Source: an uncultured Actinomycetes bacterium (GTDB lineage Bacteria; Actinomycetota; Thermoleophilia; Gaiellales; JAICJC01). From it: DNA of 64,000 nucleotides. A program made the position numbers and the translations under genes. Numbering within the stretch: the first letter of the stretch is position 1; every line of letters starts with the position of its first letter. The notes below the pieces were generated by a model, which made no database searches, was not told the DNA's origin, and saw nothing but the letters and a program-made list of their open reading frames with translations. This document shows, piece after piece, positions 1 to 64,000 of this stretch. The stretch is from positions 114,588 through 178,587 of the forward strand of contig CAWEYE010000005.1 of the NCBI GenBank assembly GCA_963813245.1. Direction: 5' to 3'.

Positions 1-1376
1 TAGTAGGTGCCCTGCTGCTTCAGGTAGGCGGTGATCTGGTTGGCAGCCGCGGTCAGATGCGACTGCGCGATCTGCTGGTAACCCGACTTCTGCGAGATCG
101 CCTGCACGAGGGCCTGGTTCAGCTCGGTGCCGAGCAGGTCCTCCATCTTCGGCTCGTCCGGCGTGCGCGGCTTGGGGATGGAGTTGTCGACCGCGTCTGC
201 GATCGCCGGCAGCCACCGGTACTTGGTCGACAGGGCCGGGTCGCGCAGAGCTGATCCGGTCACCGCGGCGCTGCCGGTGCCCGCGAACTCCTTCTGCACC
301 TTGCTCGACGTGAACCACTCGAGGAACTTGACCGCGCCCGCCGTGTTCGGCGCACCCGAGGCGATGCCGCAGATGAACGTGCCGATGGCCGGCCCGCTCT
401 TGACCTGCTTCGGGGTGGCGGCGAAGTCGATCTTGCCCACGACCTTCGACTGGGTGGGGTCGTCGACGACATGGGCCGTGCCGGTGTACTCGGTCATGGC
501 CGTGCAGTGGCCCTGCAGCATGACCGCGGTCTCCTGGCTGGTGTCGAAGGCGGCGACGCCGCTCGGCATGTACGGGATGAACTCGAACAGCCGCTCGAGC
601 GCCGCGACGCCCTCGGGGCCGGCGAAGCCCGGCGACCAGTCGTCGTTGGCGAAGTTGCCGCCGTAGGAGTTGAGCAGCGGCAGGTAGGTCTGCACGATCG
701 GGTTGCCGGCGACGCCGCGCGGCGACCAGCCGTACAGGCTCGGCGGATGGGACTTGGTCTTCGCGACTGTGAACACGTCGTCCCACGTCACGGGCGGCGA
801 CGAGAAGTAGTCCTTGTTGTAGTACAGGATCTCGACATCGTCGATGATCACGAGCGAGAACAGCTCGGGTGTGGCGCTCGCGAACGCCTTCAGCCGCGGG
901 CCGGACTTGGGCGGCCAGTAGCCCTGCTCAAGCCCTTTCTCGAGGATGTCCGGGTTGACCTTGAGGCCGAGCTTGTCGAGGCTCTGGACGATGCCGCTGG
1001 CCGCGTACTCGGGCACCCAGTTGTCGTCCATGACGTAGATGTCGTACGCGCCGGTCTTCTGCAGGCCGTCGGTCTTCGAGTTCTGGTACCAGGCGTTGTA
1101 GTTGGTCTGGTGGTAGTTGACCTTGATCCCGGTCTCGGCCGTGAACTTCGGCAGAAAGACCTTCTGGAAGGGCACCATGGCCGGGTCGGAGAACGTTCCG
1201 ATCGTGATCGAGCCGCCGCCGGCGCCGCCGCTCGAGCCGGACGAGCTCGAGCTGCTTCCGCAGGCGGCCGCAAGCGGCGAGAGGCCGAGCACCGCGCCGG
1301 TGCCGAGCGCCCCTTTGACGATCTGGCGGCGGGTGTACGAGCGCGAGCTGCGCTCACTGGTCGTTGGGTCGCTCAT
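1..1376 (-). CDS. ABC transporter extracellular solute-binding protein (family 1, sugar type), lipoprotein-like N-terminus; stop codon runs off window edge
   Basis: Absent from the ORF track because the stop is cut (TA at 2..1). My own translation from ATG 1376 (GGAGGAG 7 nt upstream) gives MSDPTTSERSSRSYTRRQIVKGALGTGAVLGLSPLAAACGSSSSSSGSSGG...WYQNSKTDGLQKTGAYDIYVMDDNWVPEYAASG...ITAYLKQQGTY. It stays open to position 1. Confidence 0.8.
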   Translation of the reverse strand, partial: MSDPTTSERSSRSYTRRQIVKGALGTGAVLGLSPLAAACGSSSSSSGSSGGAGGGSITIGTFSDPAMVPFQKVFLPKFTAETGIKVNYHQTNYNAWYQNSKTDGLQKTGAYDIYVMDDNWVPEYAASGIVQSLDKLGLKVNPDILEKGLEQGYWPPKSGPRLKAFASATPELFSLVIIDDVEILYYNKDYFSSPPVTWDDVFTVAKTKSHPPSLYGWSPRGVAGNPIVQTYLPLLNSYGGNFANDDWSPGFAGPEGVAALERLFEFIPYMPSGVAAFDTSQETAVMLQGHCTAMTEYTGTAHVVDDPTQSKVVGKIDFAATPKQVKSGPAIGTFICGIASGAPNTAGAVKFLEWFTSSKVQKEFAGTGSAAVTGSALRDPALSTKYRWLPAIADAVDNSIPKPRTPDEPKMEDLLGTELNQALVQAISQKSGYQQIAQSHLTAAANQITAYLKQQGTY

Positions 1377-2520
1377 GCAACGCTCCTCCTTCGAGGGCCG
1401 GTTCGGACGGAGATGGTTCGGGGGTCGACGGGGCGGATGGCGGGGGCTCCTCCTTGTGTGCGGGCGCCGCGGTGATCGCCGCGCCGGTGGTGGCGTCGAA
1501 CAGGTGCAGGTGGGCGCGGTCGGGGGCGAGGCCGACCGGCGTGCCGATGGCCGGCTCGACGCCGGCGGCGACGCGCAGGTTGACGAGCTCTGCGCCGAGC
1601 GCGACCGTGATCAGCGTCTCGTTCCCGAGCGGCTCGACCACGTAGACCTCGGCGCGCAGCGTGTTCGGGTCGCCCGGCGCCGCCATCGCCGCGTGCTCGG
1701 GCCGAAAGCCGAGCTTGGCCGGCCCGCGCACCGTGTCCGTGCCGAGCGCGATCGAGCCGGCGGCGTGGGTGAAGACGCCGCCCGCGACCTCGCCTTCGAG
1801 GACGTTCATCGGCGGCGAGCCGCAGAAGCGGGCGACGAACAGGTTGACCGGGCGGGCGTACAGGTCGGCCGGCGCGGCCAGCTGCTGCAGGCGGCCGTCG
1901 TGCATGACGGCCACCATGTCGGCCATCGTCATCGCCTCGACCTGGTCGTGGGTGACATAGAGCGTCGTCACCCCGAGCTGCTTCTGCAGGCGCTTGATCT
2001 CGATCCGCATCTGCAGGCGCAGCTGCGCGTCGAGGTTGGAGAGCGGCTCGTCCATCAGGAACACGCGCGGCTCGCGGACGATCGCGCGGGCGAGCGCGAC
2101 CCGCTGGCGCTGCCCGCCCGAGAGCGCGCGCGGCATGCGGTCGAGCAGGCCGTCGATCGAGAGCATCCGCGCCACCTCGGCCACCCGCTCGGCCCGCTCG
2201 GGCTTGGGCACCTTGCGCACCCGCAGCGGGTAGGCGATGTTGTCGGCGACGCTCTTGTGCGGGTAGAGCGCGTAGCTCTGGAACACCATCGCGACGTCGC
2301 GATCCTTCGGCTGCAGGCGGGTGACGTCGCGGTCGCCCAGGTACACGTTGCCCGCGGTCGGCTCCTCGAGCCCGGCCAGGATCCGCAGCGCGGTCGTCTT
2401 GCCGCAGCCCGACGGGCCGAGCAGCGCCAGGAAGGTGCCGTCGGGGACATCCAGCTCGAGGTCGATCAGAGCCTCCACGCCCGCGAACGTCTTGGACACG
2501 TGCTCGTAGCGGACCTGCAT
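1354..2520 (-). CDS. Sugar ABC transporter ATP-binding protein (MalK/UgpC/MsiK-like)
   Basis: Walker A GPSGCGKTT, signature [14 protein letters not shown], Walker [12 protein letters not shown], and a MalK-type C-terminal domain. It has an unusual Pro/Ser-rich tail that overlaps the solute-binding protein (SBP) start. Confidence 0.93.
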   Translation of the reverse strand: MQVRYEHVSKTFAGVEALIDLELDVPDGTFLALLGPSGCGKTTALRILAGLEEPTAGNVYLGDRDVTRLQPKDRDVAMVFQSYALYPHKSVADNIAYPLRVRKVPKPERAERVAEVARMLSIDGLLDRMPRALSGGQRQRVALARAIVREPRVFLMDEPLSNLDAQLRLQMRIEIKRLQKQLGVTTLYVTHDQVEAMTMADMVAVMHDGRLQQLAAPADLYARPVNLFVARFCGSPPMNVLEGEVAGGVFTHAAGSIALGTDTVRGPAKLGFRPEHAAMAAPGDPNTLRAEVYVVEPLGNETLITVALGAELVNLRVAAGVEPAIGTPVGLAPDRAHLHLFDATTGAAITAAPAHKEEPPPSAPSTPEPSPSEPALEGGALHERPNDQ

Positions 2521-3467
2521 CAGCCGGCCCTCCTGGCGGGGCCGGTCGATCCGCGGGCCACGAGCTCGGCCGGCATGACCACGCTGCGGCCGGCGTGCTC
2601 GCCGGCGGCGATCGCCGAGAGCGCCATCTCGGCCGCGAGCCGGCCCATCTCCTCGGCCGGCTGGCGCACGGTGGTGAGGTCGATGCGGCGATGCGACGCG
2701 AGCGGGATGTCGTCGAAGCCCACCACCGACACGGCCTCCGGCACGCGGCGGCCGCCGCGCTCGAGCCGGTCCATGAGCGCCATCGCGATCACGTCGTTGG
2801 TGCAGCAGACGGCCGTGGCGCCCTCGTCGTGCGGCACGGGCGCGAGGCCGCGGCGGGCAAGCGCCGCCGCGAGCGCGTCGGGGCGGCGGTCGACAGACTC
2901 CTCGTGCGCGCCGGAGTGCGCGAAGGCGATCCGCTCGTGGCCGAGGCTGGTCAGGTGCGCGACCACCTGCTCCATGGCGGCGTACTCGTCGACGGCGATC
3001 ACACCCAGGCGGGGGTCGGCGCCTTCGAACGAGACGACGACGACCGGGACGCCGCGGTCGAGCAGCTCCGACGGAATGGTCGAGCCGGCGGTGACGGCCG
3101 GGAAGATCACGCCGTCGACGCGCCGGCCGACGAGCGCCCGCACCTGCGCCGACTCGGTGGCCGGGTCGTTCTCGGTCTCGGCGATGAGCACGGCGAACCC
3201 GTCGCGGTGGGCGCGGCGCTCGACCTGCAGGGCGACCGTGGCGTGGAACGGGTTCATGGCGTCGGGGATGACGACCCCGAGCGTGCGCGTCGAGCGCCGC
3301 TTGAGCGACCGGGCCACCTCGTTCTGGCGGTAGCCGAGCTCCTCGATCGCCGCCAGCACCCGCAGCCGGGTCGACTCGGACACCGGCGCCGTCGAGTGCA
3401 GGACGTTCGAGACGGTACCCAGCGAGACACCGGATCTGCGGGCGACGTCGAGCATCGTCACCGTCAC
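2520..3467 (-). CDS. LacI family transcriptional regulator
   Basis: N-terminal HTH MLDVARRSGVSLGTVSNVLH plus a periplasmic-binding-fold effector domain. Its start overlaps the stop of the upstream isomerase. Confidence 0.93.
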   Translation of the reverse strand: MTVTMLDVARRSGVSLGTVSNVLHSTAPVSESTRLRVLAAIEELGYRQNEVARSLKRRSTRTLGVVIPDAMNPFHATVALQVERRAHRDGFAVLIAETENDPATESAQVRALVGRRVDGVIFPAVTAGSTIPSELLDRGVPVVVVSFEGADPRLGVIAVDEYAAMEQVVAHLTSLGHERIAFAHSGAHEESVDRRPDALAAALARRGLAPVPHDEGATAVCCTNDVIAMALMDRLERGGRRVPEAVSVVGFDDIPLASHRRIDLTTVRQPAEEMGRLAAEMALSAIAAGEHAGRSVVMPAELVARGSTGPARRAG

Positions 3468-4427
3468 CCGACCGGGACTTCCGCCAGCGCGAGCGCGGCC
3501 CGCAGCGCCGCGAGCGAGGTCTCGATGCCCTCCTCGGCCCTCATGCGCGGGTCCTCATGCTCGATCGAGATATCGCCGTCATACCCGGCAGCGCGCAGCG
3601 CGGCGAGGAGCGCGGCCCAGGTGGCGGTGTCGTGGCCGGTGCCGACGGCGGCGAAGTGCCACGTCTCCAGGTCGGGGTCGACCGGGAAGCGGCAGTCGAT
3701 CAGGCCGTTGCGGCGCACGCGGTCGGCGTGCACGAGCGTGTCCTTGCCGTGCGCGAAGCCGATGCGGTCGCCGACGTCCTCGATGACGCACAGCGGATCG
3801 ATCCCCTGCCACCAGAAGTGGCTGGGGTCGAAGTTCACACCCAGGTTCGGCCCGGCGTGCTCGGCCAGGCGCAGGAACGACGCGCTCGAGTACGCCGACG
3901 CGCCCGGGTGCAGCTCGAGGCAGATGCGCACGCCGGGCGCCGCGCCCGCAGCCCATCCGCACAGCTCGCGCCAGAACGGCGCCAGCCGCTGCTCGAGCTG
4001 CCATTCCCACAGCGACTCGTCGTCGGGCGTGAGCGCCCACGGGGCGAAGACCGGCGTCTCCCCGCCGTCGCGGCTGCCCGGGCATCCGCTCATCGTGACG
4101 ACGCGGTCGACCCCGAAGCGCATGGGCGAGCTCGATCGCGCCGTGCACGAGCGCCGCATGCCGGGCGCCGACGTCGGCCTGTGGATGCAGGGGATTGCCG
4201 GCCGCGTTCACGCACGAAAGCTGCAGGCCATGCTCGCGCAGCTCGCCCGCCAGCCGGTCGCGGGCGGCCGGCTCGCGCAGGAGCGCGTCCAGATCCAGCT
4301 GGTGGGAGGCCTGCGCCCAGCCGCCCACTCCCATCTCGATGCGGCCGATCCCGCGCTCCGCGCACCAGGCGAACGCCTGCTCGCGCGAATGCTGCGCCAG
4401 GCCGTCGTTGAACACACCTATCTGCAA
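3464..4427 (-). pseudogene. Sugar phosphate isomerase/epimerase (xylose-isomerase-like TIM barrel), broken by one apparent +1 insertion near 4121
   Basis: Track ORFs 3579..4547 (...LQIGVFNDGLAQHSREQAFAWCAERGIGRIEMG...ALVHGAIELAH) and 3464..4159 (RFGVDRVVTMSGCPG...NFDPSHFWWQG...ISIEHED) join seamlessly if base ~4121 is removed. Start taken at TTG 4427 with GGGGAG upstream. Confidence 0.8.
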
Positions 4428-4446
4428 CCGGGACTCCCCGCGTCGG

Positions 4447-4464
4447 GGTTGAAACGTTTCAACC
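4447..4464. promoter_or_regulatory. LacI-family operator: 18-bp perfect palindrome GGTTGAAACGTTTCAACC
   Basis: Perfect inverted repeat with the TGAAACGTTTCA core typical of LacI/GalR operators. It sits in the divergent intergenic region between the isomerase-LacI-ABC operon and iolC, and is AT-rich in a GC-rich context. Confidence 0.65.
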
Positions 4465-4501
4465 GATCGCGTATCTTCTGCCTCGAATTCCGCCTTGTCA
4501 A

Positions 4502-5479
4502 GTGGCGTTTTCTCCAAATCGAAACCTCCCCGTGTCGCCAGACCCATCCCCGAAAACCTCTCCCTCGCGACCGGAGGCGGTCGTCATGGGCCGGGCCGGG
4601 GTCGACCTGTATCCGATGCAGCTCGAGACGCCGCTCGAGGAAATCGAGGGATTTCACAAGTACGTGGGCGGGTTCGCCGCCAACGTCGCCACCGGCCTGG
4701 CCCGGCTCGGCGTGCGGGTGGCGATCATCTCGGCGGTCGGTGACGACGGCCACGGCCGCTTCGTGCGCAGGTTCCTCGAGTCGGAGGGGGTCGACTGCAG
4801 CTGGCTGGGCGTGCACCCGACGCTGCGAACGGCGCTCGCGTTTTGCGAGGCGTGGCCGCCCGACCGCTTCCCGATCACGTTCTACCGCACGCCCACGTGC
4901 CCCGACTGGGAGCTCACCCCGGGCGGGCTCGATCTGGCCGCCATCGCGGCAGCGCAGCTCGTGTACGTGAGCGGCACCGGCCTTGCCCGCGAGCCGTCGC
5001 GGCTCGCCACGATGGCCGTGGTCGAAGCCACGAGCGACGGCGATGCCACCACGGTGCTCGACCTCGACTGGCGCTCGATGCTGTGGGACGACCCGGCCGA
5101 CTACGCCGCCGCGGTGCGGGTGTGCGCCCGCATGGCCGATGTCGTGCTCGGATCCGACGAGGAGATCACCGCCGCCGCGGGTGCGAACGAGCCCGGCCGG
5201 ATCCTGCGCCTCGGGCCGCGGACGCTGGTGCAGAAGCACGGGCCCGACGGGGCGACGGTGCACGGGCGCGACGGCACCAGCGAGCGCATCGCCCCGCACC
5301 CCGTCGCGGTCGTGAACGGCCTCGGCGCCGGCGACGCCTTCGCGGCGGCCCTCGGCTGGCGGCTGCTGCGCGGCGACACCGCCGCCCGGGCGGCCGAGGT
5401 CGCCAACCGGGCCGGCGCGCACGTCGCCGCCCGGCTCGGATGCTCGATCGCGATGCCCAACGAAGGAGACCTGCTGTGA
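4502..5479 (+). CDS. iolC: 5-dehydro-2-deoxygluconokinase (PfkB family)
   Basis: MGRAGVDLYPMQLETPLEEIEGFHKYVGGFAANVATGLARLG...NGLGAGDAF, an IolC-like pattern. The exact start is uncertain (4502 or ATG 4586). Confidence 0.8.
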   Translation: MAFSPNRNLPVSPDPSPKTSPSRPEAVVMGRAGVDLYPMQLETPLEEIEGFHKYVGGFAANVATGLARLGVRVAIISAVGDDGHGRFVRRFLESEGVDCSWLGVHPTLRTALAFCEAWPPDRFPITFYRTPTCPDWELTPGGLDLAAIAAAQLVYVSGTGLAREPSRLATMAVVEATSDGDATTVLDLDWRSMLWDDPADYAAAVRVCARMADVVLGSDEEITAAAGANEPGRILRLGPRTLVQKHGPDGATVHGRDGTSERIAPHPVAVVNGLGAGDAFAAALGWRLLRGDTAARAAEVANRAGAHVAARLGCSIAMPNEGDLL

Positions 5480-6294
5480 GCGAGCTCATGCTGCGCGCCC
5501 CCGCGCCCGCCGTCACCCCCGCCGACGCGGGGTGGCGCTGGCTCTCGTACCGGTCGGAGCGGGTCGCCGGCAGCCTCGACATCCACACCGGGCCCGACGA
5601 GGTGTGCCTGGTCAACCTCGGCGGGTCGCTCGCCGCGGTCACGGCCGGCGAGCGCCACAGCCTGGGCGAGCGGGCCTCGCCCTTCGCCGACCTGCCCCGC
5701 TCGCTCTATCTGCCGCCGGAGACGGCGTGCACGGTGCAGGGCGAGGGCATGGTGGGCGTCTGCGCCGCCCGCGCCGACGCCGGCCACCCGGTGCAGCCGA
5801 TCCCGCCCGAGCAGGTGCGGGTCGAGGTGCGCGGGTCGGGCAACGCCACCCGCCAGATCAATCACATCATCCCGCCGGAGTTTTCCGCGCACCGCCTGCT
5901 CGTGGTCGAGGTGCTGACGCCGGGCGGCAACTGGTCGTCGTATCCGCCGCACAAGCACGAGCAGGAGCGGCTGCCGGCCGAGAACGACCTCGAGGAGGTG
6001 TACGCGTACCGGTTCGAGCGCCCGGAGGGCTTCGGCGTGCAGCGGCTCTACAGCCGCACGGGCGACCTGGACGAGACGTGGACGGTGCGCGACGGCGACG
6101 TGCTGCTCGTGCCGCGCGGATACCACCCCTTCTGCTCGGCCCACGGCTACCACGGCTACTACCTGAACGCCCTCGCCGCCGAGCGGCGCTCGATGGCGGC
6201 CGAGGACGACCCCGACCTGGCCTGGACGCGGGATACCTGGCCCACACTGGAGCGCGATCCACGCGTCCCCCTGACCGGAGAGGAGACACCATGA
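5476..6294 (+). CDS. iolB: 5-deoxy-glucuronate isomerase
   Basis: GNWSSYPPHKHEQ...EEVYAYRF...GFGVQRLY...VPRGYHPFCSAHGYHGYYLNAL is the IolB signature. The GTG start overlaps the iolC stop (GTGA). Confidence 0.88.
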   Translation: MSELMLRAPAPAVTPADAGWRWLSYRSERVAGSLDIHTGPDEVCLVNLGGSLAAVTAGERHSLGERASPFADLPRSLYLPPETACTVQGEGMVGVCAARADAGHPVQPIPPEQVRVEVRGSGNATRQINHIIPPEFSAHRLLVVEVLTPGGNWSSYPPHKHEQERLPAENDLEEVYAYRFERPEGFGVQRLYSRTGDLDETWTVRDGDVLLVPRGYHPFCSAHGYHGYYLNALAAERRSMAAEDDPDLAWTRDTWPTLERDPRVPLTGEETP

Positions 6295-7208
6295 GGGTCG
6301 CATCCGCACCGGTGTCGTTCGGCATATTCGAGCTGACGGCAGGCGATTCAGGACTGCCCGACCCGGTGGCGGTGCTCGACGCCATGGCCGACACGGGCCA
6401 CGAGGGCACGGAGCTCGGCCCGCCCGGGTACTTCGGCGACGCCGCCGGCACGGCCGCCGCGCTCGCCGAGCGCAACCTCGCGCTCGTGGGGTCGTTCCTG
6501 CCCCTGCGGCTCTCGCGCAAGGAGCACATCGACGAGGACATGGCCTTCCTCGACCGGGCGCTCGGCATCCTCGACGAGACCACGCCGCCGGGGGACACGC
6601 GGCCGATGGCGCTGATCTCGGACGCGTTCTGCGAGCCCGAGCGCCTGGCCGGCGCCGGCCAGATCGAGGAGCGGCCCGACGCATGGCTCGGCGACGCCCG
6701 GTTCGAGCTCCTGGTCGCAAACGCGCAGAGGGCGGCCGAGCGCTGCCTCGCCCGCGGCTACCGGCCGGCCTTCCACTACCACGGCGGCACCTACGTCGAG
6801 ACGCCGCGCGAGATCGACCGCTTCGCCTCGCTCGTCGACGCGAGCGTGCTGGGCTTCTGCTTCGACAGCGGCCATTCGCTCTTCGGCGGCGGCGATCCGG
6901 TGGCGTTCCTCGACACCTACGGCGAGCTCGTCACCCACGTGCACCTGAAGGATGTCGACGGCGCGGTCATGGACGAGATCCGCTCGCGCGGGCTCGGGAT
7001 GGAGGAGGCGTGGCGGCGGGGCGTGTTCTGCCGGTTCGGCGAGGGCAGCGTCGACCTCGCAGCGATCGTCGCCCGGCTGCGCGCACTCGGCTACGACGAC
7101 TGGGTGGTGGTCGAGCAGGACCGGCACCTGAAGCCGGGCCAGACGATCGCGTCGCTCACCGACGATGCCCGCCACAACCGCGAGGTGCTGCGGGAGCTGG
7201 GGGTGTAG
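6291..7208 (+). CDS. Sugar phosphate isomerase/epimerase family protein (IolE/IolH-like TIM barrel)
   Basis: MRVASAPVSFGIFELT...GHEGTELGPPGYF...HLKDVDG...DDWVVVEQD. The ATG overlaps the iolB stop (ATGA). Confidence 0.78.
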   Translation: MRVASAPVSFGIFELTAGDSGLPDPVAVLDAMADTGHEGTELGPPGYFGDAAGTAAALAERNLALVGSFLPLRLSRKEHIDEDMAFLDRALGILDETTPPGDTRPMALISDAFCEPERLAGAGQIEERPDAWLGDARFELLVANAQRAAERCLARGYRPAFHYHGGTYVETPREIDRFASLVDASVLGFCFDSGHSLFGGGDPVAFLDTYGELVTHVHLKDVDGAVMDEIRSRGLGMEEAWRRGVFCRFGEGSVDLAAIVARLRALGYDDWVVVEQDRHLKPGQTIASLTDDARHNREVLRELGV

Positions 7209-7224
7209 GGGCAGAATCCGCGAG

Positions 7225-7801
7225 GTGTTCGCCCCCGCCTACCCGATCGAGACCGAGCGGCTGCTGCTGCGCCCCTACCAAAAGGGCGACTTCGACGCGC
7301 TCCACGCGATCGAGTCGCGGGCCGACGTCAACCGCTATCTGTACTCGGAAGCGCGCGGCGGCGACGAGGTGCACGGCATCCTGCGCCGGAAGCTGGATGA
7401 GACCGGCCTGCGCGATGAGGGGGACACGCTTTCGGTGGCATGCGTGCGCAGGGACACGGGCGGCGATGATCGGCGGCTGCATTCTGCACTGGGCCAGCCG
7501 CGAGCACGGTCTGGGCGAGATCGGTTTCGTGCTCCACCCCGACCACCACGGCCACGGCTACGCGACCGAGGCCGCCCGCCCGCTGCTCGAGTTCGGCTTC
7601 GCCACCGTCGGCTTGCACCGGATCATCGGCCGGCTCGAGGCCAGAAACGTGGCATCGGCGCGCGTGCTCGAGAAGCTCGGCATGCGCCGCGAGGCGCTGC
7701 TCATCGAGAACGAGTGGGTCAAGGGCGAGTGGCAGAGCGAGCTCGACTACGCGATCCTCGACCGCGAGTGGCGGGCGCTGCGCGCGGTCGGCGGCGCTTG
7801 A
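7225..7801 (+). pseudogene. GNAT (RimJ/RimL-type) N-acetyltransferase, broken by one apparent +1 insertion near 7462
   Basis: N-terminal part IETERLLLRPYQKGDFDALHAIESRADVNRYLY...SVACVRRDTG is in the frame of ORF 7165. The continuation AMIGGCILHWASREHGLGEIGFVLHPDHHGHGYATEAARPLLEFGF...ARNVASARVLEKLGM is in the frame of ORF 6683..7801. Confidence 0.75.
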
Positions 7802-7931
7802 CAGCCGCCGCTCCCATCCGCCGTGCTCGAGGTCGCCGTAAGCCCCAACTTACGGTGAGTCTAGACGGCGAAGGCTGGACGGCACTCTTCGAGCTCTTCC
7901 GCAGCGTCGTCGCCGGCCGCTGAGGTTGGTC

Positions 7932-9653
7932 TTAGGCAGCCTGGCGCTGGTCGCCGGAGAGGAGCCCGTTGAAGAGCATCGTCGGCAGCGGCTTGCTGTA
8001 GAGGTAGCCCTGGCCGATCTCGCAGCCGAGGTCGCGCAGGAAGGTCAGCTGCGCCTCGGTCTCGATGCCCTCGGCGAGGCACTGGATGCCGAGCTTCGCG
8101 GCCATCGTGATCATGGTCTCGACGAGCACCCCGGCGTCGCGGTCGTCGGGCAGGTCCTTCACGAACGAGCGGTCGATCTTGATCATGCTCGGCCGCAGGC
8201 GCCGCAGCCGCCCGAGCGAGGAGTAGCCGGTGCCGAAGTCGTCGATTGCCAGGCGCAGGCCCTGGGAGTGGATCTCGTTCAGCATCGGATCGAGATCCGT
8301 GATGTCGGTCATCGCGGCCTGCTCGGTGAGCTCGATCATGATCCGGTCGGGGGTGAGCCCGAACGATTCGACCGTCGCGATCACGCGGCGGATGGCGGAC
8401 GCCTGCCAGTACGCCGGCGGCAGGTTGACCGAGGCGTACAGGTCGAGGTCGCGGTCGCACCAGCGCCGCGCCTCGATGCAGGCTCGCTCGAGCACCCATG
8501 CCGTCATCGGGCGGATCAGGCCCGTGCGCTCGGCGGCCGGCAGGAACGCGCCGGGCAGGAGCAGGCCGGCCTCGGGATGGTTCCACCGGATCAGCGCCTC
8601 GGCACCCACGATGCACGACTGCGTGAGGTCTACGATCGGCTGGTAGTACAGCTCGAGCTCGTCCCGCCGCTCCGCCAGCCGCAGCTGAGATGCGATCGCG
8701 AGCTCCCTGCTCGAGTCGCGCTTCGGCGGCTGGTACAGGCGGTAGCCGTCGCGGCCGCCGTCCTTGGCCGCGTACATGGCGATGTCGGCGTGCTTGAGCA
8801 GCGTCTCGGCGGTGTCGCCGTCGGCCGGAAAGAGGCTGGCGCCGATGCTCGGGGTGACGTAGAGGTCGGTGTTCGCGACCGCGAACGGCTTTGCGAGCGC
8901 CGCCCGCAGGTTCGCGGCCACGGTCTGCGCGGCCGTCTCGGGGGACGCCTCGGCGGCCGCTCCCTGCACGAGCACCAGGAACTCGTCGCCGCCCTGGCGG
9001 GCGACCACGTCACCGGCCCGGCACGACTCGCGCAGCCGCTTTGCGACCATCACGAGCAGTTCGTCGCCGACGGCGTGACCGAAGCTGTCGTTCACCAGCT
9101 TGAAGTCGTCGAGGTCGATGAACAGCACCGCGCCGCCCGAGTGCGAGCGCGCGGCGTTGGCGATCGCGACGGTGAGGTGCTCCTGGAAGAGCGCCCGGTT
9201 GGGCAGGTCGGTGAGCGGGTCGTGCAGCGCCAGGTGGGCGAGCCGCTCCTCGCCCGACCGGCGCTCGGTCACGTCGAAGAGGACGCCGTCGACATGCAGC
9301 ACGACGCCGTCGAGCCCGTAGACGCCCTGACCGTGGCCCTGCACCCAGCGCGTGCTCCCGTCGGCGTGGACCAGGCGATACTCGATCGCGTACGCCTCGC
9401 GGCGGTCGAGCGCGCCGCGGAAGAGCGCCGTCACCGCATCGAGGTCGTCGGGGTGGATGATGCTCGAGTAGGGGCGGCCGGCCTCGCCCAGGAGGGCGGA
9501 GGGCGGATAGCCGGTGATGGACTCGATCGACGGCGCGACGGCGCGCATGATCCAGCGCTCGTCCAGGCGCTCGTGCCGGTACGGCGTCCCCGGCAGCACC
9601 GAGACCTGCGCACCGGAGCGTCCACTCCAGGGTATGCCCGCGCGACTTTGCAT
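7932..9653 (-). CDS. PAS-GGDEF-EAL c-di-GMP signalling protein
   Basis: PAS (SIESITGYPPSALLG...IEYRLVHADGSTRWV), GGDEF (RQGGDEFLVL) and EAL (EALIRW...DDFGTGYSSL...KIDRSF...EGIE) domains. Start taken at ATG 9653 (GGGGGGA upstream). Confidence 0.9.
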   Translation of the reverse strand: MQSRAGIPWSGRSGAQVSVLPGTPYRHERLDERWIMRAVAPSIESITGYPPSALLGEAGRPYSSIIHPDDLDAVTALFRGALDRREAYAIEYRLVHADGSTRWVQGHGQGVYGLDGVVLHVDGVLFDVTERRSGEERLAHLALHDPLTDLPNRALFQEHLTVAIANAARSHSGGAVLFIDLDDFKLVNDSFGHAVGDELLVMVAKRLRESCRAGDVVARQGGDEFLVLVQGAAAEASPETAAQTVAANLRAALAKPFAVANTDLYVTPSIGASLFPADGDTAETLLKHADIAMYAAKDGGRDGYRLYQPPKRDSSRELAIASQLRLAERRDELELYYQPIVDLTQSCIVGAEALIRWNHPEAGLLLPGAFLPAAERTGLIRPMTAWVLERACIEARRWCDRDLDLYASVNLPPAYWQASAIRRVIATVESFGLTPDRIMIELTEQAAMTDITDLDPMLNEIHSQGLRLAIDDFGTGYSSLGRLRRLRPSMIKIDRSFVKDLPDDRDAGVLVETMITMAAKLGIQCLAEGIETEAQLTFLRDLGCEIGQGYLYSKPLPTMLFNGLLSGDQRQAA

Positions 9654-9772
9654 ATCCCCCCGGGTAGTCGGGTCATTTTGGCAACAGTTGATCACCTGAT
9701 CGAGGGACGGGTGCGTACAGCAGCCGGCGACGGGGCACCGTGCCGCAGCTACCGCAGGCTGGGGAGGGACGG

Positions 9773-9788
9773 ATGCCGCATGCGGCAT
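9773..9788. repeat. 16-bp perfect palindrome ATGCCGCATGCGGCAT upstream of the membrane GGDEF-EAL gene
   Basis: Read directly from the sequence. It lies in the divergent intergenic region between two c-di-GMP genes. Its function is unknown (operator or 5' hairpin). Confidence 0.5.
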
Positions 9789-9882
9789 GTACTGCCGGCC
9801 CGGTGCGCCGACCGTAAGGGGGGTGGTGCAGTCACCCCCTCATTCCGCCGTGCACACGATCCCGGGCATCGTGCGGTTCGGC

Positions 9883-12060
9883 ATGGCGGCGATGGTCGCG
9901 GCGGTCGCAGGCCAGGCGCTGCTGGCGACCCTCGGCCTCGACACAGGCGCCGACATCGCCGGTGGCCTGGTCGTGCCCCTGCTGGCGGCTCTGATCGTCG
10001 CCGAGCGGGTGCGGCGGACACATTCCGAGCGCACCGCCTGGTCCGCGGTCGTCGTGGCCCTCGGTCTTCTGATCGCCGGCAACGTCTACTGCGTGCTTGC
10101 GTTCGCCGATCCCGCGAACCCGCCCGTGCCCTCGCCGGCCGATATCGCCTACCTGTCCGAGTACCCGCTGATGTTCATGGCGCTCGGGCTGCTCGTGCGT
10201 GACCGGGCCGTCGGCTTCCGGCCCAGCCTCTGGATCGACGGCGTCGTGGCGACGCTCAGCGTCGCCGGAGTGTGGACAGCGCTCGATCCGCCGCACGTCG
10301 CCCACGCCGGGTCGATGCTGGAGGCGCTCACCCTGCACGCCTACGTCGTCGGCGACGTCGTCCTCGCCGCCGCCGCCGTCGGCACCTTCGCCCTGTTCTC
10401 GTGGCGGCCGGGGCCGGCCTGGCTCGTGATCGCGGGCGGCCTGGTGGCGCAGTCGGCCGCCGATCTGCTCACCACCATGTCCTCGAGCGGGCACAGCGCC
10501 GCAGTGCTGCAGCTGATCGGTGTGCTGTGGAGCGTGGCCGTGGCAACGTTCATCATCGCGGCCTGGCTGCCGACCACCAAGCGCCCCCACCACACGATCG
10601 CCGGCTGGCGGGCGCAGGCGCCGACGGTCGCCTTCTCGACCGTCGCGCTGGGCACGCTCGTGGCCGGCGTCGCCGGAGACGTGCCGGTGCTCGCCCGCAC
10701 CCTTGCGACCGCCGCCGTCGCCGCCGCGATGCTGCGGCTCCTGTGGACGGCAAACGAGAACGTCGGCCTCGAGTTCGCCCGCAGGCTCGCGGTCACCGAC
10801 GATCTGACCGGCCTCGGCAACCGCCGCCAGCTGTGGACCTCGATCCGGGCGGCCTGCGCGCGCCGGGAGCGGTTCGCGTTGCTCATGATCGACCTGGACG
10901 GCTTCAAGGAGGTGAACGACGCGCTCGGCCACAATGCGGGCGACCTCCTGCTGCAGGGGATGGCCGACCGGTTCTCGCGCCTGGTCCGGCCCGACGACGT
11001 GCTCACCCGCCTGGGCGGCGACGAGTTCGGCGTGCTCGTGCGGGCCTGCGACGAGGCCGCCGCGGTGGCCTTCGCCGACCGGGTCGGCGAGGTGCTCGAG
11101 ACCGGCTTCGAGGTGCACGGCATCACGGTCCGCGTCGCGGCCAGCGCCGGCATCGTGATCGCCACCGGCGACGACACCGCGCCGGAGCTCCTGCGCCGGG
11201 CCGACGTCGCGATGTACGAGGCCAAGCGCAATCGCAGCCGCCGCGAGGTGTACGACCCCGAGACCGACCAGCGCTCACCCGCCCGTCTGGGGATGATGGA
11301 CCAGCTGCGCCGGGCGATCGAGTCGCGCACGCTCGCCGTGCACTACCAGCCGAAGGCGCATCTGCGCTCGGGCGAGGTGTACGGGCTCGAGGCGCTCGTC
11401 CGCTGGCGCATGCCCGATGGCGAGCTGCTGATGCCGGCGGAGTTCCTGCCCCTGGCCGACAACGCCGGGCTCATGTACGAGCTGACGCTGTGCGTCCTCG
11501 AGCGCGCCCTCGCCGACGTGGCCCGCCTGCGCGTGCGCCGGCCGCAGCTGACGGTCGCGGTGAACGTGCCGCCGGTGGCGATCCTCGACGCCAACCTGGC
11601 GCTCGACATCGCCCGCCTGCTGGCCGCCGCCGGCCTGCCCGGCCGGGCTCTCGAGATCGAGATCACCGAGGAGAGCCTCATGGCCGACCGCCTGCGCGCC
11701 CGGTCGCTGATCGCCGGCCTGCGCGAGCTCGGGGTGGCCATCTCGATCGACGACTACGGCACGGGCTACTCGTCGCTCCCGTACCTGCGCGACCTCGAGG
11801 TCGACTCGCTCAAGCTCGACCGCTCGTTCGTGACCGGCCTCGCCCACAGCGGCAAGGCGGGCACCATCGTCGCCTCCACGATCAAGCTCGCCCACGCGCT
11901 CGGCCTGTGGGTGGTGGCCGAAGGGGTCGAGTCGAGCGACGACTGGCTCGCGCTCGACGCGCTCGACTGCGACGCCGTCCAGGGCTTCCTGCTCTCACGC
12001 CCCGTCCCGATCGAGGTCATCGCCGGGTCGCTCGGGTCCGCCGACGCGCAGGCCGCGTGA
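9883..12060 (+). CDS. Membrane-anchored GGDEF-EAL c-di-GMP signalling protein
   Basis: About 9 predicted hydrophobic helices, then GGDEF (RLGGDEFGVL) and EAL (EALVRW...DDYGTGYSSL...KLDRSF...EGVE). Start taken at ATG 9883 (MAAMVAAVAG). Confidence 0.9.
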   Translation: MAAMVAAVAGQALLATLGLDTGADIAGGLVVPLLAALIVAERVRRTHSERTAWSAVVVALGLLIAGNVYCVLAFADPANPPVPSPADIAYLSEYPLMFMALGLLVRDRAVGFRPSLWIDGVVATLSVAGVWTALDPPHVAHAGSMLEALTLHAYVVGDVVLAAAAVGTFALFSWRPGPAWLVIAGGLVAQSAADLLTTMSSSGHSAAVLQLIGVLWSVAVATFIIAAWLPTTKRPHHTIAGWRAQAPTVAFSTVALGTLVAGVAGDVPVLARTLATAAVAAAMLRLLWTANENVGLEFARRLAVTDDLTGLGNRRQLWTSIRAACARRERFALLMIDLDGFKEVNDALGHNAGDLLLQGMADRFSRLVRPDDVLTRLGGDEFGVLVRACDEAAAVAFADRVGEVLETGFEVHGITVRVAASAGIVIATGDDTAPELLRRADVAMYEAKRNRSRREVYDPETDQRSPARLGMMDQLRRAIESRTLAVHYQPKAHLRSGEVYGLEALVRWRMPDGELLMPAEFLPLADNAGLMYELTLCVLERALADVARLRVRRPQLTVAVNVPPVAILDANLALDIARLLAAAGLPGRALEIEITEESLMADRLRARSLIAGLRELGVAISIDDYGTGYSSLPYLRDLEVDSLKLDRSFVTGLAHSGKAGTIVASTIKLAHALGLWVVAEGVESSDDWLALDALDCDAVQGFLLSRPVPIEVIAGSLGSADAQAA

Positions 12061-12196
12061 CGCACCGCGCAGTCGCCCGAACGGGGGTGGCGCGGGCACT
12101 GGGCCGCCGCTATCACGAGAGAGCGGCCACCGACTTCGCCCAGCACCCCCGCTGCGACGTTGGCGCTCCTTCACCCAACGTCCCCCAGGTGATCCC

Positions 12197-12814
12197 GTGC
12201 GTAGACTCGCCCTCCTGCTCTGCCCCCTCGGTGCTGCCATCGCGGTGCTTGCAAGCGCCACGGCGTCTGCCGGCGCCGCCACCGTGAACACGACGTGCCT
12301 GCCCTCGACCACCCAGCCGTTTACGGCGGTGGGCGACACGAACGCGTACTTCCTGCTCTCCGGGGGAGCCTTCGAGGCCGGAACCGCGGCCTGGAACCTG
12401 ACCGACGGTGCGGCGGCGGCCGCCGGCAACAACACGGCCGGCGGCGACCCCCTCTCGAACACCACGTCGCTCTCGCTTCCGGCCGGGAGCTCCGCGACAA
12501 GCCCGGCGGTGTGCGTCGATCGTGAGATGCCGAGCATCCGCTTCTACGTGCGCAACACCGGGAACGCCGCCTCGAAGCTCGGCGTGACCGTGCTCTACAC
12601 GCTCCCGAACGGGAAGCCGGCATCTCTGCAGGTCGCCCAGATCACGGGCGCGCGCGTATGGCAGCCGAGCCCGGCGATCTTCTTTCACCTGAACATGCTG
12701 GCGATGGCGTCGCCGACCGGCACGACCAATGTCGCCTTCCAGTTCCGCCCGCTCGATGCGAGCGGCCAGTGGCGCGTGGACGACGTCTACGTCGATCCGT
12801 TCAAGCGCAGCTGA
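12197..12814 (+). CDS. Secreted hypothetical protein (possible beta-sandwich / CBM-like fold)
   Basis: GTG start and signal peptide MRRLALLLCPLGAAIAVLASATASAGA. Non-artefactual composition (N, T, F, Y, K present). C-terminal WRVDDVYVDP resembles jelly-roll binding modules. Confidence 0.6.
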   Translation: MRRLALLLCPLGAAIAVLASATASAGAATVNTTCLPSTTQPFTAVGDTNAYFLLSGGAFEAGTAAWNLTDGAAAAAGNNTAGGDPLSNTTSLSLPAGSSATSPAVCVDREMPSIRFYVRNTGNAASKLGVTVLYTLPNGKPASLQVAQITGARVWQPSPAIFFHLNMLAMASPTGTTNVAFQFRPLDASGQWRVDDVYVDPFKRS

Positions 12815-12879
12815 GCCCGCACGCCGACGCCTGCAAGCGACACTGAGAGTCGGCGCCGTCCCAGCCGATAACAGGGAGC

Positions 12880-14205
12880 GTGGCGCAGGTCCAGATTGAT
12901 GAGCTGGTGGAGCAGGCGCGGTCGCGACAGGTGCGACCGCTGACGCCGCGCGAGCGCATCACGGGGACGGCCATGGCGGTGGCCTTTCTGGCCGTCGCTG
13001 TGCCTCTGGCGGTCACGAGCGGCGCCGGCCTCTCCGACCTGCCGGCCCTCGCCCTGTGCATCGCCGTCTACGCCGCCGCCTCGGTGGTCGAGTTCGAGGT
13101 CGGCACGGGGTCGGCGGTCCCGACCCAGCTCGTCCTCGTGCCGATGCTGTTTGCGCTCCCGCTCGGGATCGTCCCGCTGGCCGCCGCCGCCGGCTACGTC
13201 GTCGGGGACGTCGCGCGCGCGGCCTTCCGGGGCGGCCATCGCCCGCGCCCGGTCCTGCTCGTCGGATCGTCCGCCTACGCGATCGGCCCGGTGGTGGTGC
13301 TGCTTGCCTTCGGCGGCGGCGAGCCCGCCTGGGATCGGTGGCCGGTCTACGTCGCGGCGTTCGCCGCGCAGTTCGGCTTCGACGCGGCCAGCACGATCAT
13401 CGGCGATGTCTGCGCGCTCGGGGTGCGGCCGTCCCTGTCGCTGCGCACGATCGGCTGGGTGTACGGCATCGATGCGCTGCTGGCGCCGGTCGGGCTCGCG
13501 TTCGCGCTGGCTCTCGGCGACGCCGCCGGCGTTCTCCTGGCGGTGCCGCTGCTGATCGTGATGGCGCTCTTCGCGCGCGACCGGCGCGCCCGCACCGATG
13601 CGCTGATCGACCTCGGCCGCACCTATCGCGGCACCGCGCTCGTGCTGGGAGACGTGATCGAGGCCGACGATACCTACACCGGCACGCACAGCCGCAACGT
13701 GCTCGAGCTCAGCCTGGCGGTCGCCGACGCGCTGCGGCTGGACGGAGCGGCCCGCCGGGAGGTCGAGTTCACATCGCTCCTGCACGACATCGGCAAGCTG
13801 CGCATCCCCAACGCGATCATCCAGAAGCCCGGCCCGCTGACGCCCGCCGAACGGGCGCTGATCGAGACGCACACGCTCGAGGGTGAGCGCATCCTGGGGC
13901 AGATCGGCGGCTTCCTGAGCCACATCGGCCGGATGGTGCGCTCGTGTCACGAGCGCTGGGACGGGGGCGGCTATCCGGACGGCCTGACCGGCGAGCGGAT
14001 CCCGGTCGCCGCCCGCATCGTGTCGTGCTGCGACGCGTTCGACGCCATGACGAGCGACCGGCCCTACCGGCGGGCGCGATCGACGCAGTTCGCGCTGGGA
14101 GAGCTCGCGGCCGGAGCCGGGTCGCAGTTCGACCCCGCCGTGGTGGCGGCTGTGGCGGCGATCGTCGCCGGCGGCGCCGGCGCGACCGCCCGCAAGGCCG
14201 CCTGA
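12880..14205 (+). CDS. Membrane HD-GYP domain protein (c-di-GMP phosphodiesterase type)
   Basis: Multi-TM N-terminus, then THSRNV...LLHDIGKL...CHERWDGGGYPDGL (canonical HD and GYP motifs). AGGGAG precedes the GTG start. Confidence 0.9.
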   Translation: MAQVQIDELVEQARSRQVRPLTPRERITGTAMAVAFLAVAVPLAVTSGAGLSDLPALALCIAVYAAASVVEFEVGTGSAVPTQLVLVPMLFALPLGIVPLAAAAGYVVGDVARAAFRGGHRPRPVLLVGSSAYAIGPVVVLLAFGGGEPAWDRWPVYVAAFAAQFGFDAASTIIGDVCALGVRPSLSLRTIGWVYGIDALLAPVGLAFALALGDAAGVLLAVPLLIVMALFARDRRARTDALIDLGRTYRGTALVLGDVIEADDTYTGTHSRNVLELSLAVADALRLDGAARREVEFTSLLHDIGKLRIPNAIIQKPGPLTPAERALIETHTLEGERILGQIGGFLSHIGRMVRSCHERWDGGGYPDGLTGERIPVAARIVSCCDAFDAMTSDRPYRRARSTQFALGELAAGAGSQFDPAVVAAVAAIVAGGAGATARKAA

Positions 14206-14210
14206 CCCGG

Positions 14211-16190
14211 CTAGTCCTCGGGCTCCGCGGAGTCGGGCGCGGCCGCAAGGCCCTCGACCGACTCGGCCAGGAGCGTCGCCACGTCGGCCACGCGCAGATC
14301 GCGACCCGAGGTGCGCACGCCGTCGTCGAGCATGATGGTGCAGTAGGGGCAGGCCACCGCCAGTGTCTCGGCGCCGGTCGCGGCCGCCTCGCGCACCCGC
14401 TCCTCGTTGATCCCCTGGCCGCGCTCCTCCATCCACATGTGCGCGCCGCCCGCCCCGCAGCAGAAGGTGCTGCGGCCGCTGCGCTCCATCTCGACCGGCG
14501 CTCCCACCGCCGCCACCAGCTCGCGCGGGTCCGAGAGCACGTCGTTGTGCCGGGCCAGGTAGCACGAGTCGTGGTAGGTGATGCGCCCCTGGCCCGCGGT
14601 GGGGGCGATGCGCCCGTCCCGCACGAGCTCGGCCAGCAGCTCGGAGTGGTGCACGACGTCGTAGCTGCCGCCGAAGTCCGGGTACTCGTTCGCGAGCGTG
14701 TTGAAGCAGTGCGGGCAGGAGGTGACGATCTTGCCGACGCCCGCGGTGTTCAGGGTCTCGACGTTCTGCTCGGCGAACGCCTGGTAGACGTACTCGTTGC
14801 CCATGCGCCGGGCGGGGTCGCCGGTGCAGGCCTCGCGGGGGCCGAGGATGGCGAAGTCGACCCCGGCCGCACGCAGGAGCTTGGCGGTCGACTCGGCCGA
14901 CGCGCGGGCGCGCTCGTCGAACGACGCCGCACACCCGACCCAGTAGAGCACCTCGGGGGCGGGGTCGCCCGGCTCGAGCACGCGCACGTCGAGGCCGGCC
15001 GCCCACGCCGCGCGGTCGGCCTGGGCCTTGCCCCACGGGTTGGACGAGCGCTCGACGTCGCGCAGCATGGGCTCGGCCTCGGCCGGGAAACGGGCCTCGG
15101 CCATGACCAGGTGGCGGCGCAGGTCGACGATGTGGTCGATGTGCTCGATCGACACCGGGCAGGCCTGCACGCAGGCGCCGCAGGTGACGCAGTCCCACAC
15201 GACGTCGTCGGTGACGGCGTTCGGCACGAGCGCCGCGGCCGCGACCGGCTCGCCGGCCGCACGGGCGGCCATCGCCAGCGGCCCCTCGGCGAACAGCTGG
15301 TCGCGCAGACCCATGATGAGCAGCTTGGGCGAGAGCGCCTTGCCGGTTGCCCAGGCCGGACAGGCATCCTGGCAGCGCCCGCACTCGGTGCACGAGTAGG
15401 TGTCGACGACCTGCTTCCACGTCAGGTCGGCGACGGTGCCCGAGCCCAGCCGCATGTCCTCCTCGGGCCCCTCCTCGTCGAAGCGCAGCGGCTCCAGCCG
15501 GCCGCGCGCGCGGGTGCGGCCGAAGTAGACGTTGACGACGGCGGTGGCGATGTGCAGGTGCTTGGAGCGTGGCAGGTAGACCAGGAACGAGAGCACGATC
15601 AGGATGTGCGCCCAGACGAGGACGCGCTCGGCGGCGTGGGTGCGGGAGCCGTGGCCGAACAGGTGCGAGAGCGCCTGCGACACCGGCGACCAGCCCGCCG
15701 GCCACTCGTTCAGGTGCAGGGCGATCAGCGACGCGTGCCATAGGAGCAGCGTTGTGACGATGCCGGCGATCAGGGCCAGGATCAGGTCGGCCTCGCCCAT
15801 ATGGCTGCCGTCGAACCGGGCGGGACGCTGGATCTTGCGGATGCCGAAGGCGGTCGCGACGCCGACCAGGACGAGCACGCAGAACACGTCCACGAGCAGC
15901 GCGAACCAGCCCTGCCGGCCCAGCCACGGGATCGTCTGGCCGCGGTCGACGACGGCGATCAGCGCCATCAGGATCGTCGGCAGGAGCACGATGAAGCCCC
16001 AGAAGATGAACGCGTGCATCAGCCCGGGGACGAGCCGCTGCAGCAGCTTGCGCTGGCCGAGGGCGATCACCGCCTCGTTGCGCAGACGCGCCGGCACGTC
16101 GCCCGAGCGGTCGCTCGGCTGCGCCGTCCGCACCAGCCCCACGAGCAGCAGGGCGCGACGGGCGAAGAGGGCGCCGGCCACCGCCACCAC
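14211..16190 (-). CDS. Membrane-bound (Fe-S)-binding oxidoreductase, EtfD/heterodisulfide-reductase-like
   Basis: N-terminal TM domain, two 4Fe-4S ferredoxin motifs (CTECGRCQDACP, CVTCGACVQACP) and CCG domains (CPHCFNTL, CCGAGG). Sits directly downstream of etfBA. Confidence 0.85.
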   Translation of the reverse strand: MVAVAGALFARRALLLVGLVRTAQPSDRSGDVPARLRNEAVIALGQRKLLQRLVPGLMHAFIFWGFIVLLPTILMALIAVVDRGQTIPWLGRQGWFALLVDVFCVLVLVGVATAFGIRKIQRPARFDGSHMGEADLILALIAGIVTTLLLWHASLIALHLNEWPAGWSPVSQALSHLFGHGSRTHAAERVLVWAHILIVLSFLVYLPRSKHLHIATAVVNVYFGRTRARGRLEPLRFDEEGPEEDMRLGSGTVADLTWKQVVDTYSCTECGRCQDACPAWATGKALSPKLLIMGLRDQLFAEGPLAMAARAAGEPVAAAALVPNAVTDDVVWDCVTCGACVQACPVSIEHIDHIVDLRRHLVMAEARFPAEAEPMLRDVERSSNPWGKAQADRAAWAAGLDVRVLEPGDPAPEVLYWVGCAASFDERARASAESTAKLLRAAGVDFAILGPREACTGDPARRMGNEYVYQAFAEQNVETLNTAGVGKIVTSCPHCFNTLANEYPDFGGSYDVVHHSELLAELVRDGRIAPTAGQGRITYHDSCYLARHNDVLSDPRELVAAVGAPVEMERSGRSTFCCGAGGAHMWMEERGQGINEERVREAAATGAETLAVACPYCTIMLDDGVRTSGRDLRVADVATLLAESVEGLAAAPDSAEPED

Positions 16191-16219
16191 GACGACCAGC
16201 GCAACGACGGCGGCCAGGT

Positions 16220-17200
16220 CTATCCGCCCCTCGCCTTCGCGATCTCGGCCGTGATCGCCGGCACCACCTCGTGCAGGTCGCCGATCACGGCGTAGTCGGC
16301 GTTCGCGACGATCGGGGCGTCAGGGTCGGTGTTGATCGCGAGGATGCGCTTGGCGCCCTTGCAGCCGGCCATGTGCTGGGTGGCGCCGCTGACCCCGCAC
16401 GGGATGTAGATCTCGGGCGCGATCTTCGTGCCCGTCTGCCCGACCTGGTCGGTGTGCGGGCGCCAGCCGGCGATCGTGACCGCGCGCGAGCAGCCCACCG
16501 CACCGCCGAGCGCGGCCGCGAGCGCCTCGATGGCCGCGAAGCCCTCGGCCGAGCCGACCCCGCGGCCGCCCGTCACGACCGCCTTCGCATCGGCGAGCGA
16601 GACCCCGCCGCCGGTATCGGTCTGCGTCCGCTCGGACACGCGCGCGACGAGATCCGCGCCGTGCAGCGCGGGCGTGAACTCCGCGACCATGGTCTGCACC
16701 GGCGCGGCGGCGGGCTGCGCCTCGACCGCGTGCGGGGCGACCGTGAGCAGCTTGACCGCGCCGTGCAGGCGGGCCTGCTCGAGCAGGCTCCCGCCCCAGC
16801 GCAGGCGCGTCACGGTCGCCGGGTCGCCGGGGGCCGCATCGACGCAGTTTGCGGCCAGCGGCAGGTCGGTGATCGCGGCCGCGTGCGCCATCGCCTCGGT
16901 GGCACGCTCGCTGCCCGGGGCGATCACCGCCGCCGGGGCGAGCCGCCCGATCAGCTCCGCGACCGTCCTGCCCCACGCCTGGGGCGCATACGCCGCAAAG
17001 GCGTCGTGCACGGCGACGTGCGCCGCGTGAACGCCGAGCTCGCCGAGCCCGGCCGCCGCCGCTGCGGCATCGGCGCCGATCAGCACGGCCTCGACCGGGC
17101 CGCCGCCCGCCTCGGCATAGCCGCGGGCGAGCGTGAGCGCCTGGCGGGAGACGTCGTCCGGGCCGCCGCCCGCGTGTTCGACCAGGACGAGCACGCTCAC
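16220..17200 (-). CDS. etfA: Electron transfer flavoprotein alpha subunit
   Basis: VSVLVLVEHAGG...VVTGGRGVGSAEGF...GWRPHTDQVGQTGTKIAPEIYIPCGVSGATQHMAG. The GTG start at 17200 overlaps the etfB stop. Confidence 0.9.
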   Translation of the reverse strand: MSVLVLVEHAGGGPDDVSRQALTLARGYAEAGGGPVEAVLIGADAAAAAAGLGELGVHAAHVAVHDAFAAYAPQAWGRTVAELIGRLAPAAVIAPGSERATEAMAHAAAITDLPLAANCVDAAPGDPATVTRLRWGGSLLEQARLHGAVKLLTVAPHAVEAQPAAAPVQTMVAEFTPALHGADLVARVSERTQTDTGGGVSLADAKAVVTGGRGVGSAEGFAAIEALAAALGGAVGCSRAVTIAGWRPHTDQVGQTGTKIAPEIYIPCGVSGATQHMAGCKGAKRILAINTDPDAPIVANADYAVIGDLHEVVPAITAEIAKARGG

Positions 17201-17965
17201 AGGACGCCCGCCTGGCGCAGGATCTCGACCACCGCCGGCGCCGCCTCGGCCCCGTGGCCGAGGATCTGGGCCTGCTTGCCCTGGCCCTCCGGCACGACCA
17301 GCCGCACCTTCTCGACGCCGGCGCCGGCGCGAACAGGCGTGCGCGTCTCGAGCGGCTTGCGCTTGGCCCGCATGCGCCCCGGCACCGACGGGTAGCGGGG
17401 CAGGTTCAGCCCCTCCTTGACCGTCACGACGGCCGGCAGCGGCAGGGTGTAGACGTCGCGCCCGCCCGGCACCTCCTGCTCGCAGCGCACGCTGCCGTCG
17501 GCGACGGCGACGCCCTTGAGGCCGGTCGCGCAGGGCCGGCCGAGGGCGTGGGCGACGCGGATCCCGACCTGGTAGTTGCCGGCGTCGGCCGACTCGTTGC
17601 CGAAGAAGATCAGGTCGTACTCGGTGCCCGCCGCCCGCTCGGCCTCGATCGCCTCGAGGATCGCCCGGGCGGTCGCCTGGCCGTCGAACTCCTCGTCGGC
17701 CAGGAGCAGGATCGCCCGGTCGATGCCGAGCGCCATGCAGTCGCGCAGCTGCTCCTCGGCCTCGGCCGGCCCGAGCGTGAGCACGGTCGAGCTGCCGCCG
17801 TGCTGCTCGACCAGGCGCACGGCCTCCTCGACGCCGCACTCCTCGTGCGGGCTGATCGTGAAGCCCAGGTGACGGGTCTCGATCGCCTGCTCGTCGGCGG
17901 TCGAGCACGATGCGGCCGCCGGTCATCGGCACCCGCTTCACGCAGCAGAGGATGTTGAGCGGCAC
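17197..17965 (-). pseudogene. etfB: Electron transfer flavoprotein beta subunit, broken by one apparent +1 insertion at ~17902
   Basis: MPLNILCCVKRVPMTGGRIVL (frame of ORF 16220..17965) continues as TADEQAIETRHLGFTISPHEECGVEEAVRLVEQHGG... (frame of ORF 17197..17820) once one base is removed. Confidence 0.85.
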
Positions 17966-20486
17966 TAGCTGCGGATCCTGGTGTTCTCGGGGTCGAAGAC
18001 GGGGGTCGCATCGGCCACGGCCACCGTGACAGGGTATCGCTCGCCCAGGTACTCGACGAGGAGCCGCTCGCCCGCCACCGCCTGCTCGGGCGGGAGGTAG
18101 GCCATCAGGATGTGCTTCCCGATCGACGGCCCCGCGCCGGCGCTCGTGACGTAGGCGCCGCGGCCCTTGCGGTCGACGAGGCGGCTGCCGTCGCGACCCA
18201 GGATCGGCTCGCGGCCGAGCATGTAGCGCTTGACGCCGCTCTTCGACGTGTGGTCATCGACCGTGAGCGTGCACAGGATGGCGGCCGGGTCCTCGTCGCG
18301 CTGGCGCAGATGGGCGTCGCGGCCGACGAAGTCCTCGTCCTTCACCTTGCCCCACGCCATGCCGGCCTCGACGACGTTGTACTCGCTCTCGAGCTCGAAG
18401 CCGTAGGCGCGGTAGCACTTCTCCAGGCGCCCGGTGGTGCCGTAGACGCCGATGCCGACCGGGACGAGGCCGTGCGGGCGGCCCTCCTCGAAGACCATGT
18501 CCCACAGCCGCCGGCCCTCCTCGATCGGCACGTAGAGCTCCCAGCCGAGATCGCCGACATACGAGATCCGCGAGGCGAGCACGCGCAGCGTGTCCATCTC
18601 GATCGTGCGGCAGGTGCCGAAGCGGAAGCCCTCGTGGGAGACGTCGTCGCGGGTGAGCGCGGCAAGGATGTCGCGCGCCCGCGGCCCCCACAGGCCGAGC
18701 GTCGTCCAGCCCGACGTGATGTCGGTCAGCTGGGCGCTAGCCGTCCGCCGGCAGGCGGTCCGAGAACCACTTGCGGTCGGCCGGCCCGTGGGCGCCGCCG
18801 GTGACGACGCGGAAGAGCTCGTCGCCGAGGCGCATGATCGTGAGGTCGGCCTTGAACCCGCCGCCGGGCGAGAGCACCGGCGTGTAGACCACCCGGCCGA
18901 TGGCGACGTCCATCTGCCGCATCGCCACCGTCTGCACCGCCTGGAGCGCGCCGGGGCCGGCGATGTCGAAGATCGTGAACGCGCTCAGGTCGACCATGCC
19001 GGCCCGGTCGCGCATCGCCAGGTGCTCGGCGTTGATGATGGGCGACCACCAGCGCGCGTCCCACTCGGCCTCGCGGCGGTTGATGCGGTCGCCGTACTCC
19101 TCGACGAGCGGGGCGTTCGAGCCGTACCACTGCGGCCGCTCCCAGCCGGCGGCCTCGAAGAACTCGGCCTCGAGCTCGACCTGGCGGGAGTGGAACGGCG
19201 CCAGCCGCACGTTGCGGTTCGACGCCCACTGCTCGCCCGGGTGGACGATGCCGTAGGTCTTGTTGAAGCCCTCGGCCGCGCGCGCGCGCACGTGCGCACG
19301 CGTCTTCTGGTGCTCCCAGAAGCGGGCGACGTCGGAGGAGTGCAGGTCGATCTCGGACTCGCCGTGCACCATCCACTCGGCCACCGACTTGCCGACGCCG
19401 GGGCCCTCCTTGACCCACACCGCCGCCACCGACCACAGGTTCTTCACCTCGGGCGTCTCGCCCAGCACCGGCATGCCGTCGGGCGTGAGCGAGAGCAGGC
19501 CGTTGATCGCGTACTTCACGCCCACCGTCTCGTCGCCGACGATCTCGGGGCAGAGCTCGAGCGCGTGCTCCATCTGCTGCTCGAAGTCGGCCTGGGTGAA
19601 CGGGAACTCCGTCGGCGAGAGCGCCGCCTCCTCGACCGAGGGGATTTCCTCGGGATCGTGCAGGATCGGCCGGTGGGCGTAGGAGCCGATCTCGAGGCCG
19701 GCGCCGTCCTGGCGCTCGTACATGTTCGTGTCCATGTCGCGCACGATCGGGTACTCGATGTGCGACTTGGCGGTGGCGAAGCGCGGCACCGGGCCGACGT
19801 CGATCATCTGGTGGACGGCCGGCGTGAGCGGGATCGAGGCCCCCGCCATCCGCGGCCAGCTTGGGGCTCCACACGCCGCAGGCGATGATGACGATCTCGG
19901 CCTCGATGTCTCCGCGCGTCGTGCGCACCCGGCGGACGACGCCGTGCTCGACGTCGATGCCGAGCACCTCGGTGTTCGCCTGGATGGTGAGCGCGCCGGC
20001 CGCCTGCGCCCGCTCGCGCATGAGGGTGCCGGCCCGCAGCGAGTCGACCACGCCGACGCCCTCGGTGTGGAACCCGCCGACCAGGATGCTCTCGTCGAGG
20101 AAGGGCACCATCTGCTTGATCTGGGCCGGCGTCACGAGCGACACGCCCTCGACGCCCCACGAGAGCGCCGAGGACATGCGCCGGCGCAGCTCCTGCATCC
20201 GCTCCTCGGTGCGCGCGACCTCGATGCCGCCGCTCTGCGTGAACACGCCGAGCTCCTTGTACTGGCGCACGCTGTCGGCCGTGAGCGCGGTCATCTCCTT
20301 CGAGTGGTCGACCGGGAAGATGAAGTTGGACGCATGCCCGGTCGAGCCGCCGGGGTTCGGGAACGGGCCCTTGTCGATCAGCACCAGGTCGCTCCAGCCC
20401 TGCTCGTGGAGGTGGTAGGCGACGCTGTTGCCCACGATCCCGGCGCCGATCACCACGGCGCGGGCGCGTCCCGGTAGCGTGCTCAT
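17965..20486 (-). pseudogene. FAD-dependent dimethylglycine/sarcosine dehydrogenase family protein (DAO domain + GcvT aminomethyltransferase-like domain), two apparent +1 insertions (~19850, ~18739)
   Basis: Three pieces join cleanly. (1) MSTLPGRARAVVIGAGIVGNSVAYHL...IIACGVWSPKLAA. (2) MAGASIPLTPAVHQMIDVGP...RKWFSDRLPADG. (3) SAQLTDITSGWTTLGLWGP...ISYVGDLGWELY...PVFDPENTRIRS. GAGGAGGA lies upstream of ATG 20486. Confidence 0.85.
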
Positions 20487-20555
20487 CGCGCGGTCCTCCT
20501 CGGTCGTCCAACTGAGGCGCCGCACTTGCCCGCGCCCCTCCGGTCTGGTAGACAA

Positions 20556-20567
20556 CTGATATATCAG
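20556..20567. promoter_or_regulatory. 12-bp perfect AT-rich palindrome CTGATATATCAG (candidate GntR operator)
   Basis: Lies in the divergent intergenic region between the dehydrogenase-etf operon and the GntR gene. It is one of the few AT-rich spots in the window. Confidence 0.4.
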
Positions 20568-20620
20568 AGCCGTCGCCCGCACGCAAGCGCCCTGCAACCG
20601 GGGCCGATGACGAGTCCGTC

Positions 20621-21238
20621 CTGCTCTCGGACCGCGCCTACGCGGCGCTGCGCGACCGGCTGATCACGCTCGCGATCGCGCCGGGGGCGGCCATCGACGA
20701 GGACGCGCTCTCGCGCGATCTCGGCATGGGCCGCACGCCGGTGCGCGAGGCCCTGCGCCGGCTCGCCCTGGAGGGCCTGATCGTCGTCTACCCGCGCCGC
20801 GGCACCTTCGCGTCGAGCGTGAACATCACGAGCCTCTCCGACATCACCGACGTGCGCGCCCAGCTCGAGCCGCACGCGGCCGAGCGGGCGGCCCGGCTGG
20901 CCGACGCCGCCGACCGCCGCGAGGTGGACGAGCTGATGGCGCTGCTCGCGGAGGGCACCTCGAGCCAGACGTCGCTGATCGAGCTCGACGCGCGCATCCA
21001 CCGCTTCGTGCACCGGTGCTCCCGCAACCCCTACCTCGCCCGCGACCTCGACCGCTACCTGAACATGTCGATCCGGATCTGGTACGTCACCTTCGACCGC
21101 CTGCCGCCGATGCAGGACCCAGTCTCCGAGCACCGGGCGCTGCTGACGGCAATCGCCGATGCCGACCCGGAGGCGGCGCGCACCGTCGCGCTCGAGCACG
21201 TGCTGGCCTTCGCCCGCGAGATGCGCGCAGCCCTGTAG
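20621..21238 (+). CDS. GntR family transcriptional regulator (FadR-type FCD domain); start codon unresolved
   Basis: wHTH LLSDRAYAALRDRLITLAIAPGAAIDEDALSRDLGMGRTPVREALRRLALEGLI plus an FCD domain. The in-frame region from 20552 has no ATG/GTG/TTG before 20726. 20621 is a CTG codon; an ATG at 20607 is out of frame. Confidence 0.75.
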   Translation: MLSDRAYAALRDRLITLAIAPGAAIDEDALSRDLGMGRTPVREALRRLALEGLIVVYPRRGTFASSVNITSLSDITDVRAQLEPHAAERAARLADAADRREVDELMALLAEGTSSQTSLIELDARIHRFVHRCSRNPYLARDLDRYLNMSIRIWYVTFDRLPPMQDPVSEHRALLTAIADADPEAARTVALEHVLAFAREMRAAL

Positions 21239-22426
21239 ATGGACGCCCGGTTGCACGACTCGATGGCCGCGCATGTCGCCGCCGGGCACCTGCCGGGGCT
21301 CGATCACGCTCGTGGCCCGCGGCGACGAGGTGCACGTCGACGTGATCGGCACGCCGTCGTTCGCGACGACCGCCCCCCTCGAGCGCGGATGCCATCTTCC
21401 GGATCGCCTCGCTCACCAAGCCCATCACCGCCGTGGCCGCGATGGCGCTCGTCGAGGCGGGCGTCCTGCGGCTCGAGCAGCCGATCGAGGGGCTCGTCCC
21501 GGAGCTGGCCGGCCGGCGCGTCCTGCGCGCGATCGACGCCGACCTGGACGACACGGTGGCCGCCGAGCGGCCGATCACGCTCGAGGACCTGCTCAGCTTC
21601 CGGCTCGGCTTCGGATCGGTGATGGCGCCGCCCGGCAGCTTCCCGATCCAGCGGGCCGAGGCGGAGCTCGGCCTGCAGAGCATCGGCGGCCCGCCGTGGC
21701 CGCCGGTCGCCCACGATGCCGACAGCTGGATCGGCGCGCTCGGATCGCTGCCGCTCATGTACCAGCCGGGCGAGCGCTGGCTCTACAACACGTCGGCCCA
21801 GGTGCTCGGCGTGGTGCTCGCCCGGGCCTGCGGCCGCGATCTGGAGCCGGTGCTGCGCGAGCGCGTCTTCGCGCCGCTCGGGATGGCCGACACGGGCTTC
21901 ACCGTCCCCGCTGAGAGCCTGCCCCGGCTCACCACCGCCTACCGGCCCGATCCCGAGACCGGCGCGCTCACTGTGCTCGACGATCCCGCCGGACAGCTGG
22001 TGGAGCACGCCGCCCTCGTTCCCGGACGCGAGCGGGTGGCTCGTGTCGACCATCGACGACTACTGGGCGTTCGTCTCGCAGGTCTTCGCGCCCGGCTCCG
22101 GGCGGGGCGGGCGCGTGCTGGCGCCGGCGACGGTCGCGCTCATGACGGCCGACCGGCTGACGCCGGCGCAGCGCGATGCCTCGGCGCTCTTCCTGGGCGA
22201 GCATGGGAGCTGGGGCCTGGGCCTGGCGGTGCCCGCGACCGGCTCGGCCGGCGCGCCCTTCCCCTGCGGAGTCGGCTGGGACGGCGGCACCGGCACCGCG
22301 TGGCGCACCAACCCTCGCACCGGCGTGACCGGCATCCTGTTCACGCAGCGCGCGGCGACGTCACCGGTGCCCTCCGCGCTCGTGAACGACTTCTGGGCCG
22401 GCGTGAACGCGGCCGCCACCGCCTGA
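21239..22426 (+). pseudogene. Serine hydrolase / beta-lactamase family protein, three apparent +1 insertions (~21299, ~21387, ~21997)
   Basis: Frames 2->0->1->2. MDARLHDSMAAHVAAGHLPG | SITLVARGDEVHVDVIGTPSFATTAPLER | DAIFRIASLTKPITAVAAMALVEAG (SxxK motif)...LDDPAGQ | WWSTPPSFPDASGWLVSTIDDYWAF...WDGGTGTAW. Confidence 0.8.
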
Positions 22427-22564
22427 CCGACGGCGTGCGCGGCACGGCCGGGAAGAACTCCGGACACCGCCGCGTCGAGTGGGTAGAGTCATCCCCCACG
22501 ACGGATCGCGATCGGGCAGGGCAACATGCGAGCGATCCCCCATCCGCACGACGGAGGCATGAGC

Positions 22565-23362
22565 ATGACCACCTTCCGGTACGGCAAGACGGCGGCGACC
22601 GCCGACCCGCGCGACCTCAAGTTCGGCACCTACAGGCAGCCGGCCGTGCCGCTCCCTGCGCCTCCGGCCGACTGGGGCTATGACAACGTCGTCGCCGCGG
22701 GCCTGTGGGGCATGCTCGGCAACGACCAGTGGGGCGACTGCGTGTGGGCGGGCGCCGCCCACGAGCACATCCTGACGAGCACGGTCGCCGGCAAGCCCGC
22801 GACCTTCAGCGCCGACGGCGTGCTGGCCGACTACTCGGCGACGACCGGCTTCGACCCGAACTCCGGCCCCCCGGGCGCCAATCCGACAGACCGGGGCACG
22901 AACGTCCGCGCCGCCCTCGGCTACCGCCGCTCGACGGGGATCGTCGACGCCGCCGGCGTGCGCCACAAGATCACGGCGTATCTCGCGCTCGACGTGTCCA
23001 GGATCCAGGCGGGCGACTTCTCGGAGGTGGCCGAGGCCGCCTACCTGTTCGGCGCGGTCGGCATCGGCATCCAGGTGCCGCAGTCGGCCGAGACGCAGTT
23101 CGGCGAGCACAAGATGTGGAGCTACGTCGCCGGCTCGCCGAACGCGGGCGGCCACTACGTGCCGATCGTCGCGCACCGCAAGCACGTGGAGTGCGTCACG
23201 TGGGGCCGTGTCCAGCCGATGGGCGACCGCTTCGTCTCCCACTGCGTGGACGAGGCCTGGGCGATCGTGAACCCCGACTTCCTGGATGTGCGCGGCCAGA
23301 ACCCCGAGGGGTTCGATATGCCGAAGCTCCTGGCCGACCTGGCGCAGCTGGGCGGCCCCTGA
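22565..23362 (+). CDS. Hypothetical protein with papain-like Cys/His motifs (candidate cysteine peptidase)
   Basis: GGAGG lies 7 nt before ATG 22565. LGNDQWGDCVWAGAAHE resembles the Q...C nucleophile helix of papain-fold enzymes, and GGHYVPIVAH...VTWG a His strand. No family assigned with certainty. Confidence 0.5.
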   Translation: MTTFRYGKTAATADPRDLKFGTYRQPAVPLPAPPADWGYDNVVAAGLWGMLGNDQWGDCVWAGAAHEHILTSTVAGKPATFSADGVLADYSATTGFDPNSGPPGANPTDRGTNVRAALGYRRSTGIVDAAGVRHKITAYLALDVSRIQAGDFSEVAEAAYLFGAVGIGIQVPQSAETQFGEHKMWSYVAGSPNAGGHYVPIVAHRKHVECVTWGRVQPMGDRFVSHCVDEAWAIVNPDFLDVRGQNPEGFDMPKLLADLAQLGGP

Positions 23363-23369
23363 GCGACGG

Positions 23370-24314
23370 CTACCGGTGGTGTAGGCCGGGCGGCTCGCCG
23401 CGGGCGAGGCGGGCCGCCCCGTAGAGCGCCGTGCGGTCGTTCAGGATCACGTGCACGGGCACCCGCTCGAGCAGGTCGGCGAAGCGGCCCTTCGCCGTGA
23501 ACGCGGCCATGAAGGCGCCCTCGCGCAGCTTGGGCAGGATCCGCGGCGCGATCCCGCCGCCGACGTAGACGCCGCCCGTCGCGAGCAGCTTGAGCGCCAG
23601 GTTCCCGGCCTCGGCGCCGTAGATCTCGATCATCATCTCGAGGGCGCGGACGCAGACGGGGTCGCTGCCGTCGAGGGCGGCGCTCGTGATGGCCGTCGCC
23701 TCGGCGCTCTCGCCGCCCAGGAACGCGTGGATCGCCACGAGCCCCATCCCCGAGCAGACGCGCTCGTAGCTCACGTGCGGGTGCTTCCCGGTCAGGTGCG
23801 CGCGCAGCGCGACCTCGGCGTCGTTGCGCGGGCCGAAGTCGGTGTGCCCGCCCTCGCTCGGGAAGACGTGGTGGCGCGCCCCGTCGAAGAAGAGGCCGGC
23901 CTCGCCCAGCCCCGTGCCGGCCGAGATGACCGCGGCGTTGCCGCCCACCGACGGGTCGCCGACGTGCAGCGTCGCCACATCGTCGGGGCCGAGCTCGGCG
24001 ATCCCGTAGGCGTTCGCCACCAGATCGTTCACGAGCCCCACCCGGTCGCGGCCGAGCATGGCGGCGATGCTCCTGGCATCGACCGGCCAGGCCAGGTTGG
24101 TCGTCTGCACATGGCCGTTCGTGACCGGCCCGGCGACGCCGAAGCAGGCCCGCTCGACCTGGGCCGGATGGGCCTTCAGGAACTCGCCCAGCATCGCCTC
24201 GAGGCCGTCGTGATCGCGGCTGGAGTACACCTCGAACGCGACCGGCGCCGCCGTCGGGGGATCGAACAGGGCCAGCCGCGTGTGCGTGGCGCCGATGTCG
24301 CCGGCGATGTCCAT
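23370..24314 (-). CDS. glk: Glucokinase (Glk family)
   Basis: MDIAGDIGATHTRLALF...NDLVANAYG...GTGLGEA...GGGIAPRILP. Start taken at ATG 24314 inside the longer track ORF. Confidence 0.85.
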   Translation of the reverse strand: MDIAGDIGATHTRLALFDPPTAAPVAFEVYSSRDHDGLEAMLGEFLKAHPAQVERACFGVAGPVTNGHVQTTNLAWPVDARSIAAMLGRDRVGLVNDLVANAYGIAELGPDDVATLHVGDPSVGGNAAVISAGTGLGEAGLFFDGARHHVFPSEGGHTDFGPRNDAEVALRAHLTGKHPHVSYERVCSGMGLVAIHAFLGGESAEATAITSAALDGSDPVCVRALEMMIEIYGAEAGNLALKLLATGGVYVGGGIAPRILPKLREGAFMAAFTAKGRFADLLERVPVHVILNDRTALYGAARLARGEPPGLHHR

Positions 24315-24347
24315 TGCCGGGCAACGTAGCGGGTAAGCTCGGGCCGC

Positions 24348-24839
24348 GTGACAGCGACGACGGATCGGGCGTGGCATGTCGGCGACTACGGGCCGCTCGG
24401 GTGGGCGGAGACGGCCGTCAAGGCCGTCGCATTCGTCTGCGCCTACATCGCCTTCGCCCACGCGCTCGACCGCACCCTGCACTCGCCGGACGCGATCCGG
24501 ATCGCCGAGCTCGTGCTGATCGGCATCGCCGAGGTCGGCCTCCTCGTGGCGATCGGCGAGCGCCTGATCGAGCGCGAGGCGATCGCGATGGGCTTCGTCG
24601 TCTTCAACAACGCCGCCCATATCGGCATGCTCTACGCGCTGCTCGCCGTACCCGGGCCGGGCGGCCTGGTGTCGCTCTTCTGCGGGCTGATGCTGACGGG
24701 CGAGGGGATCAAGCTCGTCTGGCTGCGCACGAGCGAGTTCCGGCTGCGCGAGATCGCGCCGCTGGTCGTCCAGGGCATCGTGGTGGCCTACGCCGTGGTG
24801 TACCTGGTGGCCCTGCTCATCTGGCAGTTCCTCAAATAG
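24348..24839 (+). CDS. Hypothetical integral membrane protein
   Basis: 163 aa with 4-5 hydrophobic helices (AVKAVAFVCAYIAFAHAL, LVLIGIAEVGLLVAIG, VVAYAVVYLVALLIWQF). No recognisable family. Confidence 0.55.
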   Translation: MTATTDRAWHVGDYGPLGWAETAVKAVAFVCAYIAFAHALDRTLHSPDAIRIAELVLIGIAEVGLLVAIGERLIEREAIAMGFVVFNNAAHIGMLYALLAVPGPGGLVSLFCGLMLTGEGIKLVWLRTSEFRLREIAPLVVQGIVVAYAVVYLVALLIWQFLK

Positions 24840-27510
24840 ACGGGGGCGGCGAGCTCTGGACGCGTTTGAGGGCGGCATTCACCGGCCACACGCGTACGAG
24901 CCGGGCGGCCCACTGCAGGTACCCGGCGCCGCGCTTGGGCAGGACGAGGATCGCGACCGAGAGCAGCACCCCGAGCAAGAGCCCGCACGCTGTGGTCAGG
25001 GCCGCCAGCAGGTATCCCGAGACGATCCAGTGCAGGACGAAGGGTGCCAGCGCGAGCGCGACCACCAGAGCGATGTAGACGGTCCGAAACGCGGTGCGCT
25101 TCGCCCCCGGCTGGGTATCGGCGAGGACGGCGTCGGCGCCCACGCGCAGCACGGGGCGCAGGCGCGCCTGCGCCGGCAGGCCGGCGTCGTCGCCGAGCGC
25201 CCGCAGGCCGGCCGCGCCGAGCTGGCCGATCACCTTGCGGCCGTCCTCGGAGTCGGCCAGCGTGACCACCTCGACCGCGTTCAGGGCCCGCATGGCGGTG
25301 GCGAGCTGCGCCGAGATGTCGGCGTCGGAGGCCGTCGCCGGCAGCTTGTAGGTGCTGCGCAGGATGGCGCGGTGGAACGGGCGCACGAGCTCGCCGGTCA
25401 GCCGCTCGACGACGTCGGCCGAGCGCACCTTCGCCCCCAGGTACGCCGTGAGCGCCGCATCGAGCGCGGGCGCGCGCTCAGGCCCCACCCACTCCAGCAG
25501 GTCCTGCCGCATCTGCTGCGGCGGGAGGGCGGGCTCGGCGTCGAGGCGCGCGAGCAGCATCCGCACCAGATGGGTGGCGCCGTCGAGCCGGCCCCACATC
25601 CAGTCGTAGTCGCGCCACTCCGACCGCAGGAACCCGCCGAAGTGCTTCAGGCGCAGCCCCATCAGCTTCCCCCGGATCGGGGCTCCGTCGCTGAAGAACG
25701 GCGTGCCGACGTTCGCACCGAACCGGCAGAAGCGAAACCGCGGCACGGGGTGATACGCGCCGATCGGAGCGGCGCACCGGCACACGACCTCGATCTTCGC
25801 GCAGGCGGCGACGAACGCCGCGCGCTGGGCATCGAGGTCCGAAGCCGCGACCTCGGGTGGCTTGGGCCCCAGGCCCGCGGCCACGAACGTGCGCAGGGCG
25901 GTCGCCACGATCGTCGCAATCTGCGCCCGCCGCGCCGGCGTCATCGCCTCGTCGAGCGCGTCCAGAATCTGCTTGTCGGGGATGGCGGCGCCAGGCTCGG
26001 CGGACAGCGCGATCCGCACGGCGTCGAGCACTTCGAGCCGCAGCTGGGCGAGCTGGATCAGCGCCACCGAGAGGTCGAAGAGGGCGTCGGCCACCGTTTC
26101 CGTGTTCGCGCCGTTTCGGGCCGGCGTCCGGGTCAGGCTGAGCGCGAGCCGCAGCACGCGCTCGGCGGCGGTGATGCCCGCGGGCCACGTGCCGTCGGGC
26201 GCGCCGGCGGCGGCGGGCGCCGCGATCTCGTCGACCGGCACCGAGGGGTCGTCCGGCGGGCGGCCAGACTCGAGCAGCAGCCGCACCTCGTTCAAGACCG
26301 CCTCGTCCTGGCGCGTGCGATAGACCGGCGCGAGCGCCGTCGCGGCGGCGTCGAGATCGCCCTGCAGCGCGCTTGTGAGCAGGTCGGCGTCGGTGTCGAC
26401 GCGGACGGCGATCTCGCGCTCCATCTCGCCGAGCCGGTGCAGCTGGTTCAGGAGGTTCGTCTCGCGGGGGAGGTTGAGGGCCGCCGACACCGTCTCGATC
26501 ATGCCCGGGGTGACGGCGATGTCGTCGTCGTCGCGCGGCGCGCTTGCGTCCTCGGGATCGATGTAGGCCACGATCCGGTCGACGTCACGGGTGATCGCGC
26601 GGCACGCGATCCGGTCGAGCACCGGTGCGAACGGCTCGTTGTCGAGCACGCCCCCGTCGATCATCCAGCGCGACTCGTCCATTCCCGCCGTGTCCCGCAT
26701 CGACACCTGCACCGCCGGCGAGTGGCGGTTGTCGACCGTGTCGCCGGCGCGGAAGAACGTCGGCTCGAAGGCCGCGGGGAACGACGCCGATGCCCGCGCC
26801 GCCCGGGTCAGGCGGTCGTTGGCGGTCTCGTCGTTGAACTCATCCGGGCCGAGCAACGGCCGCCGGAACCGGCAGACGACGCGGTACTCGACCTGGGGGA
26901 ACCGCTGGCAGGTGGAGTCGGTGAACCGCTCGGCCTGTCCCCGCATCGAGGTGGCGGTCGTGAACAGCGTGACCCCGCGGGGCGCCTTCTCCTCCTGCCG
27001 CAGCCGCTCGCGCAGATCCGCGGGCACCGCGGGCTCCGGCCGGTTCGTGAGGGCGGTGAACACATCCGCCACGCTCTGCGTGAGCAGGCTGCCGTTCAGG
27101 ATCGAGAGCCGATCGCCGGCGGGCTGGTCGGCGTTCGACGCCAGGTTCTCGATCGAGCCGACCGAGTGCCACGTGTCCTGCAGCTCCGGCAGCGGCTTGC
27201 CGCGCGCGATCGCGGTGGCGAGCACGGCGCCGTTCAGGCCGCCGGCGCTCGCACCTGCGATCACATCCACGTTCAGCCGCACGCCGAGCCGGCCGAGCAG
27301 GTGCTGCCAGCGCTCGAGCACCGGGTCGCGCTCGGCCTCGCCCGGCTCGATGAGCTCCGGGTACGCGGCGCGGCGCATGCGGTCGATCTCGGCCGTCACG
27401 CCCCCCATCCACACGGCCAGCGAGACGCCGCCGTTCAGCACAAGGGCGAGCCGCATCTCATACGGCGACCCGGCGGGGGCGGTCACATCGTCGTTCGGCT
27501 GCGTGCCCAT
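24832..27510 (-). CDS. Patatin-like phospholipase, large (892 aa) form with long C-terminal extension and C-terminal TM segments
   Basis: Oxyanion loop LVLNGGVSLAVWMGG, nucleophile elbow GASAG and catalytic Asp in IDGGVLDNEPF. C-terminal hydrophobic helices (VYIALVVALALAPFVLHWIVSGYLLAALTTACGLLLGVLLSVAILVL). Confidence 0.9.
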   Translation of the reverse strand: MGTQPNDDVTAPAGSPYEMRLALVLNGGVSLAVWMGGVTAEIDRMRRAAYPELIEPGEAERDPVLERWQHLLGRLGVRLNVDVIAGASAGGLNGAVLATAIARGKPLPELQDTWHSVGSIENLASNADQPAGDRLSILNGSLLTQSVADVFTALTNRPEPAVPADLRERLRQEEKAPRGVTLFTTATSMRGQAERFTDSTCQRFPQVEYRVVCRFRRPLLGPDEFNDETANDRLTRAARASASFPAAFEPTFFRAGDTVDNRHSPAVQVSMRDTAGMDESRWMIDGGVLDNEPFAPVLDRIACRAITRDVDRIVAYIDPEDASAPRDDDDIAVTPGMIETVSAALNLPRETNLLNQLHRLGEMEREIAVRVDTDADLLTSALQGDLDAAATALAPVYRTRQDEAVLNEVRLLLESGRPPDDPSVPVDEIAAPAAAGAPDGTWPAGITAAERVLRLALSLTRTPARNGANTETVADALFDLSVALIQLAQLRLEVLDAVRIALSAEPGAAIPDKQILDALDEAMTPARRAQIATIVATALRTFVAAGLGPKPPEVAASDLDAQRAAFVAACAKIEVVCRCAAPIGAYHPVPRFRFCRFGANVGTPFFSDGAPIRGKLMGLRLKHFGGFLRSEWRDYDWMWGRLDGATHLVRMLLARLDAEPALPPQQMRQDLLEWVGPERAPALDAALTAYLGAKVRSADVVERLTGELVRPFHRAILRSTYKLPATASDADISAQLATAMRALNAVEVVTLADSEDGRKVIGQLGAAGLRALGDDAGLPAQARLRPVLRVGADAVLADTQPGAKRTAFRTVYIALVVALALAPFVLHWIVSGYLLAALTTACGLLLGVLLSVAILVLPKRGAGYLQWAARLVRVWPVNAALKRVQSSPPPSI

Positions 27511-27607
27511 GCTGCCTCCTGCTCTGGTGCTGCGGTCGGAGATATGCGCCTGCGCGCATCAAATCACGGCCGAGCATGACGGTGTCCGCGCGCGGCGTCG
27601 TTGCCCG

Positions 27608-27646
27608 CGCTCACGCCGGGCGCGTGAGCGACGTCACGTGTAGGAT
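27608..27646 (+). promoter_or_regulatory. Inverted repeat CGCTCACGC-N5-GCGTGAGCG followed by TAGGAT (-10-like) upstream of the haem-enzyme operon
   Basis: 9-bp arms at 27608..27616 and 27622..27630. TAGGAT at 27641..27646 fits the TANNNT -10 pattern, 48 nt before the first operon gene. Function inferred only. Confidence 0.35.
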
Positions 27647-27693
27647 GGGCGCGCAATCGGCTATGCCCGCGGGCAGGGGCAAGGGGGTCGGAG

Positions 27694-28092
27694 ATGCGCA
27701 CCGGTGGCGCTCCCGGTTTCGCACGAGTCGCACTGGCGATGATTCGGATCGCAAACGGATCCACGGCACTGGTCGCGCCCACCGTGCTCACGCGCAATCT
27801 CGGCGTCGGCCGGGCGGACAACCAGGCGATCCGGTACGTCTTTCGCATGTTCGGGGTGCGCACTGTCCTGATCGGCCTCGAGCTCCTGCTGCCCGACGGC
27901 GAGGTGCGCGCGGCGGCCGTGCGCGTCGCCCCGGTGATCCACGCGAGCGACACCGCATCGGCGGCGTTCGCCGGGCTGACCCGCCAGATCCCGGCCCGAT
28001 CGGCCGTGATCGCAACGTCGATCTCGGCGCTCAACACGGCGCTCGCGCTCACCGCCCGGGCCGGGCTGCGCGAGCCGGAGGCCGCGGCATGA
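27694..28092 (+). CDS. Small membrane protein, DUF4267-like (paralogue 1 of 3)
   Basis: 132 aa. RYVFRMFGVRTVLIGLELLL aligns with ATRLFGVRNATLGVGLL and MLQLFAVRDAMLGVGLV of the two paralogues at 33.2-33.9 kb. The stop overlaps the next start (ATGA). Confidence 0.6.
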   Translation: MRTGGAPGFARVALAMIRIANGSTALVAPTVLTRNLGVGRADNQAIRYVFRMFGVRTVLIGLELLLPDGEVRAAAVRVAPVIHASDTASAAFAGLTRQIPARSAVIATSISALNTALALTARAGLREPEAAA

Positions 28093-30017
28093 GCCTGCCG
28101 CGGCTCCTGCGCACGGGCGTCGCCGTGGGGCTCGGCGCGGTCGTCGGCAAGGCGGTCTGGCAGCGGCTTTCCGCCTCCGACGGGCCGGATCCCGTCTCGG
28201 GATCCCGCTATCGCGACTCGCTCGGCTGGCGCCTGTACGACAACGCCGCGGCCGCGGCCGACCGCTGCGTCGGCTGGGACAAGCTGCCGACGCCGCTCGG
28301 CCTCGCCGTGCTGGAAGGCCTGCGCAACATCCTGCGCCAGGAGAACCTGTACGACACGAGCGGCGAGCCGAGCGTGAACACGCCGGCGGTGCCGCCGCTT
28401 GCGCCCGAGTTCCTGTCCGCGCGCACAGAGCAGGGCATCTACAACGACCTCGCCCAGCCGAGCATGGGCATGGCCGGCTCGCGCTTCGGCCGCAACGTCC
28501 CGCTCGCGGCCACCGAGCGCGAGCCGGACGATCTGCTGATGCAGCCGAACCCGCGCACGGTCAGCCGCGAGCTCCTCACCCGCGAGACGTTCATCCCGGC
28601 CGAGACGCTGAACCTGTTCGCCGCCTCGTGGATCCAGTTCATGATCCGCGACTGGTTCAGCCACGGCCGCGGCGACCCCGAGCACAAGTTCGAGCTGCCC
28701 CTCGAGCCCGGCGATCCCTGGCCTGCGCCGCCGCTCGAGGTGCTGAAGACGCTGCCCGACACGACCCGGCCGCCCGGCGCGACCTTCCCGCCGACGTTCC
28801 TGAACACGACGACGCACTGGTGGGACGGCTCGCAGCTCTACGGCACCGACCCGGCCGTCCAGCAGATGGTGCGCACGGGGGCGGGCGGCAAGCTCCACAT
28901 CGGCCCCGACGGGATCGTGCCGTTGCCGACCGACCCCAGGCTCGACCCGCGGCTCGTGCCGGGCTGGTGGCTGGGCCTGCAGATGCTCGTGAACCTGTTC
29001 ACGCTCGAGCACAACGCGATCTGCGACCGGCTGGCCCGGGACTACCCCGGCTGGGACGACGACCAGCTGTTCGCCCACGCCCGCCTGATCGTGGCGGCCC
29101 TGCTCGCCAAGATCCACACGGTCGAGTGGACGCCCGCGGTGATCGCCCATCCCACGATGGAGATCGGCATGCGCGCCAACTGGTACGGGATCGCCGGCGA
29201 GCGGGTGAAGAAGGCGTTCGGCCGCATCAGCGCGAGCGAGATCGTGAGCGGCATCCCCGGGTCGGCCCACGATCACTTCGGCGTGCCCTACGCGCTCACC
29301 GAGGAGTTCACGATCGTCTACCGCATGCACCCGCTGATCGCCGACGACTACACCTTCCGCTCGGCGGCCGACGGCCACGAGCTCGAGCAGCGCACCCTGC
29401 CCGAGCTGGCCGGCCCCAACTCGCAGCCCGTGCTCGAGCGGATCGGCATGCGCGACCTGCTGTACTCGTTCGGTATCGCCAACCCGGGCGCGATCGTCCT
29501 CAACAATTTCCCTCGCTTCCTGCAGGAGTTCACGCGCCCGGACGGCAAGCTGATGGACATCGCCGCCACCGACATCCTGCGCTCGCGCGAGCTCGGGGTG
29601 CCGCGCTACAACGAGTTCCGGCGGCTGCTGCACCTGCGCCCGGCGACGGACTTCGCCGACGTCACCGACGACACGGCGCTGGCCGAGCGGATGCGCACGC
29701 TCTACGGCGGCGACATCGAGCGGCTCGACGTGATCGTCGGCATGTTCGCCGAGAAGCGCCCCCAGGGGTTCGCGTTCAGCGACACCGCCTTCCGGATCTT
29801 CATCCTGATGGCATCGCGGCGGATCAACAGCGACCGGTTCCTGACCGACGACTACACGGCGTCGACGTACACCCAGGCCGGGATCGATTGGGTCGAGAAC
29901 ACCCGCTTCGTCGACGTGCTCCAGCGGCACTACCCGGATCTGGCCCCGTCGCTGCGCGAGCTCGTGAACGGCTTCAAGCCGTGGTCGACCGTGGGCGGCG
30001 GGAGCGCCGGTGCCTGA
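28089..30017 (+). CDS. Haem peroxidase-cyclooxygenase superfamily protein, fatty-acid alpha-dioxygenase/COX-like
   Basis: AASWIQFMIRDWFSH, LTEEFTIVYRMHPLIADD (Tyr411/His414 = catalytic Tyr and proximal His pattern Y-R-M-H) and RELGVPRYNEFRRLL match plant alpha-DOX/PIOX signatures. Start taken at ATG 28089 inside track ORF 27576..30017. Confidence 0.88.
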   Translation: MSLPRLLRTGVAVGLGAVVGKAVWQRLSASDGPDPVSGSRYRDSLGWRLYDNAAAAADRCVGWDKLPTPLGLAVLEGLRNILRQENLYDTSGEPSVNTPAVPPLAPEFLSARTEQGIYNDLAQPSMGMAGSRFGRNVPLAATEREPDDLLMQPNPRTVSRELLTRETFIPAETLNLFAASWIQFMIRDWFSHGRGDPEHKFELPLEPGDPWPAPPLEVLKTLPDTTRPPGATFPPTFLNTTTHWWDGSQLYGTDPAVQQMVRTGAGGKLHIGPDGIVPLPTDPRLDPRLVPGWWLGLQMLVNLFTLEHNAICDRLARDYPGWDDDQLFAHARLIVAALLAKIHTVEWTPAVIAHPTMEIGMRANWYGIAGERVKKAFGRISASEIVSGIPGSAHDHFGVPYALTEEFTIVYRMHPLIADDYTFRSAADGHELEQRTLPELAGPNSQPVLERIGMRDLLYSFGIANPGAIVLNNFPRFLQEFTRPDGKLMDIAATDILRSRELGVPRYNEFRRLLHLRPATDFADVTDDTALAERMRTLYGGDIERLDVIVGMFAEKRPQGFAFSDTAFRIFILMASRRINSDRFLTDDYTASTYTQAGIDWVENTRFVDVLQRHYPDLAPSLRELVNGFKPWSTVGGGSAGA

Positions 30018-30468
30018 CACGCTGATCGACGTCCCCGCCCTGATGGCGATGTCCCAGGCCGAGCTCGACGCGACGTTCCGCGGGAGCCCGGCGGGCGACA
30101 TCCCGGCCGGTGAGGCCGAGGGCACCGTGCTCGTCGCGCCCGGCACCGCGCTGACCGGGATCGCGGCCAAGCTGATCCACCTGCTCGCGTGGAAGGGCAA
30201 GGTGTTCGACGCCGACCGGGGCGAGCTTCGCAACGAGGTGCTCCTGACCGGCATCCACGCCGTCCAGGCCAAGGTGTACAAGGAGGCGAGCTGGTACGAC
30301 GGGCAGGAGTGCATCGTGCTCGACTACTCGCACACGTCGCTCATCGCACACTGGATCCGTGACGAGATGCGCCTGGTCGCCCCGAACCTCTACCTGGGGA
30401 TCGTGTTCTGGGATCACACGAAGCTGATCGACTTCGTGCTGCGGTTCCCGGCCGCCGACGGAGGATGA
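30010..30468 (+). CDS. GXWXG/DUF4334-like small protein
   Basis: LLAWKGKVFD fits the GxWxG motif. WYDGQECIVLDYSHTSLIAHWIRDEMRLVAPNLYLGIVFW resembles the DUF4334 C-terminal pattern. Overlaps both neighbours by a few nt. Confidence 0.5.
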   Translation: MPDTLIDVPALMAMSQAELDATFRGSPAGDIPAGEAEGTVLVAPGTALTGIAAKLIHLLAWKGKVFDADRGELRNEVLLTGIHAVQAKVYKEASWYDGQECIVLDYSHTSLIAHWIRDEMRLVAPNLYLGIVFWDHTKLIDFVLRFPAADGG

Positions 30469-31745
30469 GCGCCGCGCAGACGTGGGCGCCGCAGGTGGCG
30501 GTGACGGTGATCGCAGAGGTGCGGGAGGGGCGCGGGCGAGCGCTCGAGCGGCTGCTGCACTCGATGGGCGACGGCGTCTCGAACGAGCGCGTGATCGCCT
30601 TCGGCGACCTCACGGGCGTGCACTTCGCCAGGCTCGTGCTGGTACCGCCGGTCGATCCGCGCGACGCCTCGACGCTGATCCTGATGAGCGACGTCGACGG
30701 GGCGCAGGACGACCATCTGGCCGAGCTGGCGGAACATCACGGCGAGGGCATGGACGAGGTGTTCACGCACTGCAGCGGGTATCCGCAGGTGCCGTCGAGC
30801 GCCCCGGCGCGGCTCGCCTTTCTCCGTGCCCGGGCGGTGCGCGCCGACACGAGCTACGTCAACCGGCCGGGACGCACCGTCGCCCAGGTGCGCGACGAAG
30901 CCCGGCTGCGCGACGCGATCGAGACCTACCTCGACTCGGCCCGCCCCGAGCTCGAGACCCGCTCGGCCCTGGACGCGCGGGCGCAGGTGCAGGCCTTCGT
31001 CGCGGGCGACCCCGCCCTCGCCTTCGCCGCCACGCCGGCGCCGGAGCCGGAGCTGGGCGAGCGCGTGCGCTCCGCGCTCGACTGCCTGCGGCTGCCGGCG
31101 ACGCTGCTCGTGCTCTCGCCGCTCCTGGTCGTCGCCGCGGGGCCCTGGATCGTGCTGCTGCGCATCCACGAGCGCCACGACCCGGCCCCGGACATCCGCC
31201 CCGACCCGGCCGCCGTCGCGCTGATCGCCGGCCTCGAGGATCACCTCGCGCAGAACTCGTTCACCGCCGTCGGCCGGGTCAAGCCCGGCCCATTCCGGCG
31301 CCTGACCTCGACCGCGCTCCTGTGGGTCGCCGACTGGGCGACGCCGCACCTGTTCGCGCATGCCGACCTGGCCGGGGTGAAGACGATCCACTTCGCCCGC
31401 TGGGTGTTCCTCGACGGAAAGAGCCGCCTGGTCTTCGCGAGCAACTACGACGGCAGCCTCGAGACGTACATGGGCGACTTCATCGACAAGGTGGCGTGGG
31501 GCCTGAACGCGATCTTCTCAAACGGCGTCGGCTATCCGCGCACGAACTGGCTCTTCTGCGACGGCGCCTGGGACGAGGGGGCGTTCAAGCACTACATCCA
31601 TACGCATCAGGTGCCGGTGCACGTGTGGTATTCGGCGTACGGAAACCTCACGAACGCAAACATCGAACAGAACGCCCAGATCCGGACCGGGCTCCACGGC
31701 CGGATGACGGCGACGCAGGCGGAGCGATGGCTCGAGCTGCTGTGA
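30465..31745 (+). CDS. Uncharacterised 426-aa protein with duplicated (V/I)HFAR(L/W)V motif and a central hydrophobic segment
   Basis: GVHFARLVLVPP near the N-terminus and TIHFARWVFLDGKSRLVFASNYDGSLETYMGDFIDKVAWGL near the C-terminus. Hydrophobic LPATLLVLSPLLVVAAGPWIVLL lies between them. Translationally coupled to the DyP gene. Confidence 0.6.
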   Translation: MSAAQTWAPQVAVTVIAEVREGRGRALERLLHSMGDGVSNERVIAFGDLTGVHFARLVLVPPVDPRDASTLILMSDVDGAQDDHLAELAEHHGEGMDEVFTHCSGYPQVPSSAPARLAFLRARAVRADTSYVNRPGRTVAQVRDEARLRDAIETYLDSARPELETRSALDARAQVQAFVAGDPALAFAATPAPEPELGERVRSALDCLRLPATLLVLSPLLVVAAGPWIVLLRIHERHDPAPDIRPDPAAVALIAGLEDHLAQNSFTAVGRVKPGPFRRLTSTALLWVADWATPHLFAHADLAGVKTIHFARWVFLDGKSRLVFASNYDGSLETYMGDFIDKVAWGLNAIFSNGVGYPRTNWLFCDGAWDEGAFKHYIHTHQVPVHVWYSAYGNLTNANIEQNAQIRTGLHGRMTATQAERWLELL

Positions 31746-33151
31746 TCAGGTCCCCTGATACCATCGAGCTGGACGACATCCAGGGGCTCGTGGTGCGCGG
31801 GTATGCGCACCTGCAGGCGGCCCGCTACGTGCTGCTCGGCATCCGCGACGCGGCGGCGGCGCGGCACTTCATCGCCGACACCATCCCGGCGATCACCACC
31901 GCGGCGGCGGCCGGGCCGGGCCGGGCGGTGCACCTCGCGCTCACGGCCGCCGGGCTCGCCCGCCTGGAGCTGCCCCGGGCGGCCCTGGCCGGGTTCCCAC
32001 CGGAGTTCACCGAGGGCATGGTCGCCCCCGCCCGCAGCCGCGTGCTGGGCGACGTCGACGAGAGCGCGCCGGAGGCGTGGGCGTGGGGCGGGCCGGCCAC
32101 GGATGGGATCGACCTGCTGCTGCTCCTGTACGCGCACGACGCCGGGGCGCTCGAGGAGCTCCACCGGCCGATCGAGGCGGCGTACGCGCACGGCGGCGTG
32201 GCCGAGGTGCACCGGCTCGAGACCGAGGCGATCGGAAACCGCGAGCACTTCGGCTTCCGCGACGGCATCTCGCAGCCGATCATCGCGGGCCTCGGCCGCA
32301 CCGGGCCGGCCAAGCACATGGTGCGTGCGGGGGAGTTCGTGCTCGGCTACGCCAACGAGTACGGCCTGCTCACCGACCGCCCGCTCGTGCCCGCAGACGC
32401 CGATCCGCAGGCCGTGCTGCCGGTCGACGCGGCCACCGGCGAGCACGACCTCGGTCGCAACGGCAGCTACCTGGTCGTGCGCCAGATGCAGCAGGACGTG
32501 CCGGGCTTCTGGCGGTTCGTGCGCGAGGCGGCGGGCGCCGGCGACCCGGTCGCGCTGGCGTCCAAGATGGTCGGCCGCTGGCCGAGCGGGGCGCCGCTCG
32601 TCGCCGCCCCCCAAAGCGACGACCCGGCGCACGCGACCGCGAACGAGTTCGGCTACGCGAACATCGATGCGGCCGGCCTGCGCTGCCCGGTCGGCGCCCA
32701 CGTGCGCCGCGCCAACCCGCGCGACTCGCTCGACCCCAACCCTGGAACGGCCGACTCGATCGCGGTCAACCGCCGCCACCGCCTCCTGCGCCGAGGCCGC
32801 AAGTACGGGCCGCCGGCCGACGTCGCCGCGCTGCAGTCCGGGACCGGGACGGATGACACGAGCGATCGCGGTCTGCACTTCATCTGCGTCGGGGCGAACA
32901 TCGCCCGCCAGTTCGAGTTCGTGCAGCGGGCCTGGGTCGGCAGCCCCAAGTTCGCCACGCTCTACGACGACGCCGACCCGCTGATCGGCCGCCACGCGCC
33001 GCTGGGCGGCACGTTCACGATCCCGGCGCAACCGGTGCGGCGGCGTGTGACCGGGCTGCCGCAGTTTGTCACCGTACGCGGCGGCGCATACTTCTTCTTG
33101 CCGAGCATCCGGACGTTACGTTACATCGGTTCGCTGAAGTCGATGATGTAA
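31727..33151 (+). CDS. DyP-type (dye-decolorizing) haem peroxidase
   Basis: DIQGLVVRGY, GXXDG motif FGFRDGISQP, proximal-His region CPVGAHVRRANPRD, RRGRKYG, and C-terminal GGAYFFLPS. Start taken at ATG 31727 inside track ORF 30482..33151. Confidence 0.9.
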   Translation: MARAAVIRSPDTIELDDIQGLVVRGYAHLQAARYVLLGIRDAAAARHFIADTIPAITTAAAAGPGRAVHLALTAAGLARLELPRAALAGFPPEFTEGMVAPARSRVLGDVDESAPEAWAWGGPATDGIDLLLLLYAHDAGALEELHRPIEAAYAHGGVAEVHRLETEAIGNREHFGFRDGISQPIIAGLGRTGPAKHMVRAGEFVLGYANEYGLLTDRPLVPADADPQAVLPVDAATGEHDLGRNGSYLVVRQMQQDVPGFWRFVREAAGAGDPVALASKMVGRWPSGAPLVAAPQSDDPAHATANEFGYANIDAAGLRCPVGAHVRRANPRDSLDPNPGTADSIAVNRRHRLLRRGRKYGPPADVAALQSGTGTDDTSDRGLHFICVGANIARQFEFVQRAWVGSPKFATLYDDADPLIGRHAPLGGTFTIPAQPVRRRVTGLPQFVTVRGGAYFFLPSIRTLRYIGSLKSMM

Positions 33152-33153
33152 CG
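33119..33153. terminator. Hairpin CGTTACAT-N19-ATGTAACG spanning the DyP stop codon, within a GACGTTAC-repeat patch
   Basis: 8-bp arms read directly. GACGTTAC recurs at 33112 and 33161. Sits between convergent genes with a locally low GC. No U-tract, so only a weak terminator candidate. Confidence 0.3.
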
Positions 33154-33164
33154 CGGGCGTGACG

Positions 33165-33542
33165 TTACACGTCGTCCTCGGCGAGGGCGGCGATGCCGAG
33201 GCCGATGGCAACGAGGCCGGCGCCCGAGAGGATCGCCACCGAGCGCACGTCGCCCGGTATGCGCCCCTTGCGAGCGCCGACGAGGGCCGCGAGCATGTCG
33301 GCCGCGTCGCAGACGATGCCCACCCTCCACCACAGGCGGCGGTCGTCGCCCGCGCTCGCGAGCAGGCCGACGCCCAGCGTCGCGTTGCGTACGCCGAAGA
33401 GCCGGGTCGCGTAGGCCGCCTCGGGGTTGCGGCTCGGGTCGAGGCCGAACATCACGAGCGTGAACCGGGGCGCGACCCACGCGGTGGTGCCCAGCGCCAG
33501 CCTGATCCCCACGAGCGTCCGCCCCGGGAACGACCGCACCAC
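33165..33542 (-). CDS. Small membrane protein, DUF4267-like (paralogue 2 of 3)
   Basis: GTG 33542 with GGAGGA 8 nt upstream gives 125 aa. ...AAYATRLFGVRNATLGVGLLASAGDDRRLWWRVGIVCDAADM... Confidence 0.6.
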   Translation of the reverse strand: MVRSFPGRTLVGIRLALGTTAWVAPRFTLVMFGLDPSRNPEAAYATRLFGVRNATLGVGLLASAGDDRRLWWRVGIVCDAADMLAALVGARKGRIPGDVRSVAILSGAGLVAIGLGIAALAEDDV

Positions 33543-33546
33543 GGGT

Positions 33547-33924
33547 CTAATCCTCCTCGGCGGCGAGCGCGGCGGCCCCGAGCGCGGCACCCAGGAGCGG
33601 CGAGGCGACGAGCATGAGCGCCGTGCGGCCGTTGCGCGGGATCCGCCCTGCCCCCGTCTCGATCAGCGCCGCGGCCGCATCCGCCAGATCGCAGGCGATG
33701 CCGACCTTCCACCACGTCCGGCGAGCGGCGCCGGAGCTCGCCACAAGGCCCACGCCGAGCATCGCGTCGCGCACGGCAAAGAGCTGCAGCATGTAGGCGG
33801 CCTGCGGATTTCGGCCCGGGCGCAGCCCGCCGACGCGCAGGGCGGGCACGGGCAGGAGGAACGCGCCGCCGCCGATCAGGAAGCGCCCAGCGACCAGGAG
33901 CTTTGCGGGAGTCGATGCGACCAC
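33547..33924 (-). CDS. Small membrane protein, DUF4267-like (paralogue 3 of 3)
   Basis: GTG 33924 gives 125 aa, the same length as paralogue 2. ...AAYMLQLFAVRDAMLGVGLVASSGAARRTWWKVGIACDLADA... The N-terminal part of the longer track ORF looks like an artefact. Confidence 0.6.
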   Translation of the reverse strand: MVASTPAKLLVAGRFLIGGGAFLLPVPALRVGGLRPGRNPQAAYMLQLFAVRDAMLGVGLVASSGAARRTWWKVGIACDLADAAAALIETGAGRIPRNGRTALMLVASPLLGAALGAAALAAEED

Positions 33925-33955
33925 GGCGAGATGATAACGTCGGCGGCGAGGCACG

Positions 33956-35131
33956 ATGGGCCGCCTGAAACGCACCTTCTGCGATGCCCTGGTCGCGCTC
34001 GCAAACTGCGAGCGGCGGCTCGATCCGTACTTCCGCGACGGCTTCGACCGCGTCGCCCAGCGCCCGCTGGCGGCCGCCACCCAGACGGTGATCGGCTGGA
34101 CGCGGTCGGATCCGAAGGATCTCGAGCCGGCCGAGGAGCGGGCCATCCCCGGCGAGGAGCGGATCACGGCCGAGATCGTCTCCGCCATGTCGGCGTTCCT
34201 GCACGACACCTACCCGCACGGCCATGCCCTGCGAGCCGGGAACACCAAGACCTACGGGGTCGTGCGCGGGGAGCTGCGCGTCCACGCCGACCTCCCGGCG
34301 CGCTACCGGCACGGAGTGTTCCGGCCGGGCCGCCGCTATCCCGTCTGGGTGCGCTTCGGCGGACCCGGTCCGCTGGCGCCGCCTGACCCCAAGGACAACG
34401 GGGTGCTGAGCATCGGCATCAAGCTCATGGGCGTCGAGGGCGAGAAGCTCCTGGACGACGAGCGCTTCACGCAGGACTTCACCGGCATCAGCGCCCCCAC
34501 CTTCACGACCCCGAACGTCGCCGAGAACCTGAAGCTGCAGCGCCAGCTCGTCCAGGGGACACCGGTGTGGTACTTCGTGAACCCGCTCGACTCGCACCTG
34601 CTGGACGGGATCATGCAGGGCCTGTACGCGCGCCTCAACTCGAGCCCGCTCGAGGTCACGTACTGGAGCTGCGTCGCGTATCTGCTCGGGCCGGGCCAGG
34701 CGATGCACTACATCGTGCGGCCGCAGTCGGATGCCCGCAGCCAGATCCCGCGCCCGCCCGGCGCGGACTACCTGCGCGAGGCGATGGCGGCGACGCTCGC
34801 CCGCCGGGAGGTGCGGTTCGACTTCCTGATCCAGCTCCAGGCCGACCCGTGGCGGATGCCGATCGAGAACGCAGCGGTGCGCTGGAGTGAGACGGAGTCC
34901 GTGCCCGAGGCCGTCGCCGAGCTCGTGCTCCCGCCGCAGCGCTTCGACTCGGCGGCGCAGCTGCAGTTTGCCGGCAACCTCGCCTACAACCCGTGGCACA
35001 GCCTGCCCGAGCATCGCCCGCTCGGCAACCAGAACCGTGCCCGGCGCACGATCTACCAGGAGCTCAGCAGGCTGCGCCAGCGCATGGACGGCGAGGCCCA
35101 CATCGAGCCGACGGGAGAGGAGACGTTCTGA
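33956..35131 (+). CDS. Catalase-related haem protein (y4iL / mini-catalase / allene-oxide-synthase-like family)
   Basis: LRAGNTKTYGVVRG aligns to catalase RxxHAKGxG, with Asn96 at the distal-His position. NQNRARRTIYQELSRLR matches the proximal R-x-x-x-Y...R motif (Tyr367). NPWHSLPEHRPLG is typical of the y4iL-like group. Confidence 0.78.
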   Translation: MGRLKRTFCDALVALANCERRLDPYFRDGFDRVAQRPLAAATQTVIGWTRSDPKDLEPAEERAIPGEERITAEIVSAMSAFLHDTYPHGHALRAGNTKTYGVVRGELRVHADLPARYRHGVFRPGRRYPVWVRFGGPGPLAPPDPKDNGVLSIGIKLMGVEGEKLLDDERFTQDFTGISAPTFTTPNVAENLKLQRQLVQGTPVWYFVNPLDSHLLDGIMQGLYARLNSSPLEVTYWSCVAYLLGPGQAMHYIVRPQSDARSQIPRPPGADYLREAMAATLARREVRFDFLIQLQADPWRMPIENAAVRWSETESVPEAVAELVLPPQRFDSAAQLQFAGNLAYNPWHSLPEHRPLGNQNRARRTIYQELSRLRQRMDGEAHIEPTGEETF

Positions 35132-35368
35132 CTAGGCCTGGGCGAGGAGCAGCGACTTGCGCACCTGATCGAGCTCGGTGCGCAGCTCGTCGCCCCCGAG
35201 CCGGCCGTCGATCGCCTCGCCGATCAGAAACTCGATCCTGTACGCGACCCGCGGTGCTTCTAAATTGCTCCAGGTCAGCTCCGCAAGTGCTCCCTGGAGA
35301 GCGTCCAGGTCGTACTCGCGATCGAGGTAGTACCCGAGCATCTCGCTGAGTTCGCGCTCCATCGCCAT
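35132..35368 (-). CDS. Small hypothetical protein (about 78 aa)
   Basis: MAMERELSEMLGYYLDREYDLDALQGALAELTWSNLEAPRVAYRIEFLIGEAIDG... Acidic, helical-looking, non-artefact composition, locally lower GC. No family recognised. Confidence 0.4.
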   Translation of the reverse strand: MAMERELSEMLGYYLDREYDLDALQGALAELTWSNLEAPRVAYRIEFLIGEAIDGRLGGDELRTELDQVRKSLLLAQA

Positions 35369-35372
35369 CACC

Positions 35373-35708
35373 TTGCCCCTTCGCAAAGCCTACGTTAGCC
35401 CAGACGACCTCCGCGACATCTTCGACCGCGGCCGGTACTCGGAGCGCGCCGACGCCGGCGAGCTGATCGAGCGTGAGCTCGTGCGCGGCCGGCCGTCGCT
35501 CTCATCCGCGCACCCGCCGGAGGCGATCAGCCGCCGGGTCGGCTACTACGACGAGGAGGGGCGGGAGCTGGCCGTCGCCCACGAGCTGATCCTCCCCGAC
35601 GGGACGATCGGGGGCAGCGGCCGCCCCGACCCCATGCGGGTGGACGTGGACGGCACGCTCTACATCTCGACCGGGCGGTTCATCACCCGCCGGCCGAGCG
35701 CCGGTTAG
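35373..35708 (+). CDS. Hypothetical protein (111 aa)
   Basis: TTG start. ...[45 protein letters not shown]3 rises after the first ~10 codons. No family recognised with confidence. Confidence 0.4.
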
Positions 35709-36223
35709 GACGCTCGGCGGGCGATGAGGGGATAGCGGCCGGCCGGCATCTCGATCAGGCCCTGCAGCACGAAGGCCTCGCCGATCAGCGTCGCGGCCGA
35801 GATGGCCACCGACAGGTAGATCGCTGCCGGCGAGTAGGTCGTGAGCGCGTGCAGCGAGGTGCTCTGCGCGAACGTGGTCGCGACGACGTTTGCGAGCGCG
35901 AGCGCGGCGACGTCGAACAGGCCGAGCACGGCCAGCGTGGCCAGGTAGGTGACGTGCAGGCCGCGGTACGACGACACGACGAGCTTCACCATGAGCGCCT
36001 GGATGAGCAGCCCCGGCAGGAGCAGCCGTACGAGCGCGTAGGTGACGTGGCGGTGGTCGGCTCCGGCCAGGTTGGCCGGCGTCAGAAGGCCGCCGCCGCC
36101 GACGCTCGTCAGCCGGACGGCCGAGACGAGCGCCACCTCGGCCAGGCGGGCCGCCAGGCCGGTCGCGATCAGGATCACGACCATCGTCGCAACCCCGAAC
36201 ACGGAGACGTGATGTGTTCTCAT
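35705..36223 (-). CDS. Hypothetical integral membrane protein
   Basis: 172 aa with 4-5 hydrophobic helices ([58 protein letters not shown]). Confidence 0.5.
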
Positions 36224-36283
36224 ACTTCGGTTATCCCCCGGACGGGGGTTGACGTCAAGCGCCGCGTGCTACGGTCGCCGCGG

Positions 36284-37342
36284 ATGGAGATCGGCGTCTA
36301 CACCTTCGCCGAGCTCGCGCCGGACCCCGACACCGGGCGCACGATGTCGGCCGAGCGGCGACTGCGCGAGCTGATCGAGGAGGCCGAGCTGGCCGAGCAG
36401 GCGGGCCTCGAGGTGTTCGGCGTGGGCGAGCACCATCGCGCCGACTTCGCCGTCTCGGCTCCCGCCGTCGCCCTCGCCGCCGTCGGCGAGCACACGGAGC
36501 GCATCCGCCTCACGAGCGCCGTGAGCGTGCTCAGCTCGGATGACCCGGTACGGGTGTTCCAGGCGTTTGCCACGCTCGACCTGCTCACGGGCGGCCGCGC
36601 CGAGATCATGGCGGGCCGGGGGTCGTTCATCGAGTCGTTCCCCCTGTTCGGCTACGACCTGGACGACTACGACGAGCTGTTCGCCGAGAAGCTCGACCTG
36701 CTGCTCGCGCTGCGCGCCTCCGAGCGGGTGACCTGGTCGGGACGACACCGGCCGCCGCTTGACGACCTCGGCGTCTACCCGCGCCCGCTGCAGGATCCGC
36801 TGCCGATCTGGATCGCCGTCGGCGGCACGCCGCAGTCGGTCGTGCGGGCGGGCACGCTCGGGCTGCCGCTCGCCGTCGCCATCATCGGCGGCGCGCCGGC
36901 CCGGTTCGGGCCGCTCGTCGATCTCTACCGCGAGGCCGCCCGCCTGGCCGGGCACGACCGGGCCTCGCTGCCGGTCAGCATCAACTCGCACACCTACGTG
37001 GCCGAGACCTCGCAGCGGGCGGCCGCCGAGTTCTACCCCGGCTACGCCGCCATGATGACGCGGATCGGGCGCGAGCGCGGCTGGCCGGCGATGACACGGG
37101 AGCAGTTCGACGCCCTGCGCGCGCCCGATGGGGCGCTCCTGGTCGGCAGCCCCCAGGAGGTGGTCGAGAAGATCCTGCAGGAGCACGAGATCTTCGGCCA
37201 CGACCGCTTTCTCGCCCAGATGAGCGTCGGCACGATGCCGCACCGAGAGGTGATGCGCGCGCTCGAGCTGCTCGGCGGCGAGGTCGCCCCGGCGGTGCGG
37301 GCGCAGCTCGCCCGGGCAGCGCCGGCTCGGCCCGCGCCGTAG
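36284..37342 (+). CDS. LLM-class (luciferase-like) flavin-dependent oxidoreductase
   Basis: [15 protein letters not shown]...[20 protein letters not shown]...[18 protein letters not shown]...[11 protein letters not shown]. Start taken at ATG 36284 inside track ORF 35849..37342. Confidence 0.88.
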
Positions 37343-37384
37343 CGGCGCCTTCACTCCCCGGCGGCCCGGCCGATCTTCCGGGAT

Positions 37385-37407
37385 ATCGGTTGCACACGTG
37401 AACCGAT
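37385..37407. promoter_or_regulatory. Inverted repeat ATCGGTT-N9-AACCGAT (CACGTG in the spacer) 10-32 nt upstream of the MshEN-GT2 start
   Basis: 7-bp arms read directly, in an AT-richer patch (gatgcaaatcctATG). Function inferred only. Confidence 0.3.
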
Positions 37408-37416
37408 GCAAATCCT

Positions 37417-39428
37417 ATGGATCGTCCCGGAAGCACGCCAACGCCGAAGCGCCGTCTCAGCGACGGGTACGTGCCGCTGCACGCGCTGCCAGCGGCCGCC
37501 CCGGCCCCACTGCGCGAGCAGCTCGGAGCCGCGCTCGTCGACCGCGGTCTGCTGAGTGCGGACCAGCTCGAGTGGGCCCTCGACGCCCATCGGCGCACCG
37601 GTGAGCGGCTCGGCCGGGTGCTGCTCGCGGCCGGCCTCGTCCGCCGCCAGACGCTCTACTCGGTGCTGGCGGAGCTGTGGGGCTGCGGCTTCGTCGACCT
37701 CGTGCACACGCCCCCCGACGCGGCCGTGGCCGGGCTGTTCGACCCCGAGCAGATGGCGCTCGAGGGCTGGATCCCGCTCGAGCTGCGCGGTGGTGTGCTG
37801 CACGTCGCCACCTCGGAGCCGCCCTCGCCTGACCTGCGCCGGCGCATCCTTCACGCGTGCCCACCCCGCGACGCGAACGACATCGTCGCGATCACCTTCG
37901 CCGCCACCACGGACTGGGATGTGCTGGCCGCGATCCGGGCCCGGTTCGCGCACGAGCTCCGGCACGAGGCGGCGTACGGGCTCTCGGAGCGGGATCCGGC
38001 TCGATCGGCGCGGGGAGGCCTCAGCCGCGGGCAGCGGGTCGTGCTCGGCCTGGCCCTCGCCGGTCTGGTCGCGGCCGGCATCTTCGACCCCGGCGCGCTC
38101 CTGATCGGCGCGATCGTCGTCCTGCAGACAACCTTCGTCGCGGGGGTGCTGTTCAAGCTGGTCGCGTCGCTGGCCGGCATCCGCAGCACGCGCCGGCGCG
38201 GCCGGCGGGCTCCGGCGCAGCGCATCCCCGACCACGAGCTGCCGGTCTACACGGTGCTCGTGCCCGTCTACCACGAGGCCAATATCGTCGGCGGGCTGAT
38301 CGAGCACCTGCGCCGGCTCGACTATCCCGCCGGAGAAGCTCGAGATCCTGCTGCTCATGGAGGAGGACGACACCGAGACCATCGCGGCCGCGCGGGCGGC
38401 CGACCGCCCGGACACCGTGCGCTTCATCGTCGTCCCCGACGGCGCAGCCGAAGACCAAGCCGCGCGCCTGCAACGTCGGCCTGTTCTTCGCCCGCGGCGA
38501 GTACCTCGTGATCTACGACGCCGAGGACCGCCCCGAGCCCGGCCAGCTGCGCGAGGCCGTGGCGGCCTTCCGGGCCGGCGCCGACGACCTCGTGTGCGTG
38601 CAGGCGCGCCTCAACTACTTCAACGCCCGCCGAGAACGTGCTCACCCGGATGTTCACGCTCGAGTACTCGTACTGGTTCGACTACATGCTGCCCGGGCCT
38701 CGACCGGCTGTCGCTGCCGATCCCGCTCGGCGGCACCTCCAACCACTTCCGCGCCGACCGGCTGCGCGAGCTCGGCGGGTGGGACCCGTTCAACGTGACC
38801 GAGGACGCCGACCTCGGCCTGCGCGCCGGCGGCGAAGGGCTACACGGTCGGCATCATCGACTCGACGACCTACGAGGAGGCCTGCTCGCAGATCGGCGCC
38901 GTGGATCCGCCAGCGCACCCGCTGGATCAAGGGCTACATGCAGACCGCGCTCGTGCACTCGCGCCGGCCCGTGAAGTTCACCCGCGAGGCCGGGCTGCGC
39001 GGCCTGGCCGGCTTCCTGCTCCTGATCGCGGGCACGCCCGCCACGTTCCTGGCGACGCCCATCCTGTGGCTGCTCACCGCCGTGTGGATCTCCGGCGCCG
39101 CCTCGGGCGGCGGCCGTGTCACACCTCTTCCCGCATCCGTTCGACACGCTCGCCGAGCTCAGCCTCGTCGTCGGCAACCTGAGCATGATCGGCCTGAACG
39201 CGCTCGCCGTCCTGCGGCGGCGGATGTTCCATCTGCTGCCGTTCGCGCTGCTCGCCCCGCTCTACTGGGTGCTGCACTCGATCGCCGCCTGGCGAGCGCT
39301 CGAGCAGCTCATCCGGCGGCCCGTTCATGTGGGAGAAGACGCCGCACGGCCTGCAGGGCTCGCAGCCGGCCCCGGCGGCCGTGGACACGATCGAGACGGA
39401 GGCGCCGCCCCTGAGGGCAGCCGCCTAA
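37417..39428 (+). pseudogene. MshEN (GspE-N type c-di-GMP receptor) domain fused to TM segments and a GT2 family glycosyltransferase; catalytic half carries eight apparent +1 insertions
   Basis: The N-terminal 305 aa are intact (frame 1). The GT2 half is then read through frames 2,0,1,2,0,1,2,0: LDYPA|EKLEILLLMEEDDTE...VVPDG|QPKTKPRACNVGLFFARGEYLVIYDAEDRPE...NYFNAR|ENVLTRMFTLEYSYWFDYMLPG|LDRLSLPIPLGGTSNHFR...EDADLGLRA|AAKGYTVGIIDSTTYEEACSQIGA|WIRQRTRWIKGYMQT...|VSHLFPHPFD...LIRRP|FMWEKTPHGLQ... Confidence 0.8.
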
Positions 39429-40828
39429 GCCGCCAGCGCCAGCGTGGCGACGTGGGCATTGAGCGCCGCGAACGGCTCGGCGAAGAAGGCGGTGCCGACG
39501 TCGCCGCGCATCAGGTCGAGCGCGGCCGGCGACGGCATGGGATCGCGGTAGGGCCGCCGCGCGGTGAGCGCGTCGTAGACGTCGGCGCAGGCGAGCACAC
39601 GGCTGATCGCGGGGATCGCCTCGCCGGCCAGGCCGCGGTGGTAGCCGCGCCCGTCGACCCGCTCGTGGTGGGCGCCCGCGGCCTCGGCGAGGCCCGAGAA
39701 GATCGGCACGTGGCGCAGGATCGCCTCGGTGTCGCGCGGATGGCGCTTCACGGCCGCGTACTCGGCGTCGGTCAGCTTCCCGGGCTTGTCCAGGATCGAG
39801 TTGGAGACGCCGAGCTTGCCGATGTCGTGCAGGAGCCCCGCGCGGCGCAGGTCGCGCAGCTCGCCCTCGCCCCAGCCGAGCGCGCGGCCGATGCCGACGG
39901 CGTAGGCCGAGACCCGGTCGGAGTGGCTGGCGGTGAAGGGGCTCTTGGCGTCGATCATCGAGGCGAAGGCCTTGGCGATCCGGTCGACGCGGGCATCGTC
40001 CGCGGCCACGAGGCCGCCGTCGGCGGGCGCGGCGGCGAAGCGCTCGCCGGCGAGGTCGGCGAAGAGCCGGTCGGAGTCGGGCAGCGCGAGGAACGCGTCG
40101 GCGACCTGCGGGTCAAACCAGCGGCCGCGGCGCACGCGCACCATCTCCCGGGCGGTCTCGACGCCGTCCTGGGCGATGAAGACGTCGGCCGTCTGCGCCA
40201 GGCAGGCGATGCGGGCGAGCAGCGGGATGCCATTGCCGCGCAGCTTGTAGGGCTGGCCGCGCCCGTCCCAGTGCTCGTCGAGGTATCTGACGGTGTCGGC
40301 GGCGGCGGCGGGGAACTCGAGCATCGTGACGATGCGGGCGCCGCGATCGCAGCGCGTCTCGACCGCCAGGTTGCCCTCGCGGGCCATGTCGCGCAGGGCG
40401 GTCAGCACCCGCCGGGCGCGCGCGAGGCTCGAGTCGTTGCGGCCGGCCTCGCGCACGACCATGCCGATCGCCGCACTCGGCCTGGCCCAGTCGATGCGCT
40501 TCGCGATCCGCTTCAGCTCGAGGTCGTCGGCGGCGAAGATCTCGGCCATCCGCGCGGCCGACGAGGAGCAACCGGCGTCCTTGAGCAGCATGGCGTAATA
40601 GAGGCTTGTGTGCTCCTCGGCGGTGAGCGTGAGCGCGTCGGCCAGGCGCAGCGCGATCAGGCAGCTGCGCTTGGCGTGCCCCGGGGGCTGGCCCTCGGTC
40701 AGGTCGAGGGCGTGCGAGAGCGCCGCGACGACCTCGCCCACGGCGAAGGTCTGCGGCGCCGGCTCGGGCGCGGAGCGGAGGTGGGCGGTCATCTCGACGG
40801 TTATCGGCCCCCGCCGGCGCCCGTACAC
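39425..40828 (-). CDS. Cytoplasmic tandem HD-GYP protein: degenerate first domain + near-canonical second domain
   Basis: Domain 1: GHAKRS...LLKDAGC...DEHWDGRGQPYKL (HD->KD, GYP->GQP). Domain 2: SHSDRVS...LLHDIGKLGV...HHERVDGRGYHRGL. The start could instead be ATG 40792. Confidence 0.85.
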   Translation of the reverse strand: MYGRRRGPITVEMTAHLRSAPEPAPQTFAVGEVVAALSHALDLTEGQPPGHAKRSCLIALRLADALTLTAEEHTSLYYAMLLKDAGCSSSAARMAEIFAADDLELKRIAKRIDWARPSAAIGMVVREAGRNDSSLARARRVLTALRDMAREGNLAVETRCDRGARIVTMLEFPAAAADTVRYLDEHWDGRGQPYKLRGNGIPLLARIACLAQTADVFIAQDGVETAREMVRVRRGRWFDPQVADAFLALPDSDRLFADLAGERFAAAPADGGLVAADDARVDRIAKAFASMIDAKSPFTASHSDRVSAYAVGIGRALGWGEGELRDLRRAGLLHDIGKLGVSNSILDKPGKLTDAEYAAVKRHPRDTEAILRHVPIFSGLAEAAGAHHERVDGRGYHRGLAGEAIPAISRVLACADVYDALTARRPYRDPMPSPAALDLMRGDVGTAFFAEPFAALNAHVATLALAA

Positions 40829-40848
40829 CCCGGCTGGAGGGATCTACG

Positions 40849-41646
40849 ATGGGCGGCATGGCGAAGGCGATCGGCATCCTGCACCCGGGCGCGATGGGTG
40901 CCGCCGTCGGCGCGGCCCTGCGCACCGCGGGGCACGACGTCGTCTGGGCCGCAGACGGGCGCAGCGACGCGACCGCGGAGCGGGCCGCGGCCGCCGGGCT
41001 GCGTGACATCGGCACGGCCGCCGAGATGACCGGGGCGTGCGCCGTCGTCGTGTCGGTCTGCCCGCCGCACGCCGCGCTCGCCGTCGCCCGCGAGACGGCC
41101 GGCTTCCGCGGCACCTACGTCGACGCGAACGCCGTCTCGCCCGCGACCGCCCGGGCGATCGGCGCGGTCGTGACCGCGGGCGGGGCGCGCTTCGTCGACG
41201 GAGGCATCATCGGCCCGCCGCCCCATGCCGCGGGGACGACGCGGCTGTACCTGGCCGGTGCCGATGCCGCGGCGATCGCCGCCGCCTTCGCCGGCACGGC
41301 GCTCGACGCGCGGGTCGTCTCCGCGCGGCCCGGCGACGCCTCGGCCGTGAAGATGGCCTACGCCGCGTGGACGAAGGGCTCGGCCGCGCTCCTGCTCGCC
41401 GCCCGGGCCGTCGCGCGGGCGGAGGGCGTCGAGGACGTGCTCCTACAGGAGTGGGCGCTCTCCCTGCCGGAGCTCGAGTCCGAGTACGCGCGCGCCGGCC
41501 GGTCGGCGGCGGCAAAGGGCTGGCGGTGGGTCGGCGAGATGGAGGAGATCGCCGCGACGTTTGCGGCCGCCGGAGAGCCCGACGGCTTCCATCTGGCGGC
41601 GGCGGAGGTCTTCCGCCGCCGGGGGGTCACGGACTCCAGGCCGTGA
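40849..41646 (+). CDS. NAD(P)-binding 6-phosphogluconate-dehydrogenase-like oxidoreductase (DUF1932-type C-terminus)
   Basis: IGILHPGAMGAAVGAAL Rossmann motif and GGAGGG upstream of ATG 40849. 265 aa. Confidence 0.7.
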   Translation: MGGMAKAIGILHPGAMGAAVGAALRTAGHDVVWAADGRSDATAERAAAAGLRDIGTAAEMTGACAVVVSVCPPHAALAVARETAGFRGTYVDANAVSPATARAIGAVVTAGGARFVDGGIIGPPPHAAGTTRLYLAGADAAAIAAAFAGTALDARVVSARPGDASAVKMAYAAWTKGSAALLLAARAVARAEGVEDVLLQEWALSLPELESEYARAGRSAAAKGWRWVGEMEEIAATFAAAGEPDGFHLAAAEVFRRRGVTDSRP

Positions 41647-42835
41647 CCGCGGCGCCTTCCGTGAAGATCATCCCGCCTGCGATCGCCGGCTGGCCGGCGG
41701 TGGCCACGCTGCTCGCGAAGAGCACCTGGCCCGTGCGAGCGTCGAGCGCCTCCAGCGTATCGGAGTCGACGCCGTAGACGACTCCGCCCGCCACCGCGGC
41801 CGGCGAGAACTGATCGCCCTGGGCCCGCGGATCGCGCCAGAGCACACGGCCCGTGGCCGCCGAAAGGGCGCAGAAGCAGGGCCCTTCCTGGAAGCCGACG
41901 AACACCCGCCCGCGCGTCACGGTCGGGGTCGTGAAGAGGCCGCCGGGCTGCGCCGGGAACGCGTGCGACCACAGCCGCTGCCCGGCCGGCGTGAAGGCCG
42001 TGACGGCTCCGACCCCGCCCACGTAGACCACCCCGCCGCTGACCGACGGCGACTGGAAGACGCCGCCCGCAGGGTTGCGCGACCAGCGCAGGTGGCCGGT
42101 GGCCGCATCGAAGGCGACGAGCCGGCCCGGCTGCGTCTGCGGCACGGAGCCGAAGTCGCCCGATGTGGCGGCGTAGGCCACGCCCCCGGCGACGGCCGGC
42201 GAGAGCGCTCCGCCGGCGGTGGCGATGGTGCGGTGCCAGAGCGGGGCGCCGCCGCCCGCCGTGAACGCGTACTCGGCTCCCGGCTGGGCCTGGCCGGGAG
42301 CGCCCGTGGCCACGAACACGCGGCCGCCGGCGACGGTGGGCGCGTCGACCCACCCCGAAGCGTCTGTGTGCCTGCTCCACAGGCGCTGGCCGGTCGCCGC
42401 CGAGAGCGCCACGAGGTCGTCGACCGGCGCCCCCACGCCGACGTAGACGACGCCGCCGGCGACGGCCGGCGTCGAGAGCCCGGAGCCGGCATGCAGCGTG
42501 ACCGTCCACCGGTGCGCGCCGGTGGCCGCGGCGAGGGCGTAGAGCACGCCTCCGGGCGAGCCGGCGAACACGGTGGCGCCTGCCACGATGGGCGACGGCT
42601 CGGGTCCCGCGCCGTCCGACCCCAGGCTGACAGGCACCGACCAGACGGCGTGCAGATGCCCGACCGCCGATCGCGCGGGCGCCGCCGAGGCCGCAGCCGC
42701 GCCGGCGTGCGCCGCCGAGCCGCCGTACTGACCCCAGCCGGGCACGGGCGCCCCCGCCGCCTGCCCGGCTCCCAGCACGGCCGCCGCGCACACCGCCGCG
42801 GCCAGGGTTGCAACAATCGGCACCCGTCTGCCCAC
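41627..42835 (-). CDS. Secreted PQQ-like beta-propeller repeat protein
   Basis: Signal peptide MGRRVPIVATLAAAVCAAAVLGAGQAAGA. Repeated xGGVVYVG...LxAxxAATGxxxW blades (at least 7 repeats by eye). Confidence 0.75.
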   Translation of the reverse strand: MGRRVPIVATLAAAVCAAAVLGAGQAAGAPVPGWGQYGGSAAHAGAAAASAAPARSAVGHLHAVWSVPVSLGSDGAGPEPSPIVAGATVFAGSPGGVLYALAAATGAHRWTVTLHAGSGLSTPAVAGGVVYVGVGAPVDDLVALSAATGQRLWSRHTDASGWVDAPTVAGGRVFVATGAPGQAQPGAEYAFTAGGGAPLWHRTIATAGGALSPAVAGGVAYAATSGDFGSVPQTQPGRLVAFDAATGHLRWSRNPAGGVFQSPSVSGGVVYVGGVGAVTAFTPAGQRLWSHAFPAQPGGLFTTPTVTRGRVFVGFQEGPCFCALSAATGRVLWRDPRAQGDQFSPAAVAGGVVYGVDSDTLEALDARTGQVLFASSVATAGQPAIAGGMIFTEGAAVTAWSP

Positions 42836-42860
42836 GGCGCGGATCGTACCCCGGGTCGGC

Positions 42861-43932
42861 CTACCCGTTTGGGTGGGTTTTGGCCGCCCGCACGAGCTCG
42901 TCGCCGACCTCGCCGGTGCCGGCCGTGCCGCCCAGATCGGGGGTGCGCACGGCGCCCGCGCCGAGCACGCCTTCGAGCGCCGCCATCACCCGGGCCGCCG
43001 CCGCACCCTCGCCGAGGTGGTCGAGCATCATCGCGCCGGCCCACACGGCGCCCACCGGGTTTGCCAGCGAGCGGCCGGCGATGTCGGGTGCCGACCCGTG
43101 CACCGGCTCGAACAGGCCCGGGCCCGTGCCGGCGGGCGAGACGTTCGCGCTCGCGGCGAGGCCCATCCCGCCCTGGATGGCGGCGCCGATGTCGGTGATG
43201 ACGTCGCCGAACAGGTTCGAGGCGACCATGACGTCGAACCGCTGCGGCTGGGTGACCATGTAGGCGCAGGCGGCGTCGACCAGGATCCGGTCGAGCTCGA
43301 CGTCGGCGAAGTCCGCGTGCACGGCGCCCACGATCTCGTCCCACATGACGAAGTGGTGCGGGCTCGCGTTCGACTTCGTGATGCTCGCGAGCTTGCCGCG
43401 CCGCGACCGGGCGAGCGCGAACGCGTGGCGGACGACGCGCTCGACCCCGACGCGGGTGAAGACGTCCACCTGCAGGCCGACCTCGTGGCCCATGCCGACG
43501 TGCACGCGCCCGCCGAGCGCCGGCGTACTCGCCCTCGGTGTTCTCGCGCACGCACACCATGTCGATGTCGGCGGCGGAGCGGCCGGCGAGCGGCGTGGCC
43601 ACGCCGGGCAGGAGCCGGATCGGGCGGATGTTCAGGTAGAGGTCGAAGCGCTGCCGGATCGGCAGCAGCAGGCCCCACAGGGTGACGTGGTCGGGCACGC
43701 CGGGCGAGCCGACCGCGCCGAGGTAGACGGCGTCGTGCTGCTCCAGCCGGCGCAGTCCGTCGGCCGGCATCATCGCGCCGGTGCGGGCATGGTGGTCGCT
43801 GCCCCAGGGCAGGTGCTCCCACTCGAGCCGGCACTCCTCGCCGCAGGCCGCATCGAGCACCCGGATGCCCTGCTCGATCACCTCCGGCCCGACGCCGTCG
43901 CCGCCGATCACGGCGATCCGGTGCCGCCTCAC
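42861..43932 (-). pseudogene. Isocitrate/isopropylmalate dehydrogenase family (tartrate dehydrogenase-like), one apparent +1 insertion at ~43518
   Basis: RIAVIGGDGVGPEV...MVCVRENTEGEYAG | LGGRVHVGMGHEVGLQVDVFTR...SNLFGDVITDIGAAIQGGMGLAASAN. The two pieces are in adjacent frames. GTG 43932 or the upstream 43968 could be the start. Confidence 0.8.
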
Positions 43933-43942
43933 CGCGCCACCG

Positions 43943-44771
43943 TCAGCCGCCCTTGATCGCGCCGGCAACCAGACCCCGCATGAAGAAGCGCTGGCCGAAG
44001 ATGTAGAGCGCGAAGATCGGCAGGGTCGCGATCGAGAGGCCGGCCATCACCACGGGGATGTTGAGGTTGTAGCGGTTCTGGAACCCGGTCAGCCCGGCCA
44101 TCAGCGTGAGCGAGTTCTCGCTCTGCAGGAAGACGAGGGCGATCAGAAGCTCGTTCCACACCCACAGCGCGTTCACGACCGCGAGCGTGATCAGCGGCGC
44201 GCCGGAGAGCGGCACGACCACGCGCAGGAACACCTGCAGCGACGAGGCGCCGTCGATCTCGGCGGCCTCGATCAGCGACCGCGGGATCGTGCGGAAGTAG
44301 GCCGCGAGCATGTACACCGAGAACGGCATCATCAGGCCGACGTAGATCGCGATCACGATCCGGCGGGTGTCGATCAGGTTGAGCTCGGCGCCGAGCAGGA
44401 AGAGCGGCACGACCAGCACCACCGGCGGGATCACCATCAGCGAGATGATCAGCGAGAGCATCACCTCACGGCCCACGAACTGCCAGCGCGAGAGCCCCCA
44501 GGCGGCCAGCGACGCGAACACGAGCGTGATCACGACCGACGCGATGGTCAGGATCAGGCTGTTCAGGAGCCACTGCGGGAAGTGGTTGTTGAGCGCCGTG
44601 TGGTAGGCGTTCAGGCGCGGCGACGGTGGGCAGGCCCAGGGGATGGTTCAGGAAGTCGCTCTGCGTGCGCAGCGACCCCGAGAGCATCACGTACACCGGC
44701 AGGAGCGCCGAGACCGTGAACGCGATCAGCACGAGCTGGCGCAGGAGCCGGCCGCCGCGCTCGACGATCAT
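43943..44771 (-). pseudogene. Carbohydrate ABC transporter permease (MalG-like), one apparent +1 insertion at ~44621
   Basis: MIVERGGRLLRQLVLIAFTVSALLPVYVMLSGSLRTQSDFLNHPLGLPTV | PRLNAYHTALNNHFPQWLLNS...EAAEIDGASSLQVFLRVVVPLS (EAA loop). Confidence 0.82.
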
Positions 44772-45692
44772 GCCGGCCTCCGGCGCGAGTAGCCGAAGCG
44801 GACGACCAGGAAGGCCGCGGCGACCGCGGTCACGCCGATCAGGAGCAGGGTCGCGGCAGCCGCCGCGAGCCAGCGGGATGTCCGACGTGAACGCGTTCTG
44901 GTAGATGTAGGTCTCGGTCACCTGGGTGGCCTGGCCGGGGCCGCCGCCGGTCATCACGAACACGTAGCTGAACACCCACGACATGAGCGTGATCGCCTCG
45001 ATCACGAGGTAGAAGCCGATGATCGAGCGCATCATCGGCAGCGTCACGTGCCAGTGGGTGCGAAACCAGCCGGCGCCGTCGACGCGCGCGGCGTCGAAGA
45101 CGTTCTGCGGCAGCGACAGCAGCCGGGCCAGGAAGAGGATCACGCCGAAGCCGAGCTCGCGCCAGATGATCACGCCCGCGAGCGAGCGCAGCGCCCAGTC
45201 GGGGTTGCCCAGCCAGTCCTGCACCAGGAAGTTCAGGTGCAGCGTCTGCAGCGTCGTGTTGAGCGCCCCGTGCAGCGTCAGGAGCTCGCCGAAGAGCACG
45301 CCGACGACGGTCACCGGCAGCATGTAGGGGATGAACACCGCCACGCGGTGGAAGCGCCATCCGCGCATGCCCTCGTACAGCAGGATCGCCATGAGGAGCG
45401 CGATCCCGATGATGATCGGGAGCGTCAGGAGCAGGCGCAGGTTGTTGCCGAGCGCCTGGCGGAAGAACGGGTCGTCGATCGCGATCCGCAGGTTGCCGAG
45501 GCCGACCGGCTCGCCGTCGCGGTGGGTCGCCTCGATCACGAGGCGGTAGATGCTGTAGCCGTAGACGACGCCGATCGCAGCGAGCGCGGGCGCGATCCAC
45601 AGGAACGCCTGCCACGGAGGGCGGCGGGAGCGGCCGCGTACGGCCGCCCCCGTGCCCCGGTCGCCCGGTGACGCTACTGCTGTCCCGTCCAC
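44768..45692 (-). pseudogene. Carbohydrate ABC transporter permease (MalF-like), one apparent +1 insertion at ~44870
   Basis: ...WQAFLWIAPALAAIGVVYGYSIYRL...FDAARVDGAGWFRTHWHVTLPMM...TETYIYQNAFTSDIPL | LAAAAATLLLIGVTAVAAAFLVVRFGYSRRRPA. The stop overlaps the next ATG (ATGA). The GTG 45692 start is tentative. Confidence 0.78.
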
Positions 45693-47038
45693 TTCTTGAA
45701 GTTGTGCGATCAGGTCGGGCTCGATCGTCCTGATCCGGGCCATGTCGGACTCCATCGTGGCGGCCGCCTGGGCGGCGGTCGTCTTGCCGGCGAACATCAG
45801 CTGCACGCCGCCGAAGTTGGCCTTCGAGTCGAGGTCGGTGGGGATGAAGTTCTCCAGGTAGGGAGCGCCGTTCTGCGAGTAGTCGTACAGCTGCTTCACC
45901 TGCGGCACGTCGATCTGCGAAGAGTCGAAGCGGTCGTCGGCCGGCAGCGCGCCCGTGTCCTTGTAGAACAGCGCCAGCTCCGCCGGCGTGTGCATGAACA
46001 TGATGAAGTCGGCCGACTGCTGCTTGTACGGCGACCACGAGCTGATCGCAAGCGTCTGCGACGTCGAGCCCAGCTTGCCGGCGCCGACGCCGTTTGCGTA
46101 CTTGGGCATCGTCATGACGCCGACCTTGCTCGCCGCCGACCTGGGTGACGAACTTGCGCACGTCGGTGCCGGCCGTGACCGTCATCGCGCTCTTGCCGTC
46201 GACCCAGGTCTGCTGGGCCTGGTACAGGTCGAGCGAGCCGATGTCGTCGTTCCAGCACTTGGCGCTGATCATCTGCCCGAGGCGCGTCCACCACTCGGCC
46301 AGGTCGGGGTCGGTGAACTTCTTCGTCCCGACGACGGCCTGCTTCAGCTCGTCGACCGAGGTCAGCGACTCCGAGCCGAGGATCGAGAAGAGCCATCCGC
46401 CGAACCAGCCGTCCTTGACGCCGCCGGCGATCGGGGTGATGCCCTTCGACCGCAGCGTCGAGCAGTCCGACAGGAGCTGGCTCCAGGTGGTGGGCGCCGA
46501 GGCGATGCCGGCCCGGGCGAGGACGTCCTTGCGGTACAGGATCGGGAACGACGGCTGCACGTACCACGGGGCGCTCCAGAGCTTGCCGTCCCAGGTGTCC
46601 TCGGACGCGTTCAGGTAGTGCGCACGCTCGGCCGCCGGGATGTAGTCGGAGATCGGCGCGAGGTTCCCGTCCCACGCGTCCTGGAGCGCCCAGATGCCGC
46701 CCCAGCGGTACTCGATGTCCGGCCCCTTCTTGGCCTTCGCCGCCGCGGCGAAGTTGGGCATCAGGTTGTCGGTCGACTGCAGCACGGTGTTGATCTTGAT
46801 GTTGGGGTGCAGCGGCCTCGTACTTGCTCACCGAGGTGGCGAGGAACGTGGACAGGCCGTGCGCCTCCTGGTTGCCCCAGTACCACATGGTCAGGGTGAC
46901 CGGGCCGCTCGGCGCGGCCGAGCTGCCGCCTCCGGAGCTGCCGCCGCTGCTGCTGCTGCCGCAGGCCGCTGCGGCGAGCACGATCATGGTGGCGGCCGCA
47001 AACCGCCGCCGGCTGCTTGTGAGGAGCCTGCTGGACAT
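45674..47038 (-). pseudogene. ABC transporter extracellular solute-binding protein (sugar type), three apparent +1 insertions (~46810, ~46128, ~45704)
   Basis: MSSRLLTSSRRRFAAATMIVLAAAACGSSSSGG (lipobox)...SVSKYEAA | HPNIKINTVLQSTDNLMPNF...TAGTDVRKFVTQVGGE | KVGVMTMPKYANGVGAG...IRTIEPDLIA | NFKKWTGQQ-stop. GGGAGGG lies upstream of the ATG. Confidence 0.8.
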
Positions 47039-47065
47039 GAACCCTCCCTGGGACGCTGGGAAGGA

Positions 47066-47097
47066 AGTAAACGCTATAGCATTCCCGGCGTCAAGAG
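47066..47097 (-). promoter_or_regulatory. Promoter/operator element copy A: (minus strand) TCTTGACG-N9-GCTATAGC-g-TTTACT
   Basis: TTGACG and TTTACT are separated by 17 nt, with the perfect palindrome GCTATAGC in the spacer. It lies ~21 nt upstream of the SBP start, in the divergent region shared with the ATPase gene. Confidence 0.5.
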
Positions 47098-47133
47098 CGC
47101 CCGGGGGCGCATGTGCGATGAGGAGTCTCTGAC

Positions 47134-48292
47134 GTGGCCGGAATCGACCTTCTCAACCTCACGAAGGTGTACGCCAACGGGGTGCGGGCCGTCGACGCGA
47201 TCGACCTCGAGATCCGCGACGGCGAGTTCATGGTGCTCGTCGGCCCGTCCGGCTGCGGCAAGTCGACGCTCCTGCGGATGATCGCCGGGCTCGAGGAGGT
47301 GTCGGAGGGCACGGTGCGGATCGACGACCGCGACGTGACCGCGCTCGCACCGCGGGCGCGCGACATCGCGATGGTGTTCCAGGACTACGCGCTCTACCCG
47401 CACATGACGGTGCGCCAGAACCTGGCGTTCGGGCTCAAGCTGCGCCGGGTGAACCGGCGCGAGATCGAGCAGCGCGTGCAGGCGGTGGCGACGACGCTCG
47501 GCCTGCAGGACTACCTCGCGCGGCGGCCGGCGGCGCTCTCGGGCGGGCAGCGCCAGCGGGTCGCGATCGGCCGCGCGATGGTGCGCGAGCCGAAGGCGTT
47601 CCTGATGGACGAGCCGCTCTCGAACCTCGACGCCAAGCTGCGGGTGACGATGCGGGCCGAGCTCGCCCGGCTGCACGAGCGCCTGGCGGTGACGACGGTC
47701 TACGTCACCCACGACCAGACCGAGGCGATGACGCTCGGGCAGCGGGTCGCCGTGATCCGCGACGGCACGGTGCAGCAGTGCGACACGCCGCAGGAGCTGT
47801 TCGACCGGCCGAACAACCTGTTCGTGGCGGCGTTCATCGGGTCGCCGGCGATGAACCTCGTGGCGGCGACGGTCGACGACACGACGATCCGCTTCGCCGA
47901 CATCGCCCTGCCGCTGGCCGAGGGGGCGGCCGTGCGCGGGCCAGAAACGCGACGTGATCCTCGGGATCCGGCCGACCGACTTCGAGCTCCCCGACCGCGC
48001 CGCCGACCCGGGGCTGCCGCGGATCCGGGTCGCGCCCGAGGTGATCGAGGGCCTCGGGGCCGAGACCAACGTGATCTTCCCGCTGGCGGCGCCGCGGGTC
48101 GACAGCGACACGGTGCGGTCGGCGGCCGAGGGCGGCGACGTGGGCACGCTGCTCGCCGATGACGACCGCGCGCTCTTCACCGCCCGCATCGCCACCCGCA
48201 CGCCGCTCGCCCAGAACGGGCCGATCGAGCTCGTGGTGCACAACGCGAGCCTGCACTTCTTCGACCCGGACACCGGCGCAGCGCTGCGCTGA
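47134..48292 (+). pseudogene. Sugar ABC transporter ATP-binding protein (MalK-like), one apparent +1 insertion at ~47944
   Basis: [34 protein letters not shown]...[14 protein letters not shown] | [15 protein letters not shown]...LHFFDPDTGAAL. GTG start. Confidence 0.85.
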
Positions 48293-48296
48293 ATAC

Positions 48297-48311
48297 CGGT
48301 GCCTGGCACCG
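48297..48311. terminator. Palindrome CGGTGCC-T-GGCACCG just after the ATPase stop, followed by a second GC-rich hairpin
   Basis: 7+1+7 palindrome read directly. A GGTCCCCGGGGCCGGAGACC stem follows at 48317..48336. There is no clear U-tract. Sits between convergent operon ends. Confidence 0.3.
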
Positions 48312-48345
48312 CTTGCGGTCCCCGGGGCCGGAGACCGTGCCGGGA

Positions 48346-48377
48346 ATGAAAAGCTCTAGCATCTAGCATGTCAAGAG
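48346..48377 (-). promoter_or_regulatory. Promoter/operator element copy B: (minus strand) TCTTGACA-N9-GCTAGAGC-t-TTTCAT
   Basis: Same architecture and spacing as copy A (17-nt spacer). It overlaps the stop codon of the muconolactone-isomerase-like gene and points into the 3' end of the convergent ATPase gene. Confidence 0.4.
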
Positions 48378-48652
48378 CCGGACTCGAGCGGGTGCACGGC
48401 GAGAGGCTCCACGCGGACGTCCATGTAGGGCCAGAGCGGCAGCGAGGTCACGGCAGCGTGGAGCTCGGTGGCGTCGGCGGCGCGGTAGAGCGAGATGTTC
48501 GCGAACCGGCCGGGCAGCCGCCAGATGCGCACGAGCAGGCCCTGCTCGATCAGCTCGCGGCCGCGCCGGTGCTCGGCGGCGAGCAGCTCACGGCGCCGGT
48601 CCTCGGGCAGGCCCTCCGGCAGGGTGATGTCGATGTGGACGAGGAACTCCAT
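48371..48652 (-). CDS. Muconolactone delta-isomerase family protein
   Basis: MEFLVHIDITLPEGLP...GLLVRIWRLPGRFANISLYRAADATELHAAVTSLPLWPYMDVRVEPLAVHPLE matches the family pattern end to end (93 aa). Confidence 0.75.
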   Translation of the reverse strand: MEFLVHIDITLPEGLPEDRRRELLAAEHRRGRELIEQGLLVRIWRLPGRFANISLYRAADATELHAAVTSLPLWPYMDVRVEPLAVHPLESGS

Positions 48653-48654
48653 CG

Positions 48655-49644
48655 TCACCCCGCCGCCCGGCCGGCCTCGGCGTAGGCGGGGTTCACAATC
48701 GCCGCGACCGGCCTTCCGGCCAGGAAGTCGATGGCCTGACGGGTGGCGAGCACGGGCAGGTCGGCCAGGGCCGCGGCCGAGTACCAGGCGGCATGCGGGC
48801 TGAGCGTGACCGTGGGCAGCTCCCGCAGCGGGCTCTCCGCCGGCGGCGGCTCGGCCTCGAACACGTCCAGCCCCGCCCCGGCCAGATGGCCGGCGTGCAG
48901 GGCATCGGCCAGTGCGCGCTCGTCGACGAGCCCGCCGCGGCAGGTGTTGACCAGGCGCGCCCCGCGGCGCATGGCGGCGATCGCCGCAGCGTCGATCATG
49001 TGCTGCGTGTCGGCGGTCAGCGGCAGGTGCAGCGTGAGGATGTCGGCGCCGCCGAGCGCCTCCGCCAGCGTCGCGGGCGTCAGGCCGTCGTCGCGGATCC
49101 GCCGCTCGCTCACGTAGCGGTCGTGCACGAGCACCCGGAAGCCGGTCGCCCGCAGCGCCGCCGCAACCCGCACGCCGATCCGGCCGTAGCCGATGACCGC
49201 GACGGTGCTCGTCGAAGGCCGGGCGGCATCGGGATACGAGGCCGGCGCCGCCCACCGGCCGGCGCGCACCGCCCCGTCGAGCGCGCGCACGCCCCGGGCC
49301 TGGTCAAGCACGAGCGCCAGGGTGTGGCAGGCGACCTCCTCGATGCAGTAGTCCGGCGTGTTGGCGACGGCGACTCCGCGCTCGGTGGCCGCCTCGACGT
49401 CGATCATGTCGTAGCCGATGCCGAGCCGGCTGATCATGCGCAGGCCCGGCATGGCGTCGAGCACGCGGGCCGAGACGGGCGCCCACTGCACGATCAGCGC
49501 GTCCGCCCCCGCGCACTGGTCGATCACGTCCTGCTCGCTGCGGCAGTCCGCCCTGCGCGCCTGCAAGCCCGCCTCATCTAGCAGCCGCTCCTCGGCGCCG
49601 TCCGAAGGCAGGTCGGAGTCCGTGACCACGACGAGCGGGCTCAT
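48655..49644 (-). CDS. D-isomer-specific 2-hydroxyacid dehydrogenase (PGDH-like)
   Basis: VAVIGYGRIGVRVA NAD motif, NTCRGGLVDE, and LDVFEAEP...PHAAWYS. Start taken at ATG 49644. Confidence 0.88.
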   Translation of the reverse strand: MSPLVVVTDSDLPSDGAEERLLDEAGLQARRADCRSEQDVIDQCAGADALIVQWAPVSARVLDAMPGLRMISRLGIGYDMIDVEAATERGVAVANTPDYCIEEVACHTLALVLDQARGVRALDGAVRAGRWAAPASYPDAARPSTSTVAVIGYGRIGVRVAAALRATGFRVLVHDRYVSERRIRDDGLTPATLAEALGGADILTLHLPLTADTQHMIDAAAIAAMRRGARLVNTCRGGLVDERALADALHAGHLAGAGLDVFEAEPPPAESPLRELPTVTLSPHAAWYSAAALADLPVLATRQAIDFLAGRPVAAIVNPAYAEAGRAAG

Positions 49645-50324
49645 GCCGGATCCTCGGGCACACCGGCCAGCGAGCGCTCGATCCGGTGCGCGGCGACCTG
49701 GATGTGGCGCGCCATCTCGGCCTGGGCCCGCTCGGGATCGCCGCCGGCGATGGCGTCGACAAGGTCGACGTGGCTTGCGGCGTGGGCGCGCAGCTCGTGG
49801 GCGGGCAGGCTGCGCGTCGCCGCCCGCAAGAACGCGGCCACCCGGCCGCGCACCTGCGCAGCCACCTCGTTCAGCAGCGAGTGGTCGGAGATCTCCCACA
49901 AGAGGCCGTGGAACTCCTGGTCGAGCTCAACCAGCGCGTCGACGCCGCCCGCGTCGGCCGCGTCGGCCATGCGCGCGGCGATCGACCGCAGCCGGGCCTC
50001 GGCCGCGGGCGTCAGCCGCTCCTGGGCGCGGCGCACGACAAACCCCTCGAGCACGATGCGAAGCGACGAGATCTCGGCCAGCCCGACCGGCGTCAACCCC
50101 GCCACCCACGCACCCCGGCGTGGGATCCGCTGCACCAGGCCCTCGTCGGCCAGCCGCGCGAGCGCCTCACGGACGGGGATGTGCGAGACGCCGAGCTGGC
50201 CTGCGATCGTGCGCTCCACGAGCTTCGTGCCGGGCCGGTAGACGCCGTCCTGGATCGCGGCGCGCACGCTCTCGGCGACCCGGTCGGACAGGCTGTGGTC
50301 GCGGAGTCGCTCGAGCTCGGTCAT
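49641..50324 (-). CDS. GntR family transcriptional regulator (FCD domain)
   Basis: LSDRVAESVRAAIQDGVYRPGTKLVERTIAGQLGVSHIPVREALARLADEGLV plus an FCD domain. Start taken at MTELERL (the track ORF extends to 50360). Confidence 0.85.
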   Translation of the reverse strand: MTELERLRDHSLSDRVAESVRAAIQDGVYRPGTKLVERTIAGQLGVSHIPVREALARLADEGLVQRIPRRGAWVAGLTPVGLAEISSLRIVLEGFVVRRAQERLTPAAEARLRSIAARMADAADAGGVDALVELDQEFHGLLWEISDHSLLNEVAAQVRGRVAAFLRAATRSLPAHELRAHAASHVDLVDAIAGGDPERAQAEMARHIQVAAHRIERSLAGVPEDPA

Positions 50325-50328
50325 CGCC

Positions 50329-51081
50329 TCAGACGATCCAGCCCTGCGCCGACCAGCCACCGTCGACCCGCAGCGTCGTGCCCGTTACGAACGAGGAGTC
50401 CTCGTCGTCGGCCAGGTAGGCGACCGCGCGGGCGATCTCGTCCGGCTCCCCGAAGCGGTGCATCGGCGTGCGGTTGTGGTAGCGCTCGACGTCGATTACG
50501 CCATCGTCGATGCCCTTCTGGACGAGCGCGGTGCGGGTGACGCCGGGGGCGACCGCGTTCACGCGCACGCCGCGGCCGGCCCACTCGATCGCGAGCACCT
50601 CGGTCATCGCGACGACGGCCGCCTTGGCCGCGCAGTAGGCCAGGCGCATCGGGAACGCGTCCCACGCGTTGATCGAGCTGATGTTGACGATCACGCCCGA
50701 GCCGCGCTCGAGCATGTGCCGCCCGACCGCCTGCGAGCACAGAAAGACGCCGGTCTGCATGATGCCGATCGAGGTGTCCCAGTCAGCGTCCGAGTACGTC
50801 TCCGACGGCCCGGCGATGGCCACGCCGGCGTTGTTCACGAGCACGTCGATGCGGCCGTGGCGCGTGAGCGTCTCCGCCGCCGCGGCCTCGACGGCGGGAC
50901 GGCTGGACACGTCGCACGCATGCGCGCTGCCCGCGAGCGCCTCGGCGGCAGCGGCGGCGACCTGCGCGTCGACGTCCCAGACGGCGACGGTCGCGCCGGC
51001 CGCGTGGAAGCGGCGGCCGATCGCCTCGCCGATGCCGCGGCCGCCGCCGGTGACGACGCAGACCTTGCCGGCCAGGCTCAC
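50329..51081 (-). CDS. SDR family oxidoreductase
   Basis: TGGGRGIGEA, NNAG, and the YCAAK catalytic motif. 250 aa. Confidence 0.9.
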   Translation of the reverse strand: MSLAGKVCVVTGGGRGIGEAIGRRFHAAGATVAVWDVDAQVAAAAAEALAGSAHACDVSSRPAVEAAAAETLTRHGRIDVLVNNAGVAIAGPSETYSDADWDTSIGIMQTGVFLCSQAVGRHMLERGSGVIVNISSINAWDAFPMRLAYCAAKAAVVAMTEVLAIEWAGRGVRVNAVAPGVTRTALVQKGIDDGVIDVERYHNRTPMHRFGEPDEIARAVAYLADDEDSSFVTGTTLRVDGGWSAQGWIV

Positions 51082-51554
51082 CGGGCACCGGCCGCGGGCG
51101 GAGGGGCGAAGAGCTCACAGACGTGCCCGTCGGGGTCGCGCACGTACACGCACCGGCCGCCGGCGTTGGCCCCGGTGTCGACATCCGCCGGCGGGCCGAG
51201 CGGCGTGCCGCCGGCGGCGACGAGCCGCTCGAGCAGGCCGTCGACGTCCGGGCAGGCCACGCAGATGTGGCTGAAGCCGACGTCGGCCGGGCGCCCGCTC
51301 ACATGGCCGCCCGGCGGCTGCACGTATTCGAAGAGCTCGATCCGGGGGCCGCCGCCGGGGAACTCCAGGTGCACCATGCGCACATGTGCGCCCGGCTCGC
51401 GCACAATCGCCTCCAGATAGCCGCCCCGCTTCTCCTGGCTCATCGCCTCGCGCATCCCCAGGGCGTCGCGCCAGAACAGGAGCGACCGGTCGAGGTCGGA
51501 GACCGTCAGGCCGGTGTGGACGATCGCCGTCGCCGGCGGGCGCTCGCCGCTCAT
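51078..51554 (-). CDS. VOC (glyoxalase/bleomycin resistance/dioxygenase) family protein
   Basis: HTGLTVSDLDRSLLFWRDALGM...FSHICVACPDVDG...VYVRDPDGHVCEL. Confidence 0.8.
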   Translation of the reverse strand: MSGERPPATAIVHTGLTVSDLDRSLLFWRDALGMREAMSQEKRGGYLEAIVREPGAHVRMVHLEFPGGGPRIELFEYVQPPGGHVSGRPADVGFSHICVACPDVDGLLERLVAAGGTPLGPPADVDTGANAGGRCVYVRDPDGHVCELFAPPPAAGAR

Positions 51555-52657
51555 GCCGCCTCCGTCCCCGGATCGGCGGCGAGGCCGAGCGGATGGCGCG
51601 AGAGCACCCGGCAGCCGTCGGCGGTCACGACCGCCACGACCTCGACGCGTACACCGATGCCACCACGGTAGGCGCCGGGCTCGAGCGCGACGACCATCCC
51701 CGGCTCGAGCACGGTCGCGCTCTCGGGGACGATGCGCGGCTCCTCGTGCCAGCCGAACCCGAGGCCGTGGCCGGTGTGGTGCGGATAGGAGTGGCCGGCC
51801 GCCTCGACCTCGCCGCGGACGGTGCGGTCGACGTCACCGGCGACGGCGCCCGGGCGCAGCGCGCCCAGGCCGGTTGCGAGCGCGCTCGAGGCCAGGGCGT
51901 GCATCTGCACCGCCGCGGGCGGCGGCTCGCCGAGCGCCCAGGTGGCGCAGGAGTCGCCCCAGATCCCGTTCAGGCGCGGGACGATGTCGGCCAGGACCAG
52001 GTCGCCCGGCCGCAGCGCGCGCGGCACCGGCGGGCCGCCGATGTCCTCGGTGCGAGGGCCGCTCAGAAGGTCGGCGATCACCGTCGTGCGCGCGCCCGCC
52101 GCCGCCTCGATCGCTGCGCTCACCGCCGCCCACAGCTCGAGCTCCGAGGCGCCCTCGCGGGTGGCGGCCCGGGCCGCCGCGTGGCCGGCCTCGCACAGCC
52201 GCAGCGCCGCCTCGACCGCCTCCACCTCGGCCGGAGTCTTGCGGGCAGGCAGCATGGCCAGCCCGGCGAGCGGCGCGGCGACGGCGCCGGCGATGCCCGG
52301 CATGAGCCCCGCCGGCACGCTCGCACCGTCGACCAGCGTGCGCGCGGCGCTCGTGCCGGCGGCCGCCATCGCCGCACCCAGCGCCGCGGCCGCCCCGGCG
52401 AGCGGGTCAAGCGGCGCCGTCGTGAAGCCCTCGTAGAGGTGTGTGTGCTCGCCTGCGGGCGCCTCATCGACCGAGCACACGAGCTGGGCGGACGCCGCGC
52501 GCGCGGCCACGGCCAGCGCCGGCAGCTGGAACGGCGAGGGGCCGAAACCGACCTCGCCGGCGTGCCCCGTCAGCATGCGCACGAGGCCCGGATCGGCGGT
52601 CACGAGCGCGTCGGCGGCGCACGCGTCGAGGTAGGCCTCAAGGCGCGGATCGGCCAC
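51551..52657 (-). CDS. M24 family metallopeptidase (Xaa-Pro peptidase/creatinase fold)
   Basis: HHTGHGLGFGWHEEPRIV...VVALEPGAY...VRVEVVAVVT, the metal-ligand pattern of M24. Confidence 0.85.
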   Translation of the reverse strand: MADPRLEAYLDACAADALVTADPGLVRMLTGHAGEVGFGPSPFQLPALAVAARAASAQLVCSVDEAPAGEHTHLYEGFTTAPLDPLAGAAAALGAAMAAAGTSAARTLVDGASVPAGLMPGIAGAVAAPLAGLAMLPARKTPAEVEAVEAALRLCEAGHAAARAATREGASELELWAAVSAAIEAAAGARTTVIADLLSGPRTEDIGGPPVPRALRPGDLVLADIVPRLNGIWGDSCATWALGEPPPAAVQMHALASSALATGLGALRPGAVAGDVDRTVRGEVEAAGHSYPHHTGHGLGFGWHEEPRIVPESATVLEPGMVVALEPGAYRGGIGVRVEVVAVVTADGCRVLSRHPLGLAADPGTEAA

Positions 52658-52658
52658 C

Positions 52659-53396
52659 CTAGAACCCCACCGTCAGCGCGCCGTCGGCGACGATCCGCGC
52701 TCCGCTCACGTAGGAGTTCTCGGCCGAGAGCAGGAACGCGACCACGGCCGCCATCTCGTCCGGCTCCGCCGCTCGCCCGACGGGCAGCCGCCCGCTCTCG
52801 ACGTAGCCGGTGCGGAACCAGTCGGTCTCGAGCTCGTCCTGCCCGTCGACGACCGACATCCGCGTGCGCACGAAGCCGGGGGCGATGCTGTTGACGAGCA
52901 CGCCGCGGGAGCCGAGCTCGATCGCGAGCGTGCGCGTGGCCGCATCCAGGCCGCCCTTCGCCGCGTCATAGCTGAGCGCCGTGCGCTCGCTGTGGGTGGC
53001 GTGGATCGAGGTCACATTGACGATCCGCCCGCCGCCGTGGGCGGCCATGTGCAGGCCGGCCGCGCGGGCGAGCCAGATCGGGCCGTCGAGCATGACGCCG
53101 AGCTGGCGCCGGTAGGCGGCGACGGTGAGGTCGGCCACCGCCTCGGGGACGAAGATGCCGGCCACGTTCACGAGCCCCCAGATGCGGCCGTGCTCGGCGG
53201 CGATGGCCGCGATCAGCGCCTCGTGGCCGTCGATGTCGGCCACGTCCACCTCGAGCGACGGCGTAAACGTGCACGCCTCGACGTCGAGGCCGATCACGAG
53301 CCGGCCGTCGGCCTGCAGGCGCCGGGCCACGGCCGCGCCGATGCCGTTTCCGGCGCCGGTGACGACAACCGCTCCCGATCCCGAACCTGGCCCCAT
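52659..53396 (-). CDS. SDR family oxidoreductase
   Basis: TGAGNGIGAA and the YDAAK catalytic motif. First gene of a 7-gene overlapping operon. Confidence 0.88.
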   Translation of the reverse strand: MGPGSGSGAVVVTGAGNGIGAAVARRLQADGRLVIGLDVEACTFTPSLEVDVADIDGHEALIAAIAAEHGRIWGLVNVAGIFVPEAVADLTVAAYRRQLGVMLDGPIWLARAAGLHMAAHGGGRIVNVTSIHATHSERTALSYDAAKGGLDAATRTLAIELGSRGVLVNSIAPGFVRTRMSVVDGQDELETDWFRTGYVESGRLPVGRAAEPDEMAAVVAFLLSAENSYVSGARIVADGALTVGF

Positions 53397-53406
53397 GCTG
53401 GCGAAG

Positions 53407-53438
53407 AGTAAAGCGCTATAGCGTATAGCTCGTCAAGC
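53407..53438 (-). promoter_or_regulatory. Promoter/operator element copy C: (minus strand) CTTGACG-N9-GCTATAGC-gc-TTTACT
   Basis: 18-nt spacer, with the palindrome CGCTATAGCG (53414..53423). The -10-like box ends ~11 nt before ATG 53396, implying a near-leaderless transcript. Confidence 0.5.
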
Positions 53439-53459
53439 CCGAGCCGCTGCGAAGCGCCG

Positions 53460-54212
53460 CTACTGGATCGTGTAGCCGCCGTCGACGATCAACGTCTGCC
53501 CCGTCATCCACGCGCTGTCATCGCAGAGCAGGAACACGGCCGGGCCGCCCATGTCATCGGGCGCGCCGATCCGGCGCAGCGGGTGGCGGGCGGCGATCGC
53601 GTCGATCTGGTCGTCGAAGTCCGGCCGGTTGACGTAGGCGAGCGGCGTTCGCACCACCCCCGGCGCGAGCACGTTCACGCGCACGCCGCTCGGCCCGGCG
53701 TCGGCGGCGAGCGCGCGGGCGAGCGCGGTGACACCGCCCTTCGCGGCCGTGTAGGCGGCATAGCCGGGGGCGCCGATGTGGGCCAGCTGGCTGCCCACCA
53801 GCACGAACGAGCCCGCCCCCGCCGCCATCATGGGCCGCAGCGCCGCCCGCGCCACCCGCAGCGTCGCGCCGAGGTTCGCATCGAGGAACGCGCGCAGCTC
53901 CGCGTCGCCGCTCTCGCGCAGGTCCTCGCCCCGCCACACCGTCCCGGCGGCGTGGACGACCCCGTCCACGCGCCCGATGCGCGCGACCGCCGCGGCGATC
54001 ATGGCCTCGGGAGCGCCGGGGGTGAGCAGATCGGCGGCGTGGGCGTGCACCGCCCCCTCCGGCGCCTCGGCCACGAGCTCCCGCAGCGCATCCTCGCGAC
54101 GGCCGGACGCGAGCACCTGCGCACCTTCCCGCGCGCACCGAAGCGCGATCGCGCGCCCGATCCCGGACGACGCGCCGGTCACCACCACGCCTCGGCCTGC
54201 GAGCCTGCTCAC
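53460..54212 (-). CDS. SDR family oxidoreductase
   Basis: TGASSGIGRA and YTAAK. 250 aa. Confidence 0.9.
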   Translation of the reverse strand: MSRLAGRGVVVTGASSGIGRAIALRCAREGAQVLASGRREDALRELVAEAPEGAVHAHAADLLTPGAPEAMIAAAVARIGRVDGVVHAAGTVWRGEDLRESGDAELRAFLDANLGATLRVARAALRPMMAAGAGSFVLVGSQLAHIGAPGYAAYTAAKGGVTALARALAADAGPSGVRVNVLAPGVVRTPLAYVNRPDFDDQIDAIAARHPLRRIGAPDDMGGPAVFLLCDDSAWMTGQTLIVDGGYTIQ

Positions 54213-54271
54213 GACGGCGTAAGCATACGGTCGCGTGCCGCGGCGGCGCCGGCCCTCTATGATCGCCGGCC

Positions 54272-55006
54272 GTGAGCCCGTTCGATCCGCTGGACGTGCA
54301 GAGCACGCCGCACCTGGCGCCGCTCGTGCCGGTGCTGCCCATCCGTCTGCGCCGGACCGAGATCCTCACGATCGTCTACCGCACCGACCGCGCAGCCGCC
54401 GACGCGCTCATCCCGGCGCCGCTCGAGCTCACCGGCGACCTGTGCATCGCGCACGTCTACAAGATGCACGATGCAGAGTGGTTCGGCGTCTACTGCGAGT
54501 CGGCCTTCCAGATACCGGTGCGCCTGCCCGACGGCCGGCCCGCCGTCTACTCGCCGTTCCTCGTGCTCGAGTCTGACGGCGCCGTGGCCGCCGGCAGGGA
54601 GACCTACGGGCAGCCGAAGAAGGCGGGGCAGGTCTCGCTCGAACCGGCCGGCGACCTGCTGGTCGGCCGGATCGGCCGAAACGGCATCGACGTCGCCACG
54701 GCGACGATGTGCTGGAAGCAGACGCCCGCGGCGTCCGCCGACCTCGAGCGGCTGGTGCCGGGATCCGGCCTGAACGTGAACCTGCGCGTGCGCCAGGAGG
54801 AGGCCGGACGGGTGAGCCGCGAGCTGGTCGTGCGCTCGTTCACGGACGTCGTCGAGCACGAGGCGTGGACCGGCCCGGGCACGCTCGAGCTGCGCCCGAA
54901 CGCCCAGCTGCCCGTGCACGTGCTCGCGGTGGGAGCGGTCGAGCTCGCGCTTCACCGCATGTGCGACCTGACCCTCGCACCGGGCGCCGTCGTACACCGC
55001 TACTAG
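54272..55006 (+). CDS. Acetoacetate decarboxylase (ADC) family protein
   Basis: AGRETYGQPKK motif and overall ADC-like length. TATGAT sits 9 nt before GTG 54272, suggesting a leaderless transcript. Confidence 0.82.
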   Translation: MSPFDPLDVQSTPHLAPLVPVLPIRLRRTEILTIVYRTDRAAADALIPAPLELTGDLCIAHVYKMHDAEWFGVYCESAFQIPVRLPDGRPAVYSPFLVLESDGAVAAGRETYGQPKKAGQVSLEPAGDLLVGRIGRNGIDVATATMCWKQTPAASADLERLVPGSGLNVNLRVRQEEAGRVSRELVVRSFTDVVEHEAWTGPGTLELRPNAQLPVHVLAVGAVELALHRMCDLTLAPGAVVHRY

Positions 55007-55091
55007 CCGGTGGACGGCGTGAGGCTGCGCGCCGAGATCGAGGCGGCTGGGAGCTCGACCGCGGCTACATCGAGCGGTACCGGCTCGACCG

Positions 55092-56213
55092 CTAGCGGTA
55101 GCGCAGCCGCTCGACCAGCTCGTCGTTCAGCCGGATGCCGAGCCCCGGGCCGGCGGGAACGGCCACGCGGCCCTCGCCGTCGAGCGCGAACGGCTCGGTC
55201 AGCAGGCCGTTCACGAGCGGCGAGTCGGCGACCGAGAACTCCGAGTACGTGGCGCCCGCGATCGCCGCGGTGAAGTGCAGCGACGCGGCGACCAGGATCC
55301 CCGTCGAGAAGCAGTGCGGCACCACCTCGGTGCCGGTGGCCGCGGCCATCTCGGCGATCTGGCGGCCCACGGTGAACCCGCCGCAGCGGGCCAGGTCGGG
55401 CTGGAGCACGTCGACGTGGCCGAGCTCGACGAGCGCCCGGTAGGCGCGCAGGCCGGAGTCGGCCTCGCCGGCGGCGATCCGCACGGCCACCGCGTCGGAG
55501 AGCCGCCGATAGCCGTCGTAGTCGTCGGCCAGAAGCGGCTCCTCGAGCCAGTGGATCCCGAACGGCTCGAGCTCGCGCACGAGCTGGATCGCGCGCTTGA
55601 CCGAGTAGGCCATGCCACCGTCGATCATGAGCGCGCGCTTCGGCCCGAGCTCCTCGCGGGCCGCCGCCACGAGCTCGACGTCACGCTCGAGGCTCGCCCC
55701 CAGCGGCCCCCAGCCCAGCTTGAGCGCCCGGTAGCCGGCCGCGACCGCGCGGCGGGCGATGGCGCGCACCTCCTCGGGCGACTCCGGCATCACCTCGCTC
55801 GCGTACACCGGCATGGCCTCGGCGCGGCGCCCGCCGAGCAGCGCCGACACCGGCACGCCCGCCGCCTGCCCGGCGATGTCCCAGAGGGCGATGTCGATCG
55901 CGCTCATCGCGTGCAGGGCGGCGCCCGCCCGGCCGTAGTGGTAGGAGCCCCAGTACATGCGATCCCAGAGCTCGCCGACGCGGGCCGGATCCTGGCCGAT
56001 CAGGAGCTCCCCGAGGCCGCGGGCGACGGCGTGCGACGACGGCATCTCGACGATCGTGCGGGCGATATAGGGGGACGTGTCGGCCTCGCCGATCCCGACC
56101 AGACCCTCATCGGTGTGCACGCGCACGACGAAGGCGTCCTGCGTGCCGTCGGCGCGGGTCGTGTCGACCTGGTCGAGGCGCAGGATGATCGGTTCGATCG
56201 CGGTGATCTGCAT
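55092..56213 (-). CDS. Mandelate racemase/muconate lactonizing enzyme family (enolase superfamily)
   Basis: MQITAIEPIILRL...GIGEADTSP...KLGWGPLG...MIDGGMAY...WLEEPL...AAGEAD. Start taken at ATG 56213. Confidence 0.88.
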   Translation of the reverse strand: MQITAIEPIILRLDQVDTTRADGTQDAFVVRVHTDEGLVGIGEADTSPYIARTIVEMPSSHAVARGLGELLIGQDPARVGELWDRMYWGSYHYGRAGAALHAMSAIDIALWDIAGQAAGVPVSALLGGRRAEAMPVYASEVMPESPEEVRAIARRAVAAGYRALKLGWGPLGASLERDVELVAAAREELGPKRALMIDGGMAYSVKRAIQLVRELEPFGIHWLEEPLLADDYDGYRRLSDAVAVRIAAGEADSGLRAYRALVELGHVDVLQPDLARCGGFTVGRQIAEMAAATGTEVVPHCFSTGILVAASLHFTAAIAGATYSEFSVADSPLVNGLLTEPFALDGEGRVAVPAGPGLGIRLNDELVERLRYR

Positions 56214-56259
56214 GAGCGCGGGCGCCCGCCCGAGCGGGCCGTGCGATGATACCGACCTC

Positions 56260-57219
56260 GTGAAGGCACTCATGTGGCACGGGGGCGCCGACCTCCGCTA
56301 CGGCGACGAGCCGGCCCCCGAGGCCGGCCCCGGTGCCGTCCCGTTCCGGGTGACACTCGCCGGGGTGTGCGGATCCGACCTGCATCCGTACCGCGGCCAT
56401 CACGGGCCGCGCACGCCGCCGCTCGTGCTCGGGCACGAGGCGATCGGCCGGGTCGACGGCGACGAGCACCGCTATGTCGTGTTCCCAATCGTGTCGTGCG
56501 GCGCGTGCCCGGCGTGCCTGCGCGGCGAGGAGAACCTGTGCGCGACGCGCGGCCTGCTCGGGCTCGACCGGCAGGGCGTGTTCGCCGAGACGGTGGCCGT
56601 CGACCCGCGCTCGCTGACACAGGTCCCCGCGGCCGTCGACGACCGCGTGGCCGTGCTCACCGAGCCGTTCGCCTGCGCGGTCTCCGCGCTGCGCTACGCC
56701 GGCGCCGCCCCGGGGCAGCACGTCCTCGTCGTGGGCGGCGGCCCGATCGGGCTCCTCACCACCTACGCCTGCGCGATCCAGGGGATCGAGGTCTCGGCCG
56801 TCGAGCCGGTCGCGAGCCGGCGCGCGCTCGCCGCCGAGCTCGGGGCGACCCGAGTGGCGGCGGCGGTCTCCGACGCGAGCCTGCCCGTGGCCGACATCGC
56901 CATCGACGCCGTCGGGATCGAGGCCACGTGGCAGGGCGCGATCGGCAAGGTGCGCACGGGCGGCTCGGTGACGGTCATCGGCCTCGGCCAGGCCGAGGGC
57001 GCGGTGGCCGTCGGCGACATGGTGCGGCGGGCGATCACGCTGCGCGGCCACTACGCCTACACACGGGCCGACTTCGACGCCGCCCTTGCCCTGCTGGCCG
57101 AGCATCCGCCCGGCCTGGACTGGGTGACGGTGATGCCGCTGCGCGACGGGGCCGAGGCCTTCCGCCGGCTCGTCGAGGAGCCGGCGGGGACGGTCAAGGC
57201 GCTGCTCGCGACGCCCTAG
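56260..57219 (+). CDS. Zinc-dependent alcohol dehydrogenase (MDR family)
   Basis: GVCGSDLH, GHEAIG, CGACPACLRGEENLC and VVGGGPIGLL. GTG 56260 lies inside track ORF 56077..57219. Confidence 0.9.
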   Translation: MKALMWHGGADLRYGDEPAPEAGPGAVPFRVTLAGVCGSDLHPYRGHHGPRTPPLVLGHEAIGRVDGDEHRYVVFPIVSCGACPACLRGEENLCATRGLLGLDRQGVFAETVAVDPRSLTQVPAAVDDRVAVLTEPFACAVSALRYAGAAPGQHVLVVGGGPIGLLTTYACAIQGIEVSAVEPVASRRALAAELGATRVAAAVSDASLPVADIAIDAVGIEATWQGAIGKVRTGGSVTVIGLGQAEGAVAVGDMVRRAITLRGHYAYTRADFDAALALLAEHPPGLDWVTVMPLRDGAEAFRRLVEEPAGTVKALLATP

Positions 57220-57854
57220 ATCAGGCCCTCGCGGACGGCCTGGGCAACCGCCTGTGAGCGCGTCTTGGCGTGGAGCTTGGTCGTGACGTCGTGCATCACG
57301 GCCTTGATCGTCCGCTCGCTGTAGCTCAGCCGCTCGGCCACCTCGCGGGTCGGCAGGCCGTCGGCGACGAGCCGCAGCACGTTGCGCTCGCGCGTCGTGA
57401 GCGCGGTCAGCGACAGGCCGCGCGGCTCGAGCACGTCGCGCGACACCACCGCCAGCGTGCGCAGCAGGCTGCCGAGCACGTCGGGCGGCAGGACGCCGGC
57501 GCCGGAGTGGACGGCGCGGACGCCGGCGGCCAGCGTCTCGGGCGTGAGCGTGTCCTTCGTCAGGTAGCCGCACGCGCCGGCCTGGACGGTGTCGAGCAGC
57601 CCGGGCTCGTCGAACGCCGCGGCGCAGATCAGCACCCGCGGCCGCCCGGCCGGGCGCAGCCGGCGCACGAACTCGCAGCTGCCCTCGACGTCGCCGTCGA
57701 GCACGACCACGTCCGCGCTCGCAAGGTTGGGATCGAGCTCCGCCGAGCGCGGCCCCTCGGCCTCCCACACCTCGTCGATCTCCGCAAGCGCGGCGAGGCT
57801 GGCCACGAGGCCTCGGCGGTAGATCGGATGTGGATCGATGATGTAGACCCGCAC
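57216..57854 (-). CDS. LuxR/NarL-family response regulator
   Basis: VRVYIIDPHPIYRRGL receiver domain plus C-terminal LTTRERNVLRLVADGLPTREVAERLSYSERTIKAVM HTH. GTG 57854. The longer track ORF extension is an artefact. Confidence 0.85.
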   Translation of the reverse strand: MRVYIIDPHPIYRRGLVASLAALAEIDEVWEAEGPRSAELDPNLASADVVVLDGDVEGSCEFVRRLRPAGRPRVLICAAAFDEPGLLDTVQAGACGYLTKDTLTPETLAAGVRAVHSGAGVLPPDVLGSLLRTLAVVSRDVLEPRGLSLTALTTRERNVLRLVADGLPTREVAERLSYSERTIKAVMHDVTTKLHAKTRSQAVAQAVREGLI

Positions 57855-57939
57855 GGCACCCCCACCGCACCGTTTGCTCAGTCGAGCCGCACGCGAGATA
57901 GTACGAAAGTCCAAGCGCCTTTGCAGACCCGGGGGACCC

Positions 57940-58278
57940 ATGCCCAACGTAGTGACCACGAACGACACCATCATGTGCATCCACGGCGGGACGGTCGTCC
58001 TCACGCCGAAGCAGACCGTCGTCATGGCCCAGGGCGGCGCCGTCCTGCGCGAGACCGACCTGATCGGCGCGCCCATCGTCGGCTGCGCCCAGCCGCCGAG
58101 CATCGCCAGCAAGCCCTGCACCACCGTGATCTCGACCCTCCCCGGCGGGAGCGCGCCCACGGTCCTGGTCGGTGGGCTGCCGGCGCACATCTCGACGCTC
58201 TCGGGCATCACCGACGGCGTCCCGCCGGGCACGATCATGGTGGCCGCGCCGGGCGCTCCGCTCGTCCAGGCGTCGTGA
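57940..58278 (+). CDS. Small Cys-containing protein, PAAR-like/DUF4280-like (tentative)
   Basis: MPNVVTTNDTIMCIHGGTVVLTP...IGAPIVGCAQPPSIASKPCTTV...VLVGGLPAHI...GTIMVAAPG. The pattern of short beta-strands with conserved C/G resembles DUF4280. GGGGGA precedes the ATG. Confidence 0.4.
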   Translation: MPNVVTTNDTIMCIHGGTVVLTPKQTVVMAQGGAVLRETDLIGAPIVGCAQPPSIASKPCTTVISTLPGGSAPTVLVGGLPAHISTLSGITDGVPPGTIMVAAPGAPLVQAS

Positions 58279-58299
58279 CCGCTACCCCGGGGAGACACG

Positions 58300-60522
58300 G
58301 TGGCTGATCAGCCCCGCCAGGTCGGCAGGTTCCAGATCGTCCGCGAGATCGGCCGCGGCGGCATGGCCGCGGTGTACCTGGCCCGCCAGACCGACCTCGA
58401 CCGCGACGTCGCGCTGAAGGAGCTGAACGCGTTCCACGCCGCCGATCCCGCCTTCGCCGAGCGGTTCGTGCGCGAGTCGCGGGTCGCGGGCTCGATGCAG
58501 CACCCGAACATCGTGACGGTGTACGAGTTCCTGAACGAGAACGGGACGCCCTACATCGCGATGGAGTACCTCGAGCGCGGCTCGCTGCGCCCGTACGTGG
58601 GCCGGACGACGCTGGCGCAGACGATCGGCGTGCTCGAGGGCGCCCTGGCCGGCCTGGCCCAGGCGGAGCGGCGCGAGATCGTGCACCGCGACATCAAGCC
58701 CGAGAACCTGATGGTGACCTCCGACGGCGAGGTGAAGATCGCCGACTTCGGCATCGCGAAGGCGCTGACCGACGCGGGCGGGCCGAACCTCACGGCCACG
58801 GGCACCACGGTCGGCACGCCGGCCTACATGGCACCGGAGCAGGCCACGGCGGGCGACGTGGGGCCGTGGACCGATCTGTACTCGGTCGGGATCACCGCCT
58901 ACGAGATGACCGTCGACCGGGTGCCGTTCCACGACTCGACGACGCCGGTGGCCGTGCTCATGCGCCAGGTGAGCGAGGAGATCCCCTCGGCCGTGTCGGT
59001 CAACCCGAGCGTCGACCGGCGCTTCTCGGACTGGATCGACCGGCTGCTCGTCAAGGACCCGGCCAAGCGCACCCAGAGCGCCCGCCAGGCCTGGTACGAG
59101 CTCGAGGAGATCGCCGTCGCCGCCCTCGGGCCGCTGTGGCGGCGCGAGGCCCGCCTGCTCGTGTCGGGCACCGACCGGGCGGCCGGCCCGCTGACGCCGG
59201 CGCCGTTTGACCGCGCGACGCCGCCCGCCCAGGAGGCGAGCGCAGGCTACGAGACCTACCTGGGCGAGTCGCCCGCGGCGGCCCCACCGCCGCCGCCCCC
59301 GCCACCGCCGCCCGTGCAGCCGCCCGCCACGCTCGAGGGCCAGCCGCTCCAGCCCGTCCCGGCCGCCGCCGGGGGGCAGGCGACGGTCGCCCCGGCCGCC
59401 GCGGCCGCCGCAGCCGCGGCGGGCACCCCCGGTGCGGGCGAGACCTTCCAGTGGCCGGCCGCCGGCGGCGGCCGCAGCCGGATGCTGATCGTGGTCGCGG
59501 TCGTCCTGATCGCCGCGATCGCCGCGGGCGCCTTCTTCTGGAGCAAGTCAGGCGGATCCGGGTCGGCTGCGAAGACCACGACGACCACGAAGCACCACAC
59601 GCAGACGACCCACCCGCCGGCCCTGCCGACTGTGGCCGCGGTGCCCGCGCAGTTCCAGGCGGGCAAGCTCCAGAGCGTGGCGCCGTTCGCCGGTCACGCG
59701 TGGGCGCTCGACCACAAGAAGCCGCGCCGGATCGTCGACCTGCAGGGGGCAACCACGGGGTCGATCCCCGCCGGCAAGGGCGCCGCGAATCTGGCGAGCG
59801 GCGAGGGCGCGCTGTGGGTGAGCGCCCAGACTCCGACCGGCGGCGAGGTGCGCCGGTTCGTGCCGGGGTCGACCGCGCCGCCGTCGGCGCCGATCCCCTA
59901 CCCCGGCCACCCCGCGCCCGCGCGCGTGGTCGTGAGCGCGGGCACGATCTGGCAGCCGACGAACCAGGGCCTGCTCAAGATCTCCGAGCAGGGCGGCGCG
60001 CCGGTGGCGGTGAAGGGGATCAACTTCACGCCGGCCTCGCTCGAGCTCGAGGCCGGGTTCATCTGGGCGACGGACGGCAAGGGCAAGCTCGCCCAGGTGC
60101 CCGTGACGACCCCGCAGCCCGTGGCGACCATCGTCCCGCTCCCCGGCGCGGGCTGGATCACGGGCGACAGCAAAGCGGTGTACGTCGTCAGCTCGACCGG
60201 CGTCATGAAGGTGGATCCGGCCGCTCCGACGACGCAGACGCCCGTGAGCGGCATCACGACGCCGCCGGTGCGGATCGCGGTCGTGGGCGACTTCCTGTGG
60301 ACGGCCACGTACGGGCCGCCGGCGGCGGGCGTGCGCATCGGCACGCTCGAGGGCTACGACCTCGTCCACCCCGGCAAGCAGACGGTGCCGTTCGCCTTCA
60401 AGACCGAGGCGAAGGGCGCGTACGTGACCAAGCTGGTCGCGATCAACAATGCGTTCTGGCTGACCGCGCTCGGACCCGACGGCAAGTCGGTCGGCCTCGA
60501 GCCGTTCACCATCACGGGCTGA
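58300..60522 (+). CDS. Transmembrane Ser/Thr protein kinase with Pro/Ala-rich linker and large extracellular domain
   Basis: GRGGMAAVYLA...ALK, HRDIKPENL, DFGIA and GTPAYMAPE. One TM helix (MLIVVAVVLIAAIAAGAFFW), then ~300 aa of extracellular beta-rich sequence. Confidence 0.93.
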   Translation: MADQPRQVGRFQIVREIGRGGMAAVYLARQTDLDRDVALKELNAFHAADPAFAERFVRESRVAGSMQHPNIVTVYEFLNENGTPYIAMEYLERGSLRPYVGRTTLAQTIGVLEGALAGLAQAERREIVHRDIKPENLMVTSDGEVKIADFGIAKALTDAGGPNLTATGTTVGTPAYMAPEQATAGDVGPWTDLYSVGITAYEMTVDRVPFHDSTTPVAVLMRQVSEEIPSAVSVNPSVDRRFSDWIDRLLVKDPAKRTQSARQAWYELEEIAVAALGPLWRREARLLVSGTDRAAGPLTPAPFDRATPPAQEASAGYETYLGESPAAAPPPPPPPPPPVQPPATLEGQPLQPVPAAAGGQATVAPAAAAAAAAAGTPGAGETFQWPAAGGGRSRMLIVVAVVLIAAIAAGAFFWSKSGGSGSAAKTTTTTKHHTQTTHPPALPTVAAVPAQFQAGKLQSVAPFAGHAWALDHKKPRRIVDLQGATTGSIPAGKGAANLASGEGALWVSAQTPTGGEVRRFVPGSTAPPSAPIPYPGHPAPARVVVSAGTIWQPTNQGLLKISEQGGAPVAVKGINFTPASLELEAGFIWATDGKGKLAQVPVTTPQPVATIVPLPGAGWITGDSKAVYVVSSTGVMKVDPAAPTTQTPVSGITTPPVRIAVVGDFLWTATYGPPAAGVRIGTLEGYDLVHPGKQTVPFAFKTEAKGAYVTKLVAINNAFWLTALGPDGKSVGLEPFTITG

Positions 60523-61276
60523 GCGCCTGGTAGAAACGGGTCACCTCGGCCGCTTCATCAAACCCCAGACGGCGATAGATCCGCCGACCCGCGGCGCTTG
60601 CGTCGAGGCCGGCCTGCGCGGCTCCCGCAGCCCGGGCGGCGTGCAGCGCCGCGGATGTCATCGCCAGGCCGACGCCGCGCCGGCGCCAGCCCGGATCGGT
60701 GTTGACGAACATGACGCGAGCGTACGCACCGAACGCGCCCCAGCCCGATGTCCCCCGCACCACCCCGCCGGCATCGACGGCGGCCATCAGCCGAAACGCC
60801 GGCGGCAATGATCTCAGGTACCCTGCGAACACCTCCGGCGCGTCCTCGATGCCCGGATCGGCCCGCATCGCCGCCGCAACCGCGTCGGCCAACGCCACAC
60901 CTTCAGGCGCGTCGCCGGCGAGGCGTCGCACCGGCCACAGCGCGAGCGCGTCGGGCAGCCGAGCGCCGGGCACCGTACCCAGGTCCTGGCACGTCATCGC
61001 CGTCGCCTCGCCGTTCCGCCACGCCAACCCGCCGACGAGCAGCTCGCGGCATCGCGCCGCCGCAGCGAACACGGTGATGCTGCCCGCGGCGAGGTCGGGG
61101 AGGATCGCTCCGAGCGCACCGTGGGCGCGATCGTCCGTCACCAGCAGCCGGGCGAACGGGTCATCGCTCGAGGGGAGCAGCCCATGCAGGCCCGGCGTCT
61201 CGACCTGCGGCCGCTCGTTCCGCCGCAACGGATCGCACCGTGCCAGGAACGACCCGACGTAGACGTCGACCGCCAA
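60512..61276 (-). CDS. GNAT family N-acetyltransferase
   Basis: C-terminal VMFVNTDPGWRRRGVGLAMTSAAL...RIYRRLGF (acetyl-CoA motif A). TTG start. Its 3' end overlaps the kinase 3' end by 11 nt. Confidence 0.65.
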   Translation of the reverse strand: MAVDVYVGSFLARCDPLRRNERPQVETPGLHGLLPSSDDPFARLLVTDDRAHGALGAILPDLAAGSITVFAAAARCRELLVGGLAWRNGEATAMTCQDLGTVPGARLPDALALWPVRRLAGDAPEGVALADAVAAAMRADPGIEDAPEVFAGYLRSLPPAFRLMAAVDAGGVVRGTSGWGAFGAYARVMFVNTDPGWRRRGVGLAMTSAALHAARAAGAAQAGLDASAAGRRIYRRLGFDEAAEVTRFYQALSP

Positions 61277-61282
61277 CCGGGG

Positions 61283-62800
61283 TCAGCGCAGGAGCTGGCG
61301 GGCGGCGTCGAGCTGGAGCTGGTAGCGGCCCCGGTACTGGGCGGCCGGGCGCTCGATGTCGGCGATCCAGTCGCCGTAGTGGTTGGGATCGTGGCCGAAT
61401 CCGGCGACGCCCTCGCGCAGCCGCGTCGCCTTGAGCGTCTGGGCCTCGTCGATGAACCAGCGCAGCTGCAGGCGCGGGTCCTTGGGGAAGCCCGCGTACT
61501 TGCCGTGATCCCAGATCGACGTGCGCATCTGGAAGAACCCGAGCGAGTCGCGGTCGCCGTAGTTGTCGTTCTTGAGCCCCGACTCGACGAGGGCGGCCAT
61601 CACCGGCAGCTCGCGCGGCAGGCCGGCCCGCTGGGCGGCGTCGCCCATCCAGGCCGCGATCGCGCTGCGGGGGGCGTGATCGCCCGGGTAGGCGCCGATG
61701 ATCGCGTCGAGCGCCCCGGCGCCGGCGCCGTGTGCGGCGTCGATTGCGGGAGGCACGGCGGCGATGCTGCCGATGGTCGAGTGCACGCCCGCCGAGTTGG
61801 GGGCAAGGGCCGGCGCCGGCGGGGCGGGCGAGCCGGCAACGGCGCTCATGCCGAGCGTCCCGGAGGCGGGTGCAGGCGCGGGCGCCGGGGTGCCGGCCGC
61901 CGCCACCGCCGGCATGCCGACCCCCGCGGGCGCGTCGGGCACCACCCGGCGCGCGCCCATGAAGTACGGCTTGAAGACGTCGACCGACTCGTACTCGACG
62001 TGCCCGCCCGTGTGCGGGGCGGCGATGACCTGGCCGTGGCCGGCGTAGATGACGACGTGGGTGGCGCCTGCGCCCGGGCCCTCGAAGTTCGAGAAGATCA
62101 GATCGCCGGGCTTGAACTGGCCCCACGCGACGGCGTGGCCCTCCTTGACCTGGTCCCAGGTCGTGCGGTCGAGGTTCACGCCGATCTGCTTGTAGCAGTA
62201 CTGCACGAGCCCGGAGCAGTCGAACCCGCCGGGGCTCGAGCCGCCCCAGACGTACGGCGTGCCGATGTACTTGGAGGCGATGTGGACGACGTGCTGGCCG
62301 GCGTCGAGCTGGGTGTGGTCGACGGCCGCGGCCGCCTCGGCCATGACGCCGGGGCCGGTGCCGACCGCGGGCAGCGCGGCCGCCGGCGCGGGCGCCCCTG
62401 CCCCGACCAGGCCCTCGGCCGCGTGCGCGCCCGCGGCATGGCCGGCCGGGGCGTGCTGGCCGGCCTTGTCGACCGCCTGACGCGCGATCTCGGCGACGTC
62501 GCCGCCCAGGTGCGTGCGCATGTGCTCGGCGAACTGGTACACGGCCGCGCCCTCGGCCGCCGCGGCCATCAGCAGGCCGGCGAGGCTCGACTTCGACTCG
62601 CGGATCTCGAGCGTCTGCGCCGCAGCCCCCGCTCCCGAGAACTCGGCCGCAGCCTCGTCGAGGCCGGCCGCGAGGCAGGCGCCCGAGGGGTCGCGCCGGA
62701 AGGTGCGGCGGAAGTCCGGGTCGCTCAGGAGCCGCTGCAGCACCTCGACCGCGCGGGCGTTCTGGTCGCCGCTGGGAGTGGGCCGGGCCGCCTCAGACAC
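61283..62800 (-). CDS. Bifunctional-looking peptidoglycan hydrolase: NlpC/P60 endopeptidase + SLT-like transglycosylase domain, with a leader-peptide-like N-terminus and no Sec signal
   Basis: NlpC/P60: YIGTPYVWGGSSPGGFDCSGLVQYCY...THVVIYAGHG. C-terminus: ALVESGLKNDNYGDRDSLGFFQMR (E-S...S-x-G-x-x-Q). N-terminus: VEVLQRLLSDPDFRRTFRRDPSGACLAAGL. Confidence 0.82.
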   Translation of the reverse strand: MSEAARPTPSGDQNARAVEVLQRLLSDPDFRRTFRRDPSGACLAAGLDEAAAEFSGAGAAAQTLEIRESKSSLAGLLMAAAAEGAAVYQFAEHMRTHLGGDVAEIARQAVDKAGQHAPAGHAAGAHAAEGLVGAGAPAPAAALPAVGTGPGVMAEAAAAVDHTQLDAGQHVVHIASKYIGTPYVWGGSSPGGFDCSGLVQYCYKQIGVNLDRTTWDQVKEGHAVAWGQFKPGDLIFSNFEGPGAGATHVVIYAGHGQVIAAPHTGGHVEYESVDVFKPYFMGARRVVPDAPAGVGMPAVAAAGTPAPAPAPASGTLGMSAVAGSPAPPAPALAPNSAGVHSTIGSIAAVPPAIDAAHGAGAGALDAIIGAYPGDHAPRSAIAAWMGDAAQRAGLPRELPVMAALVESGLKNDNYGDRDSLGFFQMRTSIWDHGKYAGFPKDPRLQLRWFIDEAQTLKATRLREGVAGFGHDPNHYGDWIADIERPAAQYRGRYQLQLDAARQLLR

Positions 62801-62809
62801 GACCGCAGC

Positions 62810-64000
62810 CTAGCGGTCGCGCCGCATCATGAGCGGCTTGCCGACCGAGATCACGATGGGAAGGAAGAGCATGGCGTAGAAGATCCCGAACAGTGCCCAT
62901 ACGACCGCTCGATTGCCCGCCAGCGCGACCAGCACGTGGTAGTAGCGGGTCGAGACAAGTATGGCAAAGCAGGCGCAGCCCAGCAACCAGCCGAGGGCGG
63001 CGACGGCATAGAGATCGGCCGACCGCGAGAGGCCGGGAGGCACCGGCCGCCCCGCCAGGCGCAGCTGCAGCCGCTGCCGCGACCGCGCCCGCAGGCCGGG
63101 CTGGCGCAGCAGGTCGACCAGGATGTGATAGCCGTCGCGGTCGAGGAGCGGGTTCAGGTTGAAGAGCCCGCCGATGTAGGCGCCGAGCGCGATCTGGAAC
63201 GCGATGTCGGCGCCGGTGCCGTGCCCGAGCGTCGTCACGATCGCCGCCGCGCCCGCGACGATCAGGTCGGTGGCCGGGCCGGCGGCGCTCACGGCGATGC
63301 GGCGGCGGCGGGGCTCGAACCACGCATCCGAGGTGTCGACGAACCCGAACGGGAAGATCAGGATCAGCTTCACCCCGGCCCGGCGGACGCGGCGGCCGAA
63401 CGAGGCGACGGCGAGCCCGTGCCCGATCTCGTGCAGCGAGACGGCCGCAAGCCGGCCGGCGAGGAACACGGCCGCGCCCCAGCCGAGGTGGTCGGCGACG
63501 ACGAACGGCGTCACGTGCTGGAAGAGCGCGAGGCGCAGGAACGCCACGAAGCCGACGGCCGCGATCGTGCCGAGCACGGCGAGCCCCGGCGCCGAGAAGA
63601 ACAGCCAGCCGCCGTAGCGGTAGACGGCCTGGAAGACGGCGTCGGGGTTCTGAAACGCCCACTCGCGCGGCTTGAACATGCGCTCGAGCAGGCCGGGATC
63701 GTGCTCGAAGGGGTCGTAGGCGTCGCCGGTCTGCTCGAGCAGGCCGTGCTCGCCGAGGTCGGCCAGGAGCCGCGCGAGCCGGGGCGGCCCGGCGGCGCCC
63801 TGGTCGCGCTCGCTCGCGGCCAGCAGATCCTCGAGCGAGGCGCCGGCGGCCAGCACCTGCACCAGGGACGCCTCGGCATCGCCCATGCGCAGGTACTTGG
63901 CCCCGTCCTCGTCGCGCAGCACCCAGCGCTGGTCGCCCTCGTCCTCCTCGAGCTGCTTGAGCGCGCACCCCGGCCGCAGCCGCGGCCGCGACGAGACGTG
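62810..64000 (-). CDS. M50-family membrane zinc metalloprotease with N-terminal PqqD/RRE-like domain (5' end outside the window)
   Basis: HEIGH zinc motif in a TM helix, multiple TM segments and NLNPLLDRDGYH. The frame stays open upstream of the track start to position 64000 (...RPRLRPGCALKQLEEDEGDQRWVLRDEDGAKYLRMGDAEASLVQVLAAGASLEDLL). Confidence 0.78.
   Translation of the reverse strand, partial: HVSSRPRLRPGCALKQLEEDEGDQRWVLRDEDGAKYLRMGDAEASLVQVLAAGASLEDLLAASERDQGAAGPPRLARLLADLGEHGLLEQTGDAYDPFEHDPGLLERMFKPREWAFQNPDAVFQAVYRYGGWLFFSAPGLAVLGTIAAVGFVAFLRLALFQHVTPFVVADHLGWGAAVFLAGRLAAVSLHEIGHGLAVASFGRRVRRAGVKLILIFPFGFVDTSDAWFEPRRRRIAVSAAGPATDLIVAGAAAIVTTLGHGTGADIAFQIALGAYIGGLFNLNPLLDRDGYHILVDLLRQPGLRARSRQRLQLRLAGRPVPPGLSRSADLYAVAALGWLLGCACFAILVSTRYYHVLVALAGNRAVVWALFGIFYAMLFLPIVISVGKPLMMRRDR

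Follow-up and report, generated by a model that had tools for sequence, protein, structure and literature searches.

A conserved gene pair in Thermoleophilia joins an FHA-RRE-M50 metalloprotease to a peptidoglycan hydrolase with a leader-like N-terminal domain

Introduction

SpoIVFB is an M50 protease whose regulatory domain lies in the cytoplasm; at the membrane face it takes the N-terminal pro-sequence off pro-sigma-K, a substrate that is not a transmembrane protein. M50 proteases are also established as leader or scaffold peptidases of RiPPs (PMC10885120); those of the daptide (NF041824) and epipeptide (YydH/EpeP/LiaK) families have a PqqD-like RRE at the N-terminus and, behind it, a multi-pass M50 part with HExxH and NxxPxxxxDG motifs. 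The NHLP/Nif11 leaders (TIGR03793, TIGR04509, NF038399, PF14407) share the helical motif xxLLxRLLxDPxFRxxFxxDPxxAxxxAGL, and in these precursors the leader is conserved and the C-terminal part behind it hypervariable (PMC2887384). NHLP leaders are structured, protein-like domains, and the classical ones have LanM, halogenase or PCAT domains as their readers instead of PqqD-type RREs (PMC12537861); given these readers, the pairing of an RRE with an NHLP-like leader has no experimental precedent.

Wall hydrolases are also found with contractile machines: the diffocin hub-hydrolase CD1368 and other tail-associated lysins of machines aimed at Gram-positive bacteria combine NlpC/P60 with a glycan-cleaving domain to cut thick peptidoglycan, and are encoded in a contractile tail-like cluster (PMC10996793). 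In the T6SS (PpkA-Fha1/TagH) and in mycobacteria (PknB-FhaA/FhaB), a membrane Ser/Thr kinase and an FHA reader are encoded together with a contractile apparatus or cell-wall enzymes; in the T6SS, contractile secretion is under the control of threonine phosphorylation.

We found no published description of a leader-reading protease paired with a wall hydrolase. Here we analyse such a candidate pair at one end of a 64,000-nucleotide stretch of DNA (the window) from an uncultured Actinomycetes bacterium. An initial annotation had proposed that RiPP-style leader logic is applied there to a full-size hydrolase, a hypothesis that our analysis partly supports. The pair is the core of a conserved actinobacterial module of the class Thermoleophilia.

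Results

Both genes lie on the minus strand, at the places first annotated (ORF list and translation). The protease gene runs for 396 codons and a TAG stop (62810-62812) inside the window; it is cut by the window end, and about 450 nt of its 5' part, coding for the zinc ribbon and the FHA domain, lie beyond. The gap between the genes, first given as ten nucleotides, is indeed short and measures nine in the sequence, a spacing that implies an operon and probably coupled translation.

Table 1. Positions of the protease-hydrolase pair, its domains and the neighbouring kinase gene in the window
Feature	Position	Strand	Basis
Zinc-ribbon-FHA-RRE-M50 metalloprotease gene, 3' 1191 nt	62810..64000	-	Translation, full-length orthologues
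RRE domain, PqqD-like, about residues 5-90 of the visible fragment	63731..63988	-	AF2, Foldseek, Pfam
M50 membrane catalytic domain, site-2-protease type	62813..63598	-	PF02163, motifs, TM-like segments
Protease-hydrolase spacer, 9 nt	62801..62809	-	Sequence
Peptidoglycan hydrolase gene, 505 aa, GTG start at 62800	61283..62800	-	ORF list
Leader-like N-domain, aa 15-97	62510..62758	-	NCBIfam and Pfam NHLP-clan matches
Invariant linear motif, residues 63-84 of hydrolase	62549..62614	-	Logo
NlpC/P60 DL-endopeptidase domain, aa 180-285; Cys195 at 62216-62218	61946..62263	-	Pfam
C-terminal lysozyme-like domain, aa 366-505	61286..61705	-	Invariant residues, weak profile match, AF2
Ser/Thr protein kinase gene, convergent, 740 aa	58300..60522	+	Pfam Pkinase

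Full-length orthologues of the protease (519-546 aa; two are 96% and one is 71% identical in the alignment) add about 150 N-terminal residues that hold a zinc ribbon and an FHA domain. The FHA domain (E 2e-14) and the M50 domain are both detected in these orthologues, and the FHA part matches FhaB/FipA (E 1.6e-14) and the TagH VI_FHA model (E 5e-8). A PqqD-like RRE had been placed at the N-terminus of the M50 protein; the RRE likeness holds, but since the reading frame leaves the window and the orthologues are some 150 residues longer, the domain is internal. The Pfam PqqD profile gave no match to the window's own RRE sequence and matched 14 of 18 members of the protease family (best E 4.9e-5). 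The AF2 model of this domain (pLDDT 87) is beta-beta-beta followed by helices, and its seven best PDB matches in Foldseek are leader-bound lasso-peptide RREs and PqqD (TfuB1 6jx3_B, TbiB1 5v1u/5v1v, PqqD 5sxy; E 8.5e-4 to 4e-2, TM 0.64-0.75 on the target); as modelled, the domain has an RRE fold.

The M50 part matches PF02163 (E 1.6e-8, 34.6 bits against a cut-off of 27.2). Its HExxH motif (HEIGH, 63419-63433) and NLNPLLDRDG (63131-63160) are kept in 16/16 diverse family members, and the summed Hessa dG of its TM helices ranges from -1.3 to +0.3. The closest solved relatives by PDB sequence match are MjS2P 3B4R (E 1.2e-4) and then SpoIVFB 8VJL (E 0.012). Among NCBIfam models, daptide_HExxH matches the window protease with E 1.4e-39 and 136 bits, under its cut-off of 300, and the YydH/LiaK epipeptide protease model also matches the RRE and M50 part.

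The hydrolase is built of the N-domain, a linker, NlpC/P60, a second linker and the lysozyme-like domain, an architecture unchanged in orthologues of 95% to 68% identity. It had been called an NlpC/P60-SLT protein, and only the first half of that name was borne out (Pfam E 7.4e-25); Pfam SLT did not match the C-terminal domain. The NlpC/P60 domain looks active, with Cys195, His248 and His263 invariant, and its Foldseek matches include the autolysins Acd24020 and SagA and the diffocin hub-hydrolase 8v3w_H (37% identity, rank 3). A family profile of the C-terminal domain matches C-type lysozymes weakly (E 0.007) and carries an E-S...D-x-S-x-G-F-F-Q-M motif; E406-S407 and G415-D416...G421-x-F-Q-M are invariant, the AF2 model is all-helical (pLDDT 85-95), and the domain recurs in many family members at varying places in the protein. 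We regard it as a putative muramidase or lytic transglycosylase. As had been noticed, the hydrolase lacks a recognisable export signal: by inspection it has no hydrophobic N-terminus, and for the 19-mer of highest hydrophobicity the Hessa dG sums to +5.7 kcal/mol (mean of the family, +6.2). Having neither TM segment nor signal peptide, the putative substrate would be cytoplasmic, like the RRE and FHA domains.

The likeness of the hydrolase start to NHLP/Nif11 leaders extends to the whole family, with NHLP-clan models of NCBIfam and Pfam matching 38-39 of 40 members (best E 1e-11 and 4e-11). The window copy stays below the curated cut-offs (NF038399, E 1e-7, 32 bits, cut-off 40; TIGR04509, E 5e-7, 29.7 bits, cut-off 34) and matches PF14407 with E 1e-4. 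Profile and fold searches thus returned both the RRE and the leader-family matches that the leader hypothesis predicts. The N-domain comprises about 85 residues: a helical bundle of the NHLP/Nif11 clan (aa 17-55; helices 9-55 have AF2 pLDDT of about 80), an invariant motif and a weakly hydrophobic helix. In a set of 1.84 billion proteins it has 434 representatives only, and its place is nearly always the very start of the protein. The proteins that it heads are polymorphic peptidoglycan hydrolases, some 500 to 2000 aa long, with NlpC/P60, CHAP, M23, amidase and lysozyme-like domains shuffled behind it. The N-domain is the best-kept part of these proteins (mean distance 0.39, below that of any protease part), a pattern that fits a recognition module.

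In the window the motif reads T63-L-E-I-R-E-S-K-S-S-L-A-G-L-L-M-A-A-A-A-E-G84, and the family consensus is A-M-x-T-L-E-[LIVM]-R-E-S-K-S-S-L-A-G. Across 267 unique N-domains the logo gives T 98%, L 97%, E/D 99%, LIVM 85%, R 100%, E 95%, S 100%, K/R 95%, S 100% and S 97%, followed by G 100%, E 99% and G 98%. Residues 57-70 are disordered in the AF2 model (pLDDT <50); predicted disorder in the least variable stretch is typical where a motif takes on order when bound to a partner. The motif and helix segment is not TM-like by Hessa dG, and T63-x-x-I66 fits the FHA pattern pThr-x-x-[ILV]. We propose that the motif is the recognition and cleavage region. In a mirror-tree comparison the N-domain tracks the FHA, RRE and TM parts of the protease equally (r 0.83-0.84), and the test gave no RRE-specific co-evolution.

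Conservation of the gene pair was confirmed: an N-domain gene lies directly downstream in 70 of 76 genome loci anchored on FHA-RRE-M50, and reverse look-ups from the hydrolase found an M50 gene directly upstream in 4/4, a pairing beyond chance. Spacers are tiny or the genes overlap; where the M50 HMM match ends, the N-domain HMM match begins after a median distance of 68 nt. The pair is spread through the class Thermoleophilia (soil Actinobacteria), with a few relatives elsewhere. FHA-M50 paralogues lacking an N-domain gene also exist, for example beside type VII secretion genes (L075, L076).

Contractile-injection-system (CIS) genes lie directly upstream of the pair in 63/71 loci, and an N-domain hydrolase is encoded in each of the 60 CIS-linked loci for which both flanks were available. 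They are also found upstream in orthologous loci whose DNA is 91-93% identical to the window and collinear with it; from these near-identical relatives we infer that the pair closes a CIS gene cluster in the window's lineage, no CIS genes being present in the window itself. At four loci (L060, L082, L083, L092) the pair is present with no CIS genes within 6-10 kb, which ties the tag to the protease and not to the CIS. The convergent kinase (Pfam Pkinase, E 6e-48) consists of kinase, Pro-rich linker, TM and extracellular domain; 55 of 80 genome loci, those four included, have a homologue no more than 10 kb away, and the kinase is the likely source of a phospho-signal read by the FHA domain. The FHA domain, the kinase and the CIS context did not figure in the initial annotation. 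No conserved anti-sigma/sigma pair was found at the inspected loci, and no immunity gene is evident.

Discussion

The reading that we favour, and to which we give an even chance, is that a phospho-regulated, RRE-guided M50 protease frees a CIS-serving wall hydrolase by removal of a leader-like pro-domain. The hydrolase would be made in the cytoplasm as a pro-protein whose N-domain acts like a RiPP leader; the cytoplasmic PqqD-type RRE would read this tag, and the protease would cut on the cytoplasmic side of the membrane, within the invariant motif or close to it, freeing the NlpC/P60 endopeptidase and lysozyme-like glycosidase. Considering that (i) the protease carries an FHA domain and (ii) a Ser/Thr kinase is a conserved neighbour, threonine phosphorylation probably gates this processing; as T-x-x-[LIVM] is a classic FHA ligand, the invariant Thr63 of the tag could be the target. 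The matured enzyme would most likely be the wall-cutting "scissors" of the CIS, perhaps as cargo or, like the diffocin hub-hydrolase, as an enzyme associated with the baseplate, and would breach thick Gram-positive peptidoglycan, whether a target cell's or the producer's own. The initial annotation spoke of intramembrane cleavage; for a substrate that spans the membrane this is unlikely, since the N-domain segment is not predicted to be transmembrane; a cut of a cytoplasmic pro-protein like that of pro-sigma-K by SpoIVFB would fit better. One difficulty for any cleavage in the cytoplasm is that a hydrolase of 500-2000 aa must still reach the peptidoglycan, by a route that this reading does not explain. 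Other points against it are the scores of the window's own RRE and N-domain sequences, which stay under the curated thresholds, the novelty of an RRE reading an NHLP-like leader, the mirror-tree comparison, in which the RRE did not stand out, and the lack of an evident immunity gene.

The N-domain could instead be a loading or attachment signal that docks the hydrolase on the CIS baseplate, spike or tube, with FHA-RRE-M50 as a non-cleaving anchor or regulator. In its favour, genes for CIS effectors usually come last (3') in the cluster, and the effectors bear N-terminal signals; the hydrolase is never missing from the fully flanked CIS-linked loci, the diffocin baseplate holds an equivalent enzyme, and the CIS of Streptomyces depend on a membrane adaptor, CisA (PMC12237407). 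We nevertheless consider this reading unlikely: the N-domain/M50/kinase trio persists at the four loci without nearby CIS genes, every catalytic residue of the protease is kept, the N-domain resembles a RiPP leader beside a partner with a leader-binding fold, and cargo of up to about 2000 aa is improbable for a tube. Quite improbable, too, is adjacency as mere co-regulation, in which kinase and FHA-M50 would form a regulated-intramembrane-proteolysis pathway acting on another substrate (an anti-sigma factor or a PASTA protein), and the hydrolase would serve in particle release or programmed death as an endolysin-like autolysin, its N-domain an auto-inhibitory or membrane-tethering pro-domain handled otherwise or kept. 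For this reading speak the cytoplasmic location of actinobacterial CIS and their link with cell death (PMC10066040, PMC10020575), the lack of an evident immunity gene and the paralogues without an N-domain gene. Anti-sigma factors are the classical substrates of S2P proteases; none is conserved with a sigma factor at the locus, and co-regulation leaves unexplained both the near-obligate pairing, found from either gene and probably with coupled translation, and the RRE/leader match.

The export problem would be solved if the hydrolase were a type II membrane protein (N-in/C-out) released by true intramembrane cleavage, the classical topology of S2P substrates, with the A/G-rich helix as a SAR-endolysin-like signal-anchor. 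Such A/G/S-rich helices with flanking Arg/Lys do resemble SAR domains, but the dG of the best 19-mer lies far from that of the protease TM helices, an invariant Glu sits mid-helix, and Sec export of 2000-aa multi-domain C-termini through so weak an anchor is implausible, so that we hold this topology to be very unlikely. A genuine RiPP, with the N-domain protein as precursor of a small product, is hardly credible: the NHLP-clan matches, the RRE, the RiPP-type M50 likeness and one homologue named "putative modified peptide" by JGI speak for it, but no inspected locus has tailoring enzymes, PCAT or an ABC exporter, the tag precedes large, catalytically intact hydrolase domains instead of a short hypervariable core, and there is no Gly-Gly motif where conservation ends (definition in PMC2887384).

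Compared with the daptide and epipeptide proteases, the window protease shares the order of RRE and M50 motifs, aligns over positions 9-365 of the 379 of the daptide model and likewise adjoins a gene whose product starts like a leader; it scores 136 bits, far under the family cut-off of 300, has an extra zinc ribbon and FHA domain, and is accompanied by a kinase and a CIS in place of tailoring genes, its putative substrate being a 500-2000-aa enzyme and not a short peptide. If our favoured reading is true, RRE-M50 leader logic is applied here to full-size enzymes. The N-domain family resembles NHLP/Nif11 precursors in placing a conserved leader before a variable part, but lacks the Gly-Gly site and PCAT or HlyD export, has folded hydrolase domains as its "core", and alone carries the second invariant motif, RES(K/R)SSLAG...AAAxEG. 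SpoIVFB, second among the PDB sequence matches, has CBS where this protease has FHA and RRE, acts on a sigma factor instead of a wall hydrolase, and uses no leader/RRE logic.

The use of RRE-M50 on full-size proteins has a precedent at the database level in Proteobacteria, where PqqD-M50-HlyD fusions of the same RRE-M50 subfamily (daptide_HExxH E ~1e-45) adjoin giant LEPR-XLL or LamG proteins with a short, conserved N-terminal motif, LEPRxLLxAD (NF012209); we found no experimental work on these pairs. There the tag differs, the fused periplasmic adaptor and TolC suggest type-I-like export, and FHA, kinase and CIS are absent. The diffocin hydrolase shares the enzyme combination and the contractile setting, but is fused to a gp27-like hub and needs neither leader nor protease, whereas the window hydrolase is separate, leader-tagged, polymorphic and protease-paired, and its physical association with the CIS is putative. 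Finally, the window's lineage resembles the T6SS and mycobacterial systems in its membrane kinase and FHA reader, and differs from them in that the FHA domain is fused to the protease.

Conservation of the protease-hydrolase gene pair

ORF analysis of this region, where the G+C content is approximately 73%, places two co-directional minus-strand genes at 61283-64000 of the window. The upstream frame is open from its TAG stop to the window edge with no internal stop, and alignment to orthologues puts its start beyond the window; nine nucleotides after that stop, a GTG codon opens the gene of a 505-aa peptidoglycan hydrolase. A genome scan anchored on the upstream gene, which encodes a protease, yielded 80 loci; every one belongs to Thermoleophilia or to an unclassified Actinomycetes/Actinomycetota MAG, and Gaiellales, Solirubrobacterales, Miltoncostaeaceae and Thermoleophilaceae are among the lineages. 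In 70 of the 76 loci with downstream DNA, the protease gene is directly followed by an ORF that carries the leader-like N-terminal module of the hydrolase, here called the N-domain or tag (E 1e-27 to 1e-40). When, in reverse, four hydrolases were picked regardless of any protease, each proved to be the next gene after an FHA-M50 gene, from which it was separated by 0-4 nt or with which it overlapped. Seen from both sides, the gene order to which the initial annotation had drawn attention is conserved, and the observed pair is real, far beyond chance.

The 85-residue module is common to the hydrolase homologues, while what follows it varies: the tagged proteins are polymorphic, about 500-2000 aa long, with 400-1900 aa of folded hydrolase domains after the tag, and all detectable domains behind it are peptidoglycan hydrolases (NlpC/P60, CHAP, M23, amidase, lysozyme-like and an M15-like motif). 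The mean pairwise distance of the tag is 0.39, against 0.42-0.45 for the parts of the protease, and the remainder of the hydrolase is shuffled. A mirror-tree comparison was non-discriminating, the N-domain giving r 0.83-0.84 with the RRE, FHA and TM parts alike. Among 1.84 billion representative proteins, searched exhaustively by profile, only 434 carry the N-domain; they are 82 to 1445 aa long, and in nearly all of them it lies at the extreme N-terminus. The 64-kb window holds no second copy.

Features of the window and of related loci, with their positions
Feature	Position	Strand	Remarks
Protease gene	window 62810 to >64000	-	TAG stop at 62810
Hydrolase gene	window 61283-62800	-	GTG start at 62800
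GNAT acetyltransferase ORF	window 60512-61276	-	254 aa; PF13508, PF00583
Ser/Thr kinase	window 58300-60522		
ORF beside kinase	window 57874-58278	+	134 aa; homologues ('h112') in 26/84 loci
LuxR-type response regulator	window 57216-57872	-	next after 134-aa ORF; conserved in 42/84 loci
PASTA/PD40 gene	L001 7280-8341; L004 5872-8352; L089 1502-4360		profile matches
FHA-RRE-M50 paralogue loci	L075 ~6300-11670; L076 ~6300-11690		

The protease has a predicted internal RRE fold, preceded in its orthologues by an FHA domain

The upstream product is an M50 metalloprotease. It matches Pfam PF02163 with 34.6 bits (cut-off 27.2; E 1.6e-8) and, among PDB sequences, MjS2P (3B4R; E 1.2e-4) and, second-best, SpoIVFB (8VJL; E 0.012). 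The motifs HEIGH (HExxH) and NLNPLLDRDG (NxxPxxxxDG) are present and are invariant among 16 diverse members, and hydrophobicity analysis finds TM-like segments with a summed Hessa dG of -1.3 to +0.3 kcal/mol. The NCBIfam daptide leader-peptidase model aligns over nearly the whole visible protease (E 1.4e-39), the score against the daptide protease equivalog NF041824 being 136 bits, below its cut-off of 300, and the YydH/LiaK epipeptide protease model of NCBIfam is matched as well. The daptide oxidoreductase/aminotransferase/methyltransferase set is absent from the inspected loci.

The stretch first quoted as the N-terminus of this protein is in fact an internal domain, situated between an FHA domain and the membrane part, since 96%-identical orthologues (519-546 aa) start with a zinc ribbon and an FHA domain that correspond to sequence beyond 64000. 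The FHA domain (PF00498) is found in all full-length orthologues, with E values of 2e-14 to 5e-16, and the precomputed Pfam annotation gives it for nearly all of 120 homologues among the matches listed.

The same stretch had been likened to the PqqD-type RiPP recognition elements (RREs). The window sequence gives no match to Pfam PqqD (PF05402) at E<=10; the model is matched by 14 of 18 diverse family members (best E 4.9e-5), and the RRE sequence profile searched against the PDB gave noise plus TfuB1 at E 0.38 only. After these weak sequence-profile results, the fold question was settled by structure prediction and Foldseek. The AlphaFold2 (AF2) model of window residues 1-104, built on an 18-sequence alignment, has a mean pLDDT of 87 and presents strands at 13-16, 26-29 and 36-39 followed by helices, a winged-helix fold with a three-stranded sheet. 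Its top seven PDB matches in Foldseek are TfuB1, TbiB1 (5v1u/5v1v) and PqqD (5sxy), with target TM 0.64-0.75, the best being TfuB1 6jx3_B (E 8.5e-4, 26% identity); TfuB1 and TbiB1 are leader-bound lasso-peptide RREs, and SuiB, TigE and TglHI entries come lower in the list. The predicted structure and the PqqD matches of the 14 family members uphold the proposed likeness: as modelled, the assignment of the internal domain to the RRE fold is sound, and its binding of a leader is putative.

The hydrolase combines NlpC/P60 and lysozyme-like domains with a leader-like N-domain

An exact-sequence look-up of the window hydrolase returned no match, and a 95%-identical homologue, P0001, stood in for it. 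The NlpC/P60 domain is matched over the full length of PF00877 (1-105 of 105; E 7.4e-25), and its catalytic residues C195, H248 and H263 are invariant in the family. Foldseek matches of the full hydrolase are dominated by this domain, with an rmsd to autolysins of 1.2-1.7 A and the diffocin hub-hydrolase at rank 3 (37% identity); the search gave no fold assignment for the N-domain or the C-terminal domain. The SLT label previously given to the C-terminal domain found no backing in Pfam: the window copy has no match at E<=0.1, and 14 members, noise apart, have none at E<=10. A profile of these 14 members matches C-type lysozymes weakly (E 0.007), with a conserved E-S...D-x-S-x-G-F-F-Q-M, and at this level a lysozyme-like superfamily label is defensible.

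The start of the hydrolase had also been read as an NHLP/Nif11-like leader motif. We scanned 40 N-domain members individually against profile models. At E<0.01, TIGR04509 (NHLP-related RiPP peptide) was matched by 39 (best E 4e-11) and NF038399 (NHLP clan) by 38 (best E 1e-11); PF14407 was matched by 33, IniB_NTERM by 31, TIGR03793 (canonical NHLP) by seven and NHase_alpha by five. The window copy itself stays below the curated cut-offs (32 bits against 40 for NF038399 and 29.7 against 34 for TIGR04509) and does not match TIGR03793 at E<=0.01. Given the family-wide matches and these sub-threshold scores, we assign the N-domain, on its sequence, to the NHLP clan as a divergent member.

A second motif is specific to the N-domain family. 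Over 267 unique sequences it reads A-[ML]-x-T(98%)-L(97%)-[ED](99%)-[LIVM](85%)-R(100%)-E(95%)-S(100%)-[RK](95%)-S(100%)-S(97%)-L-A-G(100%)-V-x-M-A-A-A-x-E(99%)-G(98%). In the AF2 model of the whole hydrolase, helices at 9-55 are confident (pLDDT ~80) and another helix spans 73-97, while pLDDT drops to <50 over the invariant T-L-E-x-R-E-S-K-S, which is thus disordered in the model. With a summed Hessa dG of +5.7 kcal/mol, against -1.3 to +0.3 for the TM helices of the protease, helix 73-97 is not TM-like, and the tag helix does not offer the TM segment that an M50 substrate has in classical regulated intramembrane proteolysis; a peripheral substrate of the SpoIVFB type is possible. The idea that the A-rich tag helix serves as a transmembrane/SAR anchor was rejected on the same hydrophobicity.

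In the window, Thr63-Leu-Glu-Ile is encoded at 62603-62614, and position +3 of the tag Thr is L, I, V or M in 85% of the 267 sequences. The classic FHA ligand pattern is pThr-x-x-[ILV]. Since the near-invariant T-x-x-[LIVM] of the tag fits this pattern, Thr63, in the segment modelled as disordered, is a specific candidate for a phospho-switch.

In most related loci, genes of contractile injection systems precede the pair

Of the 71 loci that extend 7 kb or more upstream, 63 have genes of a contractile injection system (CIS) in canonical order ahead of the protease gene. They encode a T4 gp19-like tube, a CIS_tube/LysM protein, a VgrG-like GPD/base_V spike, gp25, and Baseplate_J-like and Tail_P2_I-like proteins; the flanks covered end before the sheath gene and others further upstream. 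After the CIS genes comes one for a PASTA/PD40 protein whose N-terminus is a zinc ribbon. Among the 68 loci with both flanks, CIS genes and tag occur together in 60, the tag alone in three and neither in five, and CIS genes without the tag in none.

Immediately ahead of the protease gene, CIS-linked loci encode a protein of 350-950 aa with PASTA repeats and matches to PD40/Tricorn-like beta-propellers, and in L004, one of these loci, its N-terminal zinc ribbon resembles that of the protease. By analogy, this protein is possibly a wall-sensing membrane adaptor with a role like that of Streptomyces CisA.

The window itself contains no CIS genes because it ends inside the protease gene. Its segments 55044-60528 and 61285-64000 are 91-93% identical to, and collinear with, the relatives L005, L002, L003 and L006, and in the collinear relatives L001/L005, likewise 91-93% identical, the CIS genes stand directly upstream of the pair. 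From this identity and collinearity, we expect the window genome to continue just past 64000 with the FHA region, the PASTA gene and the CIS baseplate genes.

In 55 of 80 loci a Ser/Thr kinase gene is found no more than 10 kb away, mostly convergent. On the 1.95-Mb MAG contig nearest to the window (L001, 11531-13137) the kinase downstream of the hydrolase is called as 344 aa plus fragments, against ~735 aa in L002 and L003, and the split probably reflects a frameshift or a faulty assembly of this MAG. The trio of tag, protease and kinase also occurs without CIS genes, in L060, L082, L083 and L092, the last with the kinase directly upstream of the protease, and divergent N-domain hydrolases (P0081, P0073, P0114) also come from bins not labelled Thermoleophilia, one example being a protein of a Nocardioides sp. 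MAG. Because of these divergent hydrolases and non-CIS contexts, the trio may be older than its link to the injection system.

The GNAT ORF of the window lies exactly between the stop codons of the hydrolase and kinase genes, in an insertion spanning 60529-61284, and is absent from L005, L002, L003 and L006, where the hydrolase and kinase genes abut; by this sequence comparison it is a lineage-specific insertion. The 134-aa ORF contains Gly, Pro and Cys and is PAAR/DUF4280-like by eye, with no Pfam match at E<=0.1. In L075 and L076, FHA-RRE-M50 paralogues have no downstream N-domain gene; their neighbours encode a divergent Ser/Thr kinase, small proteins of WXG100-like type, a WXG/LXG-like protein of 450-476 aa and an EccC-like ATPase of ~1400 aa, in what looks like a type VII secretion locus. 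These paralogues suggest that the FHA-RRE-M50 family is a general accessory of secretion machines.

A model for leader-guided processing

Considering that: (i) the protease has an RRE fold, its M50 part has affinity to RiPP proteases and the tag has affinity to the NHLP clan, (ii) the tag carries an invariant yet disordered motif, and (iii) the two-way, probably translationally coupled pairing persists without CIS genes; we propose that the N-domain is a leader-like pro-domain of the hydrolase: the protease would recognise it through its cytoplasmic RRE and, with its M50 site, cut it off at the inner membrane face. We give such leader-guided processing an even chance of being correct, and have considerably lower confidence in any specific downstream role of the hydrolase. 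The initial annotation, which had suggested leader-guided cleavage or activation of a wall enzyme, had the recognition parts and the gene pairing right and missed the FHA domain, the kinase and the CIS context. Given the FHA fusion and the conserved kinase neighbour, the processing is probably gated by phospho-threonine.

In a fuller scheme, which we consider unlikely as a whole, the neighbouring Ser/Thr kinase would phosphorylate Thr63 in the disordered T-L-E-[LIVM]-R-E-S motif and the tag would be read twice, the FHA domain taking pThr-x-x-[LIVM] and the RRE the leader. The protease would then cut at the invariant SSLAG region, and the freed multi-activity peptidoglycan "scissors" would be passed to a cytoplasmic CIS that drives them across the producer's own membrane into its wall, with regulated autolysis or particle release as the outcome. 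Delivery into the producer's own wall is conceivable by analogy, because the CIS of Streptomyces are cytoplasmic and mediate cell death, for which they depend on CisA, a membrane adaptor of bitopic topology (PMC10066040, PMC10020575, PMC12237407), and it would account for the absence of both a signal peptide and an immunity gene. The exit of the hydrolase from the cytoplasm is the main gap in the model.

RREs and NHLP-type leaders are commonly regarded as tools for the maturation of small peptides; in this module they are seemingly put to work on polymorphic wall hydrolases of 500-2000 aa, in company with a phospho-threonine reader and a kinase. Confirmation would carry leader-guided processing beyond natural-product biosynthesis, into the control of full-size enzymes. 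The Thermoleophilia are abundant soil Actinobacteria, and for their uncharacterised CIS an accessory or regulatory module would be described for the first time; the result would also bear on how contractile machines cope with thick Gram-positive walls and how cytoplasmic actinobacterial CIS bring about cell death. Should the phospho-gated scheme be true, Gram-positive Actinobacteria would have a signal-peptide-independent export route for wall hydrolases. As a candidate portable handle, the 85-residue tag with its invariant motif could place the activation of engineered proteins under protease control or direct their loading into a CIS.

Comparison with known systems

SpoIVFB, an M50 enzyme, cleaves pro-sigma-K, which is not a transmembrane protein, and offers a mechanistic precedent for a protease of this type cutting such a pro-protein. 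M50 proteases of RiPP pathways, EpeP and TglG/TmoG, have been reviewed (PMC10885120). NHLP/Nif11 precursors are recognized by a Gly-Gly site where conservation ends and by PCAT/HlyD export (PMC2887384). The tag has no double-glycine pattern, its conservation ending in ...AAAxEG over the 267 sequences, and the inspected loci contain no C39-ABC or HlyD export genes and no cyclodehydratase, LanM or rSAM genes nearby. A true RiPP system, which would have a short core peptide, tailoring enzymes and an exporter, was rejected: whereas NHLP/Nif11 precursors have a short hypervariable core, the tagged hydrolases carry folded enzyme domains in its place. Classical NHLP leaders, which are structured, bind to surfaces of LanM enzymes or halogenases and not to PqqD-type RREs (PMC12537861), so that the RRE-NHLP pairing, if real, would be new.

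In the diffocin hub-hydrolase, a lytic transglycosylase and an NlpC/P60 domain together make up the "scissors" that deal with the thick peptidoglycan of Gram-positive cells (PMC10996793); the window hydrolase has the same functional pairing, but as a separate, tagged protein. A database-level precedent for RRE-M50 proteases paired with full-size proteins comes from PqqD-M50-HlyD fusions on proteobacterial megaplasmids (daptide_HExxH E ~1e-45), which lie beside adaptor and TolC genes and adjoin giant genes of 26-39 kb whose products carry an N-terminal LEPR-XLL motif. In a Pseudosulfitobacter plasmid (L085, NZ_CP085155.1) and a Methylosinus plasmid (L086, NZ_AP022333.1), 715-aa fusions adjoin adaptor, TolC and prepilin-peptidase-like genes, and the giant genes, of 38.7 kb and 26.5 kb respectively, encode products that begin with LEPRxLLxAD (NF012209). 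This appears to be an uncharacterised leader-guided processing/export system for giant proteins; an Azospirillum M50-HlyD locus has no NHLP neighbours. We found no published description of the pair module or of the PqqD-M50-HlyD/LEPR-XLL system, and we place the module with the RRE-M50 leader-peptidase systems, as a variant not previously described.
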